Sequence record: MT764208.1
Reading direction: 5' to 3' (one strand)
Source of the DNA: Escherichia phage JEP8
Length of the DNA: 64,000 nucleotides
Numbering within the stretch: the first letter of the stretch is position 1; every line of letters starts with the position of its first letter. The notes below the pieces were generated by a model. It made no database searches. It saw nothing but the letters and a program-made list of their open reading frames with translations, and was not told where the DNA came from. Below, in pieces: positions 1-64,000 of this stretch. Both the position numbers and the translations under genes were made by a program.

Positions 1-208
1 TATTGTTAAAATTAGAAACATACTAATAACGCCGATCAGTGGAGTCGTCAAAACTACTGGTCCTACTTCATTTGGTGTTAATGGTGTTAGAACAACTCAT
101 ATTCAGGATAACGGTGATTTTACTAACCCTGTAATGAGTCTTCTTAAGCTGCCTAGAGACAATAAACATATCACATCCAACAACTTTAAAGAGTTCGATG
201 TTGATTAA
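1..208 (+). CDS. 3-prime fragment of a tail-fibre gene upstream of gp36 (possibly gp35-like); open frame from the window edge to TAA at 206-208
   Basis: Frame 2 is open from base 2 to the stop; position immediately upstream of the gp36-like gene; no start in window. Confidence 0.4.
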   Translation, partial: IVKIRNILITPISGVVKTTGPTSFGVNGVRTTHIQDNGDFTNPVMSLLKLPRDNKHITSNNFKEFDVD

Positions 209-370
209 CATTTTTTTACAAGCCGATCCATGTGGTCGGCTTTATTTTTATACAGTTGGTTAAAATGTAACCAAAACGAAGAAAGATCTTTAGAATAATA
301 GAAAATTTGTTTCGGTTAAAAATTAGTCAGTGCCTACGGCACGTCGCGAAGCGATATTTTGTTAACATTC

Positions 371-378
371 TATAAATA
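371..378 (+). promoter_or_regulatory. T4-type late promoter box TATAAATA
   Basis: Exact TATAAATA about 34 nt upstream of the gp36-like ATG, followed by GAGG Shine-Dalgarno. Confidence 0.55.
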
Positions 379-411
379 CTCGGAACTATAACTAATTTTT
401 GAGGTTACTTT

Positions 412-1902
412 ATGGCAGATTTGAAATATGGATCTACTGTAGGTGGATCTCCCATTTGGACGCAAGGAAACTTGACGATCCAGCCAGCAGGGGATCAGCT
501 TTTCTACAAAGGTCATAAAATCTATACCGCTTTTGATAGACCTTCGGCTACCGATTTTGATGCTGTTAGTGCATCCGAAGGTGGCACATTTCAAAAGCAA
601 GTTCATTTCGAGGAAGGTTTAAGCGTAGGTAGCGCATCGGCTGGAGAAACCAAAAAGAATGGTATCTTTAAAGGTCAGAGTGATGCTGCTAATTTTGACG
701 GTGTAAGCTGGGGTTTGCATTCATGGAAGTCAATAGGCTTTGTTAATGCCCGTGATGGCGTTATTATGGCGTATATTGACACCACAACGGGCGAATTTAA
801 GTCTAAAGGGACTATCGAAGGGACAACCATTAAAGACACAGGTCAACGCGTCTATAGCCCTGTTAATAAACCAACGAATAATGATTTAGATTTGGTGTCT
901 CGTCGCGGTGATACTCTCACAGGAACATATAATTTAAACACTGTCACTGTTAAACTATCGGTTGATTCTAAATTAATTGCAAGGGAACGTGATTTAATTA
1001 ATTTTGATGCGACTAAGATCTATTATGGTAACGTTCTTGATACGTTGGTCTTCCGAAGTAAAGATGAGCCTACCATTTTTGTTAATGGCAGAGAAGGTCG
1101 TTTTTATCACACCAATAATAAACCAACTAAAGCCGATGTTGGGCTAGGCAATGTCACCAATGATGCACAGGTTAAACGTGCTGGTGATATTATGGAAGGT
1201 AACTTGCAAGCGCCTAGAATGTTGGCGACAAACGATCCTGCTGGTCCGAATGAATTGGTTCGTTTGAGCTACTTTGAGAGAAAATCAATGGTAGCAAATC
1301 CAACCATCATTGGAAACGTTGATTGGAACACTCTTATTAATCGCGGTATCTATCGTGTGGAAAATGCTGGGTCGGGTACTAATAAACCGTCTGATAGCTA
1401 TTATAACGGCGTTTTGATGGTATATCGCCCAGAAGATGCGGTCGGTACTCGTCGAATTGTTCAGGTGTATTATCCTGAATCTATTGACCATCCGATGTGC
1501 TGGCGTTCTTGTTCTAATGAATCATGGACTGCATGGAACTATGTAGATCACCGTAAATTAGCCGATATTCGCTATGTTAACGTAACTGGCGATACCATGA
1601 CAGGACCGTTAACTGTTCCGGCTGCAAACGGTGTTAGAACGGCTAAAACTAACTATAACGGGGATAACTGTTATGCGGCGTTAAGCGGTGCTGATGGTAC
1701 TGCTATGATTCACCGCATTAGTGATATTAAAGGGACCGAAAAGCTGGGGATCACCCATGACTCAAAGGTCGTGTTTTTCCGTTCTAGAAACAATACTCAA
1801 ACCGTGGACCGCTATCAGCTTTATCATGAAGGTAATAAACCTACTCCGGCTGATGTTGGAGCGGTTCCACTTAATGCGGTGATTGATTTTGGTACTTTCT
1901 AA
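412..1902 (+). CDS. 36: long tail fibre protein gp36-like (496 aa, longer than T4 gp36)
   Basis: N-terminus MADLKYGSTVGGSPIW resembles recalled T4 gp36 MADLKVGSTTGGSVIW; sits directly before gp37. Confidence 0.7.
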   Translation: MADLKYGSTVGGSPIWTQGNLTIQPAGDQLFYKGHKIYTAFDRPSATDFDAVSASEGGTFQKQVHFEEGLSVGSASAGETKKNGIFKGQSDAANFDGVSWGLHSWKSIGFVNARDGVIMAYIDTTTGEFKSKGTIEGTTIKDTGQRVYSPVNKPTNNDLDLVSRRGDTLTGTYNLNTVTVKLSVDSKLIARERDLINFDATKIYYGNVLDTLVFRSKDEPTIFVNGREGRFYHTNNKPTKADVGLGNVTNDAQVKRAGDIMEGNLQAPRMLATNDPAGPNELVRLSYFERKSMVANPTIIGNVDWNTLINRGIYRVENAGSGTNKPSDSYYNGVLMVYRPEDAVGTRRIVQVYYPESIDHPMCWRSCSNESWTAWNYVDHRKLADIRYVNVTGDTMTGPLTVPAANGVRTAKTNYNGDNCYAALSGADGTAMIHRISDIKGTEKLGITHDSKVVFFRSRNNTQTVDRYQLYHEGNKPTPADVGAVPLNAVIDFGTF

Positions 1903-1907
1903 TTTTA

Positions 1908-1930
1908 GCGGGGATTATCTCCCCGCTTTT
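1908..1930 (+). terminator. GC hairpin GCGGGGA-TTATC-TCCCCGC plus T-run between genes 36 and 37 (partial terminator or processing site)
   Basis: Perfect 7 bp stem followed by TTTT. Confidence 0.4.
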
Positions 1931-1972
1931 CTAAATAATGTTATTCTAATAACCGTTTAAGGATTTTATAAA

Positions 1973-4741
1973 ATGGCAGATTTAAGCAGAATCCAATTTA
2001 AACGTACTAGCACTAAAGGCCGTCGACCTGATGCTGGTACGATGAATCCGGGGGAATTGGCAATCAACCTTGCGGATCAATATCTTCTTACTAAAAATGA
2101 TTCCGGTGCTATTATCAATTTAAGTTGTCCTCCGGTTTATGACCGCGATGTTACAATGGCAGGTAAGGTTAAAGGTAATAATTATATCTTAAGTAAAACC
2201 GCTAACTATCTGGAAGATCAGACAGCGCGAGATCTTAACTACTTTGGTGCTTTCCGTACCAATGGTCTTGATGGTTTTCTCGAACTCACGCTAAACGTTC
2301 CTCATTCTTCTGGTGTTCAGCATGGTCGAGGATTTACTTTCCAGTATGGACACACTGGATCGCGTGTAGAAACTTATGGCTATAATAAAGAAGGTCAAAA
2401 AGCATTTAGCTATAAAATGTATCATGAAGGTGATAAACCAACTCCAGGAGAATTGAACGTTTATAGCAAACAAGAAGTTGACCGTATGTTTGTTAAGAAC
2501 GTTAAACTTGCTACATCTCCTAGTGATATCGTTGAAGGCTATTTTAAATTAGCAACTGCAATGATTCCACAAAACGGTCTTAGCGTATTTTTCCGTATTC
2601 ATGGTGGTAACGGATATAACGTTACTGCATACGATCAAGTTGATATTGTAGAAATTGTTATTCGCAGTGGAAATGGTCGCCCTAAAGGTGTTAACGTTAT
2701 TGCATATCGCCGAAATACAAACAAATCATTTGATGTTTTGGCTGTTAATACTTCTGGTGATAACTATGATATCTATGTGAAATATCAGCGTTACACTGAT
2801 AACGTTATTGTTGAATTTGGTAAAAGTGTTGGTGTTAATCTGGTAGTTCATGACGTTCCAGATTTTGTTGCTGATCGTCCTGCTGGCGATAATGTTATTG
2901 GCGGTCGCGCGGTAACTCTTTTTAATACTGAAAATAAACGTGGTGTGTTAAGTTTTGATGATAACACACAAAACAGCTATGACATTGTTCACTTGAGTAA
3001 TGATAGGGGTACAGGACGAAAATATATTCGTAAATTCCGTAGCAACTATAATGAAATGATCTGGCATGAGACGGTTCAAGGTGCTACTTATCGTCTGGCT
3101 ACTGGTGCAACTGATGTTCAGGATATTCTAACCGTTGAATCTGTTAGCTCAATTTCTGGAACTCATAAAGGTAATATTACTTCTGGTCGTATGCTGTTAA
3201 ATGGTGGTAGTAATGTTATTACCTTGCGGCGTCCTGCTGGTCAATCCAACCATATTGCGTTTCAAGATAATCGTACTGGAGATATTACCCGTCAAGGATG
3301 GATCGGTTATGCCAATGCTAATACTAACGTTTTTGAATGGTATAGTGATGTAGGTGGCAGTTCTATTCGTCAACATATCGACGGACAGATCGAATTTCAG
3401 ACAGGTAGCATGAAGCGAGTTTATACTAACGGACAATTCATTTCATTATATGCCGATGGCTTCCGTACTGTATATGGTAACTATGGTTCATGGTGGCGAA
3501 ATGACGGTAGTAACGTTTATCTGATGAGCACAAAATCAGGCGACACTATGGGTCCGTGGAATACCTTTAGGCCGTTCATCTATAGCCTAGCCAATGGTAA
3601 CGTTACATTGGGGGGTAGTGATGCTGGCAACCATTTAATGCGTCTCAATAATGAAAGTAAACGAGTTGAAGTGAACGCAACCACACATCTTGGAAGCAGA
3701 CTGTATTGGGAACGTAACGACGAAGGATCGAAATCTGTATTCTTTGTTAAATCTTGGGGTAATGAAACTCGCGCTCAAGTGTGGGAACTTGCAGACGAAA
3801 CAAGCTATCATCTATATTCTCAGCGTGATTCTAACGGATCGATTCAATTTCGTGTTGCTGGTAGTTTGGAAACTGGAGGCCGCGCCCAGATTAATGGCGA
3901 TTTGGTCGTTACTAATGTTCTTCGTACAAATAACCAAATACAGATTTATAGAGATAACAACAAAGAGATCTGGTTTAAAGATGCTAATGGTACTAACCGT
4001 GGTGTTATCTGGGGAGATGGTGGCGGCAAAATGAGATTGCGTAACTATTCTGGTGGAGAATATGACCATGTGTTCGAAGCTGGTATGATTCGCCTTGAGC
4101 GTGGTTACGCCAATGGACAAGGTGCTGGGTTGATTCGCGGAGAAGTACAAGGTGGAGCATGGTCTGAATGGAGAACTCGCGCTGCTGGCTTATTGGTTGA
4201 CTGTCCAAATGCTCAAACTTCCGCATATAACGTATGGAAAGCGACCAAATGGGGTTTAGACCACATCGCGGCAATGGGTGTTCATGTTCCTAACGGTAAT
4301 GTTGGTAACTCTATTGCGCGTCTGCATGTTGGTGGCACTAACTTTGACTTTAACGCCTCCGGTGATTTCCAGGCAGGTCGTAACGGTAATTTTAACGATG
4401 TTTATATTCGCTCTGATGCTCGCCTTAAAATCAATAAGGAAGAGTATAAAGAGAATGCCACCGATAAAGTTAATCGCTTGACTGTGTACACCTACGATAA
4501 GGTTAAGTCTTTGACGGACCGCACTGTTATCGCTCATGAAGTTGGTATTATTGCTCAGGATCTTGAAAAAGAATTGCCGGAAGCAGTAACAACTTCTAAG
4601 ATCGGCGATCCTGATAAGCCAGAAGAGATCTTAACAATTTCTAACTCTGCTGTCAACGCTCTTTTAATTAAGGCGTTTCAGGAAATGAGCGAAGAATTGA
4701 AAGCCGTTAAAGCTGAACTAGCGGAACTTAAAAAGAATTAA
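1973..4741 (+). CDS. 37: long tail fibre distal subunit gp37 with C-terminal intramolecular chaperone (peptidase S74-type) domain
   Basis: N-terminus MADLSRIQFKRTSTKGRRPDAG..GELAINL resembles T4 gp37 MATLKQIQFKRSK..GELAINL; last 108 aa carry SDARLK..IAQDLEKELPEAV as in endosialidase/T5 fibre chaperone domains. Confidence 0.85.
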   Translation: MADLSRIQFKRTSTKGRRPDAGTMNPGELAINLADQYLLTKNDSGAIINLSCPPVYDRDVTMAGKVKGNNYILSKTANYLEDQTARDLNYFGAFRTNGLDGFLELTLNVPHSSGVQHGRGFTFQYGHTGSRVETYGYNKEGQKAFSYKMYHEGDKPTPGELNVYSKQEVDRMFVKNVKLATSPSDIVEGYFKLATAMIPQNGLSVFFRIHGGNGYNVTAYDQVDIVEIVIRSGNGRPKGVNVIAYRRNTNKSFDVLAVNTSGDNYDIYVKYQRYTDNVIVEFGKSVGVNLVVHDVPDFVADRPAGDNVIGGRAVTLFNTENKRGVLSFDDNTQNSYDIVHLSNDRGTGRKYIRKFRSNYNEMIWHETVQGATYRLATGATDVQDILTVESVSSISGTHKGNITSGRMLLNGGSNVITLRRPAGQSNHIAFQDNRTGDITRQGWIGYANANTNVFEWYSDVGGSSIRQHIDGQIEFQTGSMKRVYTNGQFISLYADGFRTVYGNYGSWWRNDGSNVYLMSTKSGDTMGPWNTFRPFIYSLANGNVTLGGSDAGNHLMRLNNESKRVEVNATTHLGSRLYWERNDEGSKSVFFVKSWGNETRAQVWELADETSYHLYSQRDSNGSIQFRVAGSLETGGRAQINGDLVVTNVLRTNNQIQIYRDNNKEIWFKDANGTNRGVIWGDGGGKMRLRNYSGGEYDHVFEAGMIRLERGYANGQGAGLIRGEVQGGAWSEWRTRAAGLLVDCPNAQTSAYNVWKATKWGLDHIAAMGVHVPNGNVGNSIARLHVGGTNFDFNASGDFQAGRNGNFNDVYIRSDARLKINKEEYKENATDKVNRLTVYTYDKVKSLTDRTVIAHEVGIIAQDLEKELPEAVTTSKIGDPDKPEEILTISNSAVNALLIKAFQEMSEELKAVKAELAELKKN

Positions 4742-4781
4742 GGAAACTCCCAGGGAAGGGAACTACTAAGGAGAAACGGCT

Positions 4782-5021
4782 ATGGTCTATAATATCGTCA
4801 TTGGCGCTTTGTCTAATTTCGGAATGAAATTATTGTCAAAGTTAATTAGTGAAAAGATGCTCACTAAAATTTTCTTCTATTGCGCTCGTCGTCTTGCGGC
4901 TTATACCAATACGCCAATTGATGATCGTTTTGTGGAAGAACTTTATAAGGAGTTTAATAAAGATCAGTCAGAAGATAGTAACGAGCAAGATAAATCTAGT
5001 GATAGTCAACTACCTAAATAA
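4782..5021 (+). CDS. small hypothetical protein (79 aa) between gp37 and holin
   Basis: AAGGAG Shine-Dalgarno 8 nt upstream of ATG; hydrophobic N-terminus, acidic C-terminus; no recognised homolog. Confidence 0.45.
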   Translation: MVYNIVIGALSNFGMKLLSKLISEKMLTKIFFYCARRLAAYTNTPIDDRFVEELYKEFNKDQSEDSNEQDKSSDSQLPK

Positions 5022-5054
5022 GAGTACACTGTCATAGTTATCTTAGGGCATTAT

Positions 5055-5711
5055 ATGCAAGTTTCTGAAAAAGGGAAAGACTTTGCTATCTCAAATGTCC
5101 TGCGCGCTATTTTCACAACTAAAAGCACGGAGTTGCTCGTACTTCGTGTTTTTGCTGCCGTCGTGTTGTCTATATTGGCATTTGTCGTTTATAGTAAAAA
5201 CGAGTTATTTGCGCTTTATAAAGAGACTCGTTATGAGACTTATGCTCACATTCTCCAGGTAGAGAAAGACCGCAATTTTGATAATGCAGCACAGGAGCAG
5301 TTACAGATAGTTCATGTGTCGGCTGATGCCGATTTTTCTGCTGTTTTTAGTTTTCGTCCGAAAAACCTAAACTATTTTGTTGATTTGGTGGCATATGAAG
5401 GAAAGCTACCACATACAATCGATGAAAAGAATTTAGGCGGATTCCCTATCAATAAAACGAGTGAAGAATATCGTAGACATCTTTTAGGTAAATCATATTT
5501 TACCGATAAAGATTTCCAGTATATTCCATCAAGAGAAAAGAAATTAGAGAATATCGATATAGGTTTCATGTATTCTTGTCCTATATTCAATCTCGATAAT
5601 GTCTATTCTGGTAGTATCGCCATTTCATGGAAGAATAAACCGGATATTGACATTGAGAATTTAGATACTCTTTGCAATCAATCTGCCAGAATCCTCGGAA
5701 GGATTAGATAA
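5055..5711 (+). CDS. t: holin t (218 aa)
   Basis: Same length as T4 holin; shared blocks EQLQIVH, SADADFSAV.SFRPKNLNYFVD, AYEGKLP, YSCPxFNLDN, ARILGR. Confidence 0.9.
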   Translation: MQVSEKGKDFAISNVLRAIFTTKSTELLVLRVFAAVVLSILAFVVYSKNELFALYKETRYETYAHILQVEKDRNFDNAAQEQLQIVHVSADADFSAVFSFRPKNLNYFVDLVAYEGKLPHTIDEKNLGGFPINKTSEEYRRHLLGKSYFTDKDFQYIPSREKKLENIDIGFMYSCPIFNLDNVYSGSIAISWKNKPDIDIENLDTLCNQSARILGRIR

Positions 5712-5716
5712 CTTAA

Positions 5717-5748
5717 AGGGGAAGCCTTTCGGCCTCCCCTTCTTTTTA
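5717..5748. terminator. bidirectional rho-independent terminator between convergent genes
   Basis: AGGGGAAGCC-TTTC-GGCCTCCCCT hairpin flanked by A-run and T-run. Confidence 0.55.
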
Positions 5749-5994
5749 TTGGCGCATAGACGCGCCTGAATCACATTTTGACGCTGTATGATGAAAACAG
5801 GTAGCGTACCAGTCATCGGCTTGTTTGTCTTCGTCAGAAAACGCGTAATTTCGTTGTACGCCGTTTTCTACTTTGACCAGTGCAATAGCTGTTTCTGGAA
5901 GATCAATCAATCGGACAAAATCACCATCTTCCCACTCTACACGAGCAATATCATAGCCCATCTCAAAGTATACAATCGCTTGTTCTAATTTCAT
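5746..5994 (-). CDS. hypothetical protein (82 aa)
   Basis: ORF track; first gene of the leftward cluster. Confidence 0.45.
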   Translation of the reverse strand: MKLEQAIVYFEMGYDIARVEWEDGDFVRLIDLPETAIALVKVENGVQRNYAFSDEDKQADDWYATCFHHTASKCDSGASMRQ

Positions 5995-6320
5995 TCTGGA
6001 AACTTCCCGTAAACATTCTCTGCCAACTTACGTGCATCTTTTACAATATCTTTCATGTAATGACTATAATTTTTAGCTAGATCAATGATGCAATCAACAA
6101 AGAAGTAATAGCGTCGCAGTGCGACCAGCTCAACATCTTCAAGATGACCATTTTCTCCAATCGCTGAAATATGTTTAAATTCCTTTCGGATCGCGTCCAT
6201 CGCTACATTAACTTCTTTTATAATATCTTTCGTATTATATGCACCTCGACTAATCAAAATTTTGGTTAGGTCTTCTGCTTTTTCGTGAAAGTTGTCAATT
6301 TCAAACTCGATCATAATCAC
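5991..6320 (-). CDS. hypothetical protein (109 aa), paralog of 6429-6761
   Basis: GAGGTGA Shine-Dalgarno; shares C-terminal ENxxGKF ending with the neighbour. Confidence 0.55.
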   Translation of the reverse strand: MIMIEFEIDNFHEKAEDLTKILISRGAYNTKDIIKEVNVAMDAIRKEFKHISAIGENGHLEDVELVALRRYYFFVDCIIDLAKNYSHYMKDIVKDARKLAENVYGKFPE

Positions 6321-6428
6321 CTCTCATAATTTCACGCTGTTGTTTCAACATTTTTTCGTGGTTTGCTAATTCTATACCTTGTAATAGCATAACCAGTGCA
6401 ATTTTCAATGATTCATCATCTTTCATAA

Positions 6429-6761
6429 TCAAAATTTACCGAAAATATTCTCTGTCATAATTCTTGCTTCGTCGATTATTTTCGTCATGTTCATGGTGTA
6501 GTTATGATCATTTAGTGCTTTAATAACAACGAGCAAGGAATCTAAAAACACTCGATACCGGGTATATTCTACGCTATTTGTGAATACCGATGTTTTCTCT
6601 ACTTTATCGATCAGATAGCCTAAAGCCGATAGCGCCTCGTTTACTTCCCGTGTTACTTTATCGGCGCTAAACAACACCGGATAAAGACGCGGTGTGATTA
6701 ACCGCGCTGCCTCTTTCAATTCGGTCGCTTTCCATGATTCATATTTGTCAAAATTAAACAT
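6429..6761 (-). CDS. hypothetical protein (110 aa), paralog of 5991-6320
   Basis: AAGGA Shine-Dalgarno; similar length and C-terminal motif. Confidence 0.55.
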   Translation of the reverse strand: MFNFDKYESWKATELKEAARLITPRLYPVLFSADKVTREVNEALSALGYLIDKVEKTSVFTNSVEYTRYRVFLDSLLVVIKALNDHNYTMNMTKIIDEARIMTENIFGKF

Positions 6762-6773
6762 TGTATAATGTCC

Positions 6774-7106
6774 TTACAGATGAAAACCTGTTACAATTAC
6801 CGCATCGATCATACCGCTAGGAATAAACGGTTCACCCTCTTTTATTTCAACTTTGAATTGATGCCATTTCGCCAATACTTCTTCCGGTACACCCAGCGAT
6901 TCGGCGTCTGCTTTAGTTTCATCCATAATCCAACTAGGCTGCATGAGAGCATAGTTTACATAGTCCATTTCTGGGGTCATGTCATCAATGTTAATATATT
7001 TGCAGTTGACGCGTTTCAGAATTTCAAATTCTTTATTGTCAACCTGTACCATGTATAATTCAGTAGTTTCTGGAATCACTTCCCACACAATCAGTACATT
7101 TTTCAT
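6774..7106 (-). CDS. hypothetical protein (110 aa)
   Basis: GAGGTGA Shine-Dalgarno before ATG. Confidence 0.55.
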   Translation of the reverse strand: MKNVLIVWEVIPETTELYMVQVDNKEFEILKRVNCKYINIDDMTPEMDYVNYALMQPSWIMDETKADAESLGVPEEVLAKWHQFKVEIKEGEPFIPSGMIDAVIVTGFHL

Positions 7107-7114
7107 AGTTCACC

Positions 7115-7483
7115 TCACTTAACAAAGATTTTCTTTAATGCTTTCAGGATCGTTGCTTCCGGCGCTTCTTCCGGTGGAGGAAGCAATTCTACCACTTCCT
7201 CTTCCAACTCGATATAGTCTACCAGATATTCTACATAGAATGCAAGTGCTTCCATGAAATTAGATGCTACATCCGATTCGCCACACGCGCCCACATGCAT
7301 TGTATAAACATCACTGCGATCAAGTTTGTGGATGCTTCCCAGATAGTTTCGGTTATACCAGACTTCCCACACTTTCAGCTTTCCGGTTTTGGTTGATGTT
7401 TTATAATCGGTTTCGTAATGATGCAATTGACGTTGCAGATCATTGATAATAACACATTTTTCGTAATTGTTTTGAATTTCCAT
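7115..7483 (-). CDS. hypothetical protein (122 aa)
   Basis: GAGGA Shine-Dalgarno before ATG. Confidence 0.55.
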   Translation of the reverse strand: MEIQNNYEKCVIINDLQRQLHHYETDYKTSTKTGKLKVWEVWYNRNYLGSIHKLDRSDVYTMHVGACGESDVASNFMEALAFYVEYLVDYIELEEEVVELLPPPEEAPEATILKALKKIFVK

Positions 7484-7493
7484 GATGTAATCC

Positions 7494-7685
7494 TCACTTA
7501 TCGTTAAGAAGTTCTAAAACTTTCTGTCGTACTTTGTCAATATTAGTTGATTCAAAAACTGTACGGTATCCCCAGCTTTGACCGTATGAGCGGTTGCAAT
7601 CTCCATATCCCCATTGTTCAACCTGATAGTATTCAAGGAATGGGTGCTGCCGAACTATGATACCATCGCGATTAAAAATTACCAT
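7494..7685 (-). CDS. hypothetical protein (63 aa)
   Basis: GAGGA Shine-Dalgarno before ATG. Confidence 0.5.
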   Translation of the reverse strand: MVIFNRDGIIVRQHPFLEYYQVEQWGYGDCNRSYGQSWGYRTVFESTNIDKVRQKVLELLNDK

Positions 7686-7708
7686 AATATAATCCTCACG
7701 TCAACAAC

Positions 7709-7996
7709 TTATTTTCGGTTGTGGTCACGATATGTTTTAAAATATCCCTCGTACCACGGTAAAACATCTGGATTTTTACCACTATACAGACCTTTAACCA
7801 TCATGTCAATAAGGCCATCCGGTGTTTGATAGTTTCCAGCTTTTATAAGCTCTCTGATTAAAATCTCTCTGTATATGTCTTTCGGATCTTCGTAATCAAC
7901 TTGTATTGTGGTTGTGGTCTCATTCAATTTGGTTTCTGGAGTATCTCGCATTGCATCCCACCAATCTTTTGTGACCTTCATGTTATTGAATTGCAT
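7709..7996 (-). CDS. hypothetical protein (95 aa)
   Basis: AGAGGT Shine-Dalgarno before ATG. Confidence 0.5.
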   Translation of the reverse strand: MQFNNMKVTKDWWDAMRDTPETKLNETTTTIQVDYEDPKDIYREILIRELIKAGNYQTPDGLIDMMVKGLYSGKNPDVLPWYEGYFKTYRDHNRK

Positions 7997-8007
7997 AATT
8001 TAACCTC

Positions 8008-8766
8008 TTACTTGCAAACGTATTGGTCTACATCAATTGCTCCACCGAATGTAGGATGACGTTTTTCAAATCGAATAGTTCCGTCGTTTGGTTCGAAAAC
8101 GGAGTATTCATATAGATCTTTCTTGCCAACATTCTTATAAAACCCGCCTTTAGTCATAACGGTTTCTTGTACGTTTGCTTTGTGTACGTTGTATTCATCA
8201 ATGTATACAAAATCAACCATCTTCCCATTTTTAATTGTTACTTTAAGATCACCCGGTTGATTTCCATATTTGGCATACAGTGGCGCTTCTTTAATTTTTG
8301 TGGAAATTCCATCTTTCATACTCCACTCATAACGAACGGTGCATTGATAGGTAAAAGTTTCGACCTTCGGTTCTTCTACCACTTTTGCTTCCTGTTTCTG
8401 TTGTTCTTCTTCAACCTTTGCAGAAGTCTCTGAATCGCTTTCTGACGAGGTTTCTTCTTTAGGTAATACATTCATCAAGTTTTGGATTTGAGCGTTATAT
8501 ACAGCCTCCAGTGGCTGAATCTGCCCGATATTGATCATTGTATCACGAACAGTTTTATTCCAGTTTCGTTGCTCTTGTTTCAGAGACGGATCAATCTTAA
8601 CAGCCTTAACATACACTTCATGAAGTTTAGAGTCCAGTGCGGAGATAGACTCATTAGCACAAATAAACTTCTCTGATTTGGTAGTAGCTTTAGCGCAATC
8701 AAAGGACGCAGCATTAGCACCGAAAGCAGTAGCGGAAAGAACGATAGCAGCGATAATGTTTTTCAT
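8008..8766 (-). CDS. secreted protein with LprI/DUF1311-like (lysozyme-inhibitor-like) N-terminal domain
   Basis: Signal peptide MKNIIAAIVLSATAFGANA then SFDCAKATT..EKFICANESISALDSKLHEVY..QRNW, the two-Cys DUF1311 pattern. Confidence 0.6.
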   Translation of the reverse strand: MKNIIAAIVLSATAFGANAASFDCAKATTKSEKFICANESISALDSKLHEVYVKAVKIDPSLKQEQRNWNKTVRDTMINIGQIQPLEAVYNAQIQNLMNVLPKEETSSESDSETSAKVEEEQQKQEAKVVEEPKVETFTYQCTVRYEWSMKDGISTKIKEAPLYAKYGNQPGDLKVTIKNGKMVDFVYIDEYNVHKANVQETVMTKGGFYKNVGKKDLYEYSVFEPNDGTIRFEKRHPTFGGAIDVDQYVCK

Positions 8767-8800
8767 AATATATTCCTCAATGTTTTGTCTTGATGGGAGT

Positions 8801-8830
8801 ATCTTACTACTCCCTTAATCCTGTGTCAAC
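8801..8830 (-). promoter_or_regulatory. sigma70-like early promoter (-35 GTTGACA, 17 nt spacer, -10 TAAGAT) with GGGAGTA/TACTCCC palindrome flanking the -10
   Basis: Read on - strand; drives 8008-8766. Confidence 0.45.
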
Positions 8831-8836
8831 TAATTT

Positions 8837-8992
8837 TTAAATTTCTTCTACAGTAAAGTCTTCAATGTTGTTGTGCTCGGCGAACGTTGCCAGACCAGCA
8901 TTCCATGCATCATCCTCAGAGAAGAATACACCGTAACGTTCATATCCTTTAGCGCCTTCAAATTTAACCATTAATTTGTGAGTATGTTTCAT
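8837..8992 (-). CDS. hypothetical protein (51 aa)
   Basis: Trimmed to ATG after AGGAG; the ORF-track extension runs through the promoter. Confidence 0.45.
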   Translation of the reverse strand: MKHTHKLMVKFEGAKGYERYGVFFSEDDAWNAGLATFAEHNNIEDFTVEEI

Positions 8993-9022
8993 TTTGATTC
9001 TCCTTCGTTGTCTTGATGAGTT

Positions 9023-9052
9023 TAGTATAGGGGATCGCCGATCCCCTGTCAA
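9023..9052 (-). promoter_or_regulatory. sigma70-like early promoter (-35 GTTGACA, -10 TATACT); spacer is the palindrome GGGGATCGGCGATCCCC with two GATC sites
   Basis: Exact 17 nt spacing; near-identical cassettes at about 49.5 kb and 59.2 kb. Confidence 0.5.
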
Positions 9053-9061
9053 CAACTATTT

Positions 9062-9274
9062 TTAATTTTTACCCGCTCGTGCATTAATACGCATTTTCTG
9101 CATAGCCATGATCTGGCTTACTGCTTCTTCTTTACGTTTTTGCGTGATAACGTGACCAGATTCCGCAAACTCTCCCGCAACTTCTTCTACAATCTCGCGA
9201 ACTTGAGAACGTCCAAAGATGCGGTTTCCTTCGTAGCTCATAAATTCAGTCACTACTTGCTCAATAGATTTCAT
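9062..9274 (-). CDS. hypothetical protein (70 aa)
   Basis: Trimmed to ATG after AGGAGA. Confidence 0.5.
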   Translation of the reverse strand: MKSIEQVVTEFMSYEGNRIFGRSQVREIVEEVAGEFAESGHVITQKRKEEAVSQIMAMQKMRINARAGKN

Positions 9275-9303
9275 GTGATTCTCCTTTCGTTTGGTATGGG
9301 AGT

Positions 9304-9332
9304 ATAATACTACTCCCATTTCTTTACGTCAA
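9304..9332 (-). promoter_or_regulatory. sigma70-like early promoter (-35 GTTGACG, -10 TATTAT inside GGGAGTA..TACTCCC palindrome)
   Basis: 17 nt spacer. Confidence 0.45.
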
Positions 9333-9335
9333 CAA

Positions 9336-9497
9336 CTATTTTAAATTATTTTCGACCTTCACCCATTCCGCGTATTCTTGCGCGGCTACTTTCGGATTTA
9401 AGCCGTCTTCGTACATTGCATCAAGTAATTCTTTGTCGGTGGGCTTATACCCTAGATAAGCCTCCACCTGATTTTTCCAAATTTTATACCAGTTCAT
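9336..9497 (-). CDS. hypothetical protein (53 aa)
   Basis: Trimmed to ATG after GGTGA. Confidence 0.4.
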   Translation of the reverse strand: MNWYKIWKNQVEAYLGYKPTDKELLDAMYEDGLNPKVAAQEYAEWVKVENNLK

Positions 9498-9501
9498 ATT
9501 A

Positions 9502-9774
9502 TCACCAATCAAGAGCGCGTGTCTCTGCGTCTTCCCATGCTTGATCCATAACAGCCTTGAAAACATATTCTAGAGTATCATCTTTAGAGAATCCGAAGAC
9601 TTTAGACGGAATATCTTCGATTGCTACTCCCGCAACTTCTGCATTACGCGCTTGGCAATAATGCAACTCTAAGTTATCGAGATAGCGACCGCCTAATTTC
9701 TCCATATCATCCCAGCATTTCCAGTAACCTACTTTATCTGCAATTGCCAACACTTTGCTGTTTTCGTTGCACAT
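9502..9774 (-). CDS. hypothetical protein (90 aa)
   Basis: Trimmed to ATG after AAGGAG. Confidence 0.5.
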   Translation of the reverse strand: MCNENSKVLAIADKVGYWKCWDDMEKLGGRYLDNLELHYCQARNAEVAGVAIEDIPSKVFGFSKDDTLEYVFKAVMDQAWEDAETRALDW

Positions 9775-9805
9775 CTTTGATTCTCCTTTTGTTTGGTATG
9801 TGTGT

Positions 9806-9834
9806 ATTATGCAATGTTGGATTCTGTAAGTCAA
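9806..9834 (-). promoter_or_regulatory. sigma70-like early promoter (-35 TTGACT, -10 CATAAT)
   Basis: 17 nt spacer; the TGTGTATTATGCA-type -10 region recurs at 23.7, 61.3 and 62.4 kb. Confidence 0.45.
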
Positions 9835-9884
9835 CAACTTTTTAAAATAAAAAAGCCGACCACAAGGATCGGCTTAATAATCAG

Positions 9885-10280
9885 TTACTTACTAAATTTC
9901 TTTTTGGCTTCGTCTACCGCATGAGATGCCAGTACCGCAGCCGCATGTGCACTTTTATCTGTGTTGCAGAGAACGCCCAGATAAACATCACGCCAAAGTT
10001 TAATCATCTCGTAGATCATATCAATATCATTTTCTTGTTTGTTGGCGATGCTATTCGTCGTTATCTGGTAAGGTAACGGCTTGATCTGTACTGGTTCCGC
10101 CATCGGGCTAATCGGCTTCGGATCAGTCATAATAGGTGCTGTTGTGGGTGGTGTTTTCCATACGCCATTATTCCACGGTTTAATCGTTGTATCGTAAAGT
10201 TTATAAGGATTTTTGTCTGGGTCAACCATCCAGGCATGATGAGTACCCAAACCATTTGAAGTAATGCGTCGTTCAGTCAT
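9885..10280 (-). CDS. hypothetical protein (131 aa), proline-rich middle
   Basis: GGAGGG Shine-Dalgarno. Confidence 0.5.
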   Translation of the reverse strand: MTERRITSNGLGTHHAWMVDPDKNPYKLYDTTIKPWNNGVWKTPPTTAPIMTDPKPISPMAEPVQIKPLPYQITTNSIANKQENDIDMIYEMIKLWRDVYLGVLCNTDKSAHAAAVLASHAVDEAKKKFSK

Positions 10281-10482
10281 ACTTTCCCTCCAAAAATTCT
10301 TTCATCAAATAGTCTATCGTTGCTCTGTGTTCTGGTGTGTTTGTGATCTCTGCTAACTTATTCAGAGATTCAATAGTGATCCGGTTGGCTTCTTCCATAG
10401 TCTCAACGACCATTGGCGCAATCTTTTTATTGTTGTACACGAAAGCCACATAACCGCCTTCTGGATATTCTTTCATAATCAA
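10273..10482 (-). CDS. hypothetical protein (69 aa)
   Basis: ORF track; overlaps the gp52 stop. Confidence 0.45.
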   Translation of the reverse strand: MIMKEYPEGGYVAFVYNNKKIAPMVVETMEEANRITIESLNKLAEITNTPEHRATIDYLMKEFLEGKYD

Positions 10483-11843
10483 CCCTTCTTAAGTTCTTTA
10501 AGATCTTTCTTATATTCCTTCATTGCGGTCGTCTTTGTCCAATACTCATATTCACTATGATGTTTATCGGCATCTTTGACCAGTCGACCATACTCTTCTT
10601 GAGTAACGCTATACAATGGCATAGAAACTAGCTTATCGGCGTATGGACGCAGTTTTTCATGTCCATTGATGGATTGCATTACCTCGGCCTTTTTCTTGCC
10701 CTGTAGCTCGATTTCGCCCTTAATTACGCGATCGATAAATTCGGCTTTAGCCATTGCATAATTGTATGCTTCCAGTGTTTCCGCTTGCATCAATTCAATG
10801 CGTTTATCTACATAGCCTAATCGGATTTCGACGAATCGACGGATCAGATCGCTCGCTTTTTCGAATACTTCTACTAAACCACGTTCGTTAACTACTACGA
10901 TATTCTGGGCTACTAACTGCGTTAGTTTAAAATCCTTCATGATTTGCTCATGTCGAGCGGATTCATCTTCGCTTTTGAAATAATCGCGTTTCAGTGTTAC
11001 TTCAAATCTGAATCCGTCCTTAGAGCAACGGTCATTATACGATACAATCAGATCTTTTTCTTCCAGTGCATCCAGTACCGCTACATATTCTTCACGGTCG
11101 AACTTATAAGGAACTTCTGATATTGTCAGTTTAGTCTTGCCGTTTAGTTCATATGTACCCTCAAGAATCACACCATCGCGATCATCTCGCGGGATAACTT
11201 TACCCTTGAATTTCGGGAATTGAACACTAGGTTCTTTATCCAGTTTTCCGGCAAGTGCTAGCTCTGTGCATTCAATAAGGCTTTCCAGTGAATGCGGTAA
11301 AATGTCAGTTTTATACCCTGTAGCAATACCACTAATACCATTAGCTAGTACCATTGGCACAACTGGCAAGTAGAACGCTGGCGGGATGTGTTCCAGATCT
11401 TCGTGCTTAGGTGCGCAATTCATATCTTTATAGATTTTAAAGAAGTTTTCATGCACACGAGCAAAGATATAACGTGCCGCACCTGCTTTCTGGACTAAAC
11501 GCGATCCGAAGTTACCTTGACCGTCAAGCAGTGGAGTATTATTGCTCCATGTATTCGCCATGAGTGATCCGGCTTCTACGGCATTAGTTTCCCCGTGGTG
11601 ATAACCCAACTCAGCAACACCAGATCCAATATCTGCCATCTTACGGAATTTCTTACGGTCGCCTTTACTCTTTTGAAGTGCGCACTCCATAACAAAGCGT
11701 TGCACTGGTTTAAGCCCATCCACTAATTGAGGAATCCCGCGTTCCTCGGCAGAATAGATCGCATATTCCTTAGCTTCATTATGTACAATGCTTTCAAGGC
11801 TGCGGTAAGTAAATGTGTTTACAATTTGACTAATTTTATCCAT
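10479..11843 (-). CDS. 52: DNA topoisomerase II medium subunit gp52 (GyrA-like)
   Basis: KPVQRFV, LGYHHGE, MANTWSNN.PLLDGQGNFGSR, AARYIFARV, HIPPAFYLP blocks match recalled T4 gp52; start set at ATG after GAGGTGAAG. Confidence 0.9.
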   Translation of the reverse strand: MDKISQIVNTFTYRSLESIVHNEAKEYAIYSAEERGIPQLVDGLKPVQRFVMECALQKSKGDRKKFRKMADIGSGVAELGYHHGETNAVEAGSLMANTWSNNTPLLDGQGNFGSRLVQKAGAARYIFARVHENFFKIYKDMNCAPKHEDLEHIPPAFYLPVVPMVLANGISGIATGYKTDILPHSLESLIECTELALAGKLDKEPSVQFPKFKGKVIPRDDRDGVILEGTYELNGKTKLTISEVPYKFDREEYVAVLDALEEKDLIVSYNDRCSKDGFRFEVTLKRDYFKSEDESARHEQIMKDFKLTQLVAQNIVVVNERGLVEVFEKASDLIRRFVEIRLGYVDKRIELMQAETLEAYNYAMAKAEFIDRVIKGEIELQGKKKAEVMQSINGHEKLRPYADKLVSMPLYSVTQEEYGRLVKDADKHHSEYEYWTKTTAMKEYKKDLKELKKG

Positions 11844-11850
11844 CTTCACC

Positions 11851-12213
11851 TCATACACGCTTACAAATCACATTCTTTACTTTATCAGATTTATCAGCCC
11901 AATCCAATAGCCATTTTAACGGAAGGATTGAAACAATAAACGGGGCAGCAATCAAAGCAAACATGATACACCTGATAATCAGGAAAACGCAAGTGACAAA
12001 ACTAGCGATAGTGATCCCGACAAAACAAAATACCATAGAAAACAGAGTAATGATATAGAAAGGCCAGAATACCCACTCCCGCATCTTAACTCCTTTGTAT
12101 TCTCTGAATTGCTTAAAATCTACAAACAACTCTCGGATAGACGCGTACAGGACCGAAAAATCATCTTTCATTGCTCTGAATGAGCAATCTTCTATTTTAG
12201 AATGACCTAGCAT
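11851..12213 (-). CDS. hypothetical membrane protein (120 aa)
   Basis: Long hydrophobic stretches; AAGGCGG Shine-Dalgarno. Confidence 0.5.
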   Translation of the reverse strand: MLGHSKIEDCSFRAMKDDFSVLYASIRELFVDFKQFREYKGVKMREWVFWPFYIITLFSMVFCFVGITIASFVTCVFLIIRCIMFALIAAPFIVSILPLKWLLDWADKSDKVKNVICKRV

Positions 12214-12215
12214 TA

Positions 12216-12509
12216 TTAACCGCCTTTAACCATTGATACAGGAATTGTTTTCTGATTTGTGTATAATTGGCCTACTTCAATTTTTTCTTGAATCACCACG
12301 ACGTTACAATATCCACTGTCTTTAAGTTTTCTGATAATGACTCGCTTTTGTTCGTCGGTGATAGGATTGACTGTTCTCACCAATTCACCGCAAATAATAG
12401 CACCATCTTTACAATTGCCAGTAACTTTCATGCTACGACCGTGAACAACAACCACATCACCGTAAATCACATTTTCGTCGTCGTATTTGGTAATAACCGT
12501 GACTGTCAT
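12216..12509 (-). CDS. hypothetical protein (97 aa)
   Basis: AGAGGGA Shine-Dalgarno. Confidence 0.5.
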   Translation of the reverse strand: MTVTVITKYDDENVIYGDVVVVHGRSMKVTGNCKDGAIICGELVRTVNPITDEQKRVIIRKLKDSGYCNVVVIQEKIEVGQLYTNQKTIPVSMVKGG

Positions 12510-12528
12510 AATGTATTCCCTCTAAGAA

Positions 12529-12547
12529 AGGCCGCTTTGCGCGGCCT
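12529..12547 (-). terminator. hairpin AGGCCGC-TTTGC-GCGGCCT followed by T-run on the - strand
   Basis: Perfect 7 bp stem. Confidence 0.4.
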
Positions 12548-12554
12548 ATGTTGA

Positions 12555-12881
12555 TTATTGTTCTACAGTATAACCGTTGTTTTCAAGCCATGCAATAACA
12601 ATCTTTTCGCCAATTTCATCGAGCATTTCATCAGCGCCGTATTCTTTAATGAAAGTCGATGGATCATTATTGCTTACTACGTGCTGGATCACAACATGTT
12701 CAGGAATTGCGTCTAGCAGTTCGCTATGATCATACTCATTAACGATATCTTCAACACTAACATTATTAACCAAATCAACATCATCCATAGTCACAGTAAC
12801 GCGACCGGACGGACGCAATGAATATTGGCTACTTTCAACTTCAACATGTGCACTTTCGCAAGTAACTTTCATATCAATCAT
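12555..12881 (-). CDS. hypothetical acidic protein (108 aa)
   Basis: GAGGA Shine-Dalgarno. Confidence 0.5.
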   Translation of the reverse strand: MIDMKVTCESAHVEVESSQYSLRPSGRVTVTMDDVDLVNNVSVEDIVNEYDHSELLDAIPEHVVIQHVVSNNDPSTFIKEYGADEMLDEIGEKIVIAWLENNGYTVEQ

Positions 12882-12895
12882 AATTAATTCCTCTG

Positions 12896-13888
12896 TTAGT
12901 AATGGCTAAACCCTTCGGTCACATCTTCAACCACATAGTAACGATGACAGCGCATTTTGGCATTCGCATAATCTTTCGGGATACTTACAACGTGACGCGG
13001 ATCAACTTTACATTTAATGATTCGGCCTCGTCCACCGCCATAGTGCGGAATATAGTGTTTCGCTGCAACGTGGAGGCCATTAGAGCAAGTGCGATCATCA
13101 TCCGGGTCCACGTCTTTACGCTTCATTTTAACCGTGCGACCTGGGCTATTATCAAACGTATGCGTAAAGAAATCTTTATAATCAACATCAACACGTTTCC
13201 ATGCATAGAAACAACCATCTTCCACGATCTCAATGTCGTTGTGCTCTAAGAAGTCAAACAGACGATCTACGGCCTTACGGCTAGGGTTTTTCTTGCACTT
13301 CTCAAAGAAGTTCAGATAGTGCGTATATGGCTTATTCTCTTTAATCGACTCCACAACTCGACGAGTCAGATTATTATCAAGAACAATATTATGATAATAC
13401 ACAATACCATTTTCGATACGGAAAGCGCCGTGATAATATACTTCAACCGCTTTCTTAATGTCAATCAGCGTAATAGCTTTGATGAAATCATTATGTTTAA
13501 TCGCTTCCAGTGCTTCATTAAAGTTAACATGCGACGGATCAGCAGTATAAACAATGTCACCACATGTAATAGTAATAAACTTAGTTGAGGCTATTGCTAC
13601 GATTTTTGAGGAAGTAGTCACGGGCTTTTTTGCGCGTTCACCGCCTTTTCCTTTACTGGTTTTACGGCGTGCTTTACGTTTTTCTAGTGCCTTGCGACCT
13701 TCCGCTACTGCGTCTTTCTGAATCAGTAATACACGGGAGGCAGTACGACGAGATACCCCAAATGCTGCCGCAAGTGCTTCGCGGGTAGTAAACTTACCTT
13801 CGCCCCACTGTTTAGCCAGTTTGATTTGTTTTTCAGAATCCAGGCATTGAACGTTACGGTCAGAGACGGTGATTTTTGCTTTAGTCAT
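12896..13888 (-). CDS. rIIB: rIIB protein
   Basis: C-terminal blocks PSRKAVDRLFDFL..DIEI.EDG.FYAWK, TFDN.PG..VKM, CS.GLHV, HPR.VVSIP.DY.DAKMR, YYVVEDVTE match recalled T4 rIIB. Confidence 0.85.
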   Translation of the reverse strand: MTKAKITVSDRNVQCLDSEKQIKLAKQWGEGKFTTREALAAAFGVSRRTASRVLLIQKDAVAEGRKALEKRKARRKTSKGKGGERAKKPVTTSSKIVAIASTKFITITCGDIVYTADPSHVNFNEALEAIKHNDFIKAITLIDIKKAVEVYYHGAFRIENGIVYYHNIVLDNNLTRRVVESIKENKPYTHYLNFFEKCKKNPSRKAVDRLFDFLEHNDIEIVEDGCFYAWKRVDVDYKDFFTHTFDNSPGRTVKMKRKDVDPDDDRTCSNGLHVAAKHYIPHYGGGRGRIIKCKVDPRHVVSIPKDYANAKMRCHRYYVVEDVTEGFSHY

Positions 13889-13950
13889 AGTATTCATTCC
13901 TCTATTAGTTGGGCGACTATCGCCGCCCGATTCACATCATTATACCAGAA

Positions 13951-14082
13951 TTATTTTGCTTCTACAACCTTGCGGATTGTGCGGTCTGATACATTATAGA
14001 TTCGTGCCAGTTCGCCTTTAGTCAAGCCGCGAGCGTATTGTTTACGGATGGTTTCTTTCTGGATAGCGGTCAGTTTAGTCAT
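13951..14082 (-). CDS. small helix-turn-helix protein (43 aa) between rIIA and rIIB
   Basis: AGAGGTGA Shine-Dalgarno; MTKLTAIQKETIRKQYARGLTKGELARIYNVSDRTIRKVVEAK; below the 60 aa ORF-track cutoff. Confidence 0.45.
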   Translation of the reverse strand: MTKLTAIQKETIRKQYARGLTKGELARIYNVSDRTIRKVVEAK

Positions 14083-14093
14083 AATATCACCTC

Positions 14094-16202
14094 TTAAAAT
14101 TTAACATTCTTAACCAGTTTCATAAAGTCTTGTGCGCGTTTGTCGTTATGCAGAATACGATACCAGTTATCTACAATATCATACAGTAACGGGCTATTCT
14201 CTTTAAACTTCGCACAAACTGCTTTAATTCGTTCGTTTGCTGCCGTGAATTTTTCATCACAGATCTTTTTAGTTTCTTCGTCCATAATCCAACGAGTAAT
14301 AAGGAGTAACTTGGAAACCTCTTTATTATAATGACGACCGTACAGTCTGTCAATAAATTCTGGAATACAGCGTTCTAATTCATCGTCATGAAACAACATA
14401 GTGATCACACCCAGATATTCGCCATACCCCAGATGATTGGTCTTAACCTTCTTAGCCAGACCAGCCAGCTTACCGCGAACAAATTCTAGCGCACATTCCA
14501 ATTGTTCGTCAACGAGATATTTTTGTGTCTCGTTACGGGTAATAATATACTTTGTTACCCCGAAGTAGTCAAGCGCCGTGTGTAATGTATTTTCATTATA
14601 GATCGATTGACGGCTACGGCTTTCGAATGCATCACCCACGCGGAACATGTGCAAGCCTGATAACTCGCGAATCTCTGCCGCTTTCATGTGATGGCTGGTT
14701 TTATGCCAACTGTCACCAATCTTTTCCATGATATACACGTTAGGCAGCTTGGGAGTAGCTTCACGTTGTGTACGCTCGGTCTTCTCCGGCTTAACTGCTT
14801 TAGCACGCAGATCATCGGCCTCTGATACCTTAATCACGGTCATTTCAGAATCATCATAATACTGTTTGATGTACTCGAAAGTCTCCATATGTTTTTCGTT
14901 GCGCTGACGGAACACAAGTACCTTTTTATTGATGCCGTATTCCTGGACCATGCCGTTAAGAGTCAGTGCACGCAGTTTCGGTTTATCGGTATCATCAATA
15001 AGACACGTAATATCTTCTTTATGCATCCATACAAAATGCGTAATGTTGTATTGACTGCTAACGAAAGCAGGGCGCAATTTACTGATTGTGTGACGAGTAC
15101 GATACAGAGTATACACCTGACCTTCTACGTCGTTAGGCGAATCTTTACCCGCATTCACAAACTTATTATAGATTGCTACCGGATCATCCCACTTCCCGAT
15201 CTTACCCATCTTGCTAATAATATTGCGTTGAGTCGATGAATACTCGCTCATAAATTGCGCAAGTTTACGCTCTGTTTTAATGTTGGCGATCTTTTCTTTA
15301 ACCTTTTCCAACATCATTTCATTGATTTCTGCAATACGTTTTTCGATGTTTGCTTTAGTCTCAATTGACAAGTGAACTTCTTCACGCGATGGCATCAGGT
15401 CCAGATCACCCAACTCAAAATTAATGTAAATGGTCTGGTGCTGGCGGTTTACAGCTTCTAACCATGTTCCGCGAACATATTCATACGGGATCGGATACTG
15501 AATCTTACCCATGATTGCATATACTACATAGGAATCGTTATCACGCCCATTGCAAACATAATAATTATCAAAGCTAGGGAAATAATTAATTTCGATTGCA
15601 TTGATATTAGGTTTGTGTTCCCCAAAATGACGCAGTACAAATTGCGCTTCTCGATGCCATGTCTGAATATCTTTTTCTTTCACCGGAATAGTGATTTTCA
15701 GACCATTGTCTTCATAGGTCGGTTCGTCGAAAATCTGCACCATTTTCGGCATAGAGTTTTGCACAAATGCCGTAAAGCCATAAGCGCGACCATTGTAATA
15801 GTTTACGATTGTAAAGGTGTCAGTGTAGCTATAAGCAGATTTCGCACCTAAACCAAAAGATCCGATATAATCATTAGTTTGGTCTTTTGTTGATTCAAAG
15901 TAAACCGTAAACAGTTGTTCTAATTCTTTCTTAGACGGAATACCCGTACCATAATCACGCACAGAGAAATAAGGTTCAATTGCGGTAGGCAAATGAATAT
16001 CAAACGGACGATCTAAGGTTCCGGCTTCTTTGTGAGTGTCGGTAGCATTGCACGAATACTCACGGACGCAAGCACGTTCACAATATTGATAAGTGTTCTT
16101 AGAAAGCACCATAAAAGCCTTGCTACTTGCTTTCAGTGAAAAATCAACCGCACCGCTCAAGTCACTGCCAAATACTTCTTCATTATCAATATGCATTTTC
16201 AT
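14094..16202 (-). CDS. rIIA: rIIA protein (GHKL-type ATPase fold)
   Basis: 702 aa; GSFGLGAKSAY ATP-lid-like motif; synteny with rIIB and gp39. Confidence 0.8.
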   Translation of the reverse strand: MKMHIDNEEVFGSDLSGAVDFSLKASSKAFMVLSKNTYQYCERACVREYSCNATDTHKEAGTLDRPFDIHLPTAIEPYFSVRDYGTGIPSKKELEQLFTVYFESTKDQTNDYIGSFGLGAKSAYSYTDTFTIVNYYNGRAYGFTAFVQNSMPKMVQIFDEPTYEDNGLKITIPVKEKDIQTWHREAQFVLRHFGEHKPNINAIEINYFPSFDNYYVCNGRDNDSYVVYAIMGKIQYPIPYEYVRGTWLEAVNRQHQTIYINFELGDLDLMPSREEVHLSIETKANIEKRIAEINEMMLEKVKEKIANIKTERKLAQFMSEYSSTQRNIISKMGKIGKWDDPVAIYNKFVNAGKDSPNDVEGQVYTLYRTRHTISKLRPAFVSSQYNITHFVWMHKEDITCLIDDTDKPKLRALTLNGMVQEYGINKKVLVFRQRNEKHMETFEYIKQYYDDSEMTVIKVSEADDLRAKAVKPEKTERTQREATPKLPNVYIMEKIGDSWHKTSHHMKAAEIRELSGLHMFRVGDAFESRSRQSIYNENTLHTALDYFGVTKYIITRNETQKYLVDEQLECALEFVRGKLAGLAKKVKTNHLGYGEYLGVITMLFHDDELERCIPEFIDRLYGRHYNKEVSKLLLITRWIMDEETKKICDEKFTAANERIKAVCAKFKENSPLLYDIVDNWYRILHNDKRAQDFMKLVKNVKF

Positions 16203-16216
16203 AATATAATCCTCAC

Positions 16217-16474
16217 TTAATTAAAATCTTCTTTGTCCATCTCTGCGTAGATTACATCCCACGCCCATAAATCAATAAACGCATTATATGTCACGGTGCA
16301 ATCGTTGTCAATCACTTCTTTCGCATATTTCTTGATGTTTTCGTAGGCAACTTGCGGATCAATTTTGTGTTTACGAAGGTGTGCATATTCATACCTCAAA
16401 CATTTCATAAACAGGTCCATCGATTTCTTTTCTCGATGACACTTGGCGATCAGAAAATCAAAACTTCGACTCAT
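16217..16474 (-). CDS. hypothetical protein (85 aa)
   Basis: AAGGAG Shine-Dalgarno. Confidence 0.5.
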   Translation of the reverse strand: MSRSFDFLIAKCHREKKSMDLFMKCLRYEYAHLRKHKIDPQVAYENIKKYAKEVIDNDCTVTYNAFIDLWAWDVIYAEMDKEDFN

Positions 16475-16484
16475 TTTCTACTCC

Positions 16485-16679
16485 TTATACATTTTCAATC
16501 ACCCATTGCAGATGGGCTTCTGCGTCAACCAATTCAGCGCGGCTTTTCTCTAAGCACTTGCTGTATTCTTTACGTTCCCAATCAGCAATTTCGTTTTTCA
16601 GGACTTCTTCATAGTAAGCAATTACGCCTTTCAGGTCTGAAACTTTACGGCTTGCCAATTCGATGTAATGGTTACGCAT
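16485..16679 (-). CDS. hypothetical protein (64 aa)
   Basis: AAGGAGA Shine-Dalgarno. Confidence 0.5.
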   Translation of the reverse strand: MRNHYIELASRKVSDLKGVIAYYEEVLKNEIADWERKEYSKCLEKSRAELVDAEAHLQWVIENV

Positions 16680-16870
16680 TTTGATTCTCCTTTGTTACTA
16701 GATAACGAATTTGGTCTTGCATTGCGATCAGTTCCCAGCGTGCTACTTTCATCATGGAAACCGACTCTTTGAACATAATATTAGCTTTTTCCTTATTCCC
16801 TGTCAAGTAGATTTCTGCAATTTTTCACAAAATTTTTGAGTTTCTTCATTCTTAAACGGTTTCATATAAG

Positions 16871-17230
16871 TCAACCTTTTGTTTTCGATGGGGATATTAT
16901 GATATATCCCCGATCCAGTGTCAACAGATTTTTAATCTTTTTCAATGCATCCATTACTCGCTCTGCGATCAGTTCTCGTAAGCACTGATAACCATGATAT
17001 TTGATGGCAATGTCACGCAGATCATTAACCAGTTCCCGTACTTCATGGTCTTTCAAATCGTCTCTGTATTTCGATTTAACCGTGTCTTTAGGTGGATTTC
17101 TGATAACCTGAAAACCTTGTTCTGCAATCACTGCGGCTTCGCGCTGGCGTTCATGCTGTACTGTATTTTTGATCAGGTCTGCTTCCATGAACTTTGCCAT
17201 ACTCATCATCATGTTATTCTTTTTGCTCAT
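16871..17230 (-). CDS. hypothetical protein (119 aa)
   Basis: Trimmed to ATG after GAGGA; its 3-prime end overlaps a promoter cassette. Confidence 0.45.
   Translation of the reverse strand: MSKKNNMMMSMAKFMEADLIKNTVQHERQREAAVIAEQGFQVIRNPPKDTVKSKYRDDLKDHEVRELVNDLRDIAIKYHGYQCLRELIAERVMDALKKIKNLLTLDRGYIIISPSKTKG
16896..16924 (-). promoter_or_regulatory. sigma70-like early promoter (-35 TTGACA, -10 CATAAT inside GGGGATAT..ATATCCCC palindrome)
   Basis: 17 nt spacer. Confidence 0.4.
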
Positions 17231-17264
17231 TATTAAATCCTCATAAAAGAAAAGGGAGACTCCC

Positions 17265-17292
17265 ATTATAGAGAATCTCCCTTGTATGTCAA
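17265..17292 (-). promoter_or_regulatory. sigma70-like early promoter (-35 TTGACA, -10 TATAAT) followed by GGGAGACTCCC hairpin and T-run
   Basis: Immediately after the gp39 stop; the hairpin lies at the predicted transcript 5-prime end. Confidence 0.5.
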
Positions 17293-17295
17293 GTG

Positions 17296-19119
17296 TTATG
17301 ATTGCATCCACGCTTTTCTGCGATCGGAATCTTCACTATAGAGCAAATCGAATAGCTCTTTATAGTTTTCTGGTAACGTGATGACCTCCATTACAGGATC
17401 GTTGATCACGCGATGATAGTCTGATTCTGTGAGTGATGCCAACCCTTTGATATATCGAATGTTATAGCCTTTGATATTGTCTCGATCGTTCTCGAAATCT
17501 TCTAGGTCATAATACCATCGAACATCGTCACCTTTCTTTGGTTCCGCAATGATAATAGGCGTTTTGATAAACCGGATTCGTCCATCTTCGAACAATTCAG
17601 GCCAACGTGCAAAGAAAGAGATCAGACTAGGCTTAATAGACCCGGTCCCGTCAGTATCAGCGTCTGTCATAATCGCAATATTTTTGTATTGCATAACTTC
17701 CAACGCATCAACACCAAATTGCAAACCAGTGATCGCCATGATGTTAAAAATTTCGGCGTTCTTAACGATCTTTGCCTCCGGTTGTTCCCACGTTGTAAGA
17801 GTTTTGCCTCGCAACGGGAAACCTCCATGTAAATCTTGATCACGTACAGAGATCAGATAGTTGATCGCGGAATCACCTTCCGTCAAAAACAGGGTAGTTT
17901 CTGCGTCAGTTCCAATAAGGTTAGCTTTAACGTGTTTTGCCACCTTAGCCCGTTTCGCTGCCTTTGCTGCCTTAGTCGCTGCCGCTTTATCTGCTGCCTC
18001 TTTGCGTGCCAGGACTACAGCAATAATAGGCATGATAATGTTTTCTTTCTTAGCAATGACTTTAGCCAGCTTTTTAAAATCAAGATCAATATGACGCTTG
18101 ATATCACCAGTTGGATTAGTCAATCGTTCTTTTGTCTGTGAATCAAAACGAAGGTTAGGCAATTCACGAACAATAAGAATACAGGTCAATCCAGACTTAA
18201 CCGCAGCTTTAGTAACATCAACCTTATATTCTTTCTTGATTCGTTTTACAATCTCTTCACAAAGATCATCTGTCACATAATCAACGTGTGTTCCCCCGTT
18301 TTTGGTAAACAGACCATTAGCAAAGGATACTGATTTAAAACCTTCTCCCTCGACCGCAGGAACTAGGGCAAGTGAAAAGTTTTTATCTTCAATGACAAAC
18401 GGGTCATCATTGTATAGTTTAGCATAGTCCTTGAACTTGCTGGTTATCTTTTTGCCATTAAACTTAAACGTGATCTTAGGAAAGATTACACTTAAGGAAT
18501 ACATACGGTCACAAATCACATCTGAAATTTCTTGTGACATGATCATGCCTTCAAAATGATCGAAATCAGGGCAGAATGTAACCTTAGTCCCTTTCAGCTT
18601 TGATGGTTTAGATGACCAACTAATATTTTCAGCACCATTGGTGCATTGTACGGTCAATTCATTCTCACCATCGCATGTCACACCAGTAAACCACGATGAG
18701 AAAAATGATGTGAGCGCGCTTCCTATCCCATTCATCCCCATAGTGACACGATTTGTATCATCAAAGTTAGATCCTGCTTTAGCTCGTGTCCATGCAGCCA
18801 CTGGTTGGGGAATCTGTTTCCCTTCTGGTGTAGTGACTATATGTTGTGGAATGCCGCGACCGTTATCTGTTACCGACACAATGTTATCTTTGATATCTAC
18901 GCTAATAACATTAGCGTATTCAAAATTAGTGCGGATCGCTTCGTCTACCGAGTTGTCGATAATCTCATCAATAATTTTAACTAGACCGGGAACATATGAT
19001 ACTTTGGTCCATTTTCCAAAAAGGAAACGATTATGTGATTCATAAGTCGTTGACCCTATGTACATAGAAGGTCTTTTAAGACAGTGAGCGCGATCATCTA
19101 ACAGCAAAAATTCAGACAT
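17296..19119 (-). CDS. 39: DNA topoisomerase II large subunit gp39 (GyrB-like, fused form, 607 aa)
   Basis: GHKL ATPase signature DEIIDNSVDEA and GRGIP; TOPRIM-like region; synteny. Confidence 0.9.
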   Translation of the reverse strand: MSEFLLLDDRAHCLKRPSMYIGSTTYESHNRFLFGKWTKVSYVPGLVKIIDEIIDNSVDEAIRTNFEYANVISVDIKDNIVSVTDNGRGIPQHIVTTPEGKQIPQPVAAWTRAKAGSNFDDTNRVTMGMNGIGSALTSFFSSWFTGVTCDGENELTVQCTNGAENISWSSKPSKLKGTKVTFCPDFDHFEGMIMSQEISDVICDRMYSLSVIFPKITFKFNGKKITSKFKDYAKLYNDDPFVIEDKNFSLALVPAVEGEGFKSVSFANGLFTKNGGTHVDYVTDDLCEEIVKRIKKEYKVDVTKAAVKSGLTCILIVRELPNLRFDSQTKERLTNPTGDIKRHIDLDFKKLAKVIAKKENIIMPIIAVVLARKEAADKAAATKAAKAAKRAKVAKHVKANLIGTDAETTLFLTEGDSAINYLISVRDQDLHGGFPLRGKTLTTWEQPEAKIVKNAEIFNIMAITGLQFGVDALEVMQYKNIAIMTDADTDGTGSIKPSLISFFARWPELFEDGRIRFIKTPIIIAEPKKGDDVRWYYDLEDFENDRDNIKGYNIRYIKGLASLTESDYHRVINDPVMEVITLPENYKELFDLLYSEDSDRRKAWMQS

Positions 19120-19125
19120 ATTATA

Positions 19126-19869
19126 TCATTCTCCGTCAGTTCGTTTCAGGTATTCCAACGCTGCATATAGTCTTTGCGGATCGTCTTTGAACATTCCTAA
19201 TCCGGCGTTACATTTTCCACAAAGAACACCTCTTATCTTACCAGTCTTATGATTATGGTCAAGATGTTTCCACTTTTGGCGTTTTCTCTCGCCGCATCGT
19301 TCATTTATGAATTTTACACCGCATATCTCGCAATTGTCAACTCTGTCTAAAATTTCTAACGCTTCTCGTTTTGTTATTTTTATACCATCTTCGGCGTGGT
19401 GATATGGTCTATCTAGTTCTCGTTCTCGTTTCTCAAACAATCGACACTCATCAGAACAATACTTTTGAGATGCGTTTATTGCAACAAATGGTTTACCACA
19501 TTTAGCGCATTCTCGTTCAATCTTTATGTTTTGTGCCTGATCCAACGATGCGCAACGAGAACAGCAAAATTTATGATAGCCTCTAGAGTATGTATGATAA
19601 TTTACAGGATTTGGGCATCTTGCACATTTAACTATTCCTGTTATTCCGTGGCGCAATCTATAAACAGCCTCGTTATATGGTTGTTGATTTCTGAGACCTC
19701 CATTACAGAACTTAAACTCATTCCTTATAATCTGAAATTCCGCAGGATACAATTTTTCCATTTCTGGAATTTTATTTTCTTTAAAAAGATTTGAGTTTAG
19801 TCTATTTCCGCTTTTCGCCTCCAGAACATCAACAATAAACTTTTTGATGTTCACTTTTTCTCTCTCCAA
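19126..19869 (-). CDS. putative homing endonuclease: zinc-finger N-terminus plus endonuclease VII-like domain (start TTG/GTG uncertain)
   Basis: Several CxxC pairs; C-terminal HLDHNHKTGKIRGVLCGKCNAGLG matches the endonuclease VII/HNH motif. Confidence 0.6.
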   Translation of the reverse strand: MEREKVNIKKFIVDVLEAKSGNRLNSNLFKENKIPEMEKLYPAEFQIIRNEFKFCNGGLRNQQPYNEAVYRLRHGITGIVKCARCPNPVNYHTYSRGYHKFCCSRCASLDQAQNIKIERECAKCGKPFVAINASQKYCSDECRLFEKRERELDRPYHHAEDGIKITKREALEILDRVDNCEICGVKFINERCGERKRQKWKHLDHNHKTGKIRGVLCGKCNAGLGMFKDDPQRLYAALEYLKRTDGE

Positions 19870-19957
19870 TACATAACATAACCATAACTTACTGCAACCG
19901 CCACAAAGACGGCTGCAACAATCATATTAAAAATTGAGTGATTGTCAAGTATATGAT

Positions 19958-20131
19958 TCATGACACGCGCACATTTTTATCGTAATACCCGCCATTAATC
20001 CCGCGCGGGGCAGTTAATCCCTGTTTGCATTCTTTACCACATTCAGGGCATTCTGCCTTTTCACGCTCGGAAATTTTGCGGATTTTCTGAAATTGACCGT
20101 GTTCTTCACAAGAATAATCATATAATGGCAT
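19958..20131 (-). CDS. FmdB-like zinc-ribbon protein (57 aa)
   Basis: MPLYDYSCEEHG..CPECGK; AAGGGGGA Shine-Dalgarno before the internal ATG. Confidence 0.5.
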   Translation of the reverse strand: MPLYDYSCEEHGQFQKIRKISEREKAECPECGKECKQGLTAPRGINGGYYDKNVRVS

Positions 20132-20132
20132 A

Positions 20133-20801
20133 TTATCCCCTTTGTTTCTTAACTGAATTTGGATCTGGATTTTCTGGCAAGTCTTCCAGACCCATAGCAT
20201 AACGTTGTGCATAGATTAGCATAAGAATATCGCGAGCGCAATCATGAATCGCATCATGGGCGATAAACCCATCTAGCGTACCCATTGGTAACGGACACTC
20301 ACACATCCCGCGATGCATCAATGTACGCTCAATGGCGGTACGAACATCTCGGATGTTCCAGAATCGCACAGGTTCAAGATTGAACGTCTCTCGTGTATTG
20401 TGTGCACGGCGGATCATATCAACTAGTAACGGAATATCAAACGCATTACCGCGTGACCACATTACTGATTTAACCGGATCTACTCCTACGGATTCACAGA
20501 ATGCGTTAAAACGCGCTAAACCTTCTTTAGTTGATACTTCCGTACCATTTGTGATTAATTGCTTTCTCATGCCTTCTGAGGCGGTATTCTTCCACCATTC
20601 AACCACACCATGATCAAACACTCTTACACCTTTCTGGGAAGGAATATCAAATTTTACCAGAAAGGAATTGTCAACCAGTTCTTTAAATGTAGGTGGGTTG
20701 TGCGGATCTTCTTTAAATCCGATTGCCGCCATATTGATAACCGCCCCATCAGGCGGATAACCTAAACTTTCAAAGTCAATCATTAAATCCACTGGAAGCA
20801 T
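20133..20801 (-). CDS. dexA: exonuclease A DexA
   Basis: IDFE, FD..SQKG.R.F, EWWKN, DIPLLVD, FKLEP.RFWN.RD, CPLP.GTLDGF.AHD.IHDCA.DI.M..YA.RYAMGLED match recalled T4 DexA. Confidence 0.85.
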   Translation of the reverse strand: MLPVDLMIDFESLGYPPDGAVINMAAIGFKEDPHNPPTFKELVDNSFLVKFDIPSQKGVRVFDHGVVEWWKNTASEGMRKQLITNGTEVSTKEGLARFNAFCESVGVDPVKSVMWSRGNAFDIPLLVDMIRRAHNTRETFNLEPVRFWNIRDVRTAIERTLMHRGMCECPLPMGTLDGFIAHDAIHDCARDILMLIYAQRYAMGLEDLPENPDPNSVKKQRG

Positions 20802-20802
20802 T

Positions 20803-21045
20803 TTAAATATCCTCCGCGATATGCCGGAACAACTCCAGATCGTTTTTATCCAGAATGAAACCGCTACAATCAATAATCCCGTTACCGTAATTATCGGTTA
20901 ACAGTCGTTCCGTTGCCATGTATGCGCGTACTTTGTTGTTAAAATTCATTACATGTTGTGCATAGTCACAATGAATCTTTTGACGGTTCCAAGCGACAAT
21001 TGATTGTAGATGTATTACATTAGCCACATTATTAATAACAACCAT
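20803..21045 (-). CDS. hypothetical protein (80 aa)
   Basis: GAGGT Shine-Dalgarno. Confidence 0.5.
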   Translation of the reverse strand: MVVINNVANVIHLQSIVAWNRQKIHCDYAQHVMNFNNKVRAYMATERLLTDNYGNGIIDCSGFILDKNDLELFRHIAEDI

Positions 21046-21046
21046 A

Positions 21047-21214
21047 TCAAAAACCTCGCTTAGTGAAATATTCGATCATTTTATTGATACATTCAGCTTC
21101 ACTGTCGCCGGACACGTTCCATCCATAATAACCCCAACAAAAACACATGGTAACAGTTCCATTGTGACGGCGTACCGTCACTTCGTCAAATTCGGGGATA
21201 TTTCGCATAATCAT
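21047..21214 (-). CDS. small Cys-containing hypothetical protein (55 aa)
   Basis: GAGGA Shine-Dalgarno 8 nt before ATG; not in ORF track (<60 aa). Confidence 0.4.
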   Translation of the reverse strand: MIMRNIPEFDEVTVRRHNGTVTMCFCWGYYGWNVSGDSEAECINKMIEYFTKRGF

Positions 21215-21224
21215 AATAGTTTCC

Positions 21225-22616
21225 TCAAATATAGTCTACCCGATAACGTGCACGGGTAACACCCACATATAATAACTGCATTGCCAGTTCAAAGTCAACA
21301 TTATCTGTACACATGCAAGGAGTATACAGGAACACGCGGTCTACGCTGATCCCTTGTGACTTATGAATAGTGCAAGCTGGTAATGCTTTTACATTCAGGA
21401 ACATACGTTTCATCGTCCAGAAAGAATCCCAATCTGGTTTAAAGTTTGGATTCTCTTTCTTCATTTCGCGATATTGTCCGGCGACCGTATTCAGGTAGAT
21501 AGAGAAAATGTTCTTCTGTCGTTGTTCTGTCAGAATATTGATTTCTACTAAATCCGGTTTGTCGGTAGTGATTCCGACTGCATCTAAACCAACTTTCTGA
21601 TTCAGGATCTCTTTGACTTCGTCATTATCTACGCTTTCCACTTTAAGAGTATACCCTAAAACTGGTTGCGGATCTACCCCCGTGCAACGTAATGTAAATT
21701 CGCGCGGTATAACCTCTTTAACTCGGATCATCTCACCGTTGTTAAAAATCACATTAGGAATCTTCTTCCCGCGTTCATCTCGCAGATATTCGATCAACGG
21801 TTCCTGAGTAACCAGAATTTCATCTACAATGACCGGATCTTCTGTATTGTAAATGCGCTTACGCACAATTTCATTGAGTTTTTCGACACTCTTATTAGTG
21901 TAAGCCAGAATACGGTTTTCTAACAGGTCTTCCGGCGTTTTAACTGCTTCAAAATAACGAGTCATAAACTCCGGCAGAGTTGAGCTATGGAATACACCCT
22001 CGTTACCGCACTGCTTTTCGAATACCCATTTACCGTTACGGACAGCGGTCGCCACATCAATTATTGGTGCATTAGATCGTTTAATCTCTGTAAGTTCTAC
22101 ATTATGAAACCTTTCATCGGTGAAGAAAGGAGAGATCGACGTTGCACCGCTCGGATCAACTGGTCGTAACTGGTACAGATCACCCACGGCAATAATAACA
22201 ATTCGACCGTTGATACTCTTCATGAGAATATCAAATAGTTTCTTATCGACCATACTCGCTTCATCAACAATGATGATCTGAACATCATCTAGCTTAGGAG
22301 TATCTTTTTGCTCAAATACTTGAGTATCTTCATAGTTGGTCGGGTTTAGTCGCAGTAGTGCATGTAAAGTAAATGCTTGACGACCTACCGCTTTACTCAA
22401 AACTTTTTTAGCCTGGTGGGTAGGCGTTGCCAAAACCACACCAGTTACACCACGGCGGACCATTTCCTGAACAATGAATTTCATCATTGCGGTTTTACCA
22501 GTACCCGCCGCACCACGGACAGTTGTATGCTTCTTTTGTTCAATGCGTTTCATTAGAACATCAAAAGCATGTTTTTGCCCGTCTGTTAACATATCGAAAG
22601 TTAATACTCTGCTCAT
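21225..22616 (-). CDS. dda: Dda DNA helicase (SF1)
   Basis: DGQK.AF..VMK, GAAGTGKT, ATPTHQAKK.LSK, SPFFT, ELTE.KRSNAPIIDVAT.VRNGKW, LYVGVTR blocks match recalled T4 Dda. Confidence 0.9.
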   Translation of the reverse strand: MSRVLTFDMLTDGQKHAFDVLMKRIEQKKHTTVRGAAGTGKTAMMKFIVQEMVRRGVTGVVLATPTHQAKKVLSKAVGRQAFTLHALLRLNPTNYEDTQVFEQKDTPKLDDVQIIIVDEASMVDKKLFDILMKSINGRIVIIAVGDLYQLRPVDPSGATSISPFFTDERFHNVELTEIKRSNAPIIDVATAVRNGKWVFEKQCGNEGVFHSSTLPEFMTRYFEAVKTPEDLLENRILAYTNKSVEKLNEIVRKRIYNTEDPVIVDEILVTQEPLIEYLRDERGKKIPNVIFNNGEMIRVKEVIPREFTLRCTGVDPQPVLGYTLKVESVDNDEVKEILNQKVGLDAVGITTDKPDLVEINILTEQRQKNIFSIYLNTVAGQYREMKKENPNFKPDWDSFWTMKRMFLNVKALPACTIHKSQGISVDRVFLYTPCMCTDNVDFELAMQLLYVGVTRARYRVDYI

Positions 22617-22930
22617 TATCCTAAAATCCTCACCTTGCGAACACAGATAGTATTGAGTTCTCGCCGTACCCGTTCTTTTTCATATTCAGGAATTTTATAT
22701 TCGATACCATCCCGAACAATTTCAGAAGACCGGATTATGCCAAATTTTCGTTTAGGTACAACCTTGTATTTCGGTTCACCCGCCAATAGACTCTCACAAT
22801 AATCTATCTGATCACACATTGACGCTAACGCAGCATCATGTGTTTCGCAAGTTAGGACGCGACCCTTCGCGTCCACTGAGTATTGAAAGAATCCGTCTTT
22901 ATCACGATAACATACAGCAAATACATGCAT
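22616..22930 (-). CDS. hypothetical protein (104 aa)
   Basis: Overlaps dda start; AAGGTAGG Shine-Dalgarno. Confidence 0.5.
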   Translation of the reverse strand: MHVFAVCYRDKDGFFQYSVDAKGRVLTCETHDAALASMCDQIDYCESLLAGEPKYKVVPKRKFGIIRSSEIVRDGIEYKIPEYEKERVRRELNTICVRKVRILG

Positions 22931-23685
22931 TATAAACCTACCTTCGCTTTCATCAATTCAATCCACGACGCATCAATCGGAAGCCCGTATTTCACGCGTT
23001 CTTTTTGTGCTGGCGTTAAGTTCTCATACTTAGAAAGAGATTCAATCAAAACGCTGGTATATTTTAGCACGATTTCGGTATTGTTTGCAATAGCCTTAAG
23101 TTTTTCTTCTTTCTTGTTGATTTCGCTAAGGGCTTGCTTGAGATCTGCAATTTTCTGATAACGTTCTTCCATACGGAAGAGAGTATTTTTAATCGCTCGC
23201 TCGGCTGCCTCTGCTTTCTCCGGTTCGTTGTGCTTTTTATGGCGCTCGATTGCTAATTTCTTTTCTTCGATTGCCATTTCCTGATTTTTGATGCGATTCT
23301 CGTTAAGTTCGATCCACTCGATGTACTTCGCACGTAGGGCAATTTCATCATCAGAAAGTTTACCGTTAGTTCCTAGTTCCTGGATCTCTTTAAGAGATTC
23401 GATAGTGTGATTGCCACGGAAAGAATTGTATTTCAGTTTAACCGGAATTACATTGCCATCAACATATCCCAGATTGCAATCAATGCGCTCTAAGGAGAGT
23501 CCATCATCACCTTCACCGAAAGCCTCACCGGAATAGGCGCAATGAGTCTGACGGTAAATGTTACGCACAGTGACTAAGCTCATAGAGAAGTCTTTGTTGC
23601 GACGTGAAGCACCAGCCATGATAGAGTTCAGCCGGAAAACAACCAGCGCCAATTCTTCGTTAGATTTAAAAGCAAACAGTTTCAT
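22930..23685 (-). CDS. hypothetical protein (251 aa), C-terminal coiled coil; positional counterpart of T4 srd (not sequence-verified)
   Basis: ORF track; Shine-Dalgarno present; heptad-rich charged C-terminal half. Confidence 0.5.
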   Translation of the reverse strand: MKLFAFKSNEELALVVFRLNSIMAGASRRNKDFSMSLVTVRNIYRQTHCAYSGEAFGEGDDGLSLERIDCNLGYVDGNVIPVKLKYNSFRGNHTIESLKEIQELGTNGKLSDDEIALRAKYIEWIELNENRIKNQEMAIEEKKLAIERHKKHNEPEKAEAAERAIKNTLFRMEERYQKIADLKQALSEINKKEEKLKAIANNTEIVLKYTSVLIESLSKYENLTPAQKERVKYGLPIDASWIELMKAKVGL

Positions 23686-23713
23686 AATTGATTCTCCTTA
23701 GTTGGTATGTGTG

Positions 23714-23743
23714 TATTATTGTCTATCTGGTTTGTGCTGTCAA
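23714..23743 (-). promoter_or_regulatory. sigma70-like early promoter (-35 TTGACA, -10 ATAATA-like)
   Basis: TGTGTATTAT -10 region class. Confidence 0.4.
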
Positions 23744-23746
23744 CAC

Positions 23747-24250
23747 TTAAATTAAAGAAAATTTGTAAATCTCTATCAGATCGCCATTACACGCGTAAAC
23801 TTCCTCGATCTCATCAAGGATCATGGTCGTCCCTGTCTTGTATATGCACTCGCGCTCATCTGCCAACATAGCATACAAAGACAGTCGAGTAGTCGGATTG
23901 TCATACTCTTTAGACACCACTCGGTCAATAGCATGTTCGTAATAATTCATGCAAGGCTTGGTAGGTTTTATTGCAATAATCTTTCCTGTTGCATAAACAT
24001 CGGTTGCAAAGTCCTCTGCTGTTGATTGCAGTGGCGTAAAGCTCATAGGACGCTCTACAACGAAAGAATCGCCTACAATTAAGGTATCCAGCTTACGGCC
24101 TTCTCTTTTGCTCACACCGCGATACAAGGCTTCATGATGCACTAACCGCTCAGTCTTTTCAATCAATCCATTAAGGATCGACATATCGATATTTTCTTTA
24201 GAGTTCATCACCTCATCAATGATGTTAAGTTCTTCTGGTGTAAATTGCAT
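23747..24250 (-). CDS. putative ADP-ribosyltransferase (ModA/ModB/Alt-like), tentative
   Basis: Ordered YRG ... SFT ... ERE triad resembling the R-S-E ART motif; position after gp56 as in T4 mod genes. Confidence 0.4.
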   Translation of the reverse strand: MQFTPEELNIIDEVMNSKENIDMSILNGLIEKTERLVHHEALYRGVSKREGRKLDTLIVGDSFVVERPMSFTPLQSTAEDFATDVYATGKIIAIKPTKPCMNYYEHAIDRVVSKEYDNPTTRLSLYAMLADERECIYKTGTTMILDEIEEVYACNGDLIEIYKFSLI

Positions 24251-24259
24251 AATAAAAAA

Positions 24260-24283
24260 GCCTCCAATCTTTCGACGGGAGGC
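24260..24283 (-). other. RNA hairpin GCCTCC..GGGAGGC whose 3-prime arm contains the Shine-Dalgarno of the downstream ORF, followed by T-run
   Basis: 6 bp stem; sits between the promoter -10 and the ATG at 24250. Confidence 0.4.
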
Positions 24284-24312
24284 ATAATAAAACCATGATA
24301 GAGTAGTGTCAA
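24284..24312 (-). promoter_or_regulatory. sigma70-like early promoter (-35 TTGACA, -10 TATTAT)
   Basis: 17 nt spacer. Confidence 0.45.
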
Positions 24313-24319
24313 CTAATTT

Positions 24320-24838
24320 TTAGTAGCCGCGTTCTTGACGGGCGAAGTTTTCAGCATTTTTCAGATAGTACAGAATAAAGAGTTCTTGAGCGTCAATACC
24401 CAGCGGGATCATCTTTGACAGAATGAAGTGGATCGCGTCCACAAATTCAAATTTCACTTCAAGCTGATCTTCTGGTGACAGTTCAGAGAATTTACGCGCT
24501 CGCGCTTCCCCGTGGTTCTTTTTCCACATTTTCCAGATTGCACTTGCATCTTTACCATTGGACATTCCACCCAGCGATGTGTAAAGCTCTCGTGTTTCGT
24601 CTGCGATAGCGTCATCCATCCGTTGCATCCAATCCAGCATTTCACCGCAAGTCTCTAGCTTAGTTGGATTTGGGACCCAATCAAATTTTTCGGATAATGC
24701 AACCTGTAAACCAGTTTGCATTTCGAGCATCACCTGAAACGGATCTTTACCTTCTGCAATCGCGTGATGATATGCGGCGATAGCCGCGTCAATATTTTTT
24801 TCGTTAACCAGACCAGCACAAGAATTAAATTCTGACAT
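24320..24838 (-). CDS. 56: dCTPase gp56
   Basis: DPLQVML.MQ, PDKLET.G, FRELLTSLG.MS, ASA.WKKW, MSPEDQLE.KFE.VD.FHF, YYLKN.ENFARQ.RGY match recalled T4 gp56. Confidence 0.85.
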   Translation of the reverse strand: MSEFNSCAGLVNEKNIDAAIAAYHHAIAEGKDPFQVMLEMQTGLQVALSEKFDWVPNPTKLETCGEMLDWMQRMDDAIADETRELYTSLGGMSNGKDASAIWKMWKKNHGEARARKFSELSPEDQLEVKFEFVDAIHFILSKMIPLGIDAQELFILYYLKNAENFARQERGY

Positions 24839-24852
24839 ATTCACCTCATTAA

Positions 24853-25881
24853 TTAAAATTTACAATATTTCATAAACCGCATTTTAGCCATCAGACCTTG
24901 TACGGTGTTCTCTTTGATATATTCCATGATCTGGTCGCGTGTAGCGCCCTCGTCCTGAATCATGGCGTTAACGTCTTTAGAATGCCACGGACAACGATCC
25001 CACAAAACAATCTTTTCCCCTGCATTGATAAACTTTTCCAGTCGGTGCATTGTATCGGCAGACCGTGGTTCCGCATCAAGTACAAACACTCGCTGGTCTG
25101 GGAAAGGGATTTCATCTAATCCCAAAGTACCGCCAGTAATTGCACACCCGTTATCAATAAACAATGAATCGATCGGACCTTCTAAGAAATACACTGGTTT
25201 ACTCGGATCGGCGCGTTCAAGACCATAGACCTTACTCGCTAACTCATGAGTTTTAATCGTCATATATTTGGTCTTTCCGTAATCCTTTCTCAATGCTCGC
25301 CCCTGAATGGATTCTATCTTGTTCTCGCGGTTAAAGATAGGAATCACTAAACGCGGTTCCGGTTGTGGATTCTTGAAAGTATCAGCCTTAATGTGATTTG
25401 CTACCTTTTGCCATTCTCTCGTGAAATACAGAAGATCCCATTTATCGTGAGGAATACAGCGATCACTGACATACTTTATTATAGGATGATTAGCCGGAAG
25501 AGTATCTAACCTCTCGCAGAAAGGCAATGTTTGCACTTTCTTAATCTCCGGCTTTTCTACCTTTTTCAGTGGCTTGAACGTGGTGTTCTTGTGGTCGCCT
25601 TGTTCCTTCCGTCGTTCCATAAGCCATTCCCTGAATAGGTCCGGCTTATACTGTTTGAGAAATTCACCCAACGGCTGATTGTAGTTACAGTTGAAACATC
25701 CGGCTCGCAAACTATCCTTATAGGTATAGATACGGAATCGCGCTTGAGTATGATTTTTCTTTGAGTCACCGCAGATCGGACAACTACAGACCAGCGTAAA
25801 TGAGCTAGTATGCAACCGTTTAAAATTTCGTTCGCCGTATATGGCTTTTTCCGCTATTTCATAATCTGCGTAGTAAATCAT
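24853..25881 (-). CDS. 61: DNA primase gp61
   Basis: 342 aa as in T4; N-terminal zinc finger CSCPICGDS...CFNCNY; synteny between gp56 and gp41. Confidence 0.85.
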   Translation of the reverse strand: MIYYADYEIAEKAIYGERNFKRLHTSSFTLVCSCPICGDSKKNHTQARFRIYTYKDSLRAGCFNCNYNQPLGEFLKQYKPDLFREWLMERRKEQGDHKNTTFKPLKKVEKPEIKKVQTLPFCERLDTLPANHPIIKYVSDRCIPHDKWDLLYFTREWQKVANHIKADTFKNPQPEPRLVIPIFNRENKIESIQGRALRKDYGKTKYMTIKTHELASKVYGLERADPSKPVYFLEGPIDSLFIDNGCAITGGTLGLDEIPFPDQRVFVLDAEPRSADTMHRLEKFINAGEKIVLWDRCPWHSKDVNAMIQDEGATRDQIMEYIKENTVQGLMAKMRFMKYCKF

Positions 25882-25890
25882 ATTAACCTC

Positions 25891-26094
25891 TTATAGCTCA
25901 AATTTCATGAAAGTTCCCACACTTTCATTTTCATTCTCTCCGTTTTCATCTAAGCCAAATTTGTAGACACTACCATCTGGCGATGTGTAAGAGAATACAC
26001 GAAAACGGCCTACCGAATCAAGTTCTGCAAATTCATATTCTTTTCCGGCTTCAAAAAGTGCATATGTGCTTTTAAGACATTTCATCGTAATCAT
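25891..26094 (-). CDS. hypothetical protein (67 aa)
   Basis: ATG overlaps upstream stop (ATGA). Confidence 0.5.
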   Translation of the reverse strand: MITMKCLKSTYALFEAGKEYEFAELDSVGRFRVFSYTSPDGSVYKFGLDENGENENESVGTFMKFEL

Positions 26095-26249
26095 TTAAGC
26101 GCCACCGACAACAGAATGAGAACTACACCAACATACATTGTGATCTCGGATAACTTTTCTGTTTTTGTTTTGTGTCCAGATAATCCGAAAACAACAACAC
26201 CGACAATAGCGGACAGCAAGCCAACGATAAACATGATGATACTAAGCAC
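26091..26249 (-). CDS. small membrane protein (about 52 aa, GTG start)
   Basis: AAGGAG 6-7 nt before GTG; two hydrophobic segments; stop overlaps next ATG. Confidence 0.4.
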   Translation of the reverse strand: MLSIIMFIVGLLSAIVGVVVFGLSGHKTKTEKLSEITMYVGVVLILLSVALK

Positions 26250-26418
26250 CGTCTTTCTCCTTTTTGCGTTTTTCTTTACCCGCTACACTAGGTCCACGAT
26301 TGGTAATAGATCCGCTCGTTTCACCTGCTGCGATCTTCTCAGGATTGCCGCCAGCATCGCCAGCGGTCATATCTTCTTTGAGTTTATTTTCTTCAACAAA
26401 CTGTTTAAATCCAATCAT
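26242..26418 (-). CDS. small Gly-rich basic protein (58 aa)
   Basis: ATG overlaps stop of 26415-26792 (ATGA). Confidence 0.4.
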   Translation of the reverse strand: MIGFKQFVEENKLKEDMTAGDAGGNPEKIAAGETSGSITNRGPSVAGKEKRKKEKDGA

Positions 26419-26792
26419 AGAATAATCTCTTTCAGTAAGTCAACAATCTGGTCTTTCGTCAGTTTATCCTGATTCTCTACAATCTTGATAACACAAGCAT
26501 TAACATCTTTTCGAGTCACGCGGGAGATCGTTTTAATACGATGAAACGGTTCGTAGAAATATACTGCTTCATTATAGAGCGCAGCAATTTTTCGACGCAT
26601 TTGATCTTTATCTGACAAGAAAACAAGTGCTGTTTTATGACCTTCTACACCCGCCACGTTATATAGTTCAGCAACACCCCAGCGACCTTCCGGTTCAATC
26701 ATTCCGGCGTGTTTACCGTCGATAAAAATAAGAATATCTCCGTTGAATGCGGTTTTGAATGCTACATCTTCCGGCGTAATCATATTTTTCAT
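26415..26792 (-). CDS. hypothetical protein (125 aa)
   Basis: AAGGAG Shine-Dalgarno. Confidence 0.55.
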   Translation of the reverse strand: MKNMITPEDVAFKTAFNGDILIFIDGKHAGMIEPEGRWGVAELYNVAGVEGHKTALVFLSDKDQMRRKIAALYNEAVYFYEPFHRIKTISRVTRKDVNACVIKIVENQDKLTKDQIVDLLKEIIL

Positions 26793-26822
26793 AATATAGT
26801 CTCCTTAGAGTTTCATTATAGA

Positions 26823-27458
26823 TCAAGCGAATGTAGAAAGCAAATGTTTTGTTTCTTTCAGTTGTCGTTCAAGATCTTTGCGTTTCTCTTTAAGTTGCAT
26901 TTTAGCATTATTTCGCTGTTTTTCAACATCTTTATCAATGCTCTTATTCCAGTTATCAATATCAGAATAAGTTGGCATACCCAATTCTAGACCTAATGCG
27001 GTTGGATACAGGGTAACAGTCCATAAACCGCTAATCTTCTTAAATAGGTCTGGGTGTAGTGTACTATCTACATCTTCCGGTGTCAACTCTTTTTCTTCTT
27101 TCAGTGGTGGGATCTCGTCATATGGTTCCAGCGCATTTACTTTAATATCAGATACCTCATCAAAGAATCCGCGTACATCCGCAGGAAATACACAAGCAAT
27201 TTCCCAACCGTGATCACGCAGAGAAGTAATATTTTTCACTCCCCCACCATGTGTGATGATTGATGTGACATTGCCATCGAGGTCCACCGAATTTACGAGA
27301 AATGGCTTATCGTCTGTCAGATCATTATAAAACTGTGCTTCGGCTGTAGTCATCTCCAGAAACAGATCTCGGATCGGACGACCATCAGGTGCGTTACCTT
27401 CCTTGAGAGTATAAAAGCGACTTACGATCCATTTTGGCGGTAAAGCATTAGCGGTCAT
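26823..27458 (-). CDS. hypothetical protein (211 aa)
   Basis: AGGAGA Shine-Dalgarno. Confidence 0.55.
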   Translation of the reverse strand: MTANALPPKWIVSRFYTLKEGNAPDGRPIRDLFLEMTTAEAQFYNDLTDDKPFLVNSVDLDGNVTSIITHGGGVKNITSLRDHGWEIACVFPADVRGFFDEVSDIKVNALEPYDEIPPLKEEKELTPEDVDSTLHPDLFKKISGLWTVTLYPTALGLELGMPTYSDIDNWNKSIDKDVEKQRNNAKMQLKEKRKDLERQLKETKHLLSTFA

Positions 27459-27508
27459 GTTATATCTCCTATCAAATCATTCACCAGCGCCCCGCAGGGC
27501 GCATTTTA

Positions 27509-28921
27509 TTAGAAAGTCATGGTATTTGCTAGCTCGTCGAGTTTTTCGCGTTTCTCGGCTTGCTGTGCGCTTTGTGGTTTAACTTGTGCATTCTCCTGAT
27601 CTGCGATCTGGTTTGGTACTTCATACCAACGCTGATTGCCTTTCTTCACACCAACGTTAAACCGTGAATAATAGTTCTTATCACCGTAACGAGACTTGAT
27701 CTGCTTCATGAGTTGGACGCCCATTTTAGCCAGGTCTTCGGTTTCGATAACACCCAACATAAAGTCGGCAGTAGCCGGAAGACCTGCTGATTCAGCGGTA
27801 TCACTCATGTTAAGGTCGGAAGCATCCCAACCCGCGCGGGTAGTCTGTGCCGCAGTCCAACCAACAACATCCCACTTAACAAAAAATCCTCGCAGTTCTT
27901 CCGCAATCGCCTTAACTAGTGTGTAACTATTTTCAGAGTATACACGCAAGCGAGACGATGCGCAAATCCCCAGATAGTCAACAATCACAACATCAGGTTT
28001 AAACTGTTTCTTGAGTCGCAATTCATTCATTAACGCCTCAAAGTGATTGGAGTTCGCGCCACCAGTCGGATACTGCTTGATCATCAATTTTCCAACCGGA
28101 CGATCTCCGATCTTCTTATTCTTAACACGCTTCATGCGTGCGGAATATTCCGCAAAAGAAACATTACCATTATCCAATTCATCTAATGTAATGTCAAGCA
28201 AGTTTGCGTCGATACGTTTTGCTACTACATGCTCTGCCATCTCCATTGAGATATACAATACATCATAACCACATTCCATATAATCCGCAGCAAGAGAACA
28301 CAAGCCAAGCGATTTACCAACGTTTACACCAGCAAGCAACACATTTAGCGTTTTTCTTTCCGCCCCTCCTTTCGTGATTTTATTCAACATCGGCAGCTTA
28401 AACGGGATCTTATTCGCCTTAGTCTGATATAGCAAGAATCGTTTTTCAAAGTCATTAAACCAGTCATGACCTACATCAGAATCAAACGTAATGGATAGTG
28501 CTTCCTGCATGATCTCAGGAATAGCACCCTCACTCGGCAATTTCTTATTCTGTTTCTCTTTTGGTAGTTGTGCGTTCGCCTGAATCTCTAGCGCCCGTGA
28601 CATTGCATTATACATGGCACGGTCACGAATAAATTTTTCGGTTTCCTTCATTAACCAATCAAGGTCTTCCGGTGTATTCTCAAGCGAATCAAGAAGAGTT
28701 TTAGCCCCTTCATATGTTGTCTGATTGCCTCTCTCCTTGTCTAAAGCAATCTGTAATGCAGTTGGCGTAGGAATATTGGAATATTCGTCTACGTGCTTTT
28801 TAATCAGCTTATAAATCAGTTTTTCTTCGTCTTCGGTGAAGTAGTCCGCTTTAAGGTGAGGCCATACATTCGTAAAGAATGCGCCATTGTAAATCAACTG
28901 TGAAAAGATAGTTTTAATCAT
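27509..28921 (-). CDS. 41: replicative DNA helicase gp41 (DnaB-like)
   Basis: Walker A GVNVGKS, SMEM, RecA-like fold; 470 aa vs 475 in T4. Confidence 0.9.
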   Translation of the reverse strand: MIKTIFSQLIYNGAFFTNVWPHLKADYFTEDEEKLIYKLIKKHVDEYSNIPTPTALQIALDKERGNQTTYEGAKTLLDSLENTPEDLDWLMKETEKFIRDRAMYNAMSRALEIQANAQLPKEKQNKKLPSEGAIPEIMQEALSITFDSDVGHDWFNDFEKRFLLYQTKANKIPFKLPMLNKITKGGAERKTLNVLLAGVNVGKSLGLCSLAADYMECGYDVLYISMEMAEHVVAKRIDANLLDITLDELDNGNVSFAEYSARMKRVKNKKIGDRPVGKLMIKQYPTGGANSNHFEALMNELRLKKQFKPDVVIVDYLGICASSRLRVYSENSYTLVKAIAEELRGFFVKWDVVGWTAAQTTRAGWDASDLNMSDTAESAGLPATADFMLGVIETEDLAKMGVQLMKQIKSRYGDKNYYSRFNVGVKKGNQRWYEVPNQIADQENAQVKPQSAQQAEKREKLDELANTMTF

Positions 28922-28923
28922 AC

Positions 28924-29235
28924 TTATCCCCCAACTACACGCATAACAAAGGTCTTAAGTTTATACCAGAAAGTTTCCTTTTTCAACTTTTCTTCTGCTT
29001 CTTTGATCTGCGCGGTTAACGCCTTAATGATGTGAGGATATACCACATCACGATCTGACGGCGTGGAGTAGTCGACCACAATACCTTTAGTGTCTGGATC
29101 GTATTCAACATTATGAATATAGACAATATGATGTTCTCCCTCTTCATCAACAATTATCAGTTCCTGAATAACTGTCTTCATTGCTTCTTGAATCAAGCCG
29201 TGTGCTTCTTCTAAACTTGTTGGTTTCTTATCCAT
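28924..29235 (-). CDS. hypothetical protein (103 aa), positional counterpart of T4 gene 40
   Basis: GAGAGGA Shine-Dalgarno. Confidence 0.5.
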   Translation of the reverse strand: MDKKPTSLEEAHGLIQEAMKTVIQELIIVDEEGEHHIVYIHNVEYDPDTKGIVVDYSTPSDRDVVYPHIIKALTAQIKEAEEKLKKETFWYKLKTFVMRVVGG

Positions 29236-29261
29236 AATATAATCCTCTCAGTAAAAATCTC

Positions 29262-29290
29262 ATTTTACTACTTTAATTATTCTATGTCAA
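29262..29290 (-). promoter_or_regulatory. sigma70-like early promoter (-35 TTGACA, weak -10 TAAAAT)
   Basis: 17 nt spacer. Confidence 0.35.
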
Positions 29291-30053
29291 CAAATTTCCA
29301 ATTTGGAAAGTCTGGACACATACAACGACGGCGAACGGTTCCGCGCTCGTTTCCTAGTACCTTAGATACTTCCGATACAGATTTATAGATCACACCATCA
29401 ACAGATACAGCCTTTCGGTCTTTTCTGTTTTGTTTCTTGCTCTTTTCTCGTCTGGCTTCGACATTCTCCGAATCATTCCATTGTCTCTTTGCTGTCTCGC
29501 GGGAAGATATTGTCTTTTGTTCTTTAACAATATCTTTAACAAGTTGTTCTTGTCCTGTTATCTTCGCCCACACATTAACAGACTGAATAGCATTAGCCTC
29601 ACTCATTCCCCAACGTTTACCGGATATATTCTTACGACGAACGCGTAGAAATTCGTTAAAGACTTCTTCGCATTGGTGCATATAATCACGAAAACCATAT
29701 TTCTTAGCCCATGCCTCTTTAATTGCACCAGACATATTTTCGGCAATACGTCTACGCACCCATGCATACTCCTTATTATTGCGACCGTGACTGGTCATAC
29801 ACATCATACGTGCAGCCATAATAAGACCAACATTCTTAGGATACATTTTAGCTAACAATAAGTGAGCGGTAAAGTGTTCCTCCGGTGTCAATGGAACGAG
29901 ATTTTCCTGTTCATCCGTGCCGCCCATACAACGTGGTTTAACGTGATGGATCTCTATGTATCCGGTCGGCTTCTCTCGGTTTCTTGCTCGTTCAATCAAT
30001 CTTTCGTAATGTGTTTTGTAGTTCATGTGATCCTCCATATGAAAAAGGGGCAT
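29277..30053 (-). CDS. free-standing HNH homing endonuclease (true start may be an internal ATG at 30026)
   Basis: EIHHVKPRCMGGTDEQENLVPLTPEEHFTAH is a classic HNH motif; inserted between uvsX and the gene 40/41 block. Confidence 0.75.
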   Translation of the reverse strand: MPLFHMEDHMNYKTHYERLIERARNREKPTGYIEIHHVKPRCMGGTDEQENLVPLTPEEHFTAHLLLAKMYPKNVGLIMAARMMCMTSHGRNNKEYAWVRRRIAENMSGAIKEAWAKKYGFRDYMHQCEEVFNEFLRVRRKNISGKRWGMSEANAIQSVNVWAKITGQEQLVKDIVKEQKTISSRETAKRQWNDSENVEARREKSKKQNRKDRKAVSVDGVIYKSVSEVSKVLGNERGTVRRRCMCPDFPNWKFVDIE

Positions 30054-30077
30054 AAAGCCCCTTAACTGCCACTGATA

Positions 30078-31148
30078 TTATGCTAACATATCCTCGACTT
30101 CTTTGTCAACTGCTTCGTCGCTGATAACTTGACCTAACTGATAGTGATCGTTGATCGCTTTCTGGAAGTGTTCATTGGTCAGAAGTGGTTTCCAAAAATC
30201 AACACTATCCGTTTCTTTAGCGCGGAACTTGCGGTCTTCGGTTTCCATTTCTCCTGTTTCAGCATTCAGGATTGAGCGAGAATACCAACCATTCGACGGT
30301 TTAACAATCCAACCCAACTCGATAGCCAGTTCAAGCAATCCAGAGTAAGGATCAATGCCACCGCTAAAGGTTACGCTAATCGGGAACTTCGATTTTTCTT
30401 TAACGGTTCGTGATTTTTCCGCATTCAGGATAAAATCATAACCAGTAATTTCGGTTCCTTCTTTCTGCTGACGACGGCTAATAATGAATACTTCGTTTGC
30501 ACTGTACATACCACCAGTACCACCCGACATAATCTCTTTCGGATACAGAGACATTTCAGAGTAAGTATGGTTAATAGCGATGCACGGGATATCATTCATA
30601 GTCAGATAAGGTGTCATCATACGGAACAAGCCTTTAAGTGCTTTAGCTCGCGTCATATCCTGCGCTGATTTCTCATTAATCGCGTCTTCAACTTCTTTTT
30701 TGCTTGCCAAGTTACCGATTGAGTCGATAAAGATGATCACTTTATCTTCACGGGTAATTTGCTCAAGCTGGTTCATGATTTCAAATTTAAGTTCTTCGAT
30801 GTTCTTGATTGGAACATGCACCACGCGATCAGGATCTACACCCATAGATGACAGATAAGCGGACGTAATACCGAACTCAGAATCAAAGAACAAACACGCC
30901 GCATCAGGATTCTGTTTCATGTATGCACTAACACAAGTTAATCCCATGTTTGATTTAAAGTGCTTAGACGGACCAGCAAAGAAAATCAGACCAGATTGAA
31001 AGCCCTTTTTAAGATCACCTGAAAACGCAATATTCAGCATCGGGATCTTAGTGCGAGTATTTGTTTTTTCGTTAAAGAAGCTGGATTTAGACAGTACCGC
31101 AGTAGTTTTCAGGGTAGAGTTCTTTTTCAGTTTTTCCAGTACAGACAT
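30078..31148 (-). CDS. uvsX: UvsX recombinase (RecA-like)
   Basis: RTKIPM.NIA.SG, SGL...AGPSK.FKSN.GLT, FYDSEFGIT.AYL.SMGVDP.RV.H, IDS.GNLASKKE.EDA.NEK, CIAINHTY, KSRTVKEKSKF, GGIDPYSGLL match recalled T4 UvsX. Confidence 0.9.
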   Translation of the reverse strand: MSVLEKLKKNSTLKTTAVLSKSSFFNEKTNTRTKIPMLNIAFSGDLKKGFQSGLIFFAGPSKHFKSNMGLTCVSAYMKQNPDAACLFFDSEFGITSAYLSSMGVDPDRVVHVPIKNIEELKFEIMNQLEQITREDKVIIFIDSIGNLASKKEVEDAINEKSAQDMTRAKALKGLFRMMTPYLTMNDIPCIAINHTYSEMSLYPKEIMSGGTGGMYSANEVFIISRRQQKEGTEITGYDFILNAEKSRTVKEKSKFPISVTFSGGIDPYSGLLELAIELGWIVKPSNGWYSRSILNAETGEMETEDRKFRAKETDSVDFWKPLLTNEHFQKAINDHYQLGQVISDEAVDKEVEDMLA

Positions 31149-31159
31149 TATTAATACCT

Positions 31160-31348
31160 CTATTCAGTTAATCCGTAATACTTTAATTGCTTCATTGTTA
31201 TTCGATCTTTGTAGTGCTCTTGAATTAACTTTTTCATCGCATCAACATCGATCGTCACAAATACTTCGTTGCTGTGATTTCCGTGAACTTTCTTGAAATG
31301 CTCTATGCCTTCCTCACGTTCACGTTTAATCTTTTCAATGTCTCTCAT
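31160..31348 (-). CDS. hypothetical protein (62 aa)
   Basis: Trimmed to ATG downstream of hairpin; the ORF-track GTG extension runs into the hairpin. Confidence 0.45.
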   Translation of the reverse strand: MRDIEKIKREREEGIEHFKKVHGNHSNEVFVTIDVDAMKKLIQEHYKDRITMKQLKYYGLTE

Positions 31349-31366
31349 AATATATTTCTCACATTG

Positions 31367-31393
31367 GCGGGTATCGTAACCCAACACCCGCCA
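31367..31393 (-). other. GC hairpin GGCGGGT..ACCCGCC immediately after a promoter -10 (transcript 5-prime stem-loop)
   Basis: 7 bp stem, 13 nt loop. Confidence 0.4.
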
Positions 31394-31420
31394 TTATACA
31401 CACTTTATCTTAAATGTCAA
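31393..31420 (-). promoter_or_regulatory. sigma70-like early promoter (-35 TTGACA overlapping gene 43 stop, -10 TATAAT)
   Basis: 16 nt spacer. Confidence 0.45.
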
Positions 31421-32886
31421 ACAGGTCCGTAAGCGATGCCACCTTTTCATATTGCAGCTTTGCAGCCGTGGTAATGTTCTCCAGTGGTTTGACGAAAGTC
31501 TTATTAAACAACAAAGGCCAGTCTAACCACTTTAACACCTCGCTTTCAATCTCTGGAGGAATACGAGTACCGGACAACCAACCAAAACAGATTTCTCCAA
31601 ACGGATTTCGATCTTTCAGCGGTACAATCATAACCTTCTCGCCTTCACGAATCGGATCTAGTCCGAATTTTCGAGCATTACGATTATAACACAATACACT
31701 CTTAACCGCATACGGACAACCCTTAATCGGATACCCGTTTGAATCGCTGTATTTCTGTAGGTTGTTTGCAGATGATACCGCAGCAACATCAAGATAGTCA
31801 AGTTTTCTAAATTCTTGCTCAAAAATACCGTAGTATTCCTGCAATGACTCTTCACCTTCCTGCAACATACGGCGAATACATTCTTTCAGTGATTTCTGAC
31901 ATGCTTTCGGGGTGGAGCTACGTTGCGTTTCCAAGCCCATGATTTTTAGCTTAGGTTCAGCAAAGCGCGTTCCTTCCATATCCCAAACATTAAGAGCATA
32001 ACGCTTTTTACCAGTCCAGAATCCACCGATACCCGCAGATTTCAATGGAGGACCAGCAATTGCCTCACGGTCCATAAACATCAAGTGCTCATAGTTGTTC
32101 ATGTACTCGCATAACTCGCGATATCCCTCGTCGATAATAGGTTCCATTCGATGTTTACCGAAATTATCAAGGAAGTCAACAAGTTTTTCGGTATCGTCGA
32201 AACGGTCTTCCCCACCAACCTTATCAATAACATTGTTAACCAGCACATAAACGGAGTCAGTATCACAATAACGAACATATGCAAAATCAGTTGTTCCGCA
32301 AAGCTCGTTTAAGTATTCGTTAATCTTACGCTCAATCCACTGAATTGCAAGCTGACCGAACAGTGTGATCGCACTAGCGTTACGGAGATCATAAAAACGG
32401 AATTTAGGATTCCCCAACGCACCATAAAGGGAGTTGATCAAAACTTTTCGAGAAAGCTGGTTTGTATTGCACAAGATCGACTCGTCTTTACATTCATCCA
32501 GCAATTTCTCTAAGGCATCTTTACTTAATTCAGAAAGCATCGATTTAAACGCTTCGTCAAAGTCGTGACGCACTTCAACGCTATAGCTAATGGTTCCCCC
32601 ATAAACATGATTTTCATCGTGTAGAATCGCTTTACAGAGTTCAGCATTGCGATCACATGCCAACATCATGTTTTTGTACTGCTTACGCTGATCGAATACC
32701 TTTTTAATCTCAATCGGTACGATACCATGAATATCTTTTCGATACATCCATCCGTTAGGCGAGCAAGAATACTCATCACTAGGACGTGGTGCAGTTTTAT
32801 TGATATACTCGTGCATCGGTGCAGCATCAAAAGATCCAGCGATTGTTTCCGGCGAAATGTTAACCTGACGGATGATTGATGGATAC
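31410..32886 (-). CDS. 43: DNA polymerase gp43, exon 2 (from second half of motif A, YPSIIRQ..., to stop)
   Basis: In-frame conserved YPSIIRQVNISPETI lies directly upstream of the ORF-track ATG with no start codon; downstream blocks incl. YCDTDSVYV match recalled T4 gp43. Confidence 0.8.
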
Positions 32887-34000
32887 CATTATGTTCAGCG
32901 CGGTTCGCTACTCCCGCGCCCGTTCTCTTGCGAACTGCTACATGTCACCATGTAGATCAGACTATATCACATTCTCATAGAGAATCCTGCCATTTCGAAT
33001 CGCTTGATTCTACTCTACTCGGTTCGTTACCCTTTCGATAGTCGTTGAACAACTGCATCTTTAAGCTCATTTTGATCAAACGGTGTTCTCTTACAGTACC
33101 CGCTATAATTCTTAGCAAAAGGTTTCTTCTTACCAAAGATCTCTTTTCCTGAATTATGTGCTTCAACAAGAAAATTCACCATTTCATCAAATGTGAAACT
33201 TGCAAATTTAGCATAAGTTTCATTACGTTTTGACATTATTTTACTCATAACTTCCGGTCGTTTAGACGCTGAATTTTCGCGTTTCTCGCCAGTATTAAAT
33301 GATACCAACTCACCGGAAACATATCTAGGATCATCACAACTAACTCTAAACCGATTTCCTTCATTATCCTTAACGATAACAGTATTCTTTAGCTTTTCTG
33401 CCATAGAATCAAGACCTTTTCGTATAGTGTCCTCATCAGCCCCGAAATATTTCTTTCCGCTCATATCGGTTCTGGCTTTTCCGGTCTTGTTTTCGGATAT
33501 TTTCAGTCTAACTTCCTCTCGCTTGGCTGGGTTATTGTCTCCAGCGAATGCATCTTTGGTTAACGCCTTCACTTTATCGTCATAAGATCCTCTAGAGATG
33601 AAAGCATATGCTCTCTTGCATTCACCGTTATTGAATATTAAGCACAATAACCGATGCGCCTCGACGTGGTCTTCAAACTTAAGCCTAACAAGATTCCATT
33701 TATCTAACCGATATTCAGGGAACATTGACTTCGGGCATATATGATGCACCTCGGAATATTCTTCACCCTGATACGGATTAGACACCAGTTTAATGTAGTC
33801 GTTTAATGCTTCCTCGTTATGTATTTCGTACTTTCTTAAAATGTCTTTCATCTCGCGCCTCCAATGTATATCAATATCTATATACATTATAAGACACGTT
33901 AGCTCAAAATGCAACTGCTGCTGATTGTCTCCTTAGAGATTTCCCAGCAATTAAGCAGGTTATTCGATCACTGTCACCAGTGAAAGCCCCATATCAGTTT
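32887..34000 (-). mobile_element. group I intron (1114 nt) in gene 43 carrying an HNH homing-endonuclease ORF
   Basis: P (AAUUGCUGGGAAA), Q (AAUCAGCAGC), R (GUUCAACGACUA), S (GAUAUAGUCUG) elements; IGS GGGG pairs with exon CCCU; 5-prime exon ends in U and intron ends in G; P9-like hairpin with GUGA loop. Confidence 0.75.
33027..33851 (-). CDS. intron-encoded HNH homing endonuclease (274 aa)
   Basis: GGAGG Shine-Dalgarno then ATG (MKDILRKYE); EVHHICPKSMFP..WNLVRLKFEDHVEAH HNH motif; 3-prime end overlaps intron R element. Confidence 0.75.
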   Translation of the reverse strand: MKDILRKYEIHNEEALNDYIKLVSNPYQGEEYSEVHHICPKSMFPEYRLDKWNLVRLKFEDHVEAHRLLCLIFNNGECKRAYAFISRGSYDDKVKALTKDAFAGDNNPAKREEVRLKISENKTGKARTDMSGKKYFGADEDTIRKGLDSMAEKLKNTVIVKDNEGNRFRVSCDDPRYVSGELVSFNTGEKRENSASKRPEVMSKIMSKRNETYAKFASFTFDEMVNFLVEAHNSGKEIFGKKKPFAKNYSGYCKRTPFDQNELKDAVVQRLSKG

Positions 34001-35202
34001 AGGGAAGTAAGGTCAAAGCTCATCATCCAACGGTAAGCATTCGGCACAGGTTCTTTTACAAATGCGCCTGGATAAGTCTGCTTAGGCTGTATCTTATTTT
34101 CCGGTACTACTTTACCCTCTGCTTTCAGAGATCCGAAGATAATAGCATCCCATACCTTCATCGGGTTATATACATGGTTAAACTTAATTTTCGCATAGAA
34201 ACATAGACTATACACAAGATCGATAAATCCACGCTTTTTATCAATCGCCAGCACACGGTCAACGTCGCCGATGTTATAATCGATGTAAAGTTGATGGTTG
34301 TCATCACGCAATTTCTTTAATGGACCATCATAATCAACCTTACCGATTCCTGTCTCATATTCAGCAACATAATCTAATGCATATGTTGGTTGAGTCGTAA
34401 AGCTAAATTTCTTGTACAGGTCAATATAATCAAGGCTTTCGATCCCCATGATCGTAAATGCTTCACGCTCGTTGCCAAAATCATCCTGTGAGATTCTGGA
34501 TTTAATCTTACCGCACGGGCTTAGACGGTTTGCCGTTCGACTTCCAAACTTATTCCCGATACGTTTAATGATATATGGAATATCGAATGTTTCTGTGTTC
34601 CAGCCAGTGAAACCAACGGGTCGGTTTTCCTCAAAGAATCGGATGTATTCTAACAGCAATTCATCTTCTGTGTCATAAACGTTATAAACAACGCGCTCCA
34701 CAATATCAGGTCGAAGAATAGACTTGCTTGCTTCCCAGATTTCACCGTTTTTTCCTTTCAAATCAAATACAAAGAAACGATCATGTAAGGAATCATAATG
34801 CGTAATTGCATCGATAGGATATTTCGCTTCTTCTGGTTTAGGAAATTCTGGGGCAGTGACCTCAATATCAACCCACGCTACACGGATTTTATTTCGGTCA
34901 TATCGAATCTCGCCTTTATATGTATCGGACAGATAGGAGATGATAAAATCATCCATCCCTAGTGCCTCTTGCCCCATTTCCCCCATCTTTTTACGCCATT
35001 TGTTGGCCTCGTTCATAGATGGGAATTTTTTAGCAATGCAAGGCTTGCCATAGATATCTTTATAATTCGTAACCATACCAGGCGCGGCATGATGAAATAA
35101 AGTTGGCGTATATTCAACGTAACGCTCTTGTTCTTGTCCAGCATCATCAATATAACGCTCGTAGATCTTATCACCCACTCGCTCACATGACAGAAAATAC
35201 AT
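34001..35202 (-). CDS. 43: DNA polymerase gp43, exon 1 (N-terminal and exonuclease domains up to ...SFDLTSL)
   Basis: ERYID, FPSM, DIEVT, IDAITHYDS, FTGWN.E.FD.PYI, YDGP..KLR..NHQ.YI.YNI.DV, WDAIIF.SLK, PGAFV.EP, MSFDLTSL match recalled T4 gp43; start at ATG after GGAGGAG. Confidence 0.8.
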
Positions 35203-35284
35203 AATATAAACTCCTCCACTTACGAAAGACACTCATTATAGGGGAATCGACTTGGTTTGTCAATACCCCTATCCCATCAGTATC

Positions 35285-35647
35285 TTAGCGTCCGATCTGA
35301 TATTTCTCGATCAGAGTCCACTCTTCTTTCTGTTTGAAAGACAGTACACGGAAATTATTAACTTCGGTAGTTTCAAAATCACTATCAATTAGGGTACATA
35401 GATTCCACTGCGCCAGAAGTTTTGCAATGTTATTACGGCGTAATTCATCTTCCCACGTCATTTTAACACTACGACCATCTAATTTCAACAACTCCTTGAA
35501 ATGAACGATGTAATAGCGCCCTTTCTTCTGGAGAATATGACAAGACTGATACAGAGTCTTGTCTCGATTGTTGGCAATGCCGCAGCGGGTTAAAGTCTCC
35601 TTAATTTTAAGGAAGTTTTCAGGACTAATCAAATTAATTTCAATCAT
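35285..35647 (-). CDS. regA: translational repressor RegA
   Basis: MIEI.L..PE.FLK.KETLTR.GIANN.DK.LYQSCHILQKKG.YYIVHFKE and NNFRV.SFKQK.EW.L..KY.IG match recalled T4 RegA. Confidence 0.85.
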   Translation of the reverse strand: MIEINLISPENFLKIKETLTRCGIANNRDKTLYQSCHILQKKGRYYIVHFKELLKLDGRSVKMTWEDELRRNNIAKLLAQWNLCTLIDSDFETTEVNNFRVLSFKQKEEWTLIEKYQIGR

Positions 35648-35648
35648 T

Positions 35649-36227
35649 TTACCACCTTTCTATAATCTTTTTAAGTCGTTTCCTTTCTGTCTGATTCTTA
35701 GTAACACCCGCCAAAAGTTCATCGGTCGCATACGGTTTAATGTGCTTCAATAACTTGTCCATATATCCCTTTTCATTAGCCAAATCGAGATAAAACCGGG
35801 CGTCATCCATATTTACACAATATGCTTTCGCCACTGCCGTTAAAACCAATTTTTGGTCCAATTCTTCTGTTAGTTTAGCCCATTTACCGTATCGTTTCCC
35901 CTTAGAAATACTCTGTAAGAGATAATCAAAATGCATTTGATCTGGGAGGCCATGACCGATTAAATTCATCACATACGCGCTATATAGACAATCTGCGTGC
36001 TGGGAAAGAGCGGTGTTAATCCATCTCTGGTTATATGCAGAATTGTTTCCCACATTAACGCGCTGTTTATCTAAGGTGATATGATCCATCAGAGCAAATA
36101 ATGCATTGTCGGTTTTCTCGGTGAACGTGTCCGCTAATTCAGACACCTTTTCCCAATCACGAGAGCGCCATGCAATTTCATGCTCGTTTAATTGTGTATC
36201 ATCTTCACCGAAAAATTGACCTAACAT
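35649..36227 (-). CDS. 62: clamp-loader subunit gp62
   Basis: QLNEHE.AW.S.DW, YSAYVMNLIG.GL.D..HF.YL, KGKRYGKWAKL; start overlaps gp44 stop (TAATG) as in T4. Confidence 0.8.
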   Translation of the reverse strand: MLGQFFGEDDTQLNEHEIAWRSRDWEKVSELADTFTEKTDNALFALMDHITLDKQRVNVGNNSAYNQRWINTALSQHADCLYSAYVMNLIGHGLPDQMHFDYLLQSISKGKRYGKWAKLTEELDQKLVLTAVAKAYCVNMDDARFYLDLANEKGYMDKLLKHIKPYATDELLAGVTKNQTERKRLKKIIERW

Positions 36228-37201
36228 TATACGAACTCCAATTCAACCATTAATTGCATTAACAAAAAGACAATGTGAATCTCTTTATCAGCCGCGTGCG
36301 CAAACATCTGATTATTTTCACCGATGATCTCAGTGAGACGAATAATCGACGCTGGCTTAACTTGAGTATACAACTCATTATAAAGTTTCTTGACAAATTG
36401 AGCGTATGTATTGGTATATCGTGGCGCAAGTTTACGCACATTAGCAAACTGTTTAGTTTTAAGTGCTTCCACTACATCGGTTACTTCGGTATTGCTACTT
36501 TCGATAACCATACTCAATACACCAGCATCAATTTTACCGTGTTTTGCGTAACGGTCCAAAAGTTTCATTACGCGCCGGAAATCTGGGAAGTTCTGCTTAA
36601 CCAGTTCCGCCAATACGCGCATTTCTTCTACTGGAACACCTTCTTTATCAAGAATTGCTTTACACCGGACGATCATTTCTTTCATCATGCGAAGCTGGTC
36701 ATCTTTAGTCGGAGATCCAAACGTGATTGGATCAAATCGAGATCTCAACGCTGGGATAATACCTTCTAGATCGTTTGCTGTGATAATGAAGGTCACATTG
36801 TTTGAGTATGCCTCGGAGAAACTACGCAAGTGTCTTTGAGCATCAGCCAGCCCTGCTCGGTCATACTCATCGATAATAACAACTTTGCCTTTTTCTCGTT
36901 TTTCTTCATCGAGTGATACACTCTGCGCAAAGCGTGTAATCTCATCTCGGATAAAGTCAATCTTACAATCTGCGCCGTTAACAAACAGATAATCAACACC
37001 CACATCTTCACAAAGCGCCTTAGCAACGGTTGTTTTACCAGTACCCGGCGATGGGCTATGCAGAATCATTGAAGGGATTCGGCCTTGTTTAACGATCTGC
37101 GCGAAGATCTTTTTATCTGCTTCCGGCAGAATACATTCAGAAATTGATTTCGGACGGTATTTCTGTTCCCACTGAAACTCATTTTCATTAACACTCAGCA
37201 T
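36227..37201 (-). CDS. 44: clamp-loader ATPase gp44 (AAA+)
   Basis: EQKYRP, ECILP, ILHSPSPGTGKTTVAKALC Walker A, IIDE.DR Walker B; start at ATG after GAGAGGTGA. Confidence 0.9.
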   Translation of the reverse strand: MLSVNENEFQWEQKYRPKSISECILPEADKKIFAQIVKQGRIPSMILHSPSPGTGKTTVAKALCEDVGVDYLFVNGADCKIDFIRDEITRFAQSVSLDEEKREKGKVVIIDEYDRAGLADAQRHLRSFSEAYSNNVTFIITANDLEGIIPALRSRFDPITFGSPTKDDQLRMMKEMIVRCKAILDKEGVPVEEMRVLAELVKQNFPDFRRVMKLLDRYAKHGKIDAGVLSMVIESSNTEVTDVVEALKTKQFANVRKLAPRYTNTYAQFVKKLYNELYTQVKPASIIRLTEIIGENNQMFAHAADKEIHIVFLLMQLMVELEFV

Positions 37202-37228
37202 ATAATCACCTCTCACAAATTACATCAT

Positions 37229-37253
37229 TAAAAAGGGGAGTATAATACTCCCC
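37229..37253 (-). terminator. rho-independent terminator after gene 45: GGGGAGTA..TACTCCCC palindrome plus T-run
   Basis: Near-perfect 8 bp stem followed by TTTTT on the - strand. Confidence 0.5.
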
Positions 37254-37265
37254 ACAAACATTATA

Positions 37266-37952
37266 TTAGTCGGTGTAGCTGGAGTCAAGGTCACACGCGA
37301 TCATATAAGATACGGTTTCACTTGCCAGCCATACAGCCTTACGGCGAGTGAAGCTCAGTTTGTAATCACCGAAGTCAGTAGCAACCAGTTTCATGTTGTC
37401 TTTACGAATAAAGAAATGGAAGTCGGCGGTTCCGGTATATTCGCCCATGTCAAGACAAAACATCTCATTAGGATTGTTTTTGTCAATCTCTTCCCAGCCT
37501 TTGATCATCAGACGACCATCAATCGGTAGAAATTCAAGGCGGTCCACTTTAAGCTGATTGCTCATTTTCATAAGCTGTTTCAGATCGTCGTTGCTCAATT
37601 CGTAATCTACATCGCTTGCAGGTGGAGTAACTCGGCCTTTCGGTGATACGATAGCGGCAGCACTAGCACCAGGATAGTTAATTTTCAGTCGATCGTTAGA
37701 CACACGAATGTTTCCAGTGCGGTTATCAACCGTAATATCTGCTTCATCGCCTACCAGATTCAGAATACCCAAGAAAGAGTTAAGATCGTAAATCCCAATT
37801 TCGTGTTCCAGTTCTTGATTCAGAGTCGCTTCACCATATACAACGTTTGTCATGTTTTTGGTGATCAGCACATTTCCTTTTTTCAGGATGATACCTGGGT
37901 TAATAGCGGAAAAGTTTTTCAGGGTAGCAATGGTTTCTTTAGTCAGTTTCAT
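37266..37952 (-). CDS. 45: sliding clamp gp45 (228 aa)
   Basis: Same length as T4 gp45; N-terminus MKLTKETIATLKNF resembles MKLSKDTTALLKNF; IYDLN.FLGIL.LV. Confidence 0.85.
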   Translation of the reverse strand: MKLTKETIATLKNFSAINPGIILKKGNVLITKNMTNVVYGEATLNQELEHEIGIYDLNSFLGILNLVGDEADITVDNRTGNIRVSNDRLKINYPGASAAAIVSPKGRVTPPASDVDYELSNDDLKQLMKMSNQLKVDRLEFLPIDGRLMIKGWEEIDKNNPNEMFCLDMGEYTGTADFHFFIRKDNMKLVATDFGDYKLSFTRRKAVWLASETVSYMIACDLDSSYTD

Positions 37953-37982
37953 CAAATCACCTTTATCATGTTAATCAATTAA

Positions 37983-38360
37983 TTACGGGTTCACTTCGTG
38001 CTCATTTTGAATCTTTAGCATTCTTTCGATAAATTTTTTCTCGGCTTCCTTATCGGATGAGTGAGTATACTTCAATCCAATGTAAGCTGTCAAGTATTGT
38101 TGCAGAGCATAGACAGTAACAGGATTCTTTGCGGTCTTTTTTCCGTCGAGATATACCAGATCACCACGAACATCAAACGCAAGTTTACGACGAATCACAT
38201 CATCAACAAATTTATCTAGGACAAAATACCACTCAATACACTCTATCCCGTGACGGTAGTTCATTACATCATTATCTTTGATATAATCAAACGGAATATG
38301 ACATAATTTACTATTTTGTAGGATGAATAGCATTTGTTCTTTTAAGCTCATACGTTTCAT
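37983..38360 (-). CDS. hypothetical protein (125 aa), positional counterpart of T4 rpbA
   Basis: Trimmed to ATG just after upstream stop. Confidence 0.45.
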   Translation of the reverse strand: MKRMSLKEQMLFILQNSKLCHIPFDYIKDNDVMNYRHGIECIEWYFVLDKFVDDVIRRKLAFDVRGDLVYLDGKKTAKNPVTVYALQQYLTAYIGLKYTHSSDKEAEKKFIERMLKIQNEHEVNP

Positions 38361-38364
38361 TCTA

Positions 38365-38742
38365 TCACTTCCCATCAGCAATTGCGATCAGACGAGTTAC
38401 TACTACGCTAGCGGCTTCAATCAGCAGTTCATCAGTGTCAATCTGATAACTTTTTTCGAGAATATCTTTACCTCGAATAGTTTTAGCGCCTTTAGCAATT
38501 GAATCATCGTAATACTTGCGCATTGCAGCGATCCATTCTTTTTGCACCATATCATCAATATGCGCGTACAGTTCAAAGCGTGCTTGCTGCGGGATAACCT
38601 TCATTTTAGCTTTCTCGCTTTCTGGCATTTGTAGTACCCACGCTTTACGGATCTTGTTCATTGCTCGGTCAAATTCGAGACTGGTTTTCTTGTTCTGAAT
38701 GTCTGCTACAGTAATTTTAGCCAGGTTTGCGGAAGTAGTCAT
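38365..38742 (-). CDS. hypothetical protein (125 aa)
   Basis: Trimmed to ATG after GGAGA. Confidence 0.5.
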   Translation of the reverse strand: MTTSANLAKITVADIQNKKTSLEFDRAMNKIRKAWVLQMPESEKAKMKVIPQQARFELYAHIDDMVQKEWIAAMRKYYDDSIAKGAKTIRGKDILEKSYQIDTDELLIEAASVVVTRLIAIADGK

Positions 38743-38772
38743 AATATTAATCTCCAAAATAAAATCAGTATA

Positions 38773-39003
38773 TCACGTTCTAAAGTTTGTTGCAACCCCA
38801 GCATCAGGGTAATCAAGTTTATCAAATTTGGGGACCAGCATAAACTCATGATGACGACAAGACAACATTTTTGTTATGTCTTCATCGCTGTATATGCTGT
38901 TTTTCATATCCCCCATACTAACTACATATTCTTCACCGGAATATAGATTGATTAATGTATACAATTCTAACTCCGGCTGCGTTACTCTGTCAAATGTTAA
39001 CAT
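38773..39003 (-). CDS. hypothetical protein (76 aa)
   Basis: ATG overlaps the gp46 3-prime end. Confidence 0.45.
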   Translation of the reverse strand: MLTFDRVTQPELELYTLINLYSGEEYVVSMGDMKNSIYSDEDITKMLSCRHHEFMLVPKFDKLDYPDAGVATNFRT

Positions 39004-40672
39004 TCATTTCAGTGAATCGCCCACGTTTAACCATCTTGAGATGACGGCTAAAATCATCAGGGTTATGGTCACGATGGCTGATAATATACACGTTATCATC
39101 TAACTTGTCAATGATGGAATCAAGTGCTTTTACGCCTTGAACGTCAGTAGCCCCATCATAGATTTCATCGAGTACCAACAAAGAAATATTAGTACCAGAT
39201 ACTTTACCAGCAACATCACGCCATGTAAAGAGCATCGCAAGATCAATACGTGCTTTTTCGCCTTGACTGAATGATGTATACGAAAACGATTCACGCCCCC
39301 GTGATTTGATTGTTTCGTTAAACTCTTCATCTAACGTAAAGATATAATCCGCTTCCATGATCTCCAGATAATAAGCAATTCGATCATTGAAATATGGAAT
39401 ATATTTCTTGACGATAGACGCCTTAACACCGGAATCCTTCAACATTTCTGTTACAAATCCGCGATGATATTTTTCAAGAACTAGTTTTGATTTTTCATTG
39501 GTAATCTCTACCAGTTCGTGTTCCAGTTTAGCAAGTTCTTCGGAATTGTCAACCCTTTCTTTTTGTAATTCCTGAATTGCTTTCTGGATCTGTTTAGCCC
39601 GACCTACAGATGCCGTTAAATTAGCTCTCTGTGACTCTATAGCGCGTTTAATTTCCAAGACCTTAGTTTGTGCTGTCTGGAAAGAATTGGCTTTCTCTGC
39701 GTATTCTACGCGCTTCTCGTCAATCAGAGACAGCTTATGTTCTGCTTGTGCTTTTTGCTCGCGCACCGCTTGATCATTACCCTGAATGATCGGTTGTGTA
39801 CACGTAGGACAGACACCGCCTTTCTCGTGCATATGGATAACACGATCAAAGTTCTGGATCTGTGCCCCAATCTGTGCGATAGCCGTATTAATTTTAGCCA
39901 ATGCCGCGCTGGGATCTTCCGGCATAACAACAGCCAATAGCTCATCGGTCAAGCGAGTTTCTTCGGCTTTAAATGCTTTAGCCGATTCCACCTCTTTATC
40001 ATACATATTCTGTAAACGCTGGAGATTCTCGGCACTCGCCTTGCTAGCGTCTTCTATGTACTTTTTATGAGTGTTGATTTGTTGCTGAACGTGATTAGCT
40101 TTCATTTCCTGCATTTGGATATTCTGGGTAATCTCGCGCACATACGCTTTATTCAGTTTATCCATTTCGCCTAGCGTAGCAATATCAAGCAAATCCTCGA
40201 CCAGCTTACGGCGACCCGCTGCCGGAAGACTCATAAACGGAACATAACCCGCAGTGCCTAAAACAACAATCTGCTTAAAGCTGGCTAGGTTCATGCCTAT
40301 GATACCTTCAAAATATTCCTGAAAGTCTTTGGTGCTTGCGCTCTCATCGATCTTTTGACCGTCGCGATGCACTTCGAATACTTCCGGCTTTTGTCCACGT
40401 TTAATATAAAATTCTTTCCCGTCCAGTTCAAACCAGACTTCGACTAACAGTTTCTTTTTGTTGACGCTGTTAATCAATTGGCCTTTCTTGATACTACGAA
40501 ACGGTTTACCAAACAATACAAAGCAAAGCGCCTCGATCATTGTTGATTTACCAGCACCGTTAACACCAGTGATCAGTGTCTTTTTGAATCCGTCTAGCTG
40601 AATCTCAACAGGTTCAGCACCCACGCTCATTATATTTTGATAGCGCAAGGTTTTAAAATTTAACTTTGCCAT
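38990..40672 (-). CDS. 46: recombination endonuclease subunit gp46 (Rad50/SbcC-like ATPase, 560 aa)
   Basis: KYKNIMSVG-like N-terminus, Walker A GVNGAGKST, LVEDLL, C-terminal ETIKSRGRE.FSY.SFSQGEKARIDLA; length equals T4 gp46. Confidence 0.9.
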   Translation of the reverse strand: MAKLNFKTLRYQNIMSVGAEPVEIQLDGFKKTLITGVNGAGKSTMIEALCFVLFGKPFRSIKKGQLINSVNKKKLLVEVWFELDGKEFYIKRGQKPEVFEVHRDGQKIDESASTKDFQEYFEGIIGMNLASFKQIVVLGTAGYVPFMSLPAAGRRKLVEDLLDIATLGEMDKLNKAYVREITQNIQMQEMKANHVQQQINTHKKYIEDASKASAENLQRLQNMYDKEVESAKAFKAEETRLTDELLAVVMPEDPSAALAKINTAIAQIGAQIQNFDRVIHMHEKGGVCPTCTQPIIQGNDQAVREQKAQAEHKLSLIDEKRVEYAEKANSFQTAQTKVLEIKRAIESQRANLTASVGRAKQIQKAIQELQKERVDNSEELAKLEHELVEITNEKSKLVLEKYHRGFVTEMLKDSGVKASIVKKYIPYFNDRIAYYLEIMEADYIFTLDEEFNETIKSRGRESFSYTSFSQGEKARIDLAMLFTWRDVAGKVSGTNISLLVLDEIYDGATDVQGVKALDSIIDKLDDNVYIISHRDHNPDDFSRHLKMVKRGRFTEMNVNI

Positions 40673-40916
40673 TAAGCCACTCCGCAATCACACATTCCAT
40701 AATATTAAATGCTAACACATCTTCATCAATGTTGTAAACACTTGCAGCCTTCACTTTAACTAGTGTGTCTCTGCGATCTGGCAACATGATCACATAATCC
40801 AGTGTCGCCGGATCATATGTCATAAAGGGATCAATGTAAATCCCTTTATTCAATGCCAGATATTCGCGAAGACCTTCTATAACCCTGTGTCTAAGGTAGG
40901 TCATCGATAGAATCAT
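40653..40916 (-). CDS. hypothetical protein (87 aa)
   Basis: ORF track; overlaps gp46 start. Confidence 0.45.
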   Translation of the reverse strand: MILSMTYLRHRVIEGLREYLALNKGIYIDPFMTYDPATLDYVIMLPDRRDTLVKVKAASVYNIDEDVLAFNIMECVIAEWLNGKVKF

Positions 40917-41485
40917 TTTAGTTTATGTTCCTCTAAAAATTCTTCAATTTCACCTTGCAGGTCTTCCGCTTGCTGTTCCAGAATATCGCGAAATTCACCT
41001 ACAGTCAAGCGGTGATCACATTTCACCAGTCTATGCGGGAGAATATACCCCTTGTACATTGTCTCTGACGCTTCCAGGAATACCCCGCTATGCATGACAG
41101 AGATCCAACCTGTTAGAGTCAATGGAGTATTCGGAAAATAATATTTGCTGGATTGTTTCCACTGGACGAAAGCACCATATACAATCGGATTATATTCACC
41201 AACCACACTCTTAATAATAGCTTCTACTTTGTCTTTTACAAATACGCCCATATCCATATTGATCATCAATTCTTGTGGATGTATCACTTTAAGATAACGA
41301 TGATAACCATCATCATAATACAGCTTAACCACTGGCTGACCCCACGTAGATGAAATATTCGCTTTCAGATAACCATAAATCGGATTCTTGTAATGTGATT
41401 GTTTTATCGTGTAGTTATGCAACAGCGTAATAAAATGTTGCATTACCAATTTATCTGGATCAGCCGCGACCATAGTCGTATTCAT
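40913..41485 (-). CDS. hypothetical protein (190 aa)
   Basis: Trimmed to ATG after AAGGGGGA. Confidence 0.5.
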   Translation of the reverse strand: MNTTMVAADPDKLVMQHFITLLHNYTIKQSHYKNPIYGYLKANISSTWGQPVVKLYYDDGYHRYLKVIHPQELMINMDMGVFVKDKVEAIIKSVVGEYNPIVYGAFVQWKQSSKYYFPNTPLTLTGWISVMHSGVFLEASETMYKGYILPHRLVKCDHRLTVGEFRDILEQQAEDLQGEIEEFLEEHKLK

Positions 41486-41777
41486 AATATGTTCCCCCTT
41501 CAATCTCATATTGTTTCAGGTCTTCTAAAAGTTCATCCATTGCTTGTTTCAGCACATGACGCAGCGTAAAGTAATAGCTTTCATCAAATTCTATTTCATC
41601 GCGAGGAATAGAGCGAAACTTACACTTAACGGTAGTGTCAGTGAGTCGCTTTTCGAGCATCATCCGAACTTCTTCATGCTCTTTGGAATACCATACATCA
41701 ACGGAGATCCCCTTACGGCGAGCAAACATAGGCAACGCTGCATTAAATTCCATTACTTTTTGTGCAAGTGTTTTCAT
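41460..41777 (-). CDS. hypothetical protein (105 aa)
   Basis: GGAG Shine-Dalgarno; ATGA overlap with upstream stop. Confidence 0.5.
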   Translation of the reverse strand: MKTLAQKVMEFNAALPMFARRKGISVDVWYSKEHEEVRMMLEKRLTDTTVKCKFRSIPRDEIEFDESYYFTLRHVLKQAMDELLEDLKQYEIEGGTYYEYDYGRG

Positions 41778-42025
41778 CGTACAGACTCCATAGACCCACG
41801 AGCAATAACATTCTGGGTAATATCAGCAACCTTACGGGATACGATGGTTGCTAGTTCCAGTCTAGTGATATTGTCTCGGTCGAAAGGAATTTCATCATGT
41901 GTCCACATCCCGTAATTAGAACGGAAGGATAGCATATGTTGACCATTCCGAACAACCTCAAAAACTCGGATCTTAGTAAACTTCTCTAAACTTGCGTTAA
42001 ATTCTTTCAGTGTGTCGGTAATCAT
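41774..42025 (-). CDS. hypothetical protein (83 aa)
   Basis: GGGAGGT Shine-Dalgarno. Confidence 0.5.
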   Translation of the reverse strand: MITDTLKEFNASLEKFTKIRVFEVVRNGQHMLSFRSNYGMWTHDEIPFDRDNITRLELATIVSRKVADITQNVIARGSMESVR

Positions 42026-42051
42026 AATAACCTCCCATCAATTTTTTAGAG

Positions 42052-42080
42052 AGTATAACGGGGATTTCTCCCCGCGTCAA
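42052..42080 (-). promoter_or_regulatory. sigma70-like early promoter (-35 TTGACG, -10 TATACT) with GGGGA/TCCCC hairpin in spacer
   Basis: 17 nt spacer; immediately after gp47 stop. Confidence 0.45.
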
Positions 42081-43106
42081 CTAACTTTTTGCGCTATTTA
42101 CTTCGGCTAAAAGCTCATCGGAGATACGCTTAACTGCCGCAAGTTCTTCCGGTTCTAGGTTTTGTTCTTCCAGATATTCATAGACCATCTGAATAGTGCT
42201 TTTAACTTCAATAACACCTGTTTCCTGTGATGCGCTACTCTCCAGCTTATGGACCACTTTTAGCTTGTGTACAACGGCCTCTAACGCGCTTTCTAACTTA
42301 GTTAACCCATTATCAGCGACCGTTGCAATTAGGCGCACACTAAGCCCTTTAAAGCGTTCTACATCGATTTTATCATCTGACGGGTAAGTGATACGCACAT
42401 GATAAGTTTTGTCATTCTGGATAAACTCCTTTTTGTGTGTATCTGTATCGAATACCCAAAAACCACGCGGATCATTTTCGTCGCCAGCCGTTAGTGTGTA
42501 TGGTGTACCGATATACGTTACGTTACCGCCATCACTGATAGTATGAAAGTGACCGGAAAACACTTCACGGTATTTCTTGAGGAAGTCCGCGCTATAACCT
42601 TCGGATTTTAACCCTTTATAGAAATAGTAGCCGGACAATTCCCAATGGCCTACACAATATTCGCTGAATGAATTTTGAATAAACTCTAAAACCTCGGATT
42701 TATTGTCATCACAAAACCACGGGAACAGGTCGAATGATACCCCATCAAAGGTAACTGTTTCCGGCTTATCAATAACCTTAATGCAATCATACTGGCTTAA
42801 CACTTCGCGCGGTGCGTTAGGCTGGATCTTATTGCGTTTAAACATATCATGATTCCCGACCGTGATATAACAGGTGATTCCTGCCTCTTCCAGTAATGGG
42901 ATGACCTTAGTACGGTTAAATTTCATGGTTTCATGTGTGATAGCCTTGCGACAATCAAACCAATCCCCTGTTTGAATCCATATCTTAATACCATTTTCTT
43001 TAGAATAATCAACAGCTTTCTTGATCGTGTCTAAAATATACTCATGCACCCACGGATCATCGCCACCGATACCAGTATGCAGATCACCCAAAAGCAAAAT
43101 TTTCAT
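42081..43106 (-). CDS. 47: recombination endonuclease subunit gp47 (Mre11/SbcD-like nuclease)
   Basis: MKILLLGDLH phosphoesterase motif I, GNHD motif; 341 aa vs 339 in T4. Confidence 0.9.
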   Translation of the reverse strand: MKILLLGDLHTGIGGDDPWVHEYILDTIKKAVDYSKENGIKIWIQTGDWFDCRKAITHETMKFNRTKVIPLLEEAGITCYITVGNHDMFKRNKIQPNAPREVLSQYDCIKVIDKPETVTFDGVSFDLFPWFCDDNKSEVLEFIQNSFSEYCVGHWELSGYYFYKGLKSEGYSADFLKKYREVFSGHFHTISDGGNVTYIGTPYTLTAGDENDPRGFWVFDTDTHKKEFIQNDKTYHVRITYPSDDKIDVERFKGLSVRLIATVADNGLTKLESALEAVVHKLKVVHKLESSASQETGVIEVKSTIQMVYEYLEEQNLEPEELAAVKRISDELLAEVNSAKS

Positions 43107-43196
43107 AGTCTCTTCCTCTCTTCGTTTTCGATGCTCTCACTATATCATAGAAAAATAAAAAGGGAAACCCCTTTCGGAGTCTCCCTTATAAAGCCA

Positions 43197-43484
43197 TTAC
43201 AGCATACTTAATACCGTTTGCCGTGTACTAATCCACATAGCAGAAAGCAGTTCTGGCGTGTGTGGCTGTTTGTAGATATCACGTAACTTTCCGATAGCGT
43301 AGATATACGCATCACGGTTATCATCGATGATAGCTTGTTCAGCCCACCGCTTAAGGCGTGCAATCTCTCGCGAGTTCTTACGCAAGATCTTTTCCGCTTT
43401 CTTAGCGGCTTTAGCCTCTAGTTCTGCTTGTACTTTGTCTACTTCATTCACTGCAATCTTGTCATGCTGTTCATCGTAAGTCAT
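43197..43484 (-). CDS. hypothetical protein (95 aa)
   Basis: AGAGGT Shine-Dalgarno. Confidence 0.5.
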   Translation of the reverse strand: MTYDEQHDKIAVNEVDKVQAELEAKAAKKAEKILRKNSREIARLKRWAEQAIIDDNRDAYIYAIGKLRDIYKQPHTPELLSAMWISTRQTVLSML

Positions 43485-43485
43485 G

Positions 43486-43719
43486 TTATTTTACCTCTGG
43501 GATATAATCAATTATTAAAGAAAATTCATCTTCTGATACATTATAGCTATGTGAGATTGTACCCGTCAAGACCTCAAGATCCGGTGATTTGATATTGCAC
43601 GGATCGATAATCACCGGAACGCCGCAATCTCTCAAAAATAATTTGGCGAAATACGGCACGAGGTCAGTTTCAAACTCTGCTTCTTCCAGCAAACGGGAAA
43701 TGTTAATTTTCAATCTCAT
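43486..43719 (-). CDS. hypothetical protein (77 aa)
   Basis: ORF track; overlaps gp55 3-prime end. Confidence 0.4.
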
Positions 43720-44236
43720 AAAATTGGTCCAGGCTAGGCAATTCCTCAGTCAATACATCTTCAACCTTTGGCGCTTTCGGTTTATTGACCGATTCCTCGT
43801 AGTTGTTGATTTTATCGTAAATGTCCTGTATGAATGCCTCATCAGCAATCTGGCACATATCAGCGTCGCGTTCGTCATATACATGATGCACAAAATATTT
43901 GTATTTTGCGGCTGTCGCTGTTCTCTCTTTTTTAATGCGCTGTACAAAAGCATTAAAGCACGCTTGCGTGATGTAAGCATGAGGATTTTTATACTTTGTC
44001 TCGTCAAAATTAATCAAACCCTTGACCGCCGCTTCGATTCCGTCGTCGATCATTTCTTCGCGCCATGTTTGACTATAACCAGAAAAGTTAAAACGACGTG
44101 ATAGATTTTTAGAGATTTGCATAATTGCTAGGCCGATTTGATCGCTCATTGGAACTTGCCGACCTTCTGCTGCAATTTGTTGTTTCCAACGGCAAATTTC
44201 TTCGTAAAGCTCTTTATTGTTTACATAATCAGACAC
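43703..44236 (-). CDS. 55: late sigma factor gp55 (GTG start)
   Basis: [64 protein letters not shown]...YEES match recalled T4 gp55. Confidence 0.85.
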
Positions 44237-44276
44237 TTCGCACCCTCGCTATTATTTAGGAAATAACCCTTTCGGG

Positions 44277-45746
44277 CTATTCCCCATTACCATTATACTT
44301 TCTTTGCTTAGTTATCCACACTCTAACCATCTCTACTGATTCACCGTCAGACGGATCAAGAGTTTTTCCTTTTTTCTTCATGCGATACTTAAATCCGTTA
44401 AATCTTGCATTCTCTTGCTCGTTAAAGTCGAACATCTTTTTAAATGATTTTCTCCCTTTACGCTCACCACATTCTAGCGGAATCATTCGGTCTGTTATTA
44501 CATTGGCATTAGGTAGAAACGTTTTTAGATAATCCACCAACGCCCAATCAGGAACATATAGATTAACATTCTCCTTGCTCTCGTTGTCTCTCAGGTTACA
44601 ACGCAAACATAATTGAAATGCTGGTTCCAGATAATCAGACACATGACGCGCTTTCAAAAACTCGTTTGTCGGGAGATCACAACTATTAGCAAGACCTTTT
44701 AAAATATCAATCTCCCATCGTTGAGGGTTAAAGCTGAACATCACAGCAACATTTTTATGATGAATGTAAGAGTTAAGACCATAAGATCCGTAAGGTATCC
44801 GCTCACCAATACCATTTGTGCACGCTTCACGGTCCCGATTCACGGTATAAATGAAGTCATCGCCACATTCATTTTTAACCATATCAACAAGACGTTCAAA
44901 GGTATTGTTTGTTTCTGACTGGTGACGCGACCAGCGTTCGGAGTCAGTCATAAGGATGATGTTAACTCTATCTGTATTTTTATACTCTTTGAAATATAGT
45001 CTGGATTCTAGCGCACTCGGAACAAAATCGCAATTTGCATAGTATCGTAGATACTTCCCACTATATGTATCAAAGAGATTTGCACATGCTATCGTAACCT
45101 TTTTAAAGTCTCCCCACGTACCGTGTTTGTTATCGTTCAAGAAAACAATTTTCGACCCATTCTTCCGGTGTCCTTCGTTATGTTTTACCATAACGTTGAT
45201 TTTCTTCTCTAATAACGCCTCATAAAGCCCTCTAAGAGAAGAATCGATCATATCAGTACCATCCTTTGCACTTTCTATCTTTTCTTTGATAGCGGCCTTC
45301 TCAGAGTCTTTTAGAACTAAGTTCTGTAGGCATTCCGATTCGTCGGCGATTGGTTCGCAATGCTTCGTGATAAGTTCAAGATTAGACTTAAACGGATACT
45401 CATTAAATTCAACCAGTTGAGGAACTTCATCAATGTAAAGAGCATATTCACCAAACATTTTTGAACGTTCCATATTAGATAACGCTGTATGTGTAATGAA
45501 TATCACATCAGCACCGTCTTTAACTGATTGCATTATCGACGCTTGCACTGTCTTAAGGCTTCTTAGTCTTGTGCTATCGATCAAGACAGCACGACCGCCC
45601 ATTCTTTTAAACTTATTGTAAGATTGTTCACTTAAAACACGAGATGGCGAAGCAATAACCGCTTTTTCTTTTGTCTCTAGGACGTGGGAAAGTATAGCAT
45701 CAGTTTTCCCCGCCGCTGGCAATGCGATTAATGTTTCAATCTTCAT
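44277..45746 (-). CDS. P-loop NTPase with SF2-helicase-like motifs, function unknown (489 aa)
   Basis: ALPAAGKT (motif I), SPSRVL (Ia-like), YIDEV (motif II) in N-terminal 110 aa; remainder unrecognised. Confidence 0.55.
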   Translation of the reverse strand: MKIETLIALPAAGKTDAILSHVLETKEKAVIASPSRVLSEQSYNKFKRMGGRAVLIDSTRLRSLKTVQASIMQSVKDGADVIFITHTALSNMERSKMFGEYALYIDEVPQLVEFNEYPFKSNLELITKHCEPIADESECLQNLVLKDSEKAAIKEKIESAKDGTDMIDSSLRGLYEALLEKKINVMVKHNEGHRKNGSKIVFLNDNKHGTWGDFKKVTIACANLFDTYSGKYLRYYANCDFVPSALESRLYFKEYKNTDRVNIILMTDSERWSRHQSETNNTFERLVDMVKNECGDDFIYTVNRDREACTNGIGERIPYGSYGLNSYIHHKNVAVMFSFNPQRWEIDILKGLANSCDLPTNEFLKARHVSDYLEPAFQLCLRCNLRDNESKENVNLYVPDWALVDYLKTFLPNANVITDRMIPLECGERKGRKSFKKMFDFNEQENARFNGFKYRMKKKGKTLDPSDGESVEMVRVWITKQRKYNGNGE

Positions 45747-46033
45747 TAGAAACCCTTACGTCGTGCTTTCTGGCATTTCTTGATCATTTTATCAGAAATT
45801 TCGCGCTTAGGTGCAAGCTCTTTCACACCGAAAGCACTAATGCCAAATTCAGAGAGAATATATTCAACCAACAATTCACGCACACGCGCTTTACCGATAT
45901 TCACGCCGTTATTTTTCAGATATGTCTGGCCTTCGACTTGCATCAGATCTAAATCAGCGTCGGTAATATTGATTTCTTCCATGCGCCCAAATCGAGAGTA
46001 AACCATGTGTGCGATTGCATTGTGTACTAACAT
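45746..46033 (-). CDS. hypothetical protein (95 aa), translationally coupled to the NTPase gene
   Basis: Trimmed to ATG after GAGGAA; stop overlaps NTPase ATG (TAATG). Confidence 0.5.
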   Translation of the reverse strand: MLVHNAIAHMVYSRFGRMEEINITDADLDLMQVEGQTYLKNNGVNIGKARVRELLVEYILSEFGISAFGVKELAPKREISDKMIKKCQKARRKGF

Positions 46034-46054
46034 AATATATTCCTCACTCAAGAA

Positions 46055-46213
46055 TTACTTAATGATACTTACTTTACCAGATCCATGACAATGAGCGCAA
46101 CACCCATCACCACGTAATCCTGTTCCGTTACAGTGTTTACACTTCTTCAACGGTAAAGTCATTATAGCAAATAAAGCAATAATGAACACCGAAACTAAAT
46201 TCTCAATAATCAT
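46055..46213 (-). CDS. small membrane-anchored DnaJ-type zinc-finger protein (52 aa)
   Basis: GAGGG Shine-Dalgarno; hydrophobic N-terminus then CKHCNGTG and CAHCHGSG (CxxCxGxG repeats); not in ORF track. Confidence 0.45.
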   Translation of the reverse strand: MIIENLVSVFIIALFAIMTLPLKKCKHCNGTGLRGDGCCAHCHGSGKVSIIK

Positions 46214-46472
46214 AAATCGCCCTCAGTTCTTTATAGCCTCCAATGTGCTCGTTGTCAATGAATATCTGGGGGTATACAAACCGGAGGCTCTTTGAGTTCA
46301 GCCTCCCCGCCAGTTCTTCAATCATATCACGGTCGGGAATAATGTCAACCCCGACCTGCTTGAATACTGGTTTAAGTGTATACGGAATACCCAGATCATC
46401 CAGTAGCTTCATTGCACTAATACAACCATAACAATGATAAGCCTCTTTAGGTATACCGTATATCTCGATCAT
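46203..46472 (-). CDS. nrdH: glutaredoxin-like protein (NrdH/NrdC family)
   Basis: CYGC active-site motif, YPQIFIDNEHIGGY; position next to nrdG/nrdD. Confidence 0.7.
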   Translation of the reverse strand: MIEIYGIPKEAYHCYGCISAMKLLDDLGIPYTLKPVFKQVGVDIIPDRDMIEELAGRLNSKSLRFVYPQIFIDNEHIGGYKELRAIYDY

Positions 46473-46945
46473 TTCTCAGCCTTTAATCTTTCTAGTTCTT
46501 CTTCCAGTTCCTTGATCCGTTGGTCACGTTCAAAGTCACGCTGTAACTTAGTGGCGAATACTCGTTTAAACTGATTGTAATCATCGATTTTAAACACTTC
46601 TTCTTCGCCATAGCGACGCACAGAAACTTCGTAGTTATTGAAGAATTGTTGCATCATTGCTTCGGATGATAGTTCTGCTGATACTACTTTAAAATATTGA
46701 TCTTCGGTAGGTGAAAACCAATTACAAGCATAAAGATAAACCTTTTCATTGTCTGGACACTGATAAGCCTTACCATCGATTTCAATCACAGAAACATATT
46801 CAGGTATACTGGATGAATCAATAGCTAAGACTTTAAACGCACGGTCCCCGATAAACTCGGAGATCACACGATTCGCATCACTGGTTGCAAATGCTTTACG
46901 CGCTTGTTCGTTTTTCCACTGATAGGTCATACCAACAACAAACAT
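46469..46945 (-). CDS. repeat-domain family protein (1 copy) with C-terminal coiled coil
   Basis: GMTYQWK..FKVL..IEIDG..W.. domain; ERDQRIKELEEELERLKAEK tail. Confidence 0.55.
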   Translation of the reverse strand: MFVVGMTYQWKNEQARKAFATSDANRVISEFIGDRAFKVLAIDSSSIPEYVSVIEIDGKAYQCPDNEKVYLYACNWFSPTEDQYFKVVSAELSSEAMMQQFFNNYEVSVRRYGEEEVFKIDDYNQFKRVFATKLQRDFERDQRIKELEEELERLKAEK

Positions 46946-46946
46946 A

Positions 46947-47771
46947 TTACCAACCTCGCTCTTTACCGATCAAAAATTCAACTTCACGACGTTTAATATC
47001 TTCTTGAAGGTCTTTAATCTTCTGGCGATCTTGCATGATTTCGTCCATCTTGTCAAGTGCTGTAATGAAATCATCGAAACGTTCAAAGGTTTTACCTTCA
47101 TTTGCTTCGCCAAATTTAACCATTGTCAGGCCGTAACGACTACTAAACAGACGTTTCAACTGTCCAACGATCTTAGAATCAGTAGTGACGACTTCCAATT
47201 CTTCTACTTCTTGAAAGAATTTTCTATCAGAATCAATAAACCAGCTAATTCCTTTATGGTCTTTATCTTCGGTTGCACTCATTAGAGTATGGTCTTTACC
47301 ATCAATTTCAATTACATCAATTTGCCCACATGGACTAACCTTTTTAACAGTAAAAGGTCTATAATTTATTGCTCGTGCAATAACATAATTAAGGTTTGAT
47401 ACGTTTTCAGCATAATGGCAGAAGTCGGTCATAGCATTCGCATCTTTCCAAGTATAAGTTTTACCAACTTCCCATTTCTGGGGAACTTCTTCGACTTCAC
47501 GAAAGAATTTTCTATCGAATGGACTAAAGAAATATGTTGCAGTCCAAATGTCTTTTCCTGTAGCAGTTTTCGCCGTATGATAAACACCGTCTAGCTCTAT
47601 TGCATCAATCCAACCGTTACCCTCGATCTCGATGATGGTAAATGGCTTGTCACCAATAGCTGCACTAATATCGCTGTTAAGTGGAGAAAGAACACCTTCT
47701 CCGTTAGTAATAAACTCAGTTTTAGCGTTTTCGTCTTTCCAAGTGTAAGTTTTACCAATTTCCCATTTCAT
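46947..47771 (-). CDS. repeat-domain family protein (2 copies) with C-terminal coiled coil
   Basis: MKWEIGKTYTWKD.. and QKWEVGKTYTWKD.. internal duplication, each ending DRKFF.EV. Confidence 0.55.
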   Translation of the reverse strand: MKWEIGKTYTWKDENAKTEFITNGEGVLSPLNSDISAAIGDKPFTIIEIEGNGWIDAIELDGVYHTAKTATGKDIWTATYFFSPFDRKFFREVEEVPQKWEVGKTYTWKDANAMTDFCHYAENVSNLNYVIARAINYRPFTVKKVSPCGQIDVIEIDGKDHTLMSATEDKDHKGISWFIDSDRKFFQEVEELEVVTTDSKIVGQLKRLFSSRYGLTMVKFGEANEGKTFERFDDFITALDKMDEIMQDRQKIKDLQEDIKRREVEFLIGKERGW

Positions 47772-47783
47772 AATATATTCCCC

Positions 47784-48269
47784 TTAACCGATTTTATCAA
47801 GTTCGTTTAATGCTTTCTCTGCTTCCTGTATAGCTTGCACTCTTTCCGGCATTTTGTCAAGAAAATCTTTCAACTCTTCAAAACTGGAGATATGACGCAA
47901 GGCATTAGCACCGATAGCCGCATGTGATTTGCATTCAAAGCGGATTTTATAATTATCCATAGCCAATTTGAGAAGATCAATTAGATCATGTTCATGACCA
48001 GGCAATAAAACTTCTTTGAAGCACGCTCGGTCGTCATCGGAAAACCATATATTATCACCAACATCGATAGAACTAATATAATCCCCTTCGTGATTATAGA
48101 TTGAACGTACATTACCCCAACGGTCTACCGTAGCGACAGTAAATGGTTTATCTAGATATGTAAACACACCATCAATATTAGGTTTTTGTTCGTAACGCCA
48201 ACAATCACGCAAAATACGCTTTTCGTCCTCACCAACCAACTTATATGTCTTCCCTTCTTCCCATTTCAT
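47784..48269 (-). CDS. repeat-domain family protein (1 copy)
   Basis: MKWEEGKTYKL..; trimmed to the ATG matching family N-termini. Confidence 0.55.
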   Translation of the reverse strand: MKWEEGKTYKLVGEDEKRILRDCWRYEQKPNIDGVFTYLDKPFTVATVDRWGNVRSIYNHEGDYISSIDVGDNIWFSDDDRACFKEVLLPGHEHDLIDLLKLAMDNYKIRFECKSHAAIGANALRHISSFEELKDFLDKMPERVQAIQEAEKALNELDKIG

Positions 48270-48273
48270 AATA

Positions 48274-48801
48274 TCATCTCTCATTTTTGATACGTGATTC
48301 TAATTGGATCATACGGTCGCGCGTTTGCTTATATTCGCGGATAGCACCGATTCGGCTAGGCATACCATCCAGTACGCTCTTAATACCTTCTAGGGTAGTG
48401 ATTTTAGCAATGCTATTATGCAATCCTGTCTTATCGATCAACTGAATGTCGTAGGCTTCCATAAGCAGACCCAGACGTTCTAAAGTTAGGTCTTCTTCTT
48501 TTTCTTCCGATTCTGGAATCTTAGGTTCAATAGTAACTTCGGTAAAGAAACGACGCTCACCAGCCCAAAACCACACACCGGAACAGCCAATAGGGGATTC
48601 TTTTAACGTCATAGAGTCGAAATCACTACCAATAATAGTAATTTCTCTAACATCACCATCATCGTCAATGTCTTCTACCATAAACGGGCGACCAGCCAAC
48701 AAGTCCACAATACATCTGTTAATAGACGACGAAAATTTAGTCAGTTCGGCTTTCGACGCTTCGCATTCAATCTTGTAAGTTTTACCAACTTCCCATTCCA
48801 T
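48274..48801 (-). CDS. repeat-domain family protein (1 copy) with C-terminal coiled coil
   Basis: MEWEVGKTYKI.. after GAGGTGA; ERRFFTEV. Confidence 0.55.
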   Translation of the reverse strand: MEWEVGKTYKIECEASKAELTKFSSSINRCIVDLLAGRPFMVEDIDDDGDVREITIIGSDFDSMTLKESPIGCSGVWFWAGERRFFTEVTIEPKIPESEEKEEDLTLERLGLLMEAYDIQLIDKTGLHNSIAKITTLEGIKSVLDGMPSRIGAIREYKQTRDRMIQLESRIKNER

Positions 48802-48811
48802 AATAATCACC

Positions 48812-49315
48812 TCAAATAATTTTCACTGGAATACTATTAACAATCTTGTATTGTACTTGATTGTCAGACCCCCGCCACGGCTTCTTCGTTGGCATATCTT
48901 TAATATAACGCCCATCGATGAACATGTCAACTGATTCTACAATTTTTCTTTGCTCATCATTCAATTGGTCAAGGGTATAACCGGACCATAGCCAAATATC
49001 TTTATTTGGCATCCATGATTTTACTTCATCGATGATCCGCTGTACACCCTTTAAATTGCGTTTATACAGTGGATCGCCACCTAAGAATGTTAGCCCCTGA
49101 ATAAAATCAGGACTAAGCAGATCCAGAATCAATCCCATTGTATCATCGGTGAATGGTTCCCCGTTCTTAGGATTGAGTATACTGGAATTAAAACAACCAT
49201 CACATGCGTGTGAACATCCGGTAACGTAAAGGGAGACTCTCACTCCCTCACCGTTAACCATATCACAATCTTTAATATCGGCATAGCGTAGTTTGCCGTA
49301 TGTATCAGAACTCAT
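48812..49315 (-). CDS. nrdG: anaerobic ribonucleotide reductase activating protein NrdG (radical SAM)
   Basis: D.VNG.G.RV.L.VTGC.H.C.GC.N, GLT..GGDPLY, DIWLW.GY, KPWRGSDNQ match recalled T4 NrdG. Confidence 0.85.
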   Translation of the reverse strand: MSSDTYGKLRYADIKDCDMVNGEGVRVSLYVTGCSHACDGCFNSSILNPKNGEPFTDDTMGLILDLLSPDFIQGLTFLGGDPLYKRNLKGVQRIIDEVKSWMPNKDIWLWSGYTLDQLNDEQRKIVESVDMFIDGRYIKDMPTKKPWRGSDNQVQYKIVNSIPVKII

Positions 49316-49532
49316 ATTCAATTACCCCGAACTCGTTTACAATCTGCGCTTTATAGTAACCACCGCGAGATGCCAATAGATAAGCTGGTCTTAGGTATTC
49401 GTATTCACGGATTTCTACTTGTGCGTTTTCAGTTTCCCAAATCAGTAAAGTCCACATATTTGATTCTCCTGTAAAGTTGTATCTCGTCTTGATGAATATA
49501 GTATAGGGGATCTCGCGATCCCCGTCAAGAAT

Positions 49533-50075
49533 TTATTTTAAATTTTTTCGAATGTATTCAGACCATTCCTTCCCTGTCATTTCGGACCCGTTCTGGAAAC
49601 TGAAATATTCATAAGGCATCGAGTCAAGATAAAACAGGATCATACATCGCGCCATATAATACCAATCACGATTAAAGTAAACTACGTTATCACCAGTGCC
49701 ATCAACCCCTTTATCATAACCATCGCGGGTACGGGCTACCCATTGAATAGTATCAGTTTTCTCACGGATAGTAACAGGTTCCCAATATCCAGCACATCCA
49801 GCATGACCACACGAACAAGTAAGGAAGTATTGGCCTTTTGCTTTGTTGTCATCCCATTCACGATGGATTGGTTCGACCTCGTGAAACAGTACCAAACAAT
49901 CATGATTATGCAACACTGGCTTACCATCAATCAATGCATGGAATGTATACAAACGACCAGTAGACAAATAGCTATCCTCACGCTCAACCAGTTCAATAGC
50001 AATCTTTTTAGCTCGTTCTTTGTGTCGTTGTGCTTTACGCTTACGGTTTAATGATTTCATATTCACCTCACACAT
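49533..50075 (-). CDS. hypothetical Cys-rich protein (180 aa)
   Basis: Start coupled to upstream stop; CSCGHAGCAGYW. Confidence 0.5.
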   Translation of the reverse strand: MCEVNMKSLNRKRKAQRHKERAKKIAIELVEREDSYLSTGRLYTFHALIDGKPVLHNHDCLVLFHEVEPIHREWDDNKAKGQYFLTCSCGHAGCAGYWEPVTIREKTDTIQWVARTRDGYDKGVDGTGDNVVYFNRDWYYMARCMILFYLDSMPYEYFSFQNGSEMTGKEWSEYIRKNLK

Positions 50076-50077
50076 TA

Positions 50078-50620
50078 TCAAAGGTCGCGATATAGTACAT
50101 TATGAAAATGAGAACTTGCATTACCAATATTGTAGATAATAAATTCTTCATCCGGCGCTTGCGCTACAAATTGAGTATGAGCAACCGCCACAACCTTAAA
50201 AATACGATCCGTGATCTTGTGTTTAATTTCTGCCCCTACTTCCATAGGAACATATTCATTTGTTTCTGTTTCAGTCGCAAAACAGCCATCTTCTTCATAA
50301 GCACGAACAAATCGGTCGCAATCAGTACGCTTAACAAATTCAAGAGTATATAATTCTCGTGAATTGTCGGTATAGACCAATACAGAATTATTATGATAGC
50401 GAATCACATACAGGTTATTATCATCGTCAATTACGCAAAAGCTACGGATTCCTTCGCCTTGACTCCAGCAGATATTAACCACCGTTCCTCTAATAAAAAA
50501 ACTTTCCTTTAAATTAAAACTAGTCAATGTGCTAGCGTGCATTTTAACAACAACACCATCGCCAATTTCCAGTTTACGAAGTTTAACTTCTTTGCTCAGT
50601 ACACAAAACATCATCATCAT
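50078..50620 (-). CDS. hypothetical protein (about 180 aa)
   Basis: GAGAGGA Shine-Dalgarno before a run of ATG codons. Confidence 0.5.
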   Translation of the reverse strand: MMMMFCVLSKEVKLRKLEIGDGVVVKMHASTLTSFNLKESFFIRGTVVNICWSQGEGIRSFCVIDDDNNLYVIRYHNNSVLVYTDNSRELYTLEFVKRTDCDRFVRAYEEDGCFATETETNEYVPMEVGAEIKHKITDRIFKVVAVAHTQFVAQAPDEEFIIYNIGNASSHFHNVLYRDL

Positions 50621-50649
50621 GTTGTCCTCTCGTTGTTTTCGATGTGAGC

Positions 50650-50677
50650 ATTATACATTAGCTAATCAAGTTGTCAA
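50650..50677 (-). promoter_or_regulatory. sigma70-like early promoter (-35 TTGACA, -10 TATAAT)
   Basis: 16 nt spacer; downstream of the nrdD terminator. Confidence 0.45.
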
Positions 50678-50683
50678 CACCCC

Positions 50684-50715
50684 AAAACGAAAAAGCCGAC
50701 CCTTTCGGATCGGCT
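50684..50715 (-). terminator. rho-independent terminator after nrdD
   Basis: GCCGACCC-TTTC-GGATCGGC hairpin followed by TTTTTCGTTTT on the - strand. Confidence 0.5.
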
Positions 50716-50720
50716 GAAAA

Positions 50721-52583
50721 TTACATGTGCTTAACGCGGTTTACCATCTCGGAGTGTTTCCCGTGGTTAAATGGACGCAGATCAACAGATCCAAGATATC
50801 CACTAACGCGACGGATAACATTCATCTTTTCCAGATTGTCATTGCCGCAATCAGGGCAAACAAAACCAGACTCGGTCGCTCTCATTTCCTTATTAGATCC
50901 ACATACATGACATACATCAGAAGGAGTATTAACACCGAAGTAGTGCAATTTATCCATTGCATAGTCTACTACAGTTTCAAGACCTTTCAGGTTGTTTTTC
51001 ATGTCTGGGAACTCAACATAAGAGATCATGCCACCGGACGCCAGCCAGTGATAATCTTTCTCAAAGTCGATTTTCTCAAATGGTGTGACTTTCCGGTCTA
51101 CGTCAAGGTGGAATGAGTTGGTGTACCAGTCTTTATCGGTAGCACCCTTAACAATACCAAATTGCTCTCTGTCCAGTCGATTAAATCGATAGCAAAGGCT
51201 CTCGGCTGGCGTACCGTAAAGACTAAACCCAAGTCCGGTTTCATCCTTCCATTTTTCAGTATAATGACGCAAGATCTTAAGAATATGTTTACCGTATCGC
51301 TGCGCATCTTCCGAATCAAACGGATGAACACCAAACAGGACGCTCAATACCTCATGTAAACCAATATATCCAAGAGAGATACTAGCGCGACCATCTTTCA
51401 ACACTTCCAAAATTTCATCGTTTTGATGAATACGGAAAAATGCACCTTCTGTATACAGCACCGGAGCAACATTGGCTTTAGCGCCTTTTAAAGCGTCTAC
51501 GCGACTCATGAGCGCATCAAAGCAAATAGGCATACGATTGGCTAGCTCTTGTTCGAATAGCTCAATTCTGCGCATTACAGACGCTTTACCAGCACGACGC
51601 GCGGCAATAAGGGCAATACGCGGAAGATTCAGAGTCACAACACCTAAGTTATTACGTCCGTCTAATACTTCTTCTCCTTTCTCATTATGCCACACACCCA
51701 GGAAGCTACGACAACCCATCGGGCTAACCGGAACACTAGATCCGGTGATACTACGGTTATTCTTCGCAGAGATATAATCAGGGTAAAGACGCTTACTAGA
51801 ACATTCCAATGCAAGTTGCTTAATGTCGTAGTTCGGATCTTCCGGTTTAAGGTTTAATCCTTCTTCTAAGAACATCACCAGCTTAGGAAACACCGGAGTG
51901 ATACCATCTTTACCTAAACCTTTAGTTCGAACGTTCAGGATCGCTTTCTGAATCAGTTTTTCTTCCCAGCTAGTACCCATACCAAAGGTTAAAGTCACAA
52001 AAGGCGTTTGACCGTTGGTGGAGAACAAAGTGTTGATTTCATATTCCAACGCTTGATACCCGTCTAAAGTTTCTTTTTCTGTCTTCTCTTGTGCATAGAG
52101 AGTATCAGCTTTGATTCCGTAGGTTTCGGCATCAGCAAGGTGTTTATGATATGTTTTCTCAACATACGGTGCTAACACCTGATCGATGTTTGCGATTGTG
52201 GTCCCTCCATATTGATGACTTGCCACCTGTGCGATAATTTGAGCGGTCACAGCACATGCAACACCGATCGATTTAGGACTTTCGATTTGTGCGCTACCCA
52301 ATTTAAAACCATTCTCTAACATGTCTTTGAGATTAACAAGACAGCAGTTAGTAAACGGCATAGCGGGTGCATAATCCATATCATGATAATGAATATCACC
52401 GTCTACATGCGCTTTATAGATGTGCTCAGGTAACACGGTTTTAGCAATCTGTTTAGACACAGCACCAGCAATCAGATCTCGACGTGTCGGGAATGTTCGC
52501 GCGTCTTTGTTCGCGTTCTCTTTACTTACTTCGTTTTCTTTACCCGTTGCGATCTCTGTAATGTCTTTGATTAGTTTTTCCAT
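50721..52583 (-). CDS. nrdD: anaerobic ribonucleoside-triphosphate reductase NrdD (glycyl radical enzyme), uninterrupted
   Basis: Extensive blocks match recalled T4 NrdD incl. NANKD.R.FPT.RDL, PFTNCCLV.LK.MLENGFKLG.AQIE.PKSIG, C-terminal CxxC zinc ribbon and glycyl-radical RVSGYLG. Confidence 0.9.
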   Translation of the reverse strand: MEKLIKDITEIATGKENEVSKENANKDARTFPTRRDLIAGAVSKQIAKTVLPEHIYKAHVDGDIHYHDMDYAPAMPFTNCCLVNLKDMLENGFKLGSAQIESPKSIGVACAVTAQIIAQVASHQYGGTTIANIDQVLAPYVEKTYHKHLADAETYGIKADTLYAQEKTEKETLDGYQALEYEINTLFSTNGQTPFVTLTFGMGTSWEEKLIQKAILNVRTKGLGKDGITPVFPKLVMFLEEGLNLKPEDPNYDIKQLALECSSKRLYPDYISAKNNRSITGSSVPVSPMGCRSFLGVWHNEKGEEVLDGRNNLGVVTLNLPRIALIAARRAGKASVMRRIELFEQELANRMPICFDALMSRVDALKGAKANVAPVLYTEGAFFRIHQNDEILEVLKDGRASISLGYIGLHEVLSVLFGVHPFDSEDAQRYGKHILKILRHYTEKWKDETGLGFSLYGTPAESLCYRFNRLDREQFGIVKGATDKDWYTNSFHLDVDRKVTPFEKIDFEKDYHWLASGGMISYVEFPDMKNNLKGLETVVDYAMDKLHYFGVNTPSDVCHVCGSNKEMRATESGFVCPDCGNDNLEKMNVIRRVSGYLGSVDLRPFNHGKHSEMVNRVKHM

Positions 52584-52596
52584 TGTATCACCTATG

Positions 52597-52619
52597 AAAA
52601 AGCGGGATTTTCTCCCGCT
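52597..52619 (-). terminator. hairpin AGCGGGA..TCCCGCT plus T-run upstream of the nrdD ribosome-binding site
   Basis: 7 bp stem; terminates transcripts from 52630-53124. Confidence 0.4.
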
Positions 52620-52629
52620 CGTTGATAGT

Positions 52630-53124
52630 TTATTTTACCAGTTCTGCTAATTCTTTTTCTTTAGCTTCCAGTTCAGCTTTAAGCTGTTTAATCTCTTGTC
52701 GCTTCTTATTAGCGGCTTCCTGCTTACTATTGCGGATAATCTGATCTAGATACAACTCCCAATCCTGAATATTTTTGATAATATAACCGTCAACATTAAT
52801 TGGTCGGATATTTAGTACAGCTTCCAGTTTAGTCGCAAAAACTTTAATTGCTGGTGTGAAGTATTCATATTCGTTATCTTCAAACCAATAACCTAGACTT
52901 GCATTCTCAATACGAAGACGAAGTTCAAGATCAAGGTCTTTATCTTCGGTGTAAAGATCTTGCACATGCCCCATCGAACTAACAACAACTTTAAAACGAA
53001 TTTTATCAACACCACCAAACACATCAGTAAGGATACCAGCAATTGAGCTATTAGCGCAAGATTGGTCGCTGAATGCGTCAAGGTTTTCTTTAGTTACAGT
53101 ATACCAAACATCTTGTACCCACAT
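52630..53124 (-). CDS. hypothetical protein (164 aa) with C-terminal coiled coil
   Basis: GAGAGGA Shine-Dalgarno; KQLKAELEAKEKELAELVK tail. Confidence 0.5.
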   Translation of the reverse strand: MWVQDVWYTVTKENLDAFSDQSCANSSIAGILTDVFGGVDKIRFKVVVSSMGHVQDLYTEDKDLDLELRLRIENASLGYWFEDNEYEYFTPAIKVFATKLEAVLNIRPINVDGYIIKNIQDWELYLDQIIRNSKQEAANKKRQEIKQLKAELEAKEKELAELVK

Positions 53125-53178
53125 AATATAATCCTCTCGTTGTTAAGTGGGAGTATTATAGCATACTCCCTTCGCATG

Positions 53179-54357
53179 TCAAGCACTAACTTTTTTCTTT
53201 ACTGCTTTCACCTTCTGGCGAATTGCTCGAATCTCTTCGATCTCTTTTTCAGTCTCTTTAACAATTTCTTTGCGATTCTGAATATCTGTATCGAGATTAT
53301 CATCAAGTTTAGGCAGCATGTCAATCAAGAACTTTTTAAAGTCTTTCAGGTTTCGGATAACAGCACCTTCACCCATTACCGCCACCCCTACACCATCCGG
53401 CAGATCACCAAACAGCTTAACCAGTTCAGACAGATGATCATGATCTTCTAGTGCTTCTTCCGGTTCAGATGGCAGTTCAACAAAGTTATAACGTTCATCA
53501 TTGCTGATCAAGTGATACCAGCAAAGCCCAAAAGATTTAGGAGTATATTCTACACCATCAACTTCAACCGCGTCAACACTTCCGAAAGAATCTACTTTAG
53601 TTGCCTTAAATCCGTGTTCCAGCTTTTGAACAATTTCAATAACATGACTGGATACGGTTTCCGTATTAAACCAATGAGGCAAATTATGTGGATTTGGCTT
53701 GTAGCGTTCGCCTACTTTAAATCTCTGACCACGCTCTTGCATACGGACATATTCAACTCGCGTGATTTCCGCGAAGTATTCAAATTCGCCACCGTCAAAC
53801 ACACAAGCCCATTGATCACAAAAACGATCTGCCTTAACAGTTTCACCTTTCGCGGTGATCATGGTAGCTGATCCGTGCAATTCTTCTTCAACTAAAAAGC
53901 CATATTCGACAAAATCAACAAGTTTCATAGCTTCTTTGTGATCTGGATCATGCTCTCCCCAGAATCGCTTAAATTCTTGCAAACCTTCTGGGGTAAACGA
54001 ATAACATTTACCTTTTTCAAAGTAAGTCGGCATTGCATCCTCTTTCTTGTTCATCGCTTCGTATGCCTCTTTTGAGATGCGTTTAAAGTATTTACGCTCA
54101 TTGTGCATAATCATAGTAGCCCAATAATCAACAATATCATTAGCGGAATAAACTACATCTCCAGCTTCAATAGTAATAACATGACCGTGGTCATCTTTTT
54201 CTAATACTTTAAAGCCCTTTTCTACGATTTCAGCAACCCGAATATGACCACGGCGCGAAGCATCGGTCAGAATAATTGAATAGCGAGAAAAGTCTAGAAA
54301 CTCATCTTTACCACCTTCACGGAATGCATAGTAATGACCTTCAAAGAATTTAGCCAT
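53179..54357 (-). CDS. repeat-domain family protein (about 3 copies, 392 aa) with C-terminal coiled coil
   Basis: Three modules each ending ERKYF/FEYF/ERYNF; GAGAGGA Shine-Dalgarno. Confidence 0.55.
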   Translation of the reverse strand: MAKFFEGHYYAFREGGKDEFLDFSRYSIILTDASRRGHIRVAEIVEKGFKVLEKDDHGHVITIEAGDVVYSANDIVDYWATMIMHNERKYFKRISKEAYEAMNKKEDAMPTYFEKGKCYSFTPEGLQEFKRFWGEHDPDHKEAMKLVDFVEYGFLVEEELHGSATMITAKGETVKADRFCDQWACVFDGGEFEYFAEITRVEYVRMQERGQRFKVGERYKPNPHNLPHWFNTETVSSHVIEIVQKLEHGFKATKVDSFGSVDAVEVDGVEYTPKSFGLCWYHLISNDERYNFVELPSEPEEALEDHDHLSELVKLFGDLPDGVGVAVMGEGAVIRNLKDFKKFLIDMLPKLDDNLDTDIQNRKEIVKETEKEIEEIRAIRQKVKAVKKKVSA

Positions 54358-54413
54358 AATATAATCCTCTCGTTGTTTAGATGTGAGTATCTTACTACTC
54401 CCGTTTCATCATG

Positions 54414-54980
54414 TCAAGCGTTAAATGACTTTTGGATCTCTTTCAGTTCAGCTACTTTATCGGCGCTGAATTTAGCGTAGGTATCATGTCGAATAATTTC
54501 ACTTTCAAGAAAGGTTTCCAGCCGAGATCTATTTTCAATAAGGAACTCTTTCAGGTCTTCCGCGTTCTTGATAAAGATTTTATTGTCAGTAATGTCATCT
54601 TCAATCGCAAAGGAGATAGAGCGAACTTTACCAAACAAGTTAATCAGATCTTCCAGAGATTCTTCTTTCTTAACTGGTTTCATTTCTTCAAACTGCTTTT
54701 TAGTGATGCGTTTAAAGTATTTGCGCTCGCTTGCATCAATCATGATTGACGCACCCTCATAATCATGAGTTTCTACCAAATACACTTTACCCATAACATT
54801 AACCGTAAGAACTTTAAAGCCCCTGTGAAGCACACCATACAGGAACTTGTTATGTTGTGGATAGCGTTTAACAAATTCCTCTGCGGACTCAGCATTACGG
54901 AAAGTGTAATAACGACCTCGTTCAAAAACAGCATCATTTGAAGACTTAGCTGGATACAATTTATACGTTTTCTGTACCAT
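54414..54980 (-). CDS. repeat-domain family protein (188 aa)
   Basis: VQKTYKLY..GFKVL..ERKYFKRI; trimmed to ATG after AGAGGA. Confidence 0.5.
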   Translation of the reverse strand: MVQKTYKLYPAKSSNDAVFERGRYYTFRNAESAEEFVKRYPQHNKFLYGVLHRGFKVLTVNVMGKVYLVETHDYEGASIMIDASERKYFKRITKKQFEEMKPVKKEESLEDLINLFGKVRSISFAIEDDITDNKIFIKNAEDLKEFLIENRSRLETFLESEIIRHDTYAKFSADKVAELKEIQKSFNA

Positions 54981-54994
54981 AATATAATCCTCTA

Positions 54995-55267
54995 TCATTT
55001 CACTAATTGAACAGCACGGAACAGAATGCGCTCACACGGAAGCAGCATAAATTCCCAACGCGGATCAAAGTCTTTAGCGGTGTATGTTTTCCCATCAACC
55101 GAGATTTCACTTACATAACCAACAGGTGACACTTTAAGAACAGTAAATCCATTCTTGATGACTTCGTAGGTATCTTTCACTCCTTCGTATTCATCATCTA
55201 AGAAGTCTTTACGTGCTTGCTCAGATTTAAAAACATAGGCAACACCGGATTTAAACATCTTACGCAT
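54995..55267 (-). CDS. repeat-domain family protein (90 aa)
   Basis: Trimmed to ATG after AAGGAGA; GFTVLKV..VDGKTY. Confidence 0.5.
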   Translation of the reverse strand: MRKMFKSGVAYVFKSEQARKDFLDDEYEGVKDTYEVIKNGFTVLKVSPVGYVSEISVDGKTYTAKDFDPRWEFMLLPCERILFRAVQLVK

Positions 55268-55330
55268 TGTTGATTCTCCTTCTTGATTAGATGGGAGCAT
55301 TTTACTACTCCCATTTCTTATTGTCAACTA

Positions 55331-55804
55331 CTATCTTAAACTTTTTATGAATTGTTTCTTATACTTCTTCGTGATCTCTTCTCTTGTATCAGCGTCGCAG
55401 TAATCGAAACCTTCTGCGTCCATAATAGCAACCATCTCCGCGCGGGTCAAGCGTGAAAATAGTTTTACTTTATCAACGGCATATTGAGGATGTAAATGAT
55501 TGTTGGTGTAGTCTCCTTTGATGTAATTAACATAGTTTGTAGCCCAAACAACGAAATCAGCACCTAAAGCACCAACACCAAACCGCTTAAAGTCTCCGGT
55601 CAACGATCCTTCTAGGCGGTTGCAACACGAATGAAGCAATCCCCTTACGCGGCCTTGCCCTTTCCCATCTAGATCATGATCATGGTCAAGATGGTTTTTG
55701 CTCATATCCTCAAAAAGTGGCAATTGACAAAGGGGGCAAATGCCCCCCTGTTTTTCGAATAGTTCTTGTTTGTACTCTTTAGCACTCTTAGCAGTCAGTA
55801 ACAT
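55331..55804 (-). CDS. 49: recombination endonuclease VII gp49 (157 aa)
   Basis: C.LC, NHLDHDH, RGLL..CN..EG, NY..Y.K.DYT.N..HP, FSRL...EM, KKQ..KSL match recalled T4 endo VII; same length. Confidence 0.85.
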   Translation of the reverse strand: MLLTAKSAKEYKQELFEKQGGICPLCQLPLFEDMSKNHLDHDHDLDGKGQGRVRGLLHSCCNRLEGSLTGDFKRFGVGALGADFVVWATNYVNYIKGDYTNNHLHPQYAVDKVKLFSRLTRAEMVAIMDAEGFDYCDADTREEITKKYKKQFIKSLR

Positions 55805-55828
55805 AAATTCACCCTCCAAAGAAGGTAT

Positions 55829-56110
55829 TTAACCATTAATCTTGTTTTTGACTACAAAGGATCTGAACTCATCAAAACCACCTATATAATCACCATTATA
55901 GAAAATCTGCGGCATGGTGGCAATAACTTCTACCCCTGAGCGATCCTGAATGTCGGCAATGATAGAATCAATCTTTACCGGACGACCGTTTTCGTCTACA
56001 CCATCATTAACCGGAATGTAGATGTAAGGGATCTTACGCGATTCACAAAGGCGCTTTGCATTCTGGCAATACTTACAGTTGTAACCTTCAAAACCAAAAA
56101 TTTCTACCAT
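55829..56110 (-). CDS. nrdC: glutaredoxin NrdC-like
   Basis: CKYCQNAKRL active-site region, MPQIFYNGDYIGGFDEFRSF; aligns with recalled T4 NrdC. Confidence 0.7.
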   Translation of the reverse strand: MVEIFGFEGYNCKYCQNAKRLCESRKIPYIYIPVNDGVDENGRPVKIDSIIADIQDRSGVEVIATMPQIFYNGDYIGGFDEFRSFVVKNKING

Positions 56111-56118
56111 GTTATACC

Positions 56119-56931
56119 TCAATCTACGTTAGTTACATAAACTTCTTGCGTATCAGAAGACTTACCACCTGAACGATCTAGGCAATAGGTCTTATTCAAC
56201 AGGACGCAGTTTAAATCATTCCGCTTGATAAAGTCAAGGAGATGATCATTTACCTTTCCCTTATGATGTGTGACATTACTGATACCAAACTGAAAACCAC
56301 GCGCCATAATAGATTCTACCCACTGATAGAATTTAATCTCTTCCTCGTTACTCCAGAACTTATTGTATTCCGCAGAAGTGATAAGGTACGGCGGGTCCAA
56401 ATAAACGAAATCACCTGGCAAGATCTCGATCTCGTCATAGCGACCAGACGTAAAACTGATTCGACCGTCTTTGTTTTCTTCCTTAAAATTCAGGACACGC
56501 TCTACCGCGTTTTCGTTAAAAGTCCGGCGACCAAAATTAGCATTAAATTCTCCCTTTCGGTTATGGCGGTTAATGTTGCTAAAACTGTGCTGAATCAACA
56601 CAAACAGAGATAGCGGATCTGGATTCTCGTTATACTTCTTACGGAATATCATGTAAGCGTCTTTATCATCACGAGACAAATCATTTTCGGCAATAATACG
56701 CTTGATCGTAGAAACCGGATCAGGACACTCGTCAATCGCTTTGTACGCGTCAATTAAGCGGTGATCATAGTCATTAGCCAGCACATCACCTTCGACGTAC
56801 AGAGACACGCTCAAGCCGCCACAGAAGGCATCAACAAAGCGGTTATAGCGCTTAGGGAAATACTTACTAACACCGGGCAATAGCTTTTCCTTATTGCCAG
56901 TATAGGGAATTAAACCTAATGCTTTCTTCAT
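56119..56931 (-). CDS. dam: DNA adenine methyltransferase Dam
   Basis: YTGNK..LLP, NRFVD.FCGGLSVSL, VLAND, GDFVY.DPPYLIT.A.YNKFWS.EEE, GISNV..H.GK.N match recalled T4 Dam. Confidence 0.85.
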   Translation of the reverse strand: MKKALGLIPYTGNKEKLLPGVSKYFPKRYNRFVDAFCGGLSVSLYVEGDVLANDYDHRLIDAYKAIDECPDPVSTIKRIIAENDLSRDDKDAYMIFRKKYNENPDPLSLFVLIQHSFSNINRHNRKGEFNANFGRRTFNENAVERVLNFKEENKDGRISFTSGRYDEIEILPGDFVYLDPPYLITSAEYNKFWSNEEEIKFYQWVESIMARGFQFGISNVTHHKGKVNDHLLDFIKRNDLNCVLLNKTYCLDRSGGKSSDTQEVYVTNVD

Positions 56932-57362
56932 TATCCCTTCCTCAAATAAGTTCGCTCAATCTCTACCAGTTCGAAAAAATCTTGCCAGTCGCAAGGAAAA
57001 TTGCAGTTTCCGAAATGATCCTCTTTGTAAAGTTCTTTACCGGATGGCAGCTTAATATCTGTTACGCTGTAGTATCCGCAACAATCGCAATCACCATCTG
57101 TATATTCTGTTTTGGTAGGAATATCCATCATTGCCAGATACAAAGGTACATCGTCTTGCTCAAAGTTCATGTAACCTTCATGGTCGAATGAAACAAAGTT
57201 ATCATCGCCACCGAAAGGGATATAATGGTCATAATCGGTTACAGGTTGACCGTGCAATTCCCATTCTACAATTTTAACATTACCGCTAAACTTGATGCCC
57301 ATAATTTCAACAAGAAAATGAGTATCGTCAATGTAAATCTTACTAGGAGTTGGATAACCCAT
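56931..57362 (-). CDS. hypothetical protein (143 aa)
   Basis: GAGGA Shine-Dalgarno; stop overlaps dam ATG. Confidence 0.5.
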   Translation of the reverse strand: MGYPTPSKIYIDDTHFLVEIMGIKFSGNVKIVEWELHGQPVTDYDHYIPFGGDDNFVSFDHEGYMNFEQDDVPLYLAMMDIPTKTEYTDGDCDCCGYYSVTDIKLPSGKELYKEDHFGNCNFPCDWQDFFELVEIERTYLRKG

Positions 57363-57372
57363 TATATAATCC

Positions 57373-57666
57373 TCATATCTCAGAGAATAGAATCTCTGTT
57401 AGCTTCACTGACTGCTCTCTGAATGTTAGCGTATACTCGAAAGGAAAGTCAACACCCAACTTCAAAAGAGAATAGCCTACCGCCTCTTTATGCTTATCGG
57501 TTAGGGCGATCCTAACCAATTCCCGTTGAATCTCTTTAGGCGGTGAATGGATAGTAACACGGGTATCATGTAATGTCCAGTCACCATTTCGAATTAAGAT
57601 TAACGGTTTATCATCATTGAAGATCACCGACCCCTTTCCGGTCGGTGAATGTTTTATATTAATCAT
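57373..57666 (-). CDS. hypothetical protein (97 aa)
   Basis: ORF track, trimmed from TTG to the adjacent ATG. Confidence 0.45.
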   Translation of the reverse strand: MINIKHSPTGKGSVIFNDDKPLILIRNGDWTLHDTRVTIHSPPKEIQRELVRIALTDKHKEAVGYSLLKLGVDFPFEYTLTFREQSVKLTEILFSEI

Positions 57667-57880
57667 CAAATTCTAAGAAATATTCTGGAACGATATAACC
57701 GTTAAAGTCATTGCACTTATAAAAATGTGGTGCATTCAATGCTGGATGAGCATTAGTAAAGAGTTTACCCTCTAGAAACAGAATGTAATTAATCGGTCTA
57801 ATACCGACAGAATCAGGATCTAAACCTTTTTCTTTCAGTTCAGCCAGCGTTAAAACTCGTCCAGATCGTAACTTAGCCAT
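57659..57880 (-). CDS. hypothetical protein (73 aa)
   Basis: GGGGGT Shine-Dalgarno. Confidence 0.45.
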   Translation of the reverse strand: MAKLRSGRVLTLAELKEKGLDPDSVGIRPINYILFLEGKLFTNAHPALNAPHFYKCNDFNGYIVPEYFLEFDD

Positions 57881-58166
57881 GATTTACCCCCAATTCATCA
57901 AGATTATGTCGCAGCATTTCAGAGTATTTTTCTACTTCCTTGATCTTAGTGTGGATCTCCACGATCTCATCTTCACTATCAGATAGTTTAATGGCAATCG
58001 CGAGCGTGCTTTTACCAGCTTTCATAGTCTCTTTCCGTTCAACCAATAGATCCGCGTGTTTCAATAGCAATTCTTCACGTCGAACATAAGCGACGGTCAA
58101 AGCCTCATCAGCGATTTCTAAAGCATTTTCAGCGACACCAACAACCATTTTACGAGTAGACAGCAT
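57873..58166 (-). CDS. hypothetical protein (97 aa)
   Basis: ORF track. Confidence 0.45.
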   Translation of the reverse strand: MLSTRKMVVGVAENALEIADEALTVAYVRREELLLKHADLLVERKETMKAGKSTLAIAIKLSDSEDEIVEIHTKIKEVEKYSEMLRHNLDELGVNHG

Positions 58167-58180
58167 AAATTCACCTCACA

Positions 58181-58489
58181 TTATTTCACGTTAACGCCGT
58201 CATCAATCCAGCCGACGCTATTTTGTTTAACAGTTTTACCATAGGATGCATACTTAATCAAGCATGGTTTAACATCATTATCAAATCTTCCTAAACGTAC
58301 TCCCAAATCAGGAATATCCATGTATGCGGCTTTATATCCCCATGTGCCGTATTCAGAATCAATCTCAACCGGACGGCCTTTAAAAGCATACACTACACCG
58401 TGACGGTCAACGATAACATAGCGATAGCCAGCCGGAAGATACACAGTTTCGCCGTAAACTTTAACTGGAGTAGCAGAAGAGATAAACAT
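58181..58489 (-). CDS. hypothetical protein (102 aa)
   Basis: Trimmed to ATG after GAGGA. Confidence 0.45.
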   Translation of the reverse strand: MFISSATPVKVYGETVYLPAGYRYVIVDRHGVVYAFKGRPVEIDSEYGTWGYKAAYMDIPDLGVRLGRFDNDVKPCLIKYASYGKTVKQNSVGWIDDGVNVK

Positions 58490-58559
58490 AATATAATCCT
58501 CACATCGTTCATTTGATGCGGTCATTATATGATAACCGCATTTTCATGTCAACAGTTTT

Positions 58560-58868
58560 TTAAAAATCTTCTTCCGGTTTATATCGACCGTCATCGACTG
58601 GTTTTGGACTGAATCCTTTATGCGTGCGCGGCTTCGCTTCCGGTTTACCAGCAATCATCAAACCAAAACATTTCAGCCCCTTATAACACATAACAATATC
58701 AACCACGGTCCACGTTATAGGCCATACGATTGCAGCAATACAAAATGCTCCTGTATCGACCTCTTTGGTGTCCTTGTCGAATCTGGCGTACAAGCAGAAT
58801 ACTAGATACGAGATCATTGCACCAGTAGTCCAGATATAAAGCACATTAACAATATCTTGTGTTGTCAC
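58560..58868 (-). CDS. hypothetical membrane protein (about 102 aa, GTG start)
   Basis: GGAGGA then GTG just after the upstream stop; two hydrophobic segments. Confidence 0.4.
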   Translation of the reverse strand: MTTQDIVNVLYIWTTGAMISYLVFCLYARFDKDTKEVDTGAFCIAAIVWPITWTVVDIVMCYKGLKCFGLMIAGKPEAKPRTHKGFSPKPVDDGRYKPEEDF

Positions 58869-58878
58869 ATTATCCTCC

Positions 58879-59157
58879 TTACATGTCTTGCAGTGCATAA
58901 AAGCATTTTTCTTCATAGTCATAGAAAATGTCAAAGTATGCTTTTTCCACATACTCGCCATTAATCCAAGCGGCAGTAACAATCAGAGTGGTCCAGTTAG
59001 ATCCGCTCTCAACGGTAAAGGTTTTAATACCCAGCTTCGCTGCCAAGTCGAACGCAAACCGGACGCAACCACGGCAGGAAGTGATATTGGAAGTTTTGAT
59101 TTTAAAGCCACCGCGAGTTTTAGAAATTTCTACTTTAGCGAAAGACAGGTTGCTCAT
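58879..59157 (-). CDS. hypothetical protein (92 aa)
   Basis: Trimmed to ATG after AAGGAGA. Confidence 0.45.
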   Translation of the reverse strand: MSNLSFAKVEISKTRGGFKIKTSNITSCRGCVRFAFDLAAKLGIKTFTVESGSNWTTLIVTAAWINGEYVEKAYFDIFYDYEEKCFYALQDM

Positions 59158-59194
59158 TTTGATTCTCCTTAAGAAAGTGTGTTTCGTTTTGATG

Positions 59195-59226
59195 TGTGTA
59201 GTATAGGGGATCACCGATCCCCTGTC
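59195..59226 (-). promoter_or_regulatory. sigma70-like early promoter cassette (-35 GTTGACA, spacer GGGGATCGGTGATCCCC, -10 TATACT); coordinates approximate
   Basis: Near-identical to the cassettes at 9023-9052 and about 49.5 kb. Confidence 0.45.
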
Positions 59227-59236
59227 AACAACTTTT

Positions 59237-59500
59237 TTATGATTTTAGTGAATTAACCACCACATCAAAATGATGTACAGAGTACACCTTATTAAACACA
59301 TATTCATCGTGTTTAGGAATCGCCCCTAATCGCTCTATTTCGCTCGCTAACACGATAAAACGTTTATCCGGTGCATTTACCTTATATGCTTCAACAACGC
59401 ACGGAAAACGCGTTTTAGCGAGTTCGGGATAGTTTTCTGACTCCATCAGGACAATGAATACCCTATTACATTGATTGTAGAATCCGGTTTTTGATTTCAT
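59237..59500 (-). CDS. hypothetical protein (start uncertain)
   Basis: ORF track trimmed to an internal ATG. Confidence 0.4.
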   Translation of the reverse strand: MKSKTGFYNQCNRVFIVLMESENYPELAKTRFPCVVEAYKVNAPDKRFIVLASEIERLGAIPKHDEYVFNKVYSVHHFDVVVNSLKS

Positions 59501-59804
59501 CAAGTTTTCTTCTCTGTGAAATTCGTGCAATCTTCCTTTCATGATTTCGTTGGTTCTTGTCTTCACAGTTTACCCACTCAACAAGGTCTTTACCTAACTC
59601 GAAAGCCCATTCTCGGTCCTGCTTTACGTTTTGTAGGTATGGACTTTCCGACACTCGAAGAAGTGATCTTGTCGTAACAAGAATGATCTCAGGAATGTTC
59701 GGATGTTCCTTTCCATATACAATAGGACGCGAGTCACTATCAATACCCTGTAAGAAGGTGTATCCTGAATCACTTAGAATCATATACTTTTTCATTTCAC
59801 ACAT
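59466..59804 (-). CDS. hypothetical protein (112 aa)
   Basis: ATG after GAGGAAA. Confidence 0.45.
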   Translation of the reverse strand: MCEMKKYMILSDSGYTFLQGIDSDSRPIVYGKEHPNIPEIILVTTRSLLRVSESPYLQNVKQDREWAFELGKDLVEWVNCEDKNQRNHERKIARISQRRKLDEIKNRILQSM

Positions 59805-60061
59805 CACAGTTTCCTCAACCAGTTATTAAAGCGAGCAAACCATGACGCTTTTCGTGCTTCTTTTACTTTATGTGCACGCAAACCACTGAAACACCATTCA
59901 TAATCATCACTGAAATATGATTCAACAGGAACACCCGCATTTCGTAGTTCTCTGGTCTTTATCATGAATCCTTGACATAAGGGGCGACCTTCAACAATGA
60001 TAGGAAGTTTAACTTTTTCCATGAAAGTATACCCAGCACGGTCAATAATTTCAATTTTCAT
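59804..60061 (-). CDS. hypothetical protein (85 aa)
   Basis: GGAGA Shine-Dalgarno. Confidence 0.45.
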   Translation of the reverse strand: MKIEIIDRAGYTFMEKVKLPIIVEGRPLCQGFMIKTRELRNAGVPVESYFSDDYEWCFSGLRAHKVKEARKASWFARFNNWLRKL

Positions 60062-60305
60062 TTACATTATCTCCATAGATCTTTCCATCAATATCAATTT
60101 CACCAGCACGAACATCTAGGATAAGATGCGGTAGGTGAATGCAGTTTTCCCACCCTACTCGCTTCATTTCTGAAACAGTGACGTAAGCCCACCCGTTCGC
60201 TGTAATAAAGTCTACTTCAACCTTGAGAGGAAAGCAAGACTTTTCTATGTCTTCAAATCCGATAATGTGTTTTGTCGTTGAATATGGAATATATCCGGTG
60301 ATCAT
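60051..60305 (-). CDS. hypothetical protein (84 aa)
   Basis: AAGGAGA Shine-Dalgarno; ATGA overlap with upstream stop. Confidence 0.45.
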   Translation of the reverse strand: MITGYIPYSTTKHIIGFEDIEKSCFPLKVEVDFITANGWAYVTVSEMKRVGWENCIHLPHLILDVRAGEIDIDGKIYGDNVNEN

Positions 60306-60736
60306 TTTGTGATCTCCTTATACTCAACACACCATAAGCGGGTAGCCCATGATAAACGCTCATAACGCTGGCAGAAATCGGACCATAGATATTGTGTACC
60401 GTCTTGCATGGTTGAAATATGCGTTTTCTCACCTACTTTCACGAAAGAAGTATTCGATTTTGTGATCTCGACCGGAGTATATCCGAAAGCGGGTTCCAAG
60501 CCAACATCTGAACTAAATGCCAATTTAACAGAATTTGTTTTTCTGACCGCTGTCCGGTTTCCTTCTGGGTACAGCACAGCAGGTTTAGCGCCTAAGCGGA
60601 TAAACTCAGTGTTTTTAATAAACAGAATATCATGATAACCGTCATATTCCGACACTTCCATAGTAACAGGAAAATCGACATGTTCTAAACCTGGTAGATC
60701 TCGCATATCATGAAAGGTCGCCATCAACTTTTTCAT
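60302..60736 (-). CDS. hypothetical protein (144 aa)
   Basis: Trimmed to ATG after GAGGAA. Confidence 0.45.
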   Translation of the reverse strand: MKKLMATFHDMRDLPGLEHVDFPVTMEVSEYDGYHDILFIKNTEFIRLGAKPAVLYPEGNRTAVRKTNSVKLAFSSDVGLEPAFGYTPVEITKSNTSFVKVGEKTHISTMQDGTQYLWSDFCQRYERLSWATRLWCVEYKEITK

Positions 60737-60746
60737 TCTATATTCC

Positions 60747-60944
60747 TCACTCTTCTGTTTCATTTCTTTTATATGGTACTATAACAGGATTAATACAGCA
60801 AGCACCAATTACGTTATGAGCACCACAATTTAAGCATTTATAATCATGGAACTTATTAAGGAATCGACCAAACTCATAACCGACTAGCGCCGCATGTACT
60901 TGAGTCTCGATCTCATCCATATCAGCCAATGTTTTAACCTTCAT
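60747..60944 (-). CDS. hypothetical Cys-rich protein (65 aa)
   Basis: Trimmed to ATG after GAGGA; CLNCGAHNVIGACC. Confidence 0.45.
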   Translation of the reverse strand: MKVKTLADMDEIETQVHAALVGYEFGRFLNKFHDYKCLNCGAHNVIGACCINPVIVPYKRNETEE

Positions 60945-60954
60945 AATATAATCC

Positions 60955-61245
60955 TCAAATTGTAGTTTTGCGAAGATGGTCATTACATGCTTTTAATGCA
61001 TCGGTCGCGGTGTCATAGCGAGTATTATCATAGCACCAATAACCATCTGTCAACTGATAAATTAATCCATCCTTTTTAGCTTCGATGAAAGACAATTCTT
61101 TGAAAGTTTCTACTTTCTTTGCTGATACTCCACGGTCACGTCGCTTATACAGTTTAGCTAAAATGCGTTCAGCTTGTTCCTCTTTATCTCCAGACAGATC
61201 CCAGATGATGTTTCGGATATGCTTGATTAATTGTTCAGTGGTCAT
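60955..61245 (-). CDS. hypothetical protein (96 aa)
   Basis: AAGGAGA Shine-Dalgarno. Confidence 0.5.
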   Translation of the reverse strand: MTTEQLIKHIRNIIWDLSGDKEEQAERILAKLYKRRDRGVSAKKVETFKELSFIEAKKDGLIYQLTDGYWCYDNTRYDTATDALKACNDHLRKTTI

Positions 61246-61274
61246 CTTTGATTCTCCTTAGTTGGTATGCGTGC

Positions 61275-61302
61275 ATTATAGCATTGTGATTATCTTTGTC
61301 AA
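61275..61302 (-). promoter_or_regulatory. sigma70-like early promoter (-35 TTGACA, -10 TATAAT)
   Basis: 16 nt spacer. Confidence 0.45.
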
Positions 61303-61307
61303 CACCC

Positions 61308-61339
61308 AAAAACAAAAAAGGCTACCCCGAAGGATAGCC
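61308..61339 (-). terminator. rho-independent terminator after the gp38-like gene
   Basis: GGCTACCCC..GGATAGCC hairpin followed by T-run on the - strand. Confidence 0.45.
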
Positions 61340-61346
61340 CATAAAA

Positions 61347-62126
61347 TTACACGCGAGCACCGTAGATCGTGCCTACTTTATCCCAGCGAGGGGCATTGCC
61401 AGTAACAGCCTTACCAGCCGCTCCGCCATTATATTCCGATCCCCGTCCACGGATATTACATTTACCACCAGCGCCACCAGCATCACCACCGTTACCGCCA
61501 TTATATACACCGTTGACAGACCCTTTACCTGGCGCGGAAATAGTACCAGCAGTAGCACCCTGTTCCATTTTAGCAGACCCACCAGCAGCGCCAAATGGAC
61601 GACCGCCGCCACCTCCAAAAGTCAATTTCATTTGTGGAAAAGGAGACCAGTATCCTCCGCCACCACCACCACCGCCACCGCAAATAGCGCCGTTATTTGT
61701 GATGCGTAAGCGTGTGCCTATACCGTTGTTAATTGCATTACCACCAGCACCACCAGCGGAGTTATTGCCACCATTACCACCACGCCCCCAAACATGAACA
61801 CCTGCATTAATGATCAATGTTACATATTCGTTTGTTAACGAGCTAGGGAAGTCAAGACAAGGAACGCCAGTAGATTGGGAAACAATATTACCCGTGATAG
61901 TAATTACTACCGGAGTAGATCCTTGTGCTTTCATCCAGTTAATAAGAGTGTCTTTATTGTAAGAGTTACTAGCACCAATGCTATAATGAATCTCTTTAGA
62001 GCGTCCGACCATTGCCGACATATACGCCGGACGACCTAAGCGTACAGCTTGCATTGCGGCGCTCATCCACCGTTGACCAGTCTCGGACACCGCAGATGAT
62101 CCTACCCATCCAGAAGATATTGCCAT
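61347..62126 (-). CDS. 38: gp38-like tail-fibre adhesin (T2-type receptor-recognition protein with glycine-rich motifs), ectopic
   Basis: N-terminus GWVGSSAVSETGQRWMS resembles recalled T2 gp38 GWIGSSAVNETGQRWMS; GRGGNGG, GGGGGGGGGY, GGGGGRPFG glycine-rich motifs; about 259 aa. Confidence 0.7.
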   Translation of the reverse strand: MAISSGWVGSSAVSETGQRWMSAAMQAVRLGRPAYMSAMVGRSKEIHYSIGASNSYNKDTLINWMKAQGSTPVVITITGNIVSQSTGVPCLDFPSSLTNEYVTLIINAGVHVWGRGGNGGNNSAGGAGGNAINNGIGTRLRITNNGAICGGGGGGGGGYWSPFPQMKLTFGGGGGRPFGAAGGSAKMEQGATAGTISAPGKGSVNGVYNGGNGGDAGGAGGKCNIRGRGSEYNGGAAGKAVTGNAPRWDKVGTIYGARV

Positions 62127-62142
62127 AAAATTTCCTCACAAG

Positions 62143-62162
62143 AAAAGCCCCAATTAAGGGGC
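62143..62162 (-). terminator. hairpin GCCCC-AATTAA-GGGGC plus T-run upstream of the gp38-like gene
   Basis: 5 bp GC stem. Confidence 0.4.
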
Positions 62163-62180
62163 ATTGATTGATAATATTAC

Positions 62181-62402
62181 TTAGATGACCTCTGCTTCAC
62201 CATCCAGGAAGAAAGACCATGTTTTGTTAGGATAGCGAAGCGCCCATGATTCAGCAGTTTTAACACCAGCTTCGAACAATTGACGGCTGGTTACTTTAGC
62301 CATACCATCTTCGATGGCAACGTTTTCAATAATCATCGGGTACTTAGCGCCACGCATGAAACCGAAACCAGCGGAAGATTTGATAATTTTAACAGTTGCC
62401 AT
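62181..62402 (-). CDS. hypothetical protein (73 aa)
   Basis: AGGAGA Shine-Dalgarno. Confidence 0.5.
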   Translation of the reverse strand: MATVKIIKSSAGFGFMRGAKYPMIIENVAIEDGMAKVTSRQLFEAGVKTAESWALRYPNKTWSFFLDGEAEVI

Positions 62403-62490
62403 TTTTGATTCTCCTAGAAAGTGTATCTCGTTTCGATGTGTGTATTATGCAATAACACCGGAACGCTGTCAACACTTTCTAAGAAAAATT

Positions 62491-62775
62491 TTAAACTAAT
62501 CGAATGTAGCCCAAAATTTCAGCACTTTTAGCCAGATCTAAAATTTCCCATTCAAGATCGCCGTAGTCATAATTTGCAACCATCAACTGACCATTTTTCA
62601 TGCAGCAATCATGAGAGAAAATTTGCCCCGCATAAACTACGATAGTGATAAACTTTCCTGATTCTGGCGGTGTGGAAGACAAAGCGACCATATGACCATT
62701 CAGCTTAGTCACCAGTGATGGAACAATAAAATTCGGGCTTACCTTAATACCGTTAAATTCGTTTGTGTCTTTCAT
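62491..62775 (-). CDS. hypothetical protein (94 aa)
   Basis: GAGGT Shine-Dalgarno; ATGA overlap. Confidence 0.5.
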   Translation of the reverse strand: MKDTNEFNGIKVSPNFIVPSLVTKLNGHMVALSSTPPESGKFITIVVYAGQIFSHDCCMKNGQLMVANYDYGDLEWEILDLAKSAEILGYIRLV

Positions 62776-63122
62776 GCCAGACCTCGCAAAACACTAATAG
62801 CATAATCATGCTGGTTATTCATAATATCAATTGCATTGTGATAACGAGCTAAACCATCAAGGATAAATTCTTGTTTATCCTGTTTCAGTTTGGTATCACG
62901 CGCAGCCATAAGAGCATCGAGAACAGGTCCAAAGTGATTATCTAATTCATCTTCGGTTGCAATGTTTCCTATTGCCTCGTCGATCCGTGATTCTAATGCT
63001 TGCTTTTCGTTGATCACTTGCTGGGTATATTCCAACACATCAAGAATATCGCGGGTAACGTCGCCGTGATAAGGTATTCCCGCATGAAGATGATCAATTA
63101 ATCGCTGAATATCGATGTTCAT
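62772..63122 (-). CDS. hypothetical protein (116 aa)
   Basis: AGAGGAGGG Shine-Dalgarno. Confidence 0.5.
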   Translation of the reverse strand: MNIDIQRLIDHLHAGIPYHGDVTRDILDVLEYTQQVINEKQALESRIDEAIGNIATEDELDNHFGPVLDALMAARDTKLKQDKQEFILDGLARYHNAIDIMNNQHDYAISVLRGLA

Positions 63123-63457
63123 TTGTAACCCTCCTCTGAAAGCACATCCCAGATCGTTGAGTCAAGGTGCATTAAATTCCACATAATAGAGTCATAACTA
63201 CCGAAGCCAGAAGTAAAAATTACATCACACTGGCGATAGGTCTTATGAAAATCGGTGGCTGTCTCTGCATCAATCGGCATATCGTCACCAGAAAGCACCA
63301 GACATTTAAGAATCATAACTCTGTTAGCCGTTGGCGCTTGCTTAGTCTTTTCAGCATATTTTTCGATGATCCGTTTTGCCTTTTCTTCTTTGATACGTCC
63401 AGACCAAATCCGGTTTCGGTATTGATTCATAATAATTTCAATCACATCATTTTGCAT
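63119..63457 (-). CDS. hypothetical protein (112 aa)
   Basis: GGAGA Shine-Dalgarno. Confidence 0.5.
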   Translation of the reverse strand: MQNDVIEIIMNQYRNRIWSGRIKEEKAKRIIEKYAEKTKQAPTANRVMILKCLVLSGDDMPIDAETATDFHKTYRQCDVIFTSGFGSYDSIMWNLMHLDSTIWDVLSEEGYK

Positions 63458-63656
63458 TCTTCACGGTCTCCATAATTGTTTTGTAAGCCAGTTTAAGATG
63501 ATCACCGAAAAACTTTGCAGTGTTACCCTTCGGATCGCGGAGCATGGTTTCTACGATCTCATCGGCAGTAACAATTTCTCCTTTCTTTGCTGCATGTTCT
63601 ACCATATACTTCAAAGTTTCTTCGGAAGCAAGTGCTGCGGCTACTGGATTAATCAT
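63447..63656 (-). CDS. hypothetical protein (69 aa)
   Basis: AAGGAGA Shine-Dalgarno. Confidence 0.5.
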   Translation of the reverse strand: MINPVAAALASEETLKYMVEHAAKKGEIVTADEIVETMLRDPKGNTAKFFGDHLKLAYKTIMETVKNAK

Positions 63657-63685
63657 TTTGATTCTCCTTTGTTGTCGATGTATGC

Positions 63686-63714
63686 ATTATGCTATACCCT
63701 ATTCCGGTTGTCAA
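63686..63714 (-). promoter_or_regulatory. sigma70-like early promoter (-35 TTGACA, -10 CATAAT)
   Basis: 17 nt spacer. Confidence 0.45.
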
Positions 63715-63720
63715 CACCTA

Positions 63721-63751
63721 AAAACGAAAAAGCCACCCTTTCGGATGGCTT
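63721..63751 (-). terminator. rho-independent terminator
   Basis: AGCCACCC-TTTC-GGATGGCT hairpin followed by T-run on the - strand. Confidence 0.45.
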
Positions 63752-64000
63752 TTGATTATATTTTATTCTAATCCATTTGTATAGTAGTGTTTGAATCGAC
63801 CTTTGCTAAACTCGTTAAACATAGTAACCAATTTACCACCACTTTCCAATGATAGCACTTCCTCGTCTTAGACGGGTCTTCCGATTCGGCAGTAATTGAA
63901 CACGCGAAAGTATGAGGAAGCCAAATAGTTGTGTTAATGCTAGTATTCTTTTACTTCTGGTATGCATCCCACAGTGACTAACATTAAGCCAGTCGAGTGA

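Follow-up and report, generated by a model that had tools for sequence, protein, structure and literature searches.

In phage T4, the genes e, soc, 49 and I-TevI have a Shine-Dalgarno (SD) sequence and/or AUG that is base-paired when the transcript is long and initiated upstream; the 5' portion of this structure contains a proximal promoter, whose transcripts do not include the 5' arm and are translated (PMC3014915). Promoter-early stem-loop (PeSL) cassettes have been described in the phages RB49 and phi1 (Arbiol et al., 2010, PMC2839356; Comeau et al., 2014, PMC4122927). The stem-loop of these cassettes can lie at any of five places with respect to the promoter; the RB49 list comprises 51 PeSLs, and the assays covered only PeSL211/210, 193/192 and 206/205 (PMC2839356). 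Here we compare these systems with the spacer upstream of a modB-type gene in Escherichia phage JEP8 (MT764208.1), which we analysed within a 64,000-nt stretch of the genome, hereafter the window.

The modB gene and its surroundings

The window corresponds to an RB49-like Krischvirus (99% identity). Its gene order, dda, Y01A (dda.1), srd, mod, 56, 61, is syntenic with that of T4 (dda, dda.1, srd, modA, modB ... 56 ... 61), which confirms the modA/modB-like position originally proposed for this open reading frame (ORF). JEP8 carries a single mod gene, encoded on the minus strand from an ATG at 24250-24248 to a stop at 23749-23747 and preceded by a spacer of 69 nt. The features of the locus are as follows:

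24320..24844, minus strand: gene 56 (dCTPase/NTP pyrophosphohydrolase), co-directional with modB and upstream of it, so that its transcripts head into the hairpin
24307..24312, minus strand: -35 hexamer TTGACA of the modB early promoter (Nolan 2006, Pe:9496; GEC-3S annotation)
24284..24289, minus strand: -10 hexamer TATTAT, with a 17-nt spacer between it and the -35 (GEC-3S promoter/-35/-10 annotation)
24278..24283, minus strand: hairpin 5' arm GCCUCC, at promoter positions -6 to -1, predicted to be untranscribed from the own promoter
24276..24277, minus strand: predicted transcription start, C24277 (7th nt) or G24276 (8th nt after the -10), inside the hairpin loop, placed from the window consensus
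24267..24276, minus strand: inner 3-bp stem of GUC (24276-24274) and GAU (24269-24267) with a GAAA tetraloop, from the folds
24260..24265, minus strand: hairpin 3' arm GGAGGC, which holds GGAGG (24265-24261), the sole modB SD, 10 nt from the ATG
24254..24259, minus strand: U6 tract directly past the stem, tail of a predicted intrinsic terminator
23747..24250 (stop included), minus strand: modB-type mono-ADP-ribosyltransferase gene, 167 aa (RB49 modB, RB49p014)
23715..23743, minus strand: srd early promoter TTGACA-17-AATAAT, beginning 3 nt past the modB stop and without a hairpin, used as a control

The original prediction tentatively called the ORF an ADP-ribosyltransferase (ART) from YRG, SFT and ERE elements in R-S-E order. 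These are present as Y43-R44-G45, S70-F71-T72 and E132-R133-E134, and the call is borne out by family, triad, fold, synteny and the RB49 annotation. PHROG 832 'RNA polymerase ADP-ribosylase' matches the ORF with E=1e-20, and the Pfam family PF26816 (Mod_ADP_RT) is precomputed on its homologues P0001 (99% identical), P0002 and P0003. BLASTP alignments that include the motifs were obtained with both T4 ModB (E=8e-11; 33% identity over 113 aa) and T4 ModA (E=2e-6), the sequence being nearer to ModB than to ModA. Among 21 family members R44, S70, E132 and E134 are invariant, as is F71. The four former residues correspond to R73, S99, E171 and E173 of T4 ModB and to R72, S96, E163 and E165 of T4 ModA; S70-F71-T72 aligns with S99-F-T of ModB and S96-A-S of ModA, and E132-R-E134 with E171-Q-E173 and E163-Q-E165, respectively. 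In T4 ModB, the R73A substitution abolishes activity (PMC10468400).

The prediction also hinged on an ART fold, and one was obtained. The AF2 model of the ORF has a pLDDT of 92.1 and a pTM of 0.85, and Foldseek returned 108 PDB matches at E<=1e-3, the best 50 of which are all R-S-E ART toxins (E from 3e-7, probability 1.00, TM ~0.5-0.6), with Certhrax, VIP2, C3, CDTa, Iota, HopU1 and XopAI among the matches listed. Several sequence searches gave little: a local Pfam-A search of the ORF returned a sub-threshold DUF5507 only (PF26816 is absent from that release), NCBIfam had no match for the ORF, T4 ModA or T4 ModB, and a single-sequence phmmer search of PDB sequences found nothing. The family profile retrieved from the PDB sequences only a weak XopAI match (E=0.0097), in which the ExE segment aligned to 'EQEVLFPPGT' of XopAI.

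Fold, triad, family and synteny thus agree, and fully support the identification of the ORF as an R-S-E mono-ADP-ribosyltransferase of the ModB type. This identity is not new, as the RB49 annotation already names the gene modB. Because JEP8 has only one mod gene, target specificity is not assignable; the 167-aa enzyme may act on RNAP alpha as ModA does, on S1, EF-Tu and trigger factor as ModB does, or through RNAylation.

The hairpin at the modB promoter

The predicted modB promoter is of the sigma-70 type, matches the consensus at 11 of 12 positions and is preceded by 'aaaaattag'. Both it and the hairpin have been predicted before. The supplement of Nolan 2006 places the early promoter Pe:9496 at RB49 9446-9496, corresponding to window 24276-24326, the 3' end of the promoter model falling at window 24276. 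It also lists a TransTerm terminator 'modB<--56' (confidence 100, '10 bp') at RB49 9430-9453, which is window 24260-24283. In the annotation of Ec_Makalu_003, the RBS is placed within a 'terminator' feature. Our local terminator scan missed the hairpin only through its loop limit of 8; the sequence has the GC-rich stem and the U-tract starting at the next base that define such a terminator.

All coordinates originally given for this element hold: the GGAGG SD forms the 3' arm of a 6-bp GC hairpin between the -10 and the ATG, with a T-run after it. Folding of the hairpin (24260-24283) is beyond chance, with an MFE of -15.0 kcal/mol (z = -3.35) that only 2 of 200 dinucleotide shuffles equal. What had been taken for a 12-nt loop is itself structured, so that the whole consists of a 6+3 bp stem with a GNRA tetraloop; in one RB49-type variant (L007), the internal loop is closed by a C-to-A change, so that the stem runs uninterrupted for 10 bp. 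An Rfam search at E<=1 over 23600-24500 returned two chance-level matches and no known leader or cis-regulatory family.

RNA polymerase with sigma-70 initiates about 7-8 nt past the -10. After the -10, the window promoters carry C at position 6 in 15/19, A at position 7 in 14/19 and T at position 8 in 16/19, and the modB transcript is accordingly predicted to begin in the loop of the hairpin. The modA-modB RNA of T4, whose circNC primer ends at GAAGUAUACGG, fits a start 8 nt past the -10; for T4 modB, the predicted start is at 13150/13149. The 5' arm of the hairpin coincides with the discriminator of the promoter, its first base lying directly after the -10, and the six RB49-type variants all show this abutment; the 5' arm of T4-type phages takes in the -10 box itself. 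A promoter scan found no second promoter upstream of the hairpin within the spacer. Promoter-like matches in the region are not enriched (59, compared with 49.8±7.4 in shuffles), and those that match at 11-12 of 12 positions are all on the coding strand. With its predicted start in the loop, mRNA from modB's own promoter would not contain the 5' arm and could not form the hairpin. The elements at 24260-24283 that had been described as a leader hairpin are real, but their 5' arm is predicted to be promoter discriminator rather than transcribed leader.

Accessibility of the SD differs accordingly between the folded transcripts. In read-through RNA, the probability that the SD is unpaired is 0.00, in contexts of both 141 and 201 nt. 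In RNA from the predicted own start it is 0.40-0.43, with the SD unpaired in about 40% of the ensemble; this RNA has an MFE of -2.3, a z of about +1.3 to +1.5 and an unstructured centroid. If transcription is hypothetically started at 24283, so that the whole arm is transcribed, the value returns to 0.00.

We propose that RNAs initiated upstream, from genes 61/56, carry the whole hairpin and that most of them would stop at the U-run, short of the modB AUG. In those that read through, the modB SD would be fully paired and the gene would remain untranslated. RNAs from the modB promoter, starting in the loop and unstructured for want of the 5' arm, would be translated. ModB synthesis could thereby be tied to its own immediate-early promoter and insulated from upstream transcription. 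We hold it to be probable that termination and RBS occlusion tie modB translation to its own early promoter in this way; the hairpin probably does not gate modB's own mRNA and instead stops or silences upstream transcripts. Opening it in a native-promoter reporter would then be expected to have little or no translational effect.

The biological purpose may be to confine a toxic enzyme to the immediate-early window. An expression limit on a potentially toxic product was part of the original prediction and is probably right in spirit, but not through the own-leader mechanism invoked for it. ModA is described as highly toxic (PMC2988021), yet ModA-type second genes have no hairpin, which weakens the toxicity rationale.

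Promoter-SD pairing across modB-type loci

Roughly 490 phage records have a Mod homologue; we examined 16 modB-type loci, six of the RB49 type and those of T4, RB69, JS98, S16, myPSH1140, PEi26, Q7622, X20, pzk-kv8 and MY02. In all 16, the -10/discriminator pairs with the gene's own SD (z from -3.1 to -7.4). The SD is fully paired in each of the 13 tabulated loci and the AUG in five of them; RB69, MY02 and Q7622, which are outside this table, fold over the same region. Promoter-SD pairing is thus found in Krischvirus, Tequatrovirus, Mosigvirus, Dhakavirus, Gelderlandvirus, Karamvirus, Kanagawavirus, Winklervirus and Marfavirus. The divergent loci were found via contigs encoding the homologues P0003, P0031 and P0033. 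Searching with the spacer itself by blastn gave, beyond Krischvirus, matches to the 3' end of gene 56 only and no divergent spacers, and scans of IMG/VR and metagenomes for homologue loci added one divergent locus only.

The MAFFT alignments of the 13 spacers (A5, A7) are out of structural register, since the distance between -10 and SD varies. Pairs across these loci were tabulated by anchoring on the -10, and only the RB49-type alignment (A6) entered the formal pair count. There, 96.3% of cells are paired, and the observed score was reached by 3 of 500 shuffles; stem pair 4 occurs as U-A, C-G or A-U among homologues whose protein identity ranges from 75% to 40%. The RB49-type stem is mostly invariant, with both sides changing in two of nine pairs among six sequences, and covariation within this subtype appears modest.

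Over the wider set, the arm sequences vary (AGCUUC, GACCUC, CUCU, GCCNCC) yet stay complementary. Where the -10 reads TATGAT, TAGTAT or TATAGT, the spacer carries a matching AUCAU, AUACUA or ACUAU, respectively. G·U pairs are numerous and fit an RNA of the sense strand only. The T4 modB hairpin, with the -10 included, has 14 bp and -18 kcal/mol; a shorter fragment without the -10 gave z=-0.6. T4-type modB hairpins have no U-run, so the terminator and occlusion roles are separable.

The pairing sets modB-type genes apart from neighbouring promoter-gene pairs. We computed the energy of the duplex between promoter and translation-initiation region (TIR) for 32 promoter/start pairs from the window and T4 1-50 kb, with T4 gene 49, a known case, as the positive control. 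T4 modB ranked first (-15.3), gene 49 second (-14.5) and modB of the window third (-11.6), all others being at -7.8 or weaker. Eight control promoter-gene pairs, modA of T4, RB69 and JS98 and srd of five phages, were without structure (z from -0.2 to +2.0).

Kinship, or homogenisation mediated by PeSLs, could inflate the apparent conservation. We put forward, as a tentative generalisation that may well not hold throughout, that the promoter-embedded hairpin is a family-wide regulatory device of T4-like modB-type genes, restricting their translation to RNAs from their own immediate-early promoter, and that the RB49 lineage turned it additionally into a terminator. Our search for an earlier description of this device covered two T4 reviews, on transcriptional and post-transcriptional control, and found none there; the primary mod papers may contain one.

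Alternative readings and relation to known systems

The original prediction had the hairpin in the 5' leader of the own-promoter modB mRNA, as an attenuator or RBS gate that needs opening. Its position between the -10 and the ATG, the SD that it holds and the U-run after it agree with this, as does the full pairing of the SD once the whole arm is transcribed. A start at or before 24283 would, however, lie only 0-1 nt from the -10, compared with about 7 nt for sigma-70 (Nolan 2006), and would disagree with the C at position 6 and the A at position 7 of the window promoters. The single promoter of the spacer, the invariable abutment in the RB49-type variants and the T4-type arm that includes the -10 box itself also argue against it. 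With the 5' arm at promoter positions -6 to -1 and an unstructured own mRNA, gating in modB's own leader is unsupported, and we regard it as very improbable. Another reading takes GCCUCC only as a discriminator tuning open-complex stability (DksA/ppGpp sensitivity) that is complementary to the SD by coincidence. GCCUCC does occupy -6 to -1, and other window promoters carry AC-rich discriminators, but compensatory changes keep the SD complementarity in six RB49-type and ten T4-type loci, which leaves this reading scarcely credible.

The hairpin could also be a plain intrinsic terminator of gene 56 in a short spacer, its overlap with the SD a by-product of compaction without a translational role. 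The GC stem with U6, the TransTerm prediction and the Ec_Makalu_003 annotation are what this would lead one to see, and PeSL stem-loops have been described as terminators/attenuators (PMC2839356). Yet the hairpin tracks the mod gene and not gene 56: JSE keeps it although a reverse-oriented homing endonuclease gene lies directly upstream, and so does another locus (L018), where the upstream gene is Mom-like. No other PeSL of the window has the SD as an arm. Moreover, T4-type modB genes keep the covarying pairing of SD/AUG and promoter without a U-run, from which it follows that the conserved feature is pairing to the TIR; we consider a terminator and nothing else unlikely. Selection may instead have acted mainly on the inverted repeat as DNA, either as a PeSL recombination substrate (shuffling, mini-circles) or as a palindromic repressor operator of the mod promoter. 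In RB49/phi1, indels and mini-circles arise through PeSLs (PMC2839356), and in JSE and G37-3 the homology to the window breaks exactly at the -35 box, beside the inserted homing endonuclease gene. The arms vary in sequence but stay complementary, and the frequent G·U pairs would turn into C·A mismatches if the opposite strand or double-stranded DNA were the pairing form. Covariation that tolerates G·U therefore indicates pairing of sense-strand RNA, not a protein half-site or a cruciform, and on this ground we rejected the protein-operator palindrome, as well as the pure discriminator. A mainly DNA-level origin is quite improbable, while a recombination role is not exclusive of a role as RNA.

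The preferred reading, termination and occlusion of upstream-initiated RNA, changes little for the window itself, an annotated ModB homologue whose promoter and terminator were predicted at the exact bases in 2006. It corrects the mechanism, as the hairpin would filter out RNA initiated upstream rather than gate the gene's own mRNA. The more useful part is the result across phages: the TIR of modB-type genes is complementary to their own promoter, with covariation, and that of neighbouring early genes is not. Should it be confirmed, this result would place an early gene beside T4 e, soc, 49 and I-TevI as a case in which the choice of promoter decides translatability. It would also offer a testable handle on the dose and timing of ModB, an enzyme that ADP-ribosylates and RNAylates ribosomal proteins. 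For annotation pipelines, it means that an overlap of terminator, promoter and RBS features in a T4-like phage can be legitimate.

Compared with T4 ModB and ModA, the JEP8 enzyme shares the family HMM, the R-S-ExE triad and the slot adjoining srd, and differs in length (167 aa, compared with 207 and 200 aa), with about 30 N-terminal residues missing. With T4 modB-type genes, it has in common the promoter-proximal place and the promoter-TIR hairpin. Like rho-independent terminators, the modB hairpin has a GC-rich stem (6+3 bp), a GNRA tetraloop and U6; unlike them, it lies downstream of the next gene's promoter and overlaps it, and its 3' arm is the SD. From its arrangement, the modB spacer fits a composite PeSL-type cassette of the fifth subclass, 'stem-loop downstream of -10'. 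It shares with PeSLs the phage group, an AT-rich stretch, a consensus sigma-70 promoter, a stable GC stem-loop, the SD, the ATG and the short spacer, and the JSE indel junction at the -35 is likewise alike. In contrast to PeSLs, which mostly flank ORFans, it stands before a conserved gene whose function is known, and it alone in the window uses the SD as its 3' arm. Finally, we propose for modB the same logic of a TIR hairpin bypassed by a promoter as in T4 e, soc, 49 and I-TevI and in mobE of Aeh1. In the four T4 genes the proximal promoter is late and expression delayed, whereas at modB it is an early sigma-70 promoter with predicted confinement to early expression, and the RB49-type version adds a U-run, by which it is predicted to serve as a terminator as well.

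The modB gene and its product

The 2-kb segment around the mod ORF (window 23747-24250, minus strand, 167 aa) shares 99% identity with Escherichia phage RB49 and with about 55 other Krischvirus genomes, where its four genes are annotated as srd, modB, 56 and 61. Every gene of the region lies on the minus strand. The ORF is the sole mod gene of JEP8, and its RB49 counterpart is modB (RB49p014, 8917-9420; RB49 coordinates equal window coordinates minus 14830). For gene 56, the mechanical ORF begins with GTG at 24844 (174 aa), and the annotated RB49 start is an ATG two codons further on (RB49 10008, window 24838; 172 aa).

The original prediction tentatively took the product to be an R-S-E ADP-ribosyltransferase (ART). 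This assignment, already present in public annotation, is sound, because family profiles, alignments to the T4 enzymes, invariant residues and the predicted fold agree. The protein matched phrog_832, "RNA polymerase ADP-ribosylase" (PHROGs, E=1e-20), and for its close homologues the precomputed Pfam assignment is PF26816 (Mod_ADP_RT). BLASTP aligned it with T4 ModB (33% identity over 113 aa, E=8e-11), placing LYRGVSK against LYRGISK and RPMSFT against RVDSFT, and with T4 ModA (E=2e-6), where DERE lies opposite DEQE; unlike ModA and ModB, the JEP8 protein lacks their first ~30 residues. The triad elements are Y43-R44-G45, S70-F71-T72 and E132-R133-E134, as predicted. Residues R44, S70, E132 and E134, invariant in a 21-sequence family alignment, correspond to ModB R73, S99, E171 and E173 and to ModA R72, S96, E163 and E165; T4 ModB is inactivated by R73A (PMC10468400). 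An AlphaFold2 model built from the 21-sequence alignment (pLDDT 92.1) gave 108 Foldseek matches in the PDB at E<=1e-3. The best 50 of these 108 were all R-S-E ADP-ribosylating toxins, and the toxins among the matches listed include Certhrax, VIP2, C3, CDTa, Iota, BECa, HopU1, XopAI and ExoT.

The Mod family profile is also matched by very large proteins of 1,000-7,000 aa (P0041, P0052, P0053, P0061, P0062, P0073, P0110 and others), each in 3-9 separate stretches, chiefly at profile positions ~45-115. One possibility is that they are polymorphic or polyvalent toxins with repeated or partial ART-like modules.

The hairpin between promoter and start codon

The ORF, motifs, promoter, hairpin and T-run of the original prediction are all present where it had placed them.

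Elements of the modB cassette (window coordinates)
24312-24307, minus strand: -35 box TTGACA, separated from the -10 box by a 17-nt spacer
24289-24284, minus strand: -10 box TATTAT
24283-24278, minus strand: hairpin 5' arm GCCTCC, pairing with the 3' arm
24265-24260, minus strand: hairpin 3' arm GGAGGC, pairing with the 5' arm
24259-24254, minus strand: T6, followed by ATT and then ATG
24250, minus strand: ATG of the 167-aa modB ORF

The hairpin folds at -15.0 kcal/mol (z=-3.35; equalled by 2 of 200 shuffles), and its supposed 12-nt loop holds an inner GUC/GAU stem and a GAAA tetraloop. It coincides exactly with the TransTerm terminator 'modB<--56' (confidence 100; RB49 9430-9453, window 24260-24283; Nolan et al. 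2006, PMC1524935). The RB49 early promoter Pe:9496 (9446-9496) corresponds to window 24276-24326 (Nolan et al. 2006 supplement, PMC1524935). Among GenBank records, GEC-3S has the modB promoter annotated and Ec_Makalu_003 the terminator, with the RBS inside it. The hairpin is therefore already predicted as a terminator, and it fits the published PeSL (promoter-early stem-loop) class, of which ~51 cassettes were described in RB49, each a strong sigma-70 promoter with a stem-loop serving as terminator/attenuator of upstream transcription (Arbiol et al. 2010, PMC2839356).

The hairpin had been read as possibly acting on the mRNA of modB itself, by attenuation in the leader or by gating the RBS. 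The position of the 5' arm does not support this reading: the first base of the arm is the next after the -10 hexamer, and the arm occupies -6 to -1, with the predicted start in the loop. Among 19 strong window promoters with a Shine-Dalgarno sequence (SD) and ATG downstream, the positions after the -10 box are C at position 6 in 15, A at position 7 in 14 and T at position 8 in 16. According to Nolan et al. (PMC1524935), mapped 5' ends are in line with the RB49 promoter consensus, which has C at -3 to -1. These patterns place the predicted modB +1 at C24277 or G24276, inside the loop. An indirect hint for the T4 start site comes from the circNC primer for modA-modB RNA, which ends at GAAGUAUACGG, 8 nt past the -10 box. 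RNA from the predicted start is unstructured (MFE -2.3, centroid empty, z +1.3 to +1.5), and the hairpin would therefore be found only in RNA coming from genes 61/56. In the ensemble, the probability of an unpaired SD is 0.00 in read-through (upstream-initiated) contexts of 141 and 201 nt and 0.40-0.43 from the gene's own predicted start.

Many PeSL-type cassettes were found in the window, throughout on the coding strand, with the stem-loop upstream of -35, between the boxes, over -10 or, as in modB, downstream of -10. Strong TTGAC[AT]-N16-18 -10 matches lie without exception on the minus strand in the whole window, and most are intergenic PeSL cassettes of variable stem-loop position (example -35 boxes, all minus strand: 63714, 62472, 61302, 59228, 58552, 55327, 54417, 53182, 50677, 31420, 29290, 23743, 17292, 16924, 9834, 9052, 8829). 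In their initiation region, NNNCNC|AUC(G/A)AA recurs with striking uniformity. Many window ATGs are preceded by one of two stereotyped translation-initiation motifs, 'GAGGATTATATTATG' and 'AAGGAGAATCAA(A)ATG'; examples follow the -35 boxes at 58552, 54417, 53182, 29290 and 8829. The former includes ATTATA, the reverse complement of -10 TATAAT; the A-U pairing that results is no more than weak (duplex -5 to -6 kcal/mol), and we did not count it as significant. At the promoter with -35 at 37288, a stem-loop GGGGAGUA-uua-UACUCCCC followed by U5 (window 37260-37200) begins at about the predicted +1. The transcript from this promoter would therefore include an entire terminator-like hairpin (-16.4 kcal/mol when folded from its own start), the opposite arrangement to modB.

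Conservation of the pairing in modB-type genes

Isolate genomes, with identity of at least 95%, are uninformative for hairpin conservation. Metagenomic homologues, with protein identities of 75, 74, 63, 49 and 40%, retain the layout. All of them have the -10 box adjoining the 5' arm (TATTAT|GCCUCC, TATGAT|GCCCCC, TATAAT|GCCCUC, TATACT|GCCACC), and a U-run and AUG come after the corresponding 3' arms (GGAGGC, GGGGGC, GGGGGC, GGUGGC). Stem pair 4 varies among U-A, C-G and A-U; 96.3% of cells in the RB49-type alignment are paired, two pairs are changed on both sides, and the pairing score was reached by 3 of 500 shuffles.

The hairpin also travels with the mod gene despite a changed upstream neighbour. 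In L018 (72-746), a Logan SRR8048117 contig from an uncultured relative whose Mod homologue is 40% identical, a Mom-like gene (PF25680) replaces gene 56, with its stop codon in the spacer of the mod promoter. In L018 and likewise in L017, no srd separates mod from the Y01A gene. In phage JSE (L008, 524-1560), a 921-bp reverse-oriented homing endonuclease gene lies between 56 and modB, inserted exactly at the mod -35 and overlapping the 3' end of 56. Homology to the window ends exactly at the -35 TTGACA (24312), as it does for G37-3 by blastn, which is consistent with PeSL junctions as indel hot spots.

We scanned 32 promoter/start-codon pairs, from the window and T4 1-50 kb, for duplexes of promoter -14 to -1 with the translation-initiation region (TIR); T4 gene 49, one of four textbook cases, served as positive control.

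Strongest promoter-TIR duplexes among the 32 pairs
Rank 1: T4 modB, -15.3 kcal/mol
Rank 2: T4 gene 49, -14.5 kcal/mol
Rank 3: window modB, -11.6 kcal/mol
Rank 4 onward: all others, -7.8 kcal/mol or weaker

The structure was absent at eight neighbouring promoter-gene pairs (modA of T4, RB69 and JS98; srd of five phages; z -0.2 to +2.0) and, by the modA/modB comparison in T4, RB69 and JS98, is confined to the modB-type gene. In RB69 (L026) and JS98 (L021), modA, the second mod gene, is preceded by a separate GTTTAC early-type promoter without a promoter-TIR hairpin; in T4 the two genes share 4 nt, and modA has no separate promoter.

Upstream of the promoter-proximal mod gene of T4, RB69, JS98, S16, myPSH1140, PEi26, Q7622, X20, pzk-kv8 and MY02, all ten loci fold into a hairpin of 10-16 bp (-9.8 to -20 kcal/mol, z -3.1 to -7.4; in T4, gauAUGAUAGCUUCUGaaguauaCGGAGGCUAUCAUg) in which the SD and the stretch from SD to AUG pair with the -10 box and discriminator. 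None of the T4-type hairpins examined has a U-run. The AUG is also paired in 5 of 13 tabulated modB-type loci, a subset of the 16 examined. Covarying pairs involve discriminators AGCUUC, GACCUC or CUCU, and the -10 variants TATGAT, TAGTAT and TATAGT are complemented in the spacer by AUCAU, AUACUA and ACUAU. Since G·U pairs are common, these sequences fit pairing of sense-strand RNA rather than a DNA palindrome. The two T4 reviews of transcriptional and post-transcriptional control make no mention of a mod hairpin. This cross-genus pairing, peculiar to modB-type genes, may be the one new element.

Mechanism and comparison with T4 genes

Termination and RBS occlusion of upstream-initiated RNA is the best-supported mechanism for the mod hairpin. 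RNA arriving from genes 61/56 would include the whole hairpin, a predicted terminator that would end it just ahead of the modB AUG, and in read-through RNA the hairpin would mask the SD. Translation would then be confined to the period of early-promoter firing, with the gene insulated from upstream transcription. At T4 e, soc, 49 and I-TevI, the RBS is sequestered on long transcripts, and translatable RNA comes from a proximal promoter that lies within the structure (PMC3014915). The JEP8 mod cassette would follow the same logic, but, unlike in these four genes, its proximal promoter is an early sigma-70 promoter.

Follow-up and report, generated by a model that had tools for sequence, protein, structure and literature searches.

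The DNA analyzed here is a stretch of 64,000 nucleotides (the window) from Escherichia phage JEP8 (MT764208.1), a Krischvirus, or RB49-like, T4-type coliphage. The region of interest is 99.5% identical to the DNA of RB49-group phages, has the same annotated gene order as the RB49-group records, and is covered by 58 records. Between helicase gene 41 and primase gene 61, the minus strand carries two small open reading frames (ORFs), one of 58 amino acids (26242-26418; MIGFKQFVEENKLKEDMTAGDAGGNPEKIAAGETSGSITNRGPSVAGKEKRKKEKDGA) and one of 52 amino acids (26091-26249; MLSIIMFIVGLLSAIVGVVVFGLSGHKTKTEKLSEITMYVGVVLILLSVALK). Every annotated gene from uvsX to srd is on this same strand, and the block uvsX-40-41-...-61 is early and transcribed leftward. 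An earlier note, made from the sequence alone, had described the two frames as translationally coupled micro-ORFs hidden under a spurious plus strand ORF; both frames are present, and each of the sequence features it listed was found where it had been placed.

The two ORFs belong to a chain of five genes, namely Dc2, Dc1, the 58-aa gene, the 52-aa gene, and an acidic 67-aa gene, the last four of which are linked by overlaps of stop and start codons. Dc1 (125 aa, 26415-26792, minus strand; named dc1 in the RB49 annotation; phrog_16174, E 5e-86) ends in a TGA that forms, with the start codon of the 58-aa gene, the overlap ATGA. The 58-aa ORF then overlaps the 52-aa ORF by 8 nt. The latter starts at a GTG (26249-26247), and 7 nt separate this codon from the Shine-Dalgarno (SD) sequence AAGGAG (26257-26262, minus strand), which is located within the coding sequence of the 58-aa gene and is surrounded by RNA that is unstructured (z = +0.86). 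The TGA of the 52-aa gene overlaps, again as ATGA, the ATG of the 67-aa gene (25891-26094, minus strand; phrog_9181, E 4e-34; pI 4.5). Both minus strand frames were intact in 16 of 16 relatives examined, which include metagenome contigs with independent gene calls, and their lengths, the overlaps (ATGA, 8 nt, ATGA), and the AAGGAG site were identical in all of them. Given these stop/start overlaps, ribosomes probably pass from gene to gene, and the geometry points to probable translational coupling of the last four genes of the chain. No late-promoter consensus was found near the micro-ORFs. A scan for promoters picked up a sigma-70-like match at 26443-26414; its -10 hexamer coincides with the start codon (ATG) of the 58-aa gene, and the match is probably due to chance. 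Neither the 58-aa protein nor the 52-aa protein nor the region had an above-threshold match in Pfam, NCBIfam, or Rfam.

The plus strand of the same interval contains an ORF of 118 aa (26116-26472), which is the longest ORF there. In the window as a whole, 22 plus strand ORFs, this one included, reach 100 aa or more, and the majority lie within the minus strand gene block. If this ORF were the real gene, the micro-ORFs would be open by chance. It remains open in JSE despite approximately 30% divergence over the 52-aa region, where its apparent dN/dS is 0.34. However, dN/dS across the six frames separated the sense frame (0.23) from the shadow frame (0.34) weakly, and the low apparent value of the plus strand frame is explained by the wobble positions that it has in common with the 52-aa gene. 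Amino acid replacements in the plus strand frame are non-conservative (mean BLOSUM62 -0.33 to -0.5), its codon-usage log-odds of -0.23 bits/codon resemble those of other antisense ORFs, and no SD-like sequence precedes its start. An in-frame stop interrupts it in L011, L012, and L014, and its stop-free stretch shrinks from 156 to 102 codons in all six of the relatives L011-L016, while both minus strand ORFs are intact in these relatives. The ORF also runs against every annotated gene of the block, overlaps the 58-aa gene, whose minus strand frame is conserved in 1440 phage records, and is absent from the annotation of all 9 public records inspected. A coding role for the plus strand ORF is thus extremely improbable; it is a chance shadow of the micro-genes, and the earlier description of it as spurious, without a ribosome-binding site, and opposed to local transcription stands. 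In this comparison dN/dS carried less weight than the codon-position counts, the BLOSUM scores, codon usage, and the stop found in distant relatives.

The 52-aa gene has a codon-usage log-odds of +0.20 bits/codon and remains open across approximately 30% nucleotide divergence with a dN/dS of about 0.23. No other segment of the region is nearly as diverged; in JSE, identity is approximately 70% over the 52-aa region and 97-98% in the flanks. The gene comes in two allele types that differ deeply, although the sequences on either side are almost the same, a pattern that is new; these are old alleles that have been swapped by recombination. Such divergence would also be expected of a decaying or non-functional spacer between the 58-aa and 67-aa genes, open by chance. 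The omission of the gene from several records and the lack of its SD in phage E26 are consistent with a spacer as well. However, 46 substitutions in 144 nt of this gene have introduced no stops or indels, and the substitutions are biased toward the third codon position (16/6/24 at positions 1/2/3 in JSE and 12/2/28 in L011). Replacements between the allele types are conservative in the sense frame (mean BLOSUM62 +0.45 to +1.0), the start codon and SD are conserved, and both alleles retain a nearly invariant loop and a confident two-helix pattern. A spacer is, accordingly, very improbable, and we regard the 52-aa ORF as a gene.

Public records of this gene are inconsistent, giving it 52 aa, 47 aa, or leaving it out. 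The 47-aa form, which starts at an internal ATG (26234-26232), is annotated in the RB49 and Phi1 RefSeq records (RB49p018 and phi1p018), and ATG is a commoner start codon than GTG. The internal ATG has no SD within reach, however, because AAGGAG is 22 nt upstream of it. One allele type has GTG as its start codon, and JSE, GEC-3S, and L011-L016 have ATG in that position; in these same sequences the internal Met6 codon is replaced by Val. This alternation of GTG and ATG at one codon indicates that the 52-aa form is correct. Likewise, the phrog_18360 profile matches the protein over its full length (residues 1-52 of 52, E 2e-32), and metagenome gene callers report 52 aa. The internal start is improbable, although less so than the spacer, and the RefSeq entries should be changed from the 47-aa form to the 52-aa start that follows AAGGAG (GTG or ATG).

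The 58-aa gene is, by sequence, the Krischvirus homologue of T4 gp61.1. It is labeled Gp61.1 in RB49 (RB49p019), JSE, and Phi1; its product matches the phrog_1823 profile over residues 1-56 (E 5e-24), as does T4 gp61.1 (E 3e-33), and the T4 and window proteins are 48% identical (tblastn E 5e-13). In the window, RB49, T4, Aeromonas phage 31, Slopekvirus, and a KVP40-like phage, the family member lies between genes 41 and 61 and is encoded on their strand. Family alignments show a core motif, AGD-x-GG...I-A-x-G-x-T-S-G...G-P followed by a Lys-rich tail, that is present in the 58-aa protein. The codon usage of the gene is of the sense type (log-odds +0.66 bits/codon). Tblastn with the 58-aa protein accounted for the relatives in 1440 phage records mentioned above, while a search of 5.8 billion proteins by word index yielded, for the 58-aa and 52-aa proteins alike, close relatives from Krischvirus and nothing else. 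A full HMMER search with gp61.1 also matched giant bacterial repeat proteins (P0013, P0015, and P0037); inspection of P0013 and P0015 revealed only a short strand motif, ITIAAGQTSGTV, in many repeats, and these matches were taken as spurious or convergent.

The earlier note had called the 58-aa product Gly-rich and basic. It is Gly-rich (15.5%) and only marginally basic (pI 8.0, net charge +1), the C-terminal 12 residues carrying a net charge of +3 and residues 1-46 a net charge of -2. The protein is soluble and, by itself, probably disordered. The Lys/Glu-rich C-terminal tail (GKEKRKKEKDGA, 26245-26280, minus strand) is an instance of the K-rich tail common to the family. It is partly lost in E26, where a natural 17-bp deletion (26259-26275) shifts the frame of the tail and takes the SD of the 52-aa gene with it; provided that the E26 record is accurate, laboratory growth depends on neither the tail nor the SD.

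The remainder of gp61.1 resembles the N-terminal region of the major capsid protein gp23. BLASTP aligned gp61.1 with residues 62-100 of RB49 gp23 (49% identity over 39 aa, E 2e-10), hhalign of gp61.1 against gp23 gave a probability of 95.8% (E 6.5e-9), and a sequence search of the PDB with gp61.1 returned gp23 chains, over residues 64-101, as the sole matches at E up to 1. T4 gp61.1 (residues 4-46) aligns with gp23 (59-101) without gaps and with 17 of 43 identities, an alignment that places E10|D11 on E65|A66. In the window protein, L13-K14-E15|D16 corresponds to gp23 L-T-E65|A66, the site cut by the gp21 protease, and in 25 of the 29 representatives of the family a [LIVMF]-x-E motif keeps a constant spacing to the AGD core. 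The conserved core that follows (residues 16-41; 26296-26373, minus strand) is homologous to the N-fist of gp23*, which comprises T4 gp23 residues 66-91 (PMC7136217). According to T4 capsid structure papers, the N-fist has no ordered structure within the prohead and subsequently takes part in inter-capsomer contacts and Soc binding. These alignments suggest that gp61.1 reproduces, as a protein of its own, the gp23 maturation cleavage site together with the N-fist, a relationship that is new. They do not make the gene a capsid gene; it encodes 58 aa compared to the approximately 520 aa, with HK97-fold A and P domains, of gp23, only 38-39 residues align (to gp23 62-101), and the name "major capsid protein" given to it in the W115 and Makalu records is a misnomer.

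The first 15 codons of gp61.1 (26374-26418, minus strand) encode a start, M-I-G-F-K-Q-F-V-E-E, that resembles a capsid targeting sequence (CTS). The CTS positions that are key to targeting and processing are 4, 7, 8, and 10, occupied by an aromatic residue, Phe, Ile/Leu, and Glu, respectively (PMC9026906). The window protein has F4, F7, V8, and E10, and T4 gp61.1 has F4, F7, I8, and E10. RB49 UvsW.1 has a similar start (MISFKRFLVE), which limits the specificity of the resemblance. Long-form relatives of gp61.1 (phrog_2086) have a helical domain of approximately 100 aa instead of the 10-residue CTS; Foldseek with one of these relatives returned no solved structure and only unnamed viral proteins.

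These resemblances are consistent with more than one possible scenario for the function of gp61.1. The scenario that we prefer, tentatively, is a role in the phage head. The protein would be recruited to the scaffolding core of the prohead, as are the N-terminus of gp23 and the internal proteins. Cleavage by the gp21 protease after Glu15 (or Glu10) would then release a small basic peptide, which would take up contacts of the N-fist type or bind DNA. This Lys-rich peptide might fill N-fist docking sites left vacant near vertices, or be injected with the DNA. In the long forms, the domain of approximately 100 aa would be a prodomain in place of the short CTS-like start. A search of the literature on virions found no report of gp61.1, the T4 capsid cryo-EM papers make no mention of extra N-fist-like density, and T4 gp61.1 was not detected in the T4 time-resolved infected-cell proteome.

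Alternatively, gp61.1 could be an early cytoplasmic decoy that mimics the nascent N-terminal region of gp23, binds a host factor or defense sensor that detects the head protein, and is not packaged. T4 61.1 shares the 41-61 interval with dmd, tifA (61.4), sp, and adfA (61.2), and Srikant et al. regarded this interval as a possible anti-TA island, its other genes being candidates. Early synthesis would suit a decoy, as the T4 61.1 transcript is classed as early and the window offers no late promoter nearby; the T4 ipII and ipIII transcripts are early too, however, so early transcription of 61.1 does not exclude packaging. Capsid proteins are known triggers of defense, as with Gol/Lit on gp23. 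Gp61.1 diverges from gp23 after approximately residue 96, just ahead of the block from approximately residue 100 that is the best conserved between T4 and RB49 gp23. We take this block to be the Gol region, the Gol core presumably starting near residue 93-100. Against a decoy, the family is conserved and syntenic between 41 and 61 in phages of Escherichia, Klebsiella, Aeromonas, Acinetobacter, and Vibrio, and the window contains no homologue of the T4 neighbors AdfA, Sp, or TifA (Dc2 is, therefore, not AdfA). Synteny across hosts together with the absence of these neighbors looks phage-intrinsic more than like a host-specific counter-defense, and the conserved [LIVMF]-x-E motif would have no obvious role in a decoy. 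We consider a decoy unlikely, and somewhat less probable than the head role.

The product of the 52-aa gene is predicted to be a helical hairpin of the inner membrane, in line with the two-helix membrane protein proposed earlier. Hydropathy shows two hydrophobic segments, and AlphaFold2 predicts helices at residues 2-23 and 29-51 (mean pLDDT 72.7). Predicted transmembrane helix 1 covers residues 2-23 (26181-26246, minus strand; Kyte-Doolittle 15-residue means up to 2.9) and predicted helix 2 residues 36-51 (26097-26144, minus strand). Between them, at the hydropathy minimum, is a charged loop (SGHKTKTEKLSE, residues 24-35; 26145-26180, minus strand) that is part of the longest invariant stretch. 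Columns V18-G25 and K27-E35 were invariant in a six-protein alignment from which JSE and GEC-3S were left out; these two phages have two conservative changes in these columns, V20F and L33I. By the positive-inside rule the loop probably faces the cytoplasm, and this loop, SGxKTKTEKLSE, is likely the working surface of the protein.

Tblastn with the 52-aa protein matched 57 records, all of them Krischvirus, and the family forms six 90%-identity clusters among 5.8 billion proteins; as far as sequence searches reach, the protein is limited to the genus Krischvirus. No homologue of known function was found among family profiles, tblastn matches, 5.8 billion proteins, or the PDB, where the sequence search returned noise only. 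The restriction to Krischvirus and the two recombination-swapped alleles suggest an accessory role at the envelope, possibly superinfection exclusion or interference with a host membrane protein, although we offer this with even less assurance than the head role of gp61.1.

Taken together, these data make it highly likely that the locus holds two genuine small early genes on the minus strand and, opposite them, a chance shadow. The value of this for gene finding is small, as the shadow is an ordinary one and both genes have long been present in PHROGs and in the public annotations of RB49-group phages. The micro-ORFs were thus hidden, as the earlier note put it, only relative to a mechanical ORF list. 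The practical gain is annotation hygiene, namely the start of the 52-aa gene, the restoration of that gene where it has been omitted, and the erroneous "major capsid protein" name. The likeness of gp61.1 to the gp23 cleavage site and N-fist yields a concrete hypothesis that is cheaply testable in T4; if true, gp61.1 would be a previously unrecognized head component encoded in a replication gene cluster. A wider reading, in which the gp61.1 family, present throughout T4-type phages, is a packaged, gp21-cut copy of the gp23 propeptide end, cleavage site, and N-fist and, separately, the 52-aa gene is an allelic "cassette" that selection at the cell envelope keeps in two forms, is possible and no firmer than our tentative view of the head role.

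Among known systems, class II (two-TMD) holins share with the 52-aa protein two transmembrane helices and small size, and a sub-threshold match to TIGR01673 holin_LLH was obtained (E 0.095; 13 bits compared to a cut-off of 34.75). We rejected this assignment; the gene sits between gp61.1 and the 67-aa gene, upstream of primase, with no adjoining endolysin, it is part of an early block with no late promoter nearby, and its product ends in ...SVALK, without a charged C-terminal tail. T4 Sp (spackle) and Imm are likewise small, early, and envelope-targeted, and Sp is encoded in the 41-61 interval of T4. The likeness goes no further than location and size. Sp is a secreted protein of 97 aa with a signal peptide, and the 52-aa protein, being a hairpin, has hardly any mass outside the membrane; tblastn matches of the latter were confined to Krischvirus, and T4 Sp, the one of the two that was compared directly, had no significant match in the window.

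For gp61.1 the closest counterpart is T4 gp61.1 (54 aa, UniProt P39228), with which it shares phrog_1823, the position between 41 and 61, the K-rich tail, and the motif M-[VT]-AGD-x-GGNPE-x-I-x-x-G-x-TSG...GP. The Krischvirus protein differs by five extra residues between F-x-x-F-[IV]-x-E and the core, and two extra small genes separate Krischvirus 61.1 from gene 61. With regard to the CTS of the T4 internal proteins, T4 gp61.1 starts MKTFKEFIKE, compared to MKTYQEFIAE for IPII and IPIII and MKTFKEF for IPI. A change of the P1 Glu to Asp blocks processing of the CTS. The window protein is similarly small with a basic tail, but has Val rather than Ile/Leu at position 8. Finally, gp61.1 is similar to gp23 (PDB 6UZC, 7VS5, and 5VF3; approximately residues 59-101) in a stretch that runs from the cleavage site through the N-fist into the beginning of the N-arm, with equal spacing in the two proteins from the P1 Glu to the G-D dipeptide. 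In contrast to gp23, it has no HK97-fold body, and after the G-P dipeptide its Lys-rich tail replaces the rest of the N-arm.

The 1.1 kb surrounding the two micro-ORFs was 99.5% identical to phages of the RB49 group (genus Krischvirus, Straboviridae), and the region was covered in 58 phage records. The genes of RB49 lie on one strand in the order uvsX, 40, 41 (helicase), dc2, dc1, "Gp61.1" (RB49p019), RB49p018, RB49p017, 61 (primase), 56, modB, srd. ORFs on the - strand of the window matched this order: gene 41 (27509-28921), Dc2 (26823-27458), Dc1 (26415-26792), the 58-aa ORF (RB49p019; 26242-26418), the 52-aa ORF (RB49p018; 26091-26249), a 67-aa ORF (RB49p017; 25891-26094), and primase (24853-25881). 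The Dc1 stop and the 58-aa start overlapped as ATGA, the 58-aa and 52-aa ORFs overlapped by 8 nt, and the join between the 52-aa and 67-aa ORFs was again an ATGA overlap. The 52-aa ORF began at GTG (26249-26247), 7 nt beyond AAGGAG (26262-26257). From this geometry, we infer that the overlapping stops and starts may pass translation from Dc1 to gp61.1, then to the 52-aa gene and the 67-aa gene, and that the strong internal Shine-Dalgarno sequence would allow separate ribosome entry for the 52-aa gene; the RNA around that start was computed to be unstructured. The earlier note had these sequence details right; its description of the 58-aa protein as basic was inexact, as the pI is 8.0, the net charge is +1, and positive charge is limited to the last 12 residues. 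Elsewhere in the interval, metagenome contigs L011 and L013-L016 had an additional gene of 196 aa (locus positions 668-1258), which separates helicase gene 41 from Dc2 and is absent from the window, and the short Dc2-Dc1 spacer was unalignable between the window (26415-27458, -) and metagenomic relatives (33% identity). These differences show that the 41-61 interval is plastic.

Codon-usage log-odds, trained on 27 long - strand genes of the window, gave the 58-aa ORF +0.66 bits/codon and the 52-aa ORF +0.20, compared to a mean of +0.37 and a minimum of +0.13 for real genes. The 118-aa ORF on the + strand (26116-26472), antisense to both, scored -0.23 bits/codon, within the range of other antisense ORFs; ORFs of 100 aa or longer numbered 22 on the + strand of the window, mostly within the - strand gene block. 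In all 16 relatives examined, ten of them public Krischvirus sequences and six metagenome contigs, the ORFs were again 58 and 52 codons long, the three overlaps were identical, and the GGAG-containing ribosome-binding site was retained; independent gene callers predicted exactly both micro-ORFs in the metagenome contigs. The + strand ORF lacked a Shine-Dalgarno sequence and was interrupted by an in-frame stop within its gp61.1 region in the three contigs translated (L011, L012, and L014); the longest stop-free antisense stretch fell from 156 to 102 codons in L011-L016. No + strand CDS was found here in nine records inspected, annotated or unannotated, and Rfam gave no family match on either strand. 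These data confirm the observation in the earlier note and support its interpretation: both - strand micro-ORFs are genes, and the 118-aa ORF is spurious, as proposed there. Both genes were already known, with annotations in the records of RB49 and its relatives and entries in PHROGs.

The coding status of both Krischvirus products derives from sequence, and the proteins are putative. T4 gp61.1 protein was not detected in a time-resolved T4 proteome, a result tempered by the protein's small size (54 residues) and Lys-rich composition, which make it a poor tryptic target. In phage E26 (MN655998), 17 bp are deleted between AAAGAAA repeats (window 26259-26275, -). Lost with them are part of the gp61.1 Lys-rich tail, with a frameshift, and the AAGGAG of the 52-aa gene; the annotated "Gp61.1" of E26 is the 92-aa frameshifted product. 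This deletion suggests that the gp61.1 tail and the 52-aa gene may both be dispensable in culture.

The 52-aa protein contained two hydrophobic stretches by hydropathy, and its AlphaFold2 model predicted helices at 2-23 and 29-51 (mean pLDDT 72.7), consistent with the two-helix membrane protein first proposed. In a six-protein alignment the helices varied, but the loop joining them and the residues around it (V18-G25 and K27-E35) were invariant; in this stretch JSE and GEC-3S showed just two conservative changes, V20F and L33I. Relatives were confined to Krischvirus (57 phage records; six clusters at 90% identity in a search of 5.8 billion proteins), and family-profile and PDB sequence searches gave no match to any family of known function. 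RB49p124, encoded beside dmd in RB49 (L021, 15012-15170), is another hydrophobic two-helix protein of 52 aa, with no obvious sequence similarity to this one.

Two allele types were present. Type A (the window, RB49, Phi1, and others) has a GTG start and an internal Met6; type B (JSE, GEC-3S, and contigs L011-L016) has ATG at the same start codon and Val in place of Met6, which identifies the 52-aa form as having the correct start. The types differed at 46 of 144 non-overlapping nt, with changes at codon positions 1/2/3 of 16/6/24 (versus JSE) and 12/2/28 (versus L011) and a dN/dS of 0.23 (Nei-Gojobori). Mean BLOSUM62 scores of the replacements were +0.45 to +1.0 (conservative) in the sense frame, against -0.33 to -0.5 (non-conservative) in the shadow frame. 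The alleles were deeply diverged (approximately 70-73% nucleotide identity, dS approximately 1.2; window 26091-26249 (-), L004, L006, and L011-L016), and JSE and GEC-3S carried the divergent allele within flanks 97-98% identical to the window. Divergence started at the start-codon overlap, in the three bases just ahead of the TG that both start codons share, whereas the final 18 nt or so of the gene and the downstream flank were identical. A divergent allele inside near-identical flanks looks like a recombinational cassette swap, and we consider this allelic cassette a modestly interesting lead. RefSeq annotates the gene as 47 aa from the internal ATG in RB49 (NC_005066, 11261-11404) and Phi1 (NC_009821, 11439-11582); W115, JSE, GEC-3S, and ELT4 carry the 52-aa version, UPWr_E1 an N-terminally extended 88-aa version (P0002), and the JK32, MIZ4, and E26 records no CDS. 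The protein could be an inner-membrane hairpin whose conserved loop serves an accessory function in the envelope, for example superinfection exclusion. We regard this role as rather doubtful; it is hinted at only by the existence of two alleles and by the location of sp in the corresponding T4 interval.

The 58-aa protein fell in the same PHROG family as T4 gp61.1 (48% identity), and tblastn found relatives in 1440 phage records (hosts Escherichia, Klebsiella, Aeromonas, Acinetobacter, Vibrio, and others). It was 49% identical over 39 residues to residues 62-100 of RB49 gp23, the major head protein (E 2e-10). T4 gp23 chains (residues 64-101) were the only matches to gp61.1 in a whole-PDB sequence search, and a profile of 13 family members matched T4 gp23 64-101 with a probability of 95.8% (E 6.5e-9). 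T4 gp61.1 4-46 aligned without gaps to T4 gp23 59-101 (17/43 identities), and E10/D11 of gp61.1 fell on E65/A66, the gp21-protease site of gp23. Judged by these alignments, gp61.1 is a paralogue of gp23 segment 59-101, the stretch that includes both the gp21 cleavage site and the N-fist (window 26296-26418 (-); RB49 gene 23, L005 1279-2865; T4 gene 23, L022 3446-5001). The paralogy explains the name "major capsid protein" in some records; no mention of it was found in the accessible literature, and the N-fist relationship is likewise a modestly interesting lead. The N-fist (gp23 residues 66-91; PMC7136217) is disordered within the prohead, and after cleavage and expansion it shifts outward, where it touches four adjacent subunits and contributes to the Soc-binding site.

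Long-form homologues (phrog_2086, 120-165 aa) occurred in many T4-type phages, including Slopekvirus and KVP40-like phages (P0014, P0020-P0024, P0029, P0034, P0036, P0038; L019 1177-1674). A well-predicted N-terminal helical domain replaces the short N-terminus in these proteins and precedes an L-x-E / N-fist-like / K-rich module, the N-fist-like part of which is predicted to be disordered. Foldseek placed related modules within unnamed viral proteins of 387-913 aa. Giant bacterial repeat proteins (P0013, P0015, and P0037; 2500-3600 aa) also scored against gp61.1, probably by convergence or spuriously; in the two inspected, P0013 and P0015, the score arises solely from ITIAAGQTSGTV, a strand motif that recurs in their adhesin-like repeats. 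Of 29 family representatives, 25 had a [LIVMF]-x-E tripeptide at a constant spacing from the AGD core, and the Glu of this tripeptide was invariant in long forms.

The N-terminus of T4 gp61.1 resembles the capsid targeting sequence (CTS) of the T4 internal proteins, of which IPII and IPIII start MKTYQEFIAE and IPI starts MKTFKEF. CTS positions 4, 7, 8, and 10 are reported to be important (PMC9026906); the 58-aa protein has F4, F7, V8, and E10, plus a second motif, L-K-E15/D16, in register with gp23. RB49 UvsW.1 (78 aa, L005 10833-11069) also starts with a CTS-like M-x-x-F-x-x-F-[LV]-x-E sequence, MISFKRFLVE, which limits such a start as evidence, and gp24, a known gp21 substrate, showed a relaxed match to the pattern. 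An N-terminus that resembles both gp23 and the CTS could give gp61.1 affinity for the prohead scaffolding core, where gp21 would cleave on the C-terminal side of the conserved Glu. Cleavage would yield a peptide of approximately 43 residues that starts like mature gp23*, ends in the Lys-rich tail, and might then fill N-fist-type contacts or remain with DNA. We propose this course of recruitment, cleavage, and retention tentatively, as a possible one.

Both micro-ORFs are conserved as coding sequences and lie in a gene block with early or middle transcription, no late-promoter consensus was found near either, and the T4 61.1 transcript is classed as early. The T4 late-promoter consensus TATAAATA had 1 match in 64 kb (position 371, +) versus 5.9 expected from shuffles, which fits a window of almost entirely early and middle genes. 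Early transcription is no argument against a head role, because T4 ipII and ipIII transcripts are early too and head-assembly gene 40 is in the same block.

The 41-61 interval also holds gene 61.1 in T4, Aeromonas phage 31, a Slopekvirus, and a KVP40-like phage. Such broad, syntenic conservation favours a phage-intrinsic role over the main alternative, that gp61.1 is a cytoplasmic decoy of nascent head protein, which we consider unlikely even though it would be in line with the anti-defence neighbours of 61.1 in T4. The 41-61 interval of T4, described as a possible anti-TA island, also has dmd, tifA (61.4), sp, and adfA (61.2), whereas the window, without homologues of these at this position, retains 61.1 only.

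Follow-up and report, generated by a model that had tools for sequence, protein, structure and literature searches.

A predicted free-standing Mob-type HNH homing endonuclease in the uvsX-gene 40 spacer of Krischvirus phages and the diverged uvsX tract linked to it

The window, a 64,000-nt stretch of the Escherichia phage JEP8 genome (MT764208.1), belongs to Krischvirus, the RB49-like, T4-type coliphages. The 5 kb around the ORF described here matched 58 Krischvirus records (identity, 90-98%), the best match being Shigella phage Sf20 (97.7%). This unbroken minus-strand ORF (29277..30053) lies between uvsX and the gene 40/41 block, includes the motif EIHHVKPRCMGGTDEQENLVPLTPEEHFTAH, and comprises 258 aa when counted from its first ATG. 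The original prediction had described an ORF of 250 to 258 aa with this motif in this position, and the assignment of the neighboring genes is borne out by their Pfam and PHROG matches (Table 1). The first ATG (30053) falls within the loop of the uvsX intrinsic terminator and has no Shine-Dalgarno sequence, whereas the third one (30026) is preceded at 4 nt by GGAGGA and is the annotated start of the 750-nt coding sequence in Sf20 and KFS-EC. The 258-aa start was therefore rejected, and the true product most likely consists of 249 aa.

Table 1. Coordinates of the endonuclease cassette, its neighbors, and associated signals in the window
Feature	Position	Strand	Basis or remark
Gene 41, beyond gene 40	27509..28921	-	Pfam/PHROG
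Gene 40 (head vertex assembly chaperone), downstream neighbor	28924..29235	-	Pfam Phage_head_chap, 1e-24; Shine-Dalgarno sequence abuts the cassette
Inserted cassette, 787 bp, in place of "TAG" in RB49	29250..30036		Junction alignments with RB49 and Sf20
Predicted outward sigma-70-like promoter TTGACA-17-TAAAAT, facing gene 40/41	29262..29290	-	11/12 match to consensus
Free-standing HNH homing endonuclease, predicted coding sequence	29277..30026	-	249 aa plus stop; same coding sequence in Sf20 and KFS-EC
C-terminal I-TevI-type helix-turn-helix DNA-binding module, aa ~198-245	29292..29435	-	PF20987
HNH (beta-beta-alpha-metal) motif, aa 25-55, EIHHVKPRCMGGTDEQENLVPLTPEEHFTAH	29862..29954	-	Invariant residues; predicted fold; weak Pfam HNH match
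In-frame upstream extension MPLFHMEDH, probably untranslated	30027..30053	-	ATG in terminator loop, no Shine-Dalgarno sequence
Shine-Dalgarno sequence GGAGGA, 4 nt ahead of ATG 30026	30031..30036	-	Read from sequence
Diverged tract: intergenic spacer and uvsX codons ~188-356	30037..30585	-	Read as co-converted donor DNA
uvsX intrinsic terminator hairpin AAGGGGC-TTTAT-GCCCCTT plus T-run, just upstream of the endonuclease gene	30045..30063	-	Terminator scan, RNA fold
uvsX (RecA-like recombinase), upstream neighbor	30078..31148	-	Pfam T4_UVSX_C, 5e-33; PHROG 97, 1e-94
uvsX codons 197-206 (presumed L2), candidate recognition/cleavage region	30531..30560	-	Densest differences

As had been noted, the ORF is foreign to the T4 gene order at this position: in the T4 record, uvsX and gene 40 overlap with no gene between them, and in RB49 the spacer between the two measures merely 55 nt. 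It goes beyond a chance reading frame, given that its product matches PHROG 655 ("homing endonuclease") at 3e-51 and has homologues down to an E value of 1e-159, and that comparison of the alleles of the window, Sf20, and KFS-EC gives a dN/dS ratio of 0.10-0.14. The latter value, which is similar in the nuclease and DNA-binding halves, indicates that the gene is under selection and is not a decaying remnant. Location of the ORF in the intergenic spacer also agrees with the suggestion that it is free-standing; a group I intron or intein setting was considered and rejected, as no Rfam intron match was found at 29150-30150 even at an E value of ≤1.

The N-terminal part of the protein, up to about aa 110, is homologous to the Mob endonucleases of phage T4. 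In BLASTP searches against the proteins translated from the T4 record, it matched MobB (52% identity over 114 aa, E value of 8e-35), MobE (54% over 76 aa, 7e-26), MobD (1e-20), MobC (9e-19), and the remnant MobA fragment (2e-7). The nuclease domain shared with MobE and MobB starts with MNY..Y..LI...HH..PRCMGG..D..NLV.LT..EH..AH, and residues E25, H27, H28, P31, C33, G35, G36, N42, L46, H51, and H55 were invariant in an alignment of 35 homologues. The AlphaFold (AF2) model (pLDDT of 92) places two strands (residues 25-28 and 43-46) and a helix (residues 48-61) in a predicted beta-beta-alpha core; outside residues 25-61, it is helical and terminates in a small strand-plus-helix-turn-helix (HTH) module. 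The match to the Pfam HNH domain PF01844 remained below the gathering threshold (17.6 bits versus 21.4, E value of 0.0045): this profile covers the Mob subfamily poorly, whereas the homology to the T4 Mob proteins is strong. A sequence search of the PDB returned motif-level HNH matches only, with E values of at least 0.035, and the NCBIfam search of the protein returned nothing meaningful.

The C terminus of the protein, described in the original prediction as basic and similar to DNA-binding regions, matches the I-TevI DNA-binding domain (PF20987) above the cutoff (28.8 bits versus 27, E value of 1.1e-6, profile positions 5-51 of 51). Fold searches with the whole model were weak, with the I-TevI DNA-binding domain, I-HmuI, and HNH domains among the best matches. 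I-HmuI, the HNH nicking endonuclease of the Bacillus phage SPO1 (PDB 1U3E), and the I-TevI DNA-binding domain (PDB 1I3J/1T2T) are, in contrast to the protein described here, both intron encoded; they share 13-24% sequence identity with it at weak structural scores and differ from it in the middle region. Among metagenomic proteins, hundreds have just the N-terminal domain in common with it (55-60% identity), followed by tails of other types, for instance NUMOD3 or zinc finger. The same modular pattern, a common nuclease domain with varied tails, has been described for the Mob enzymes (PMC2988022). Judging from its sequence, the protein is a member of the T4 Mob family by its catalytic domain, and the earlier assignment as an HNH nuclease is supported, with the catalytic residues invariant.

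This gene was found in 4 of the 58 Krischvirus records (Sf20, two records of KFS-EC, and pEJ01), always at the same locus. The encoded proteins are 94-96% identical and were already known from annotation; Sf20 gp166 (AUV63985.1), for example, is listed as "HNH homing endonuclease." The other 54 records have a precise empty site and align with the 5-kb stretch in two pieces that skip the gene, with 84% coverage. The edges of the cassette are exact, with the uvsX terminator on one side and the ribosome-binding site of gene 40 on the other. Diverged copies (55-62% identical) are present at the same site in two metagenomic contigs: the Krischvirus-like L003 encodes a 55% identical protein, and L004, from a more distant T4-like phage, has a 59% identical copy that is broken by a stop/frameshift, its C-terminal HTH being readable out of frame. 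A degenerate copy of this kind is what the life cycle of homing elements predicts. Next in similarity (~35% identity) come free-standing HNH genes that T-even phages carry between uvsW and uvsW.1; the one in phage PST, for example, is annotated "mobD." No relative was recovered from IMG/VR when the single protein served as the query, and the metagenome scan produced 55 loci with the N-terminal nuclease domain alone and no further copy between uvsX and gene 40. The latter scan also yielded the contigs L067 and L058. The synteny comparison thus favors a mobile gene, as proposed originally, rather than one universally present at this locus in a non-nuclease role. At a prevalence of 4 in 58, the element is not sweeping through the sampled phages.

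HNH domains are also common in systems of other kinds, and the protein could conceivably serve in packaging, in anti-phage or anti-host activity, or in defense. Its HNH motif aligns with those of McrA and Cas8-HNH, and weak motif-level similarity extends to IscB. However, PADLOC detected no defense proteins beyond marginal HNH-motif matches (DpdF, 2.8e-4, and mREase_IV, 1.1e-3; E values of at least 3e-4 in round figures), absence of the gene from 93% of the close relatives means that it is not essential, and it resides in the replication/recombination cluster, away from the terminase. Given, in addition, that both the architecture and the closest homologues are those of Mob homing endonucleases, a non-homing role appears highly improbable.

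The presence of the gene is associated with a change in the adjacent part of uvsX. In an alignment of four carriers and five non-carriers, the 3'-terminal ~500 nt of uvsX were 18-22% diverged from the non-carriers in every carrier, as compared with 3-5% in the 5' part of the gene and 1-4% elsewhere (background, 1-5% overall). Followed outward from the insert, divergence on the uvsX side was 15-20% up to about position 30600 of the window and 2-4% beyond it. The gene 40/41 side was at background, with 0 of 49 nt differing beside the insert and 0.8-3.7% differing over 600 nt. Synonymous divergence (dS) was 0.77-1.26 in the tract versus 0.05-0.11 in gene 41. A two-rate change-point fit placed the tract boundary at uvsX nucleotide 581 (codon 194) in the window/Sf20 haplotype, 569 (codon 190) in the KFS-EC/pEJ01 haplotype, and 563 (codon 188) in the L003 haplotype. 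The likelihood ratios were 57-82 for these carrier haplotypes versus 4-14, at inconsistent positions, for control pairs of non-carriers. Pairwise differences among the three haplotypes amount to ~19-26% within the tract, so that they are separate imports. Carriers were sampled as two independent haplotypes among the isolates plus two metagenomic ones.

Within the phage collection, the tract and the gene are completely linked: the window-type tract is confined to Sf20 and the KFS-EC-type tract to KFS-EC and pEJ01, and the canonical 78-mer of RB49 is found at ≥95% identity in exactly 54 records. A database search with the C-terminal half of UvsX returned fragments and split-intein forms only, with no close full-length alleles. 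The window/Sf20 tract also holds an ~85-nt patch identical to RB49 (uvsX codons 225-252), which points to further recombination in its history. The cassette apparently arrived together with a foreign piece of uvsX, and the diverged tract looks like the expected footprint of intronless homing with co-conversion from a cut in the neighboring gene; it is a footprint at the population level, as opposed to an observed conversion event.

Such a block, consisting of the 3' half of uvsX and the ORF, might also have been acquired from a diverged phage by ordinary recombination, with the ORF as a mere passenger. T4-like genomes are mosaics, and in the window itself, the uvsX region is Sf20-like and the gene 43 region is 100% identical to that of ELT4, a phage without the cassette. 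This explanation nevertheless appears very unlikely: it would leave unaccounted for the common end point of three independent blocks in uvsX, their termination precisely at the Shine-Dalgarno sequence of gene 40, the maintenance of a passenger Mob-type nuclease under purifying selection, and the failure of the variant uvsX alleles to ever occur without the gene.

The differences between carriers and non-carriers are densest in uvsX codons 197-206, which we take to be the L2 DNA-binding loop of this RecA-like recombinase. This block differs by 42-52% over 50 nt, whereas RB49 and T4 are 80% identical in it at the nucleotide level, which makes it the best-conserved stretch between the two. The L2 sequence is ETQEMFSKTV in RB49 and T4, SEMSLYPKEI in the window and Sf20, SSMDLYPKDI in KFS-EC, and LTQELYSKTV in L003; the window-type L2 also occurs in L004, where the endonuclease copy is broken. 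With a 61-aa UvsX query across L2, 1,422 phage records were matched, and Sf20 alone among them had the window-type sequence. Based on the one-sided tract and the common distal boundary, the nick or cut can be predicted to fall in uvsX at about codons 185-215 (approximately positions 30500-30590 of the window), 0.46-0.55 kb from the insertion point, and, on these sequence comparisons, the L2 coding block is the leading candidate for recognition and cleavage. Of the two targets proposed originally, uvsX or gene 41, uvsX is thus probable, as the tract is linked to it, and gene 41 is disfavored by the background divergence on its side. Circumstantial backing for an L2 target comes from other phages (L067, SEA1, and PspYZU05), in which split inteins fracture uvsX at the same L2 position; in the metagenomic contig L067, a Mob-type HNH gene is located between the two uvsX halves.

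Alternatively, the same homing endonuclease could recognize a target at or beside the insertion point, in the uvsX terminator, 3' end, or spacer, with the long tract produced by later recombination or by exonucleolytic widening of a gap, and with L2 variants that are simply natural to the donor lineage. Many homing endonucleases recognize the empty insertion site, the carrier haplotypes are most alike within ~160 nt of the cassette, and fixed differences between carriers and non-carriers cluster near the junction (30053-30077), where the terminator loop reads TTTAT versus TACGT and a 3-nt indel is present. Carrier alleles differ from those of non-carriers at each of the candidate sites, the L2 block and the terminator loop. 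However, gap widening should convert both flanks, and the gene 40 side has no excess of differences; random resection is not expected to produce a distal boundary that three haplotypes share to within 18 nt, just 5' of L2; and the divergence of the L2 block contrasts with its conservation between RB49 and T4. A target at the insertion point is accordingly regarded as fairly unlikely.

The endonuclease gene directly follows the uvsX terminator, the homologue of which is also present at the empty site in RB49, and no promoter-like site was recognized ahead of it in a sequence scan. For these reasons, its expression presumably relies on read-through of that terminator, by analogy with mobE. An RBS-sequestering hairpin was considered and dropped: the RNA fold over the Shine-Dalgarno sequence and start codon showed only a marginal 5+2-bp stem, with an overall z-score of -1.5. 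The opposite end of the cassette contains a predicted promoter that faces genes 40 and 41, with its -35 hexamer overlapping the final codons of the endonuclease gene. Its hexamers and their spacing are invariant in Sf20, KFS-EC, pEJ01, and L003, even though the L003 coding sequence differs in this region. Embedded promoters for downstream genes are often found in seg and mob genes and are thought to favor their retention (PMC2988022).

Conservation of this promoter-like site at the 3' end would fit a cassette that is kept for transcription of genes 40 and 41, or for some co-opted role, by phages in which the nuclease is no longer active in homing and the diverged tract is an old relic. The low prevalence and the degenerate copy in L004 could be read in the same way. 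However, the low dN/dS over the whole ORF reflects selection on the protein that goes beyond a 30-nt promoter, the catalytic residues are all intact, and the occurrence of three tract haplotypes in genomes that are otherwise 95-98% identical implies repeated and recent transfers. Loss of homing activity is therefore quite unlikely.

The closest known counterparts are MobE and MobB of T4. Their genes, like the one described here, are free-standing in a spacer between conserved genes, in the same orientation as those genes, and vary in presence among relatives; they have no promoter of their own, are transcribed from upstream past a terminator, and are followed by a promoter (here, a promoter-like site) of the downstream gene. 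The T4 genes differ in location (nrdA/nrdB or alpha-gt versus uvsX/40), in the C-terminal two-thirds of the protein, which are unrelated to the helical region and I-TevI-type HTH found here, and in their hosts, T-even phages as opposed to a Krischvirus, a phage with non-glucosylated C-DNA. MobE nicks the neighboring nrdB close to the point of its own insertion, and flanking DNA accompanies it in inheritance (PMC2790892). Another T4 endonuclease, SegA, cuts uvsX (PMC2988022, Table 1 and text), so that uvsX is already an established homing target in T4-like phages. Its gene (23570..24235 in the T4 record) is likewise free-standing and adjoins its target, uvsX (22386..23561). However, SegA belongs to the GIY-YIG family and has no BLASTP match to the endonuclease described here, its gene flanks uvsX at the other end (upstream), and the double-strand break that it introduces leaves 2-nt 3' overhangs.

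Experiments on SegF, SegG, and MobE have demonstrated intronless homing in which a cut in a neighboring gene leads to co-conversion (PMC2988022, PMC2790892), and SegG converts from a distant cut site (PMC2988022). In the work of Liu et al. (2003) and Belle et al. (2002), as cited in PMC2988022, the cut is made hundreds of base pairs away, inside a conserved neighbor, and repair co-converts the interval. The one-sided ~0.5-kb tract with a fixed end fits this model, although SegF and SegG are GIY-YIG enzymes with experimentally mapped sites, whereas the site proposed here is deduced from polymorphism.

The best explanation, to which a probability of about 80% can be assigned, is that the 787-bp cassette encodes a free-standing homing endonuclease of the T4 Mob family, with an N-terminal HNH domain and a helical DNA-binding region ending in an I-TevI-type HTH, and homes into uvsX with co-conversion. 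Transcripts that read through the uvsX terminator would include the gene, and its own Shine-Dalgarno sequence would serve for translation. During mixed infection, the protein would nick or cut the uvsX gene of a cassette-less relative, most probably in or near the conserved L2-coding segment, about 0.5 kb upstream of the site at which the cassette inserts. Repair templated on the carrier genome would then copy the donor 3' part of uvsX and the endonuclease gene into the recipient. The carrier uvsX allele would be shielded by its differing sequence, and the promoter-like site at the 3' end of the cassette would restore transcription of genes 40 and 41. In this scheme, we infer the nuclease activity, the type of cut (nick or double-strand break), the exact target, the immunity of carriers, and the function of the promoter. 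A more specific proposal, that the endonuclease targets the L2-coding sequence of UvsX and that 8 of the 10 L2 residues were rewritten (from ETQEMFSKTV to SEMSLYPKEI) as carrier phages escaped cleavage or acquired immune alleles, so that a selfish element diversified the core of the recombinase, is tentative and somewhat less probable than its converse.

A literature search found no paper analyzing this endonuclease, its target, or the linked uvsX tract; one Krischvirus paper remarks only on the variable numbers of HNH genes (PMC11611945). The cassette belongs to a familiar type of mobile element, of which it is a clean but ordinary representative, and nothing in it is unexpected for specialists. 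It provides a well-resolved natural case of intronless homing outside the T-even phages, one in which the population footprint alone maps the probable target to a few dozen base pairs. How the nicking Mob enzymes promote gene conversion is listed as an open question in a review (PMC2988022), and the available isolates Sf20 and RB49 form a tractable pair for addressing it. The cassette also accounts for the chimeric 3' half of uvsX in some Krischviruses; uvsX is in common use as a phylogenetic marker of T4-like phages, and trees based on it would be misled. If L2 is indeed targeted, then UvsX, the enzyme that performs homing, would itself be the target, L2 would be a recurrent battleground of mobile elements, and the carrier alleles would offer natural UvsX L2 variants for recombinase biochemistry.

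In the window, gene 43, which encodes the DNA polymerase, is interrupted by an insert that probably represents an intron bearing an endonuclease gene, rather than a boundary between two halves of a split polymerase. This reading is based on a full-length Rfam match to a group I intron at 32938..33198 (31.1 bits, E 1e-5, in a permissive scan and below the cut-off of 50) and on plausible splice sites, following ..CCCU and between ..AAUG and G, that restore the reading frame of gene 43. The HNH ORF carried by the insert is the second one in the window and differs from that of the uvsX/40 cassette, the endonuclease-bearing insert between uvsX and gene 40. Exon codons adjoining the gene 43 insert show synonymous differences from RB49. 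The insert is found in 11 of ∼60 Krischvirus records. It is truncated in phage JSE, for which Petrov et al. 2010 (PMC2993671) had already suspected an intron bearing a relic of an endonuclease gene. GenBank records annotate the interrupted gene as a split polymerase (“DNA polymerase x2”).

Coordinates of the features discussed in the window and in other phage sequences
Feature	Sequence	Position	Strand	Comment
Insert in gene 43	window	32896..34009	minus	1114 nt, inside motif A (between SFDLTSL and YPS)
HNH ORF within gene 43 insert	window	33027..33914	minus	PHROG 12434
Gene 43 (DNA polymerase) parts	window	33994..35232 and 31410..32816	minus	either side of insert
Mosaic comparison	window	32500..34400 vs 27000..32000		different closest isolates
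RB49-identical patch in diverged uvsX tract	window	30400..30480		uvsX codons ∼225-252
Gene 40 end	window	28924..28926		substitution at 28924
Group I intron in gene 43	L003 (Logan SRR7892483 contig, Krischvirus-like)	2310..2564		Rfam Intron_gpI match
Interrupted DNA polymerase gene	L058 (metagenome contig, 164 kb)	3547..7098		Mob-like HNH ORF between pieces
Broken endonuclease gene, extra ORF	L004 (Logan SRR29026054 contig)	5001..5760 and 5865..6596		uvsX/40 locus
Split uvsX annotation	L010 (phage TB34)	3292..4361		two CDSs
Fractured uvsX	L067 (metagenome contig Ga0102930_1022037)	1..1669		split intein at loop L2

Gene 43 of the metagenomic phage contig L003 is likewise called as two ORFs, of 567 and 317 aa, lying ∼290 nt apart. 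The gap between them matches Rfam Intron_gpI above the threshold (58.7 bits, E 2e-14) and is a group I intron without an ORF, located at a different position from the one in the window. A further polymerase gene broken up by the Mob-like HNH nuclease family is seen in L058, where a 260-aa ORF of this type separates a 136-aa N-terminal polymerase piece from the 772-aa remainder.

Relative to sequenced isolates, the window genome is a mosaic. In the region of the gene 43 intron it shows 100% identity to phage ELT4, which has the canonical (RB49-type) uvsX and lacks the uvsX/40 cassette. In the uvsX region the closest relative is Sf20, which has an uninterrupted gene 43. The uvsX allele shared by the window and Sf20 contains, inside its diverged 3′ tract, a patch of ∼85 nt that is identical to RB49. 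Neither the KFS-EC allele nor that of L003 has this patch, which reflects either a patchy conversion tract or later back-recombination. Because of a substitution, gene 40 of the window stops two codons earlier than in RB49 and Sf20 (103 aa versus 105 aa), and its end no longer overlaps the start of gene 41.

In the 153-kb T4-like phage contig L004, the homologue of the uvsX/40 endonuclease gene is broken, with a stop after 163 aa, and the C-terminal HTH is still readable in another frame. Between this gene and gene 40 there is an additional ORF of 243 aa whose function is unknown, and the UvsX protein has the window-type L2 block (SEMSLYPKEI). The uvsX gene of TB34 carries two CDS annotations, since its sequence falls 1 nt short, at 1070 nt; the probable cause is a frameshift introduced by sequencing or assembly, not a biological difference.

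In L067 and the proteins P0185, P0155, P0121, P0147, and P0175, uvsX is broken at loop L2 by a split intein, with junctions between ..VVSGG and C.. and between ..HN and TG.MYSAD..; a Mob-type HNH ORF of 237 aa lies between the L067 halves. Salmonella phage SEA1 and Pseudomonas phage PspYZU05 have UvsX C-terminal fragments that start with a C-intein. The split-intein site and the window's rewritten L2 block (uvsX codons 197-206) fall at one and the same hot spot.
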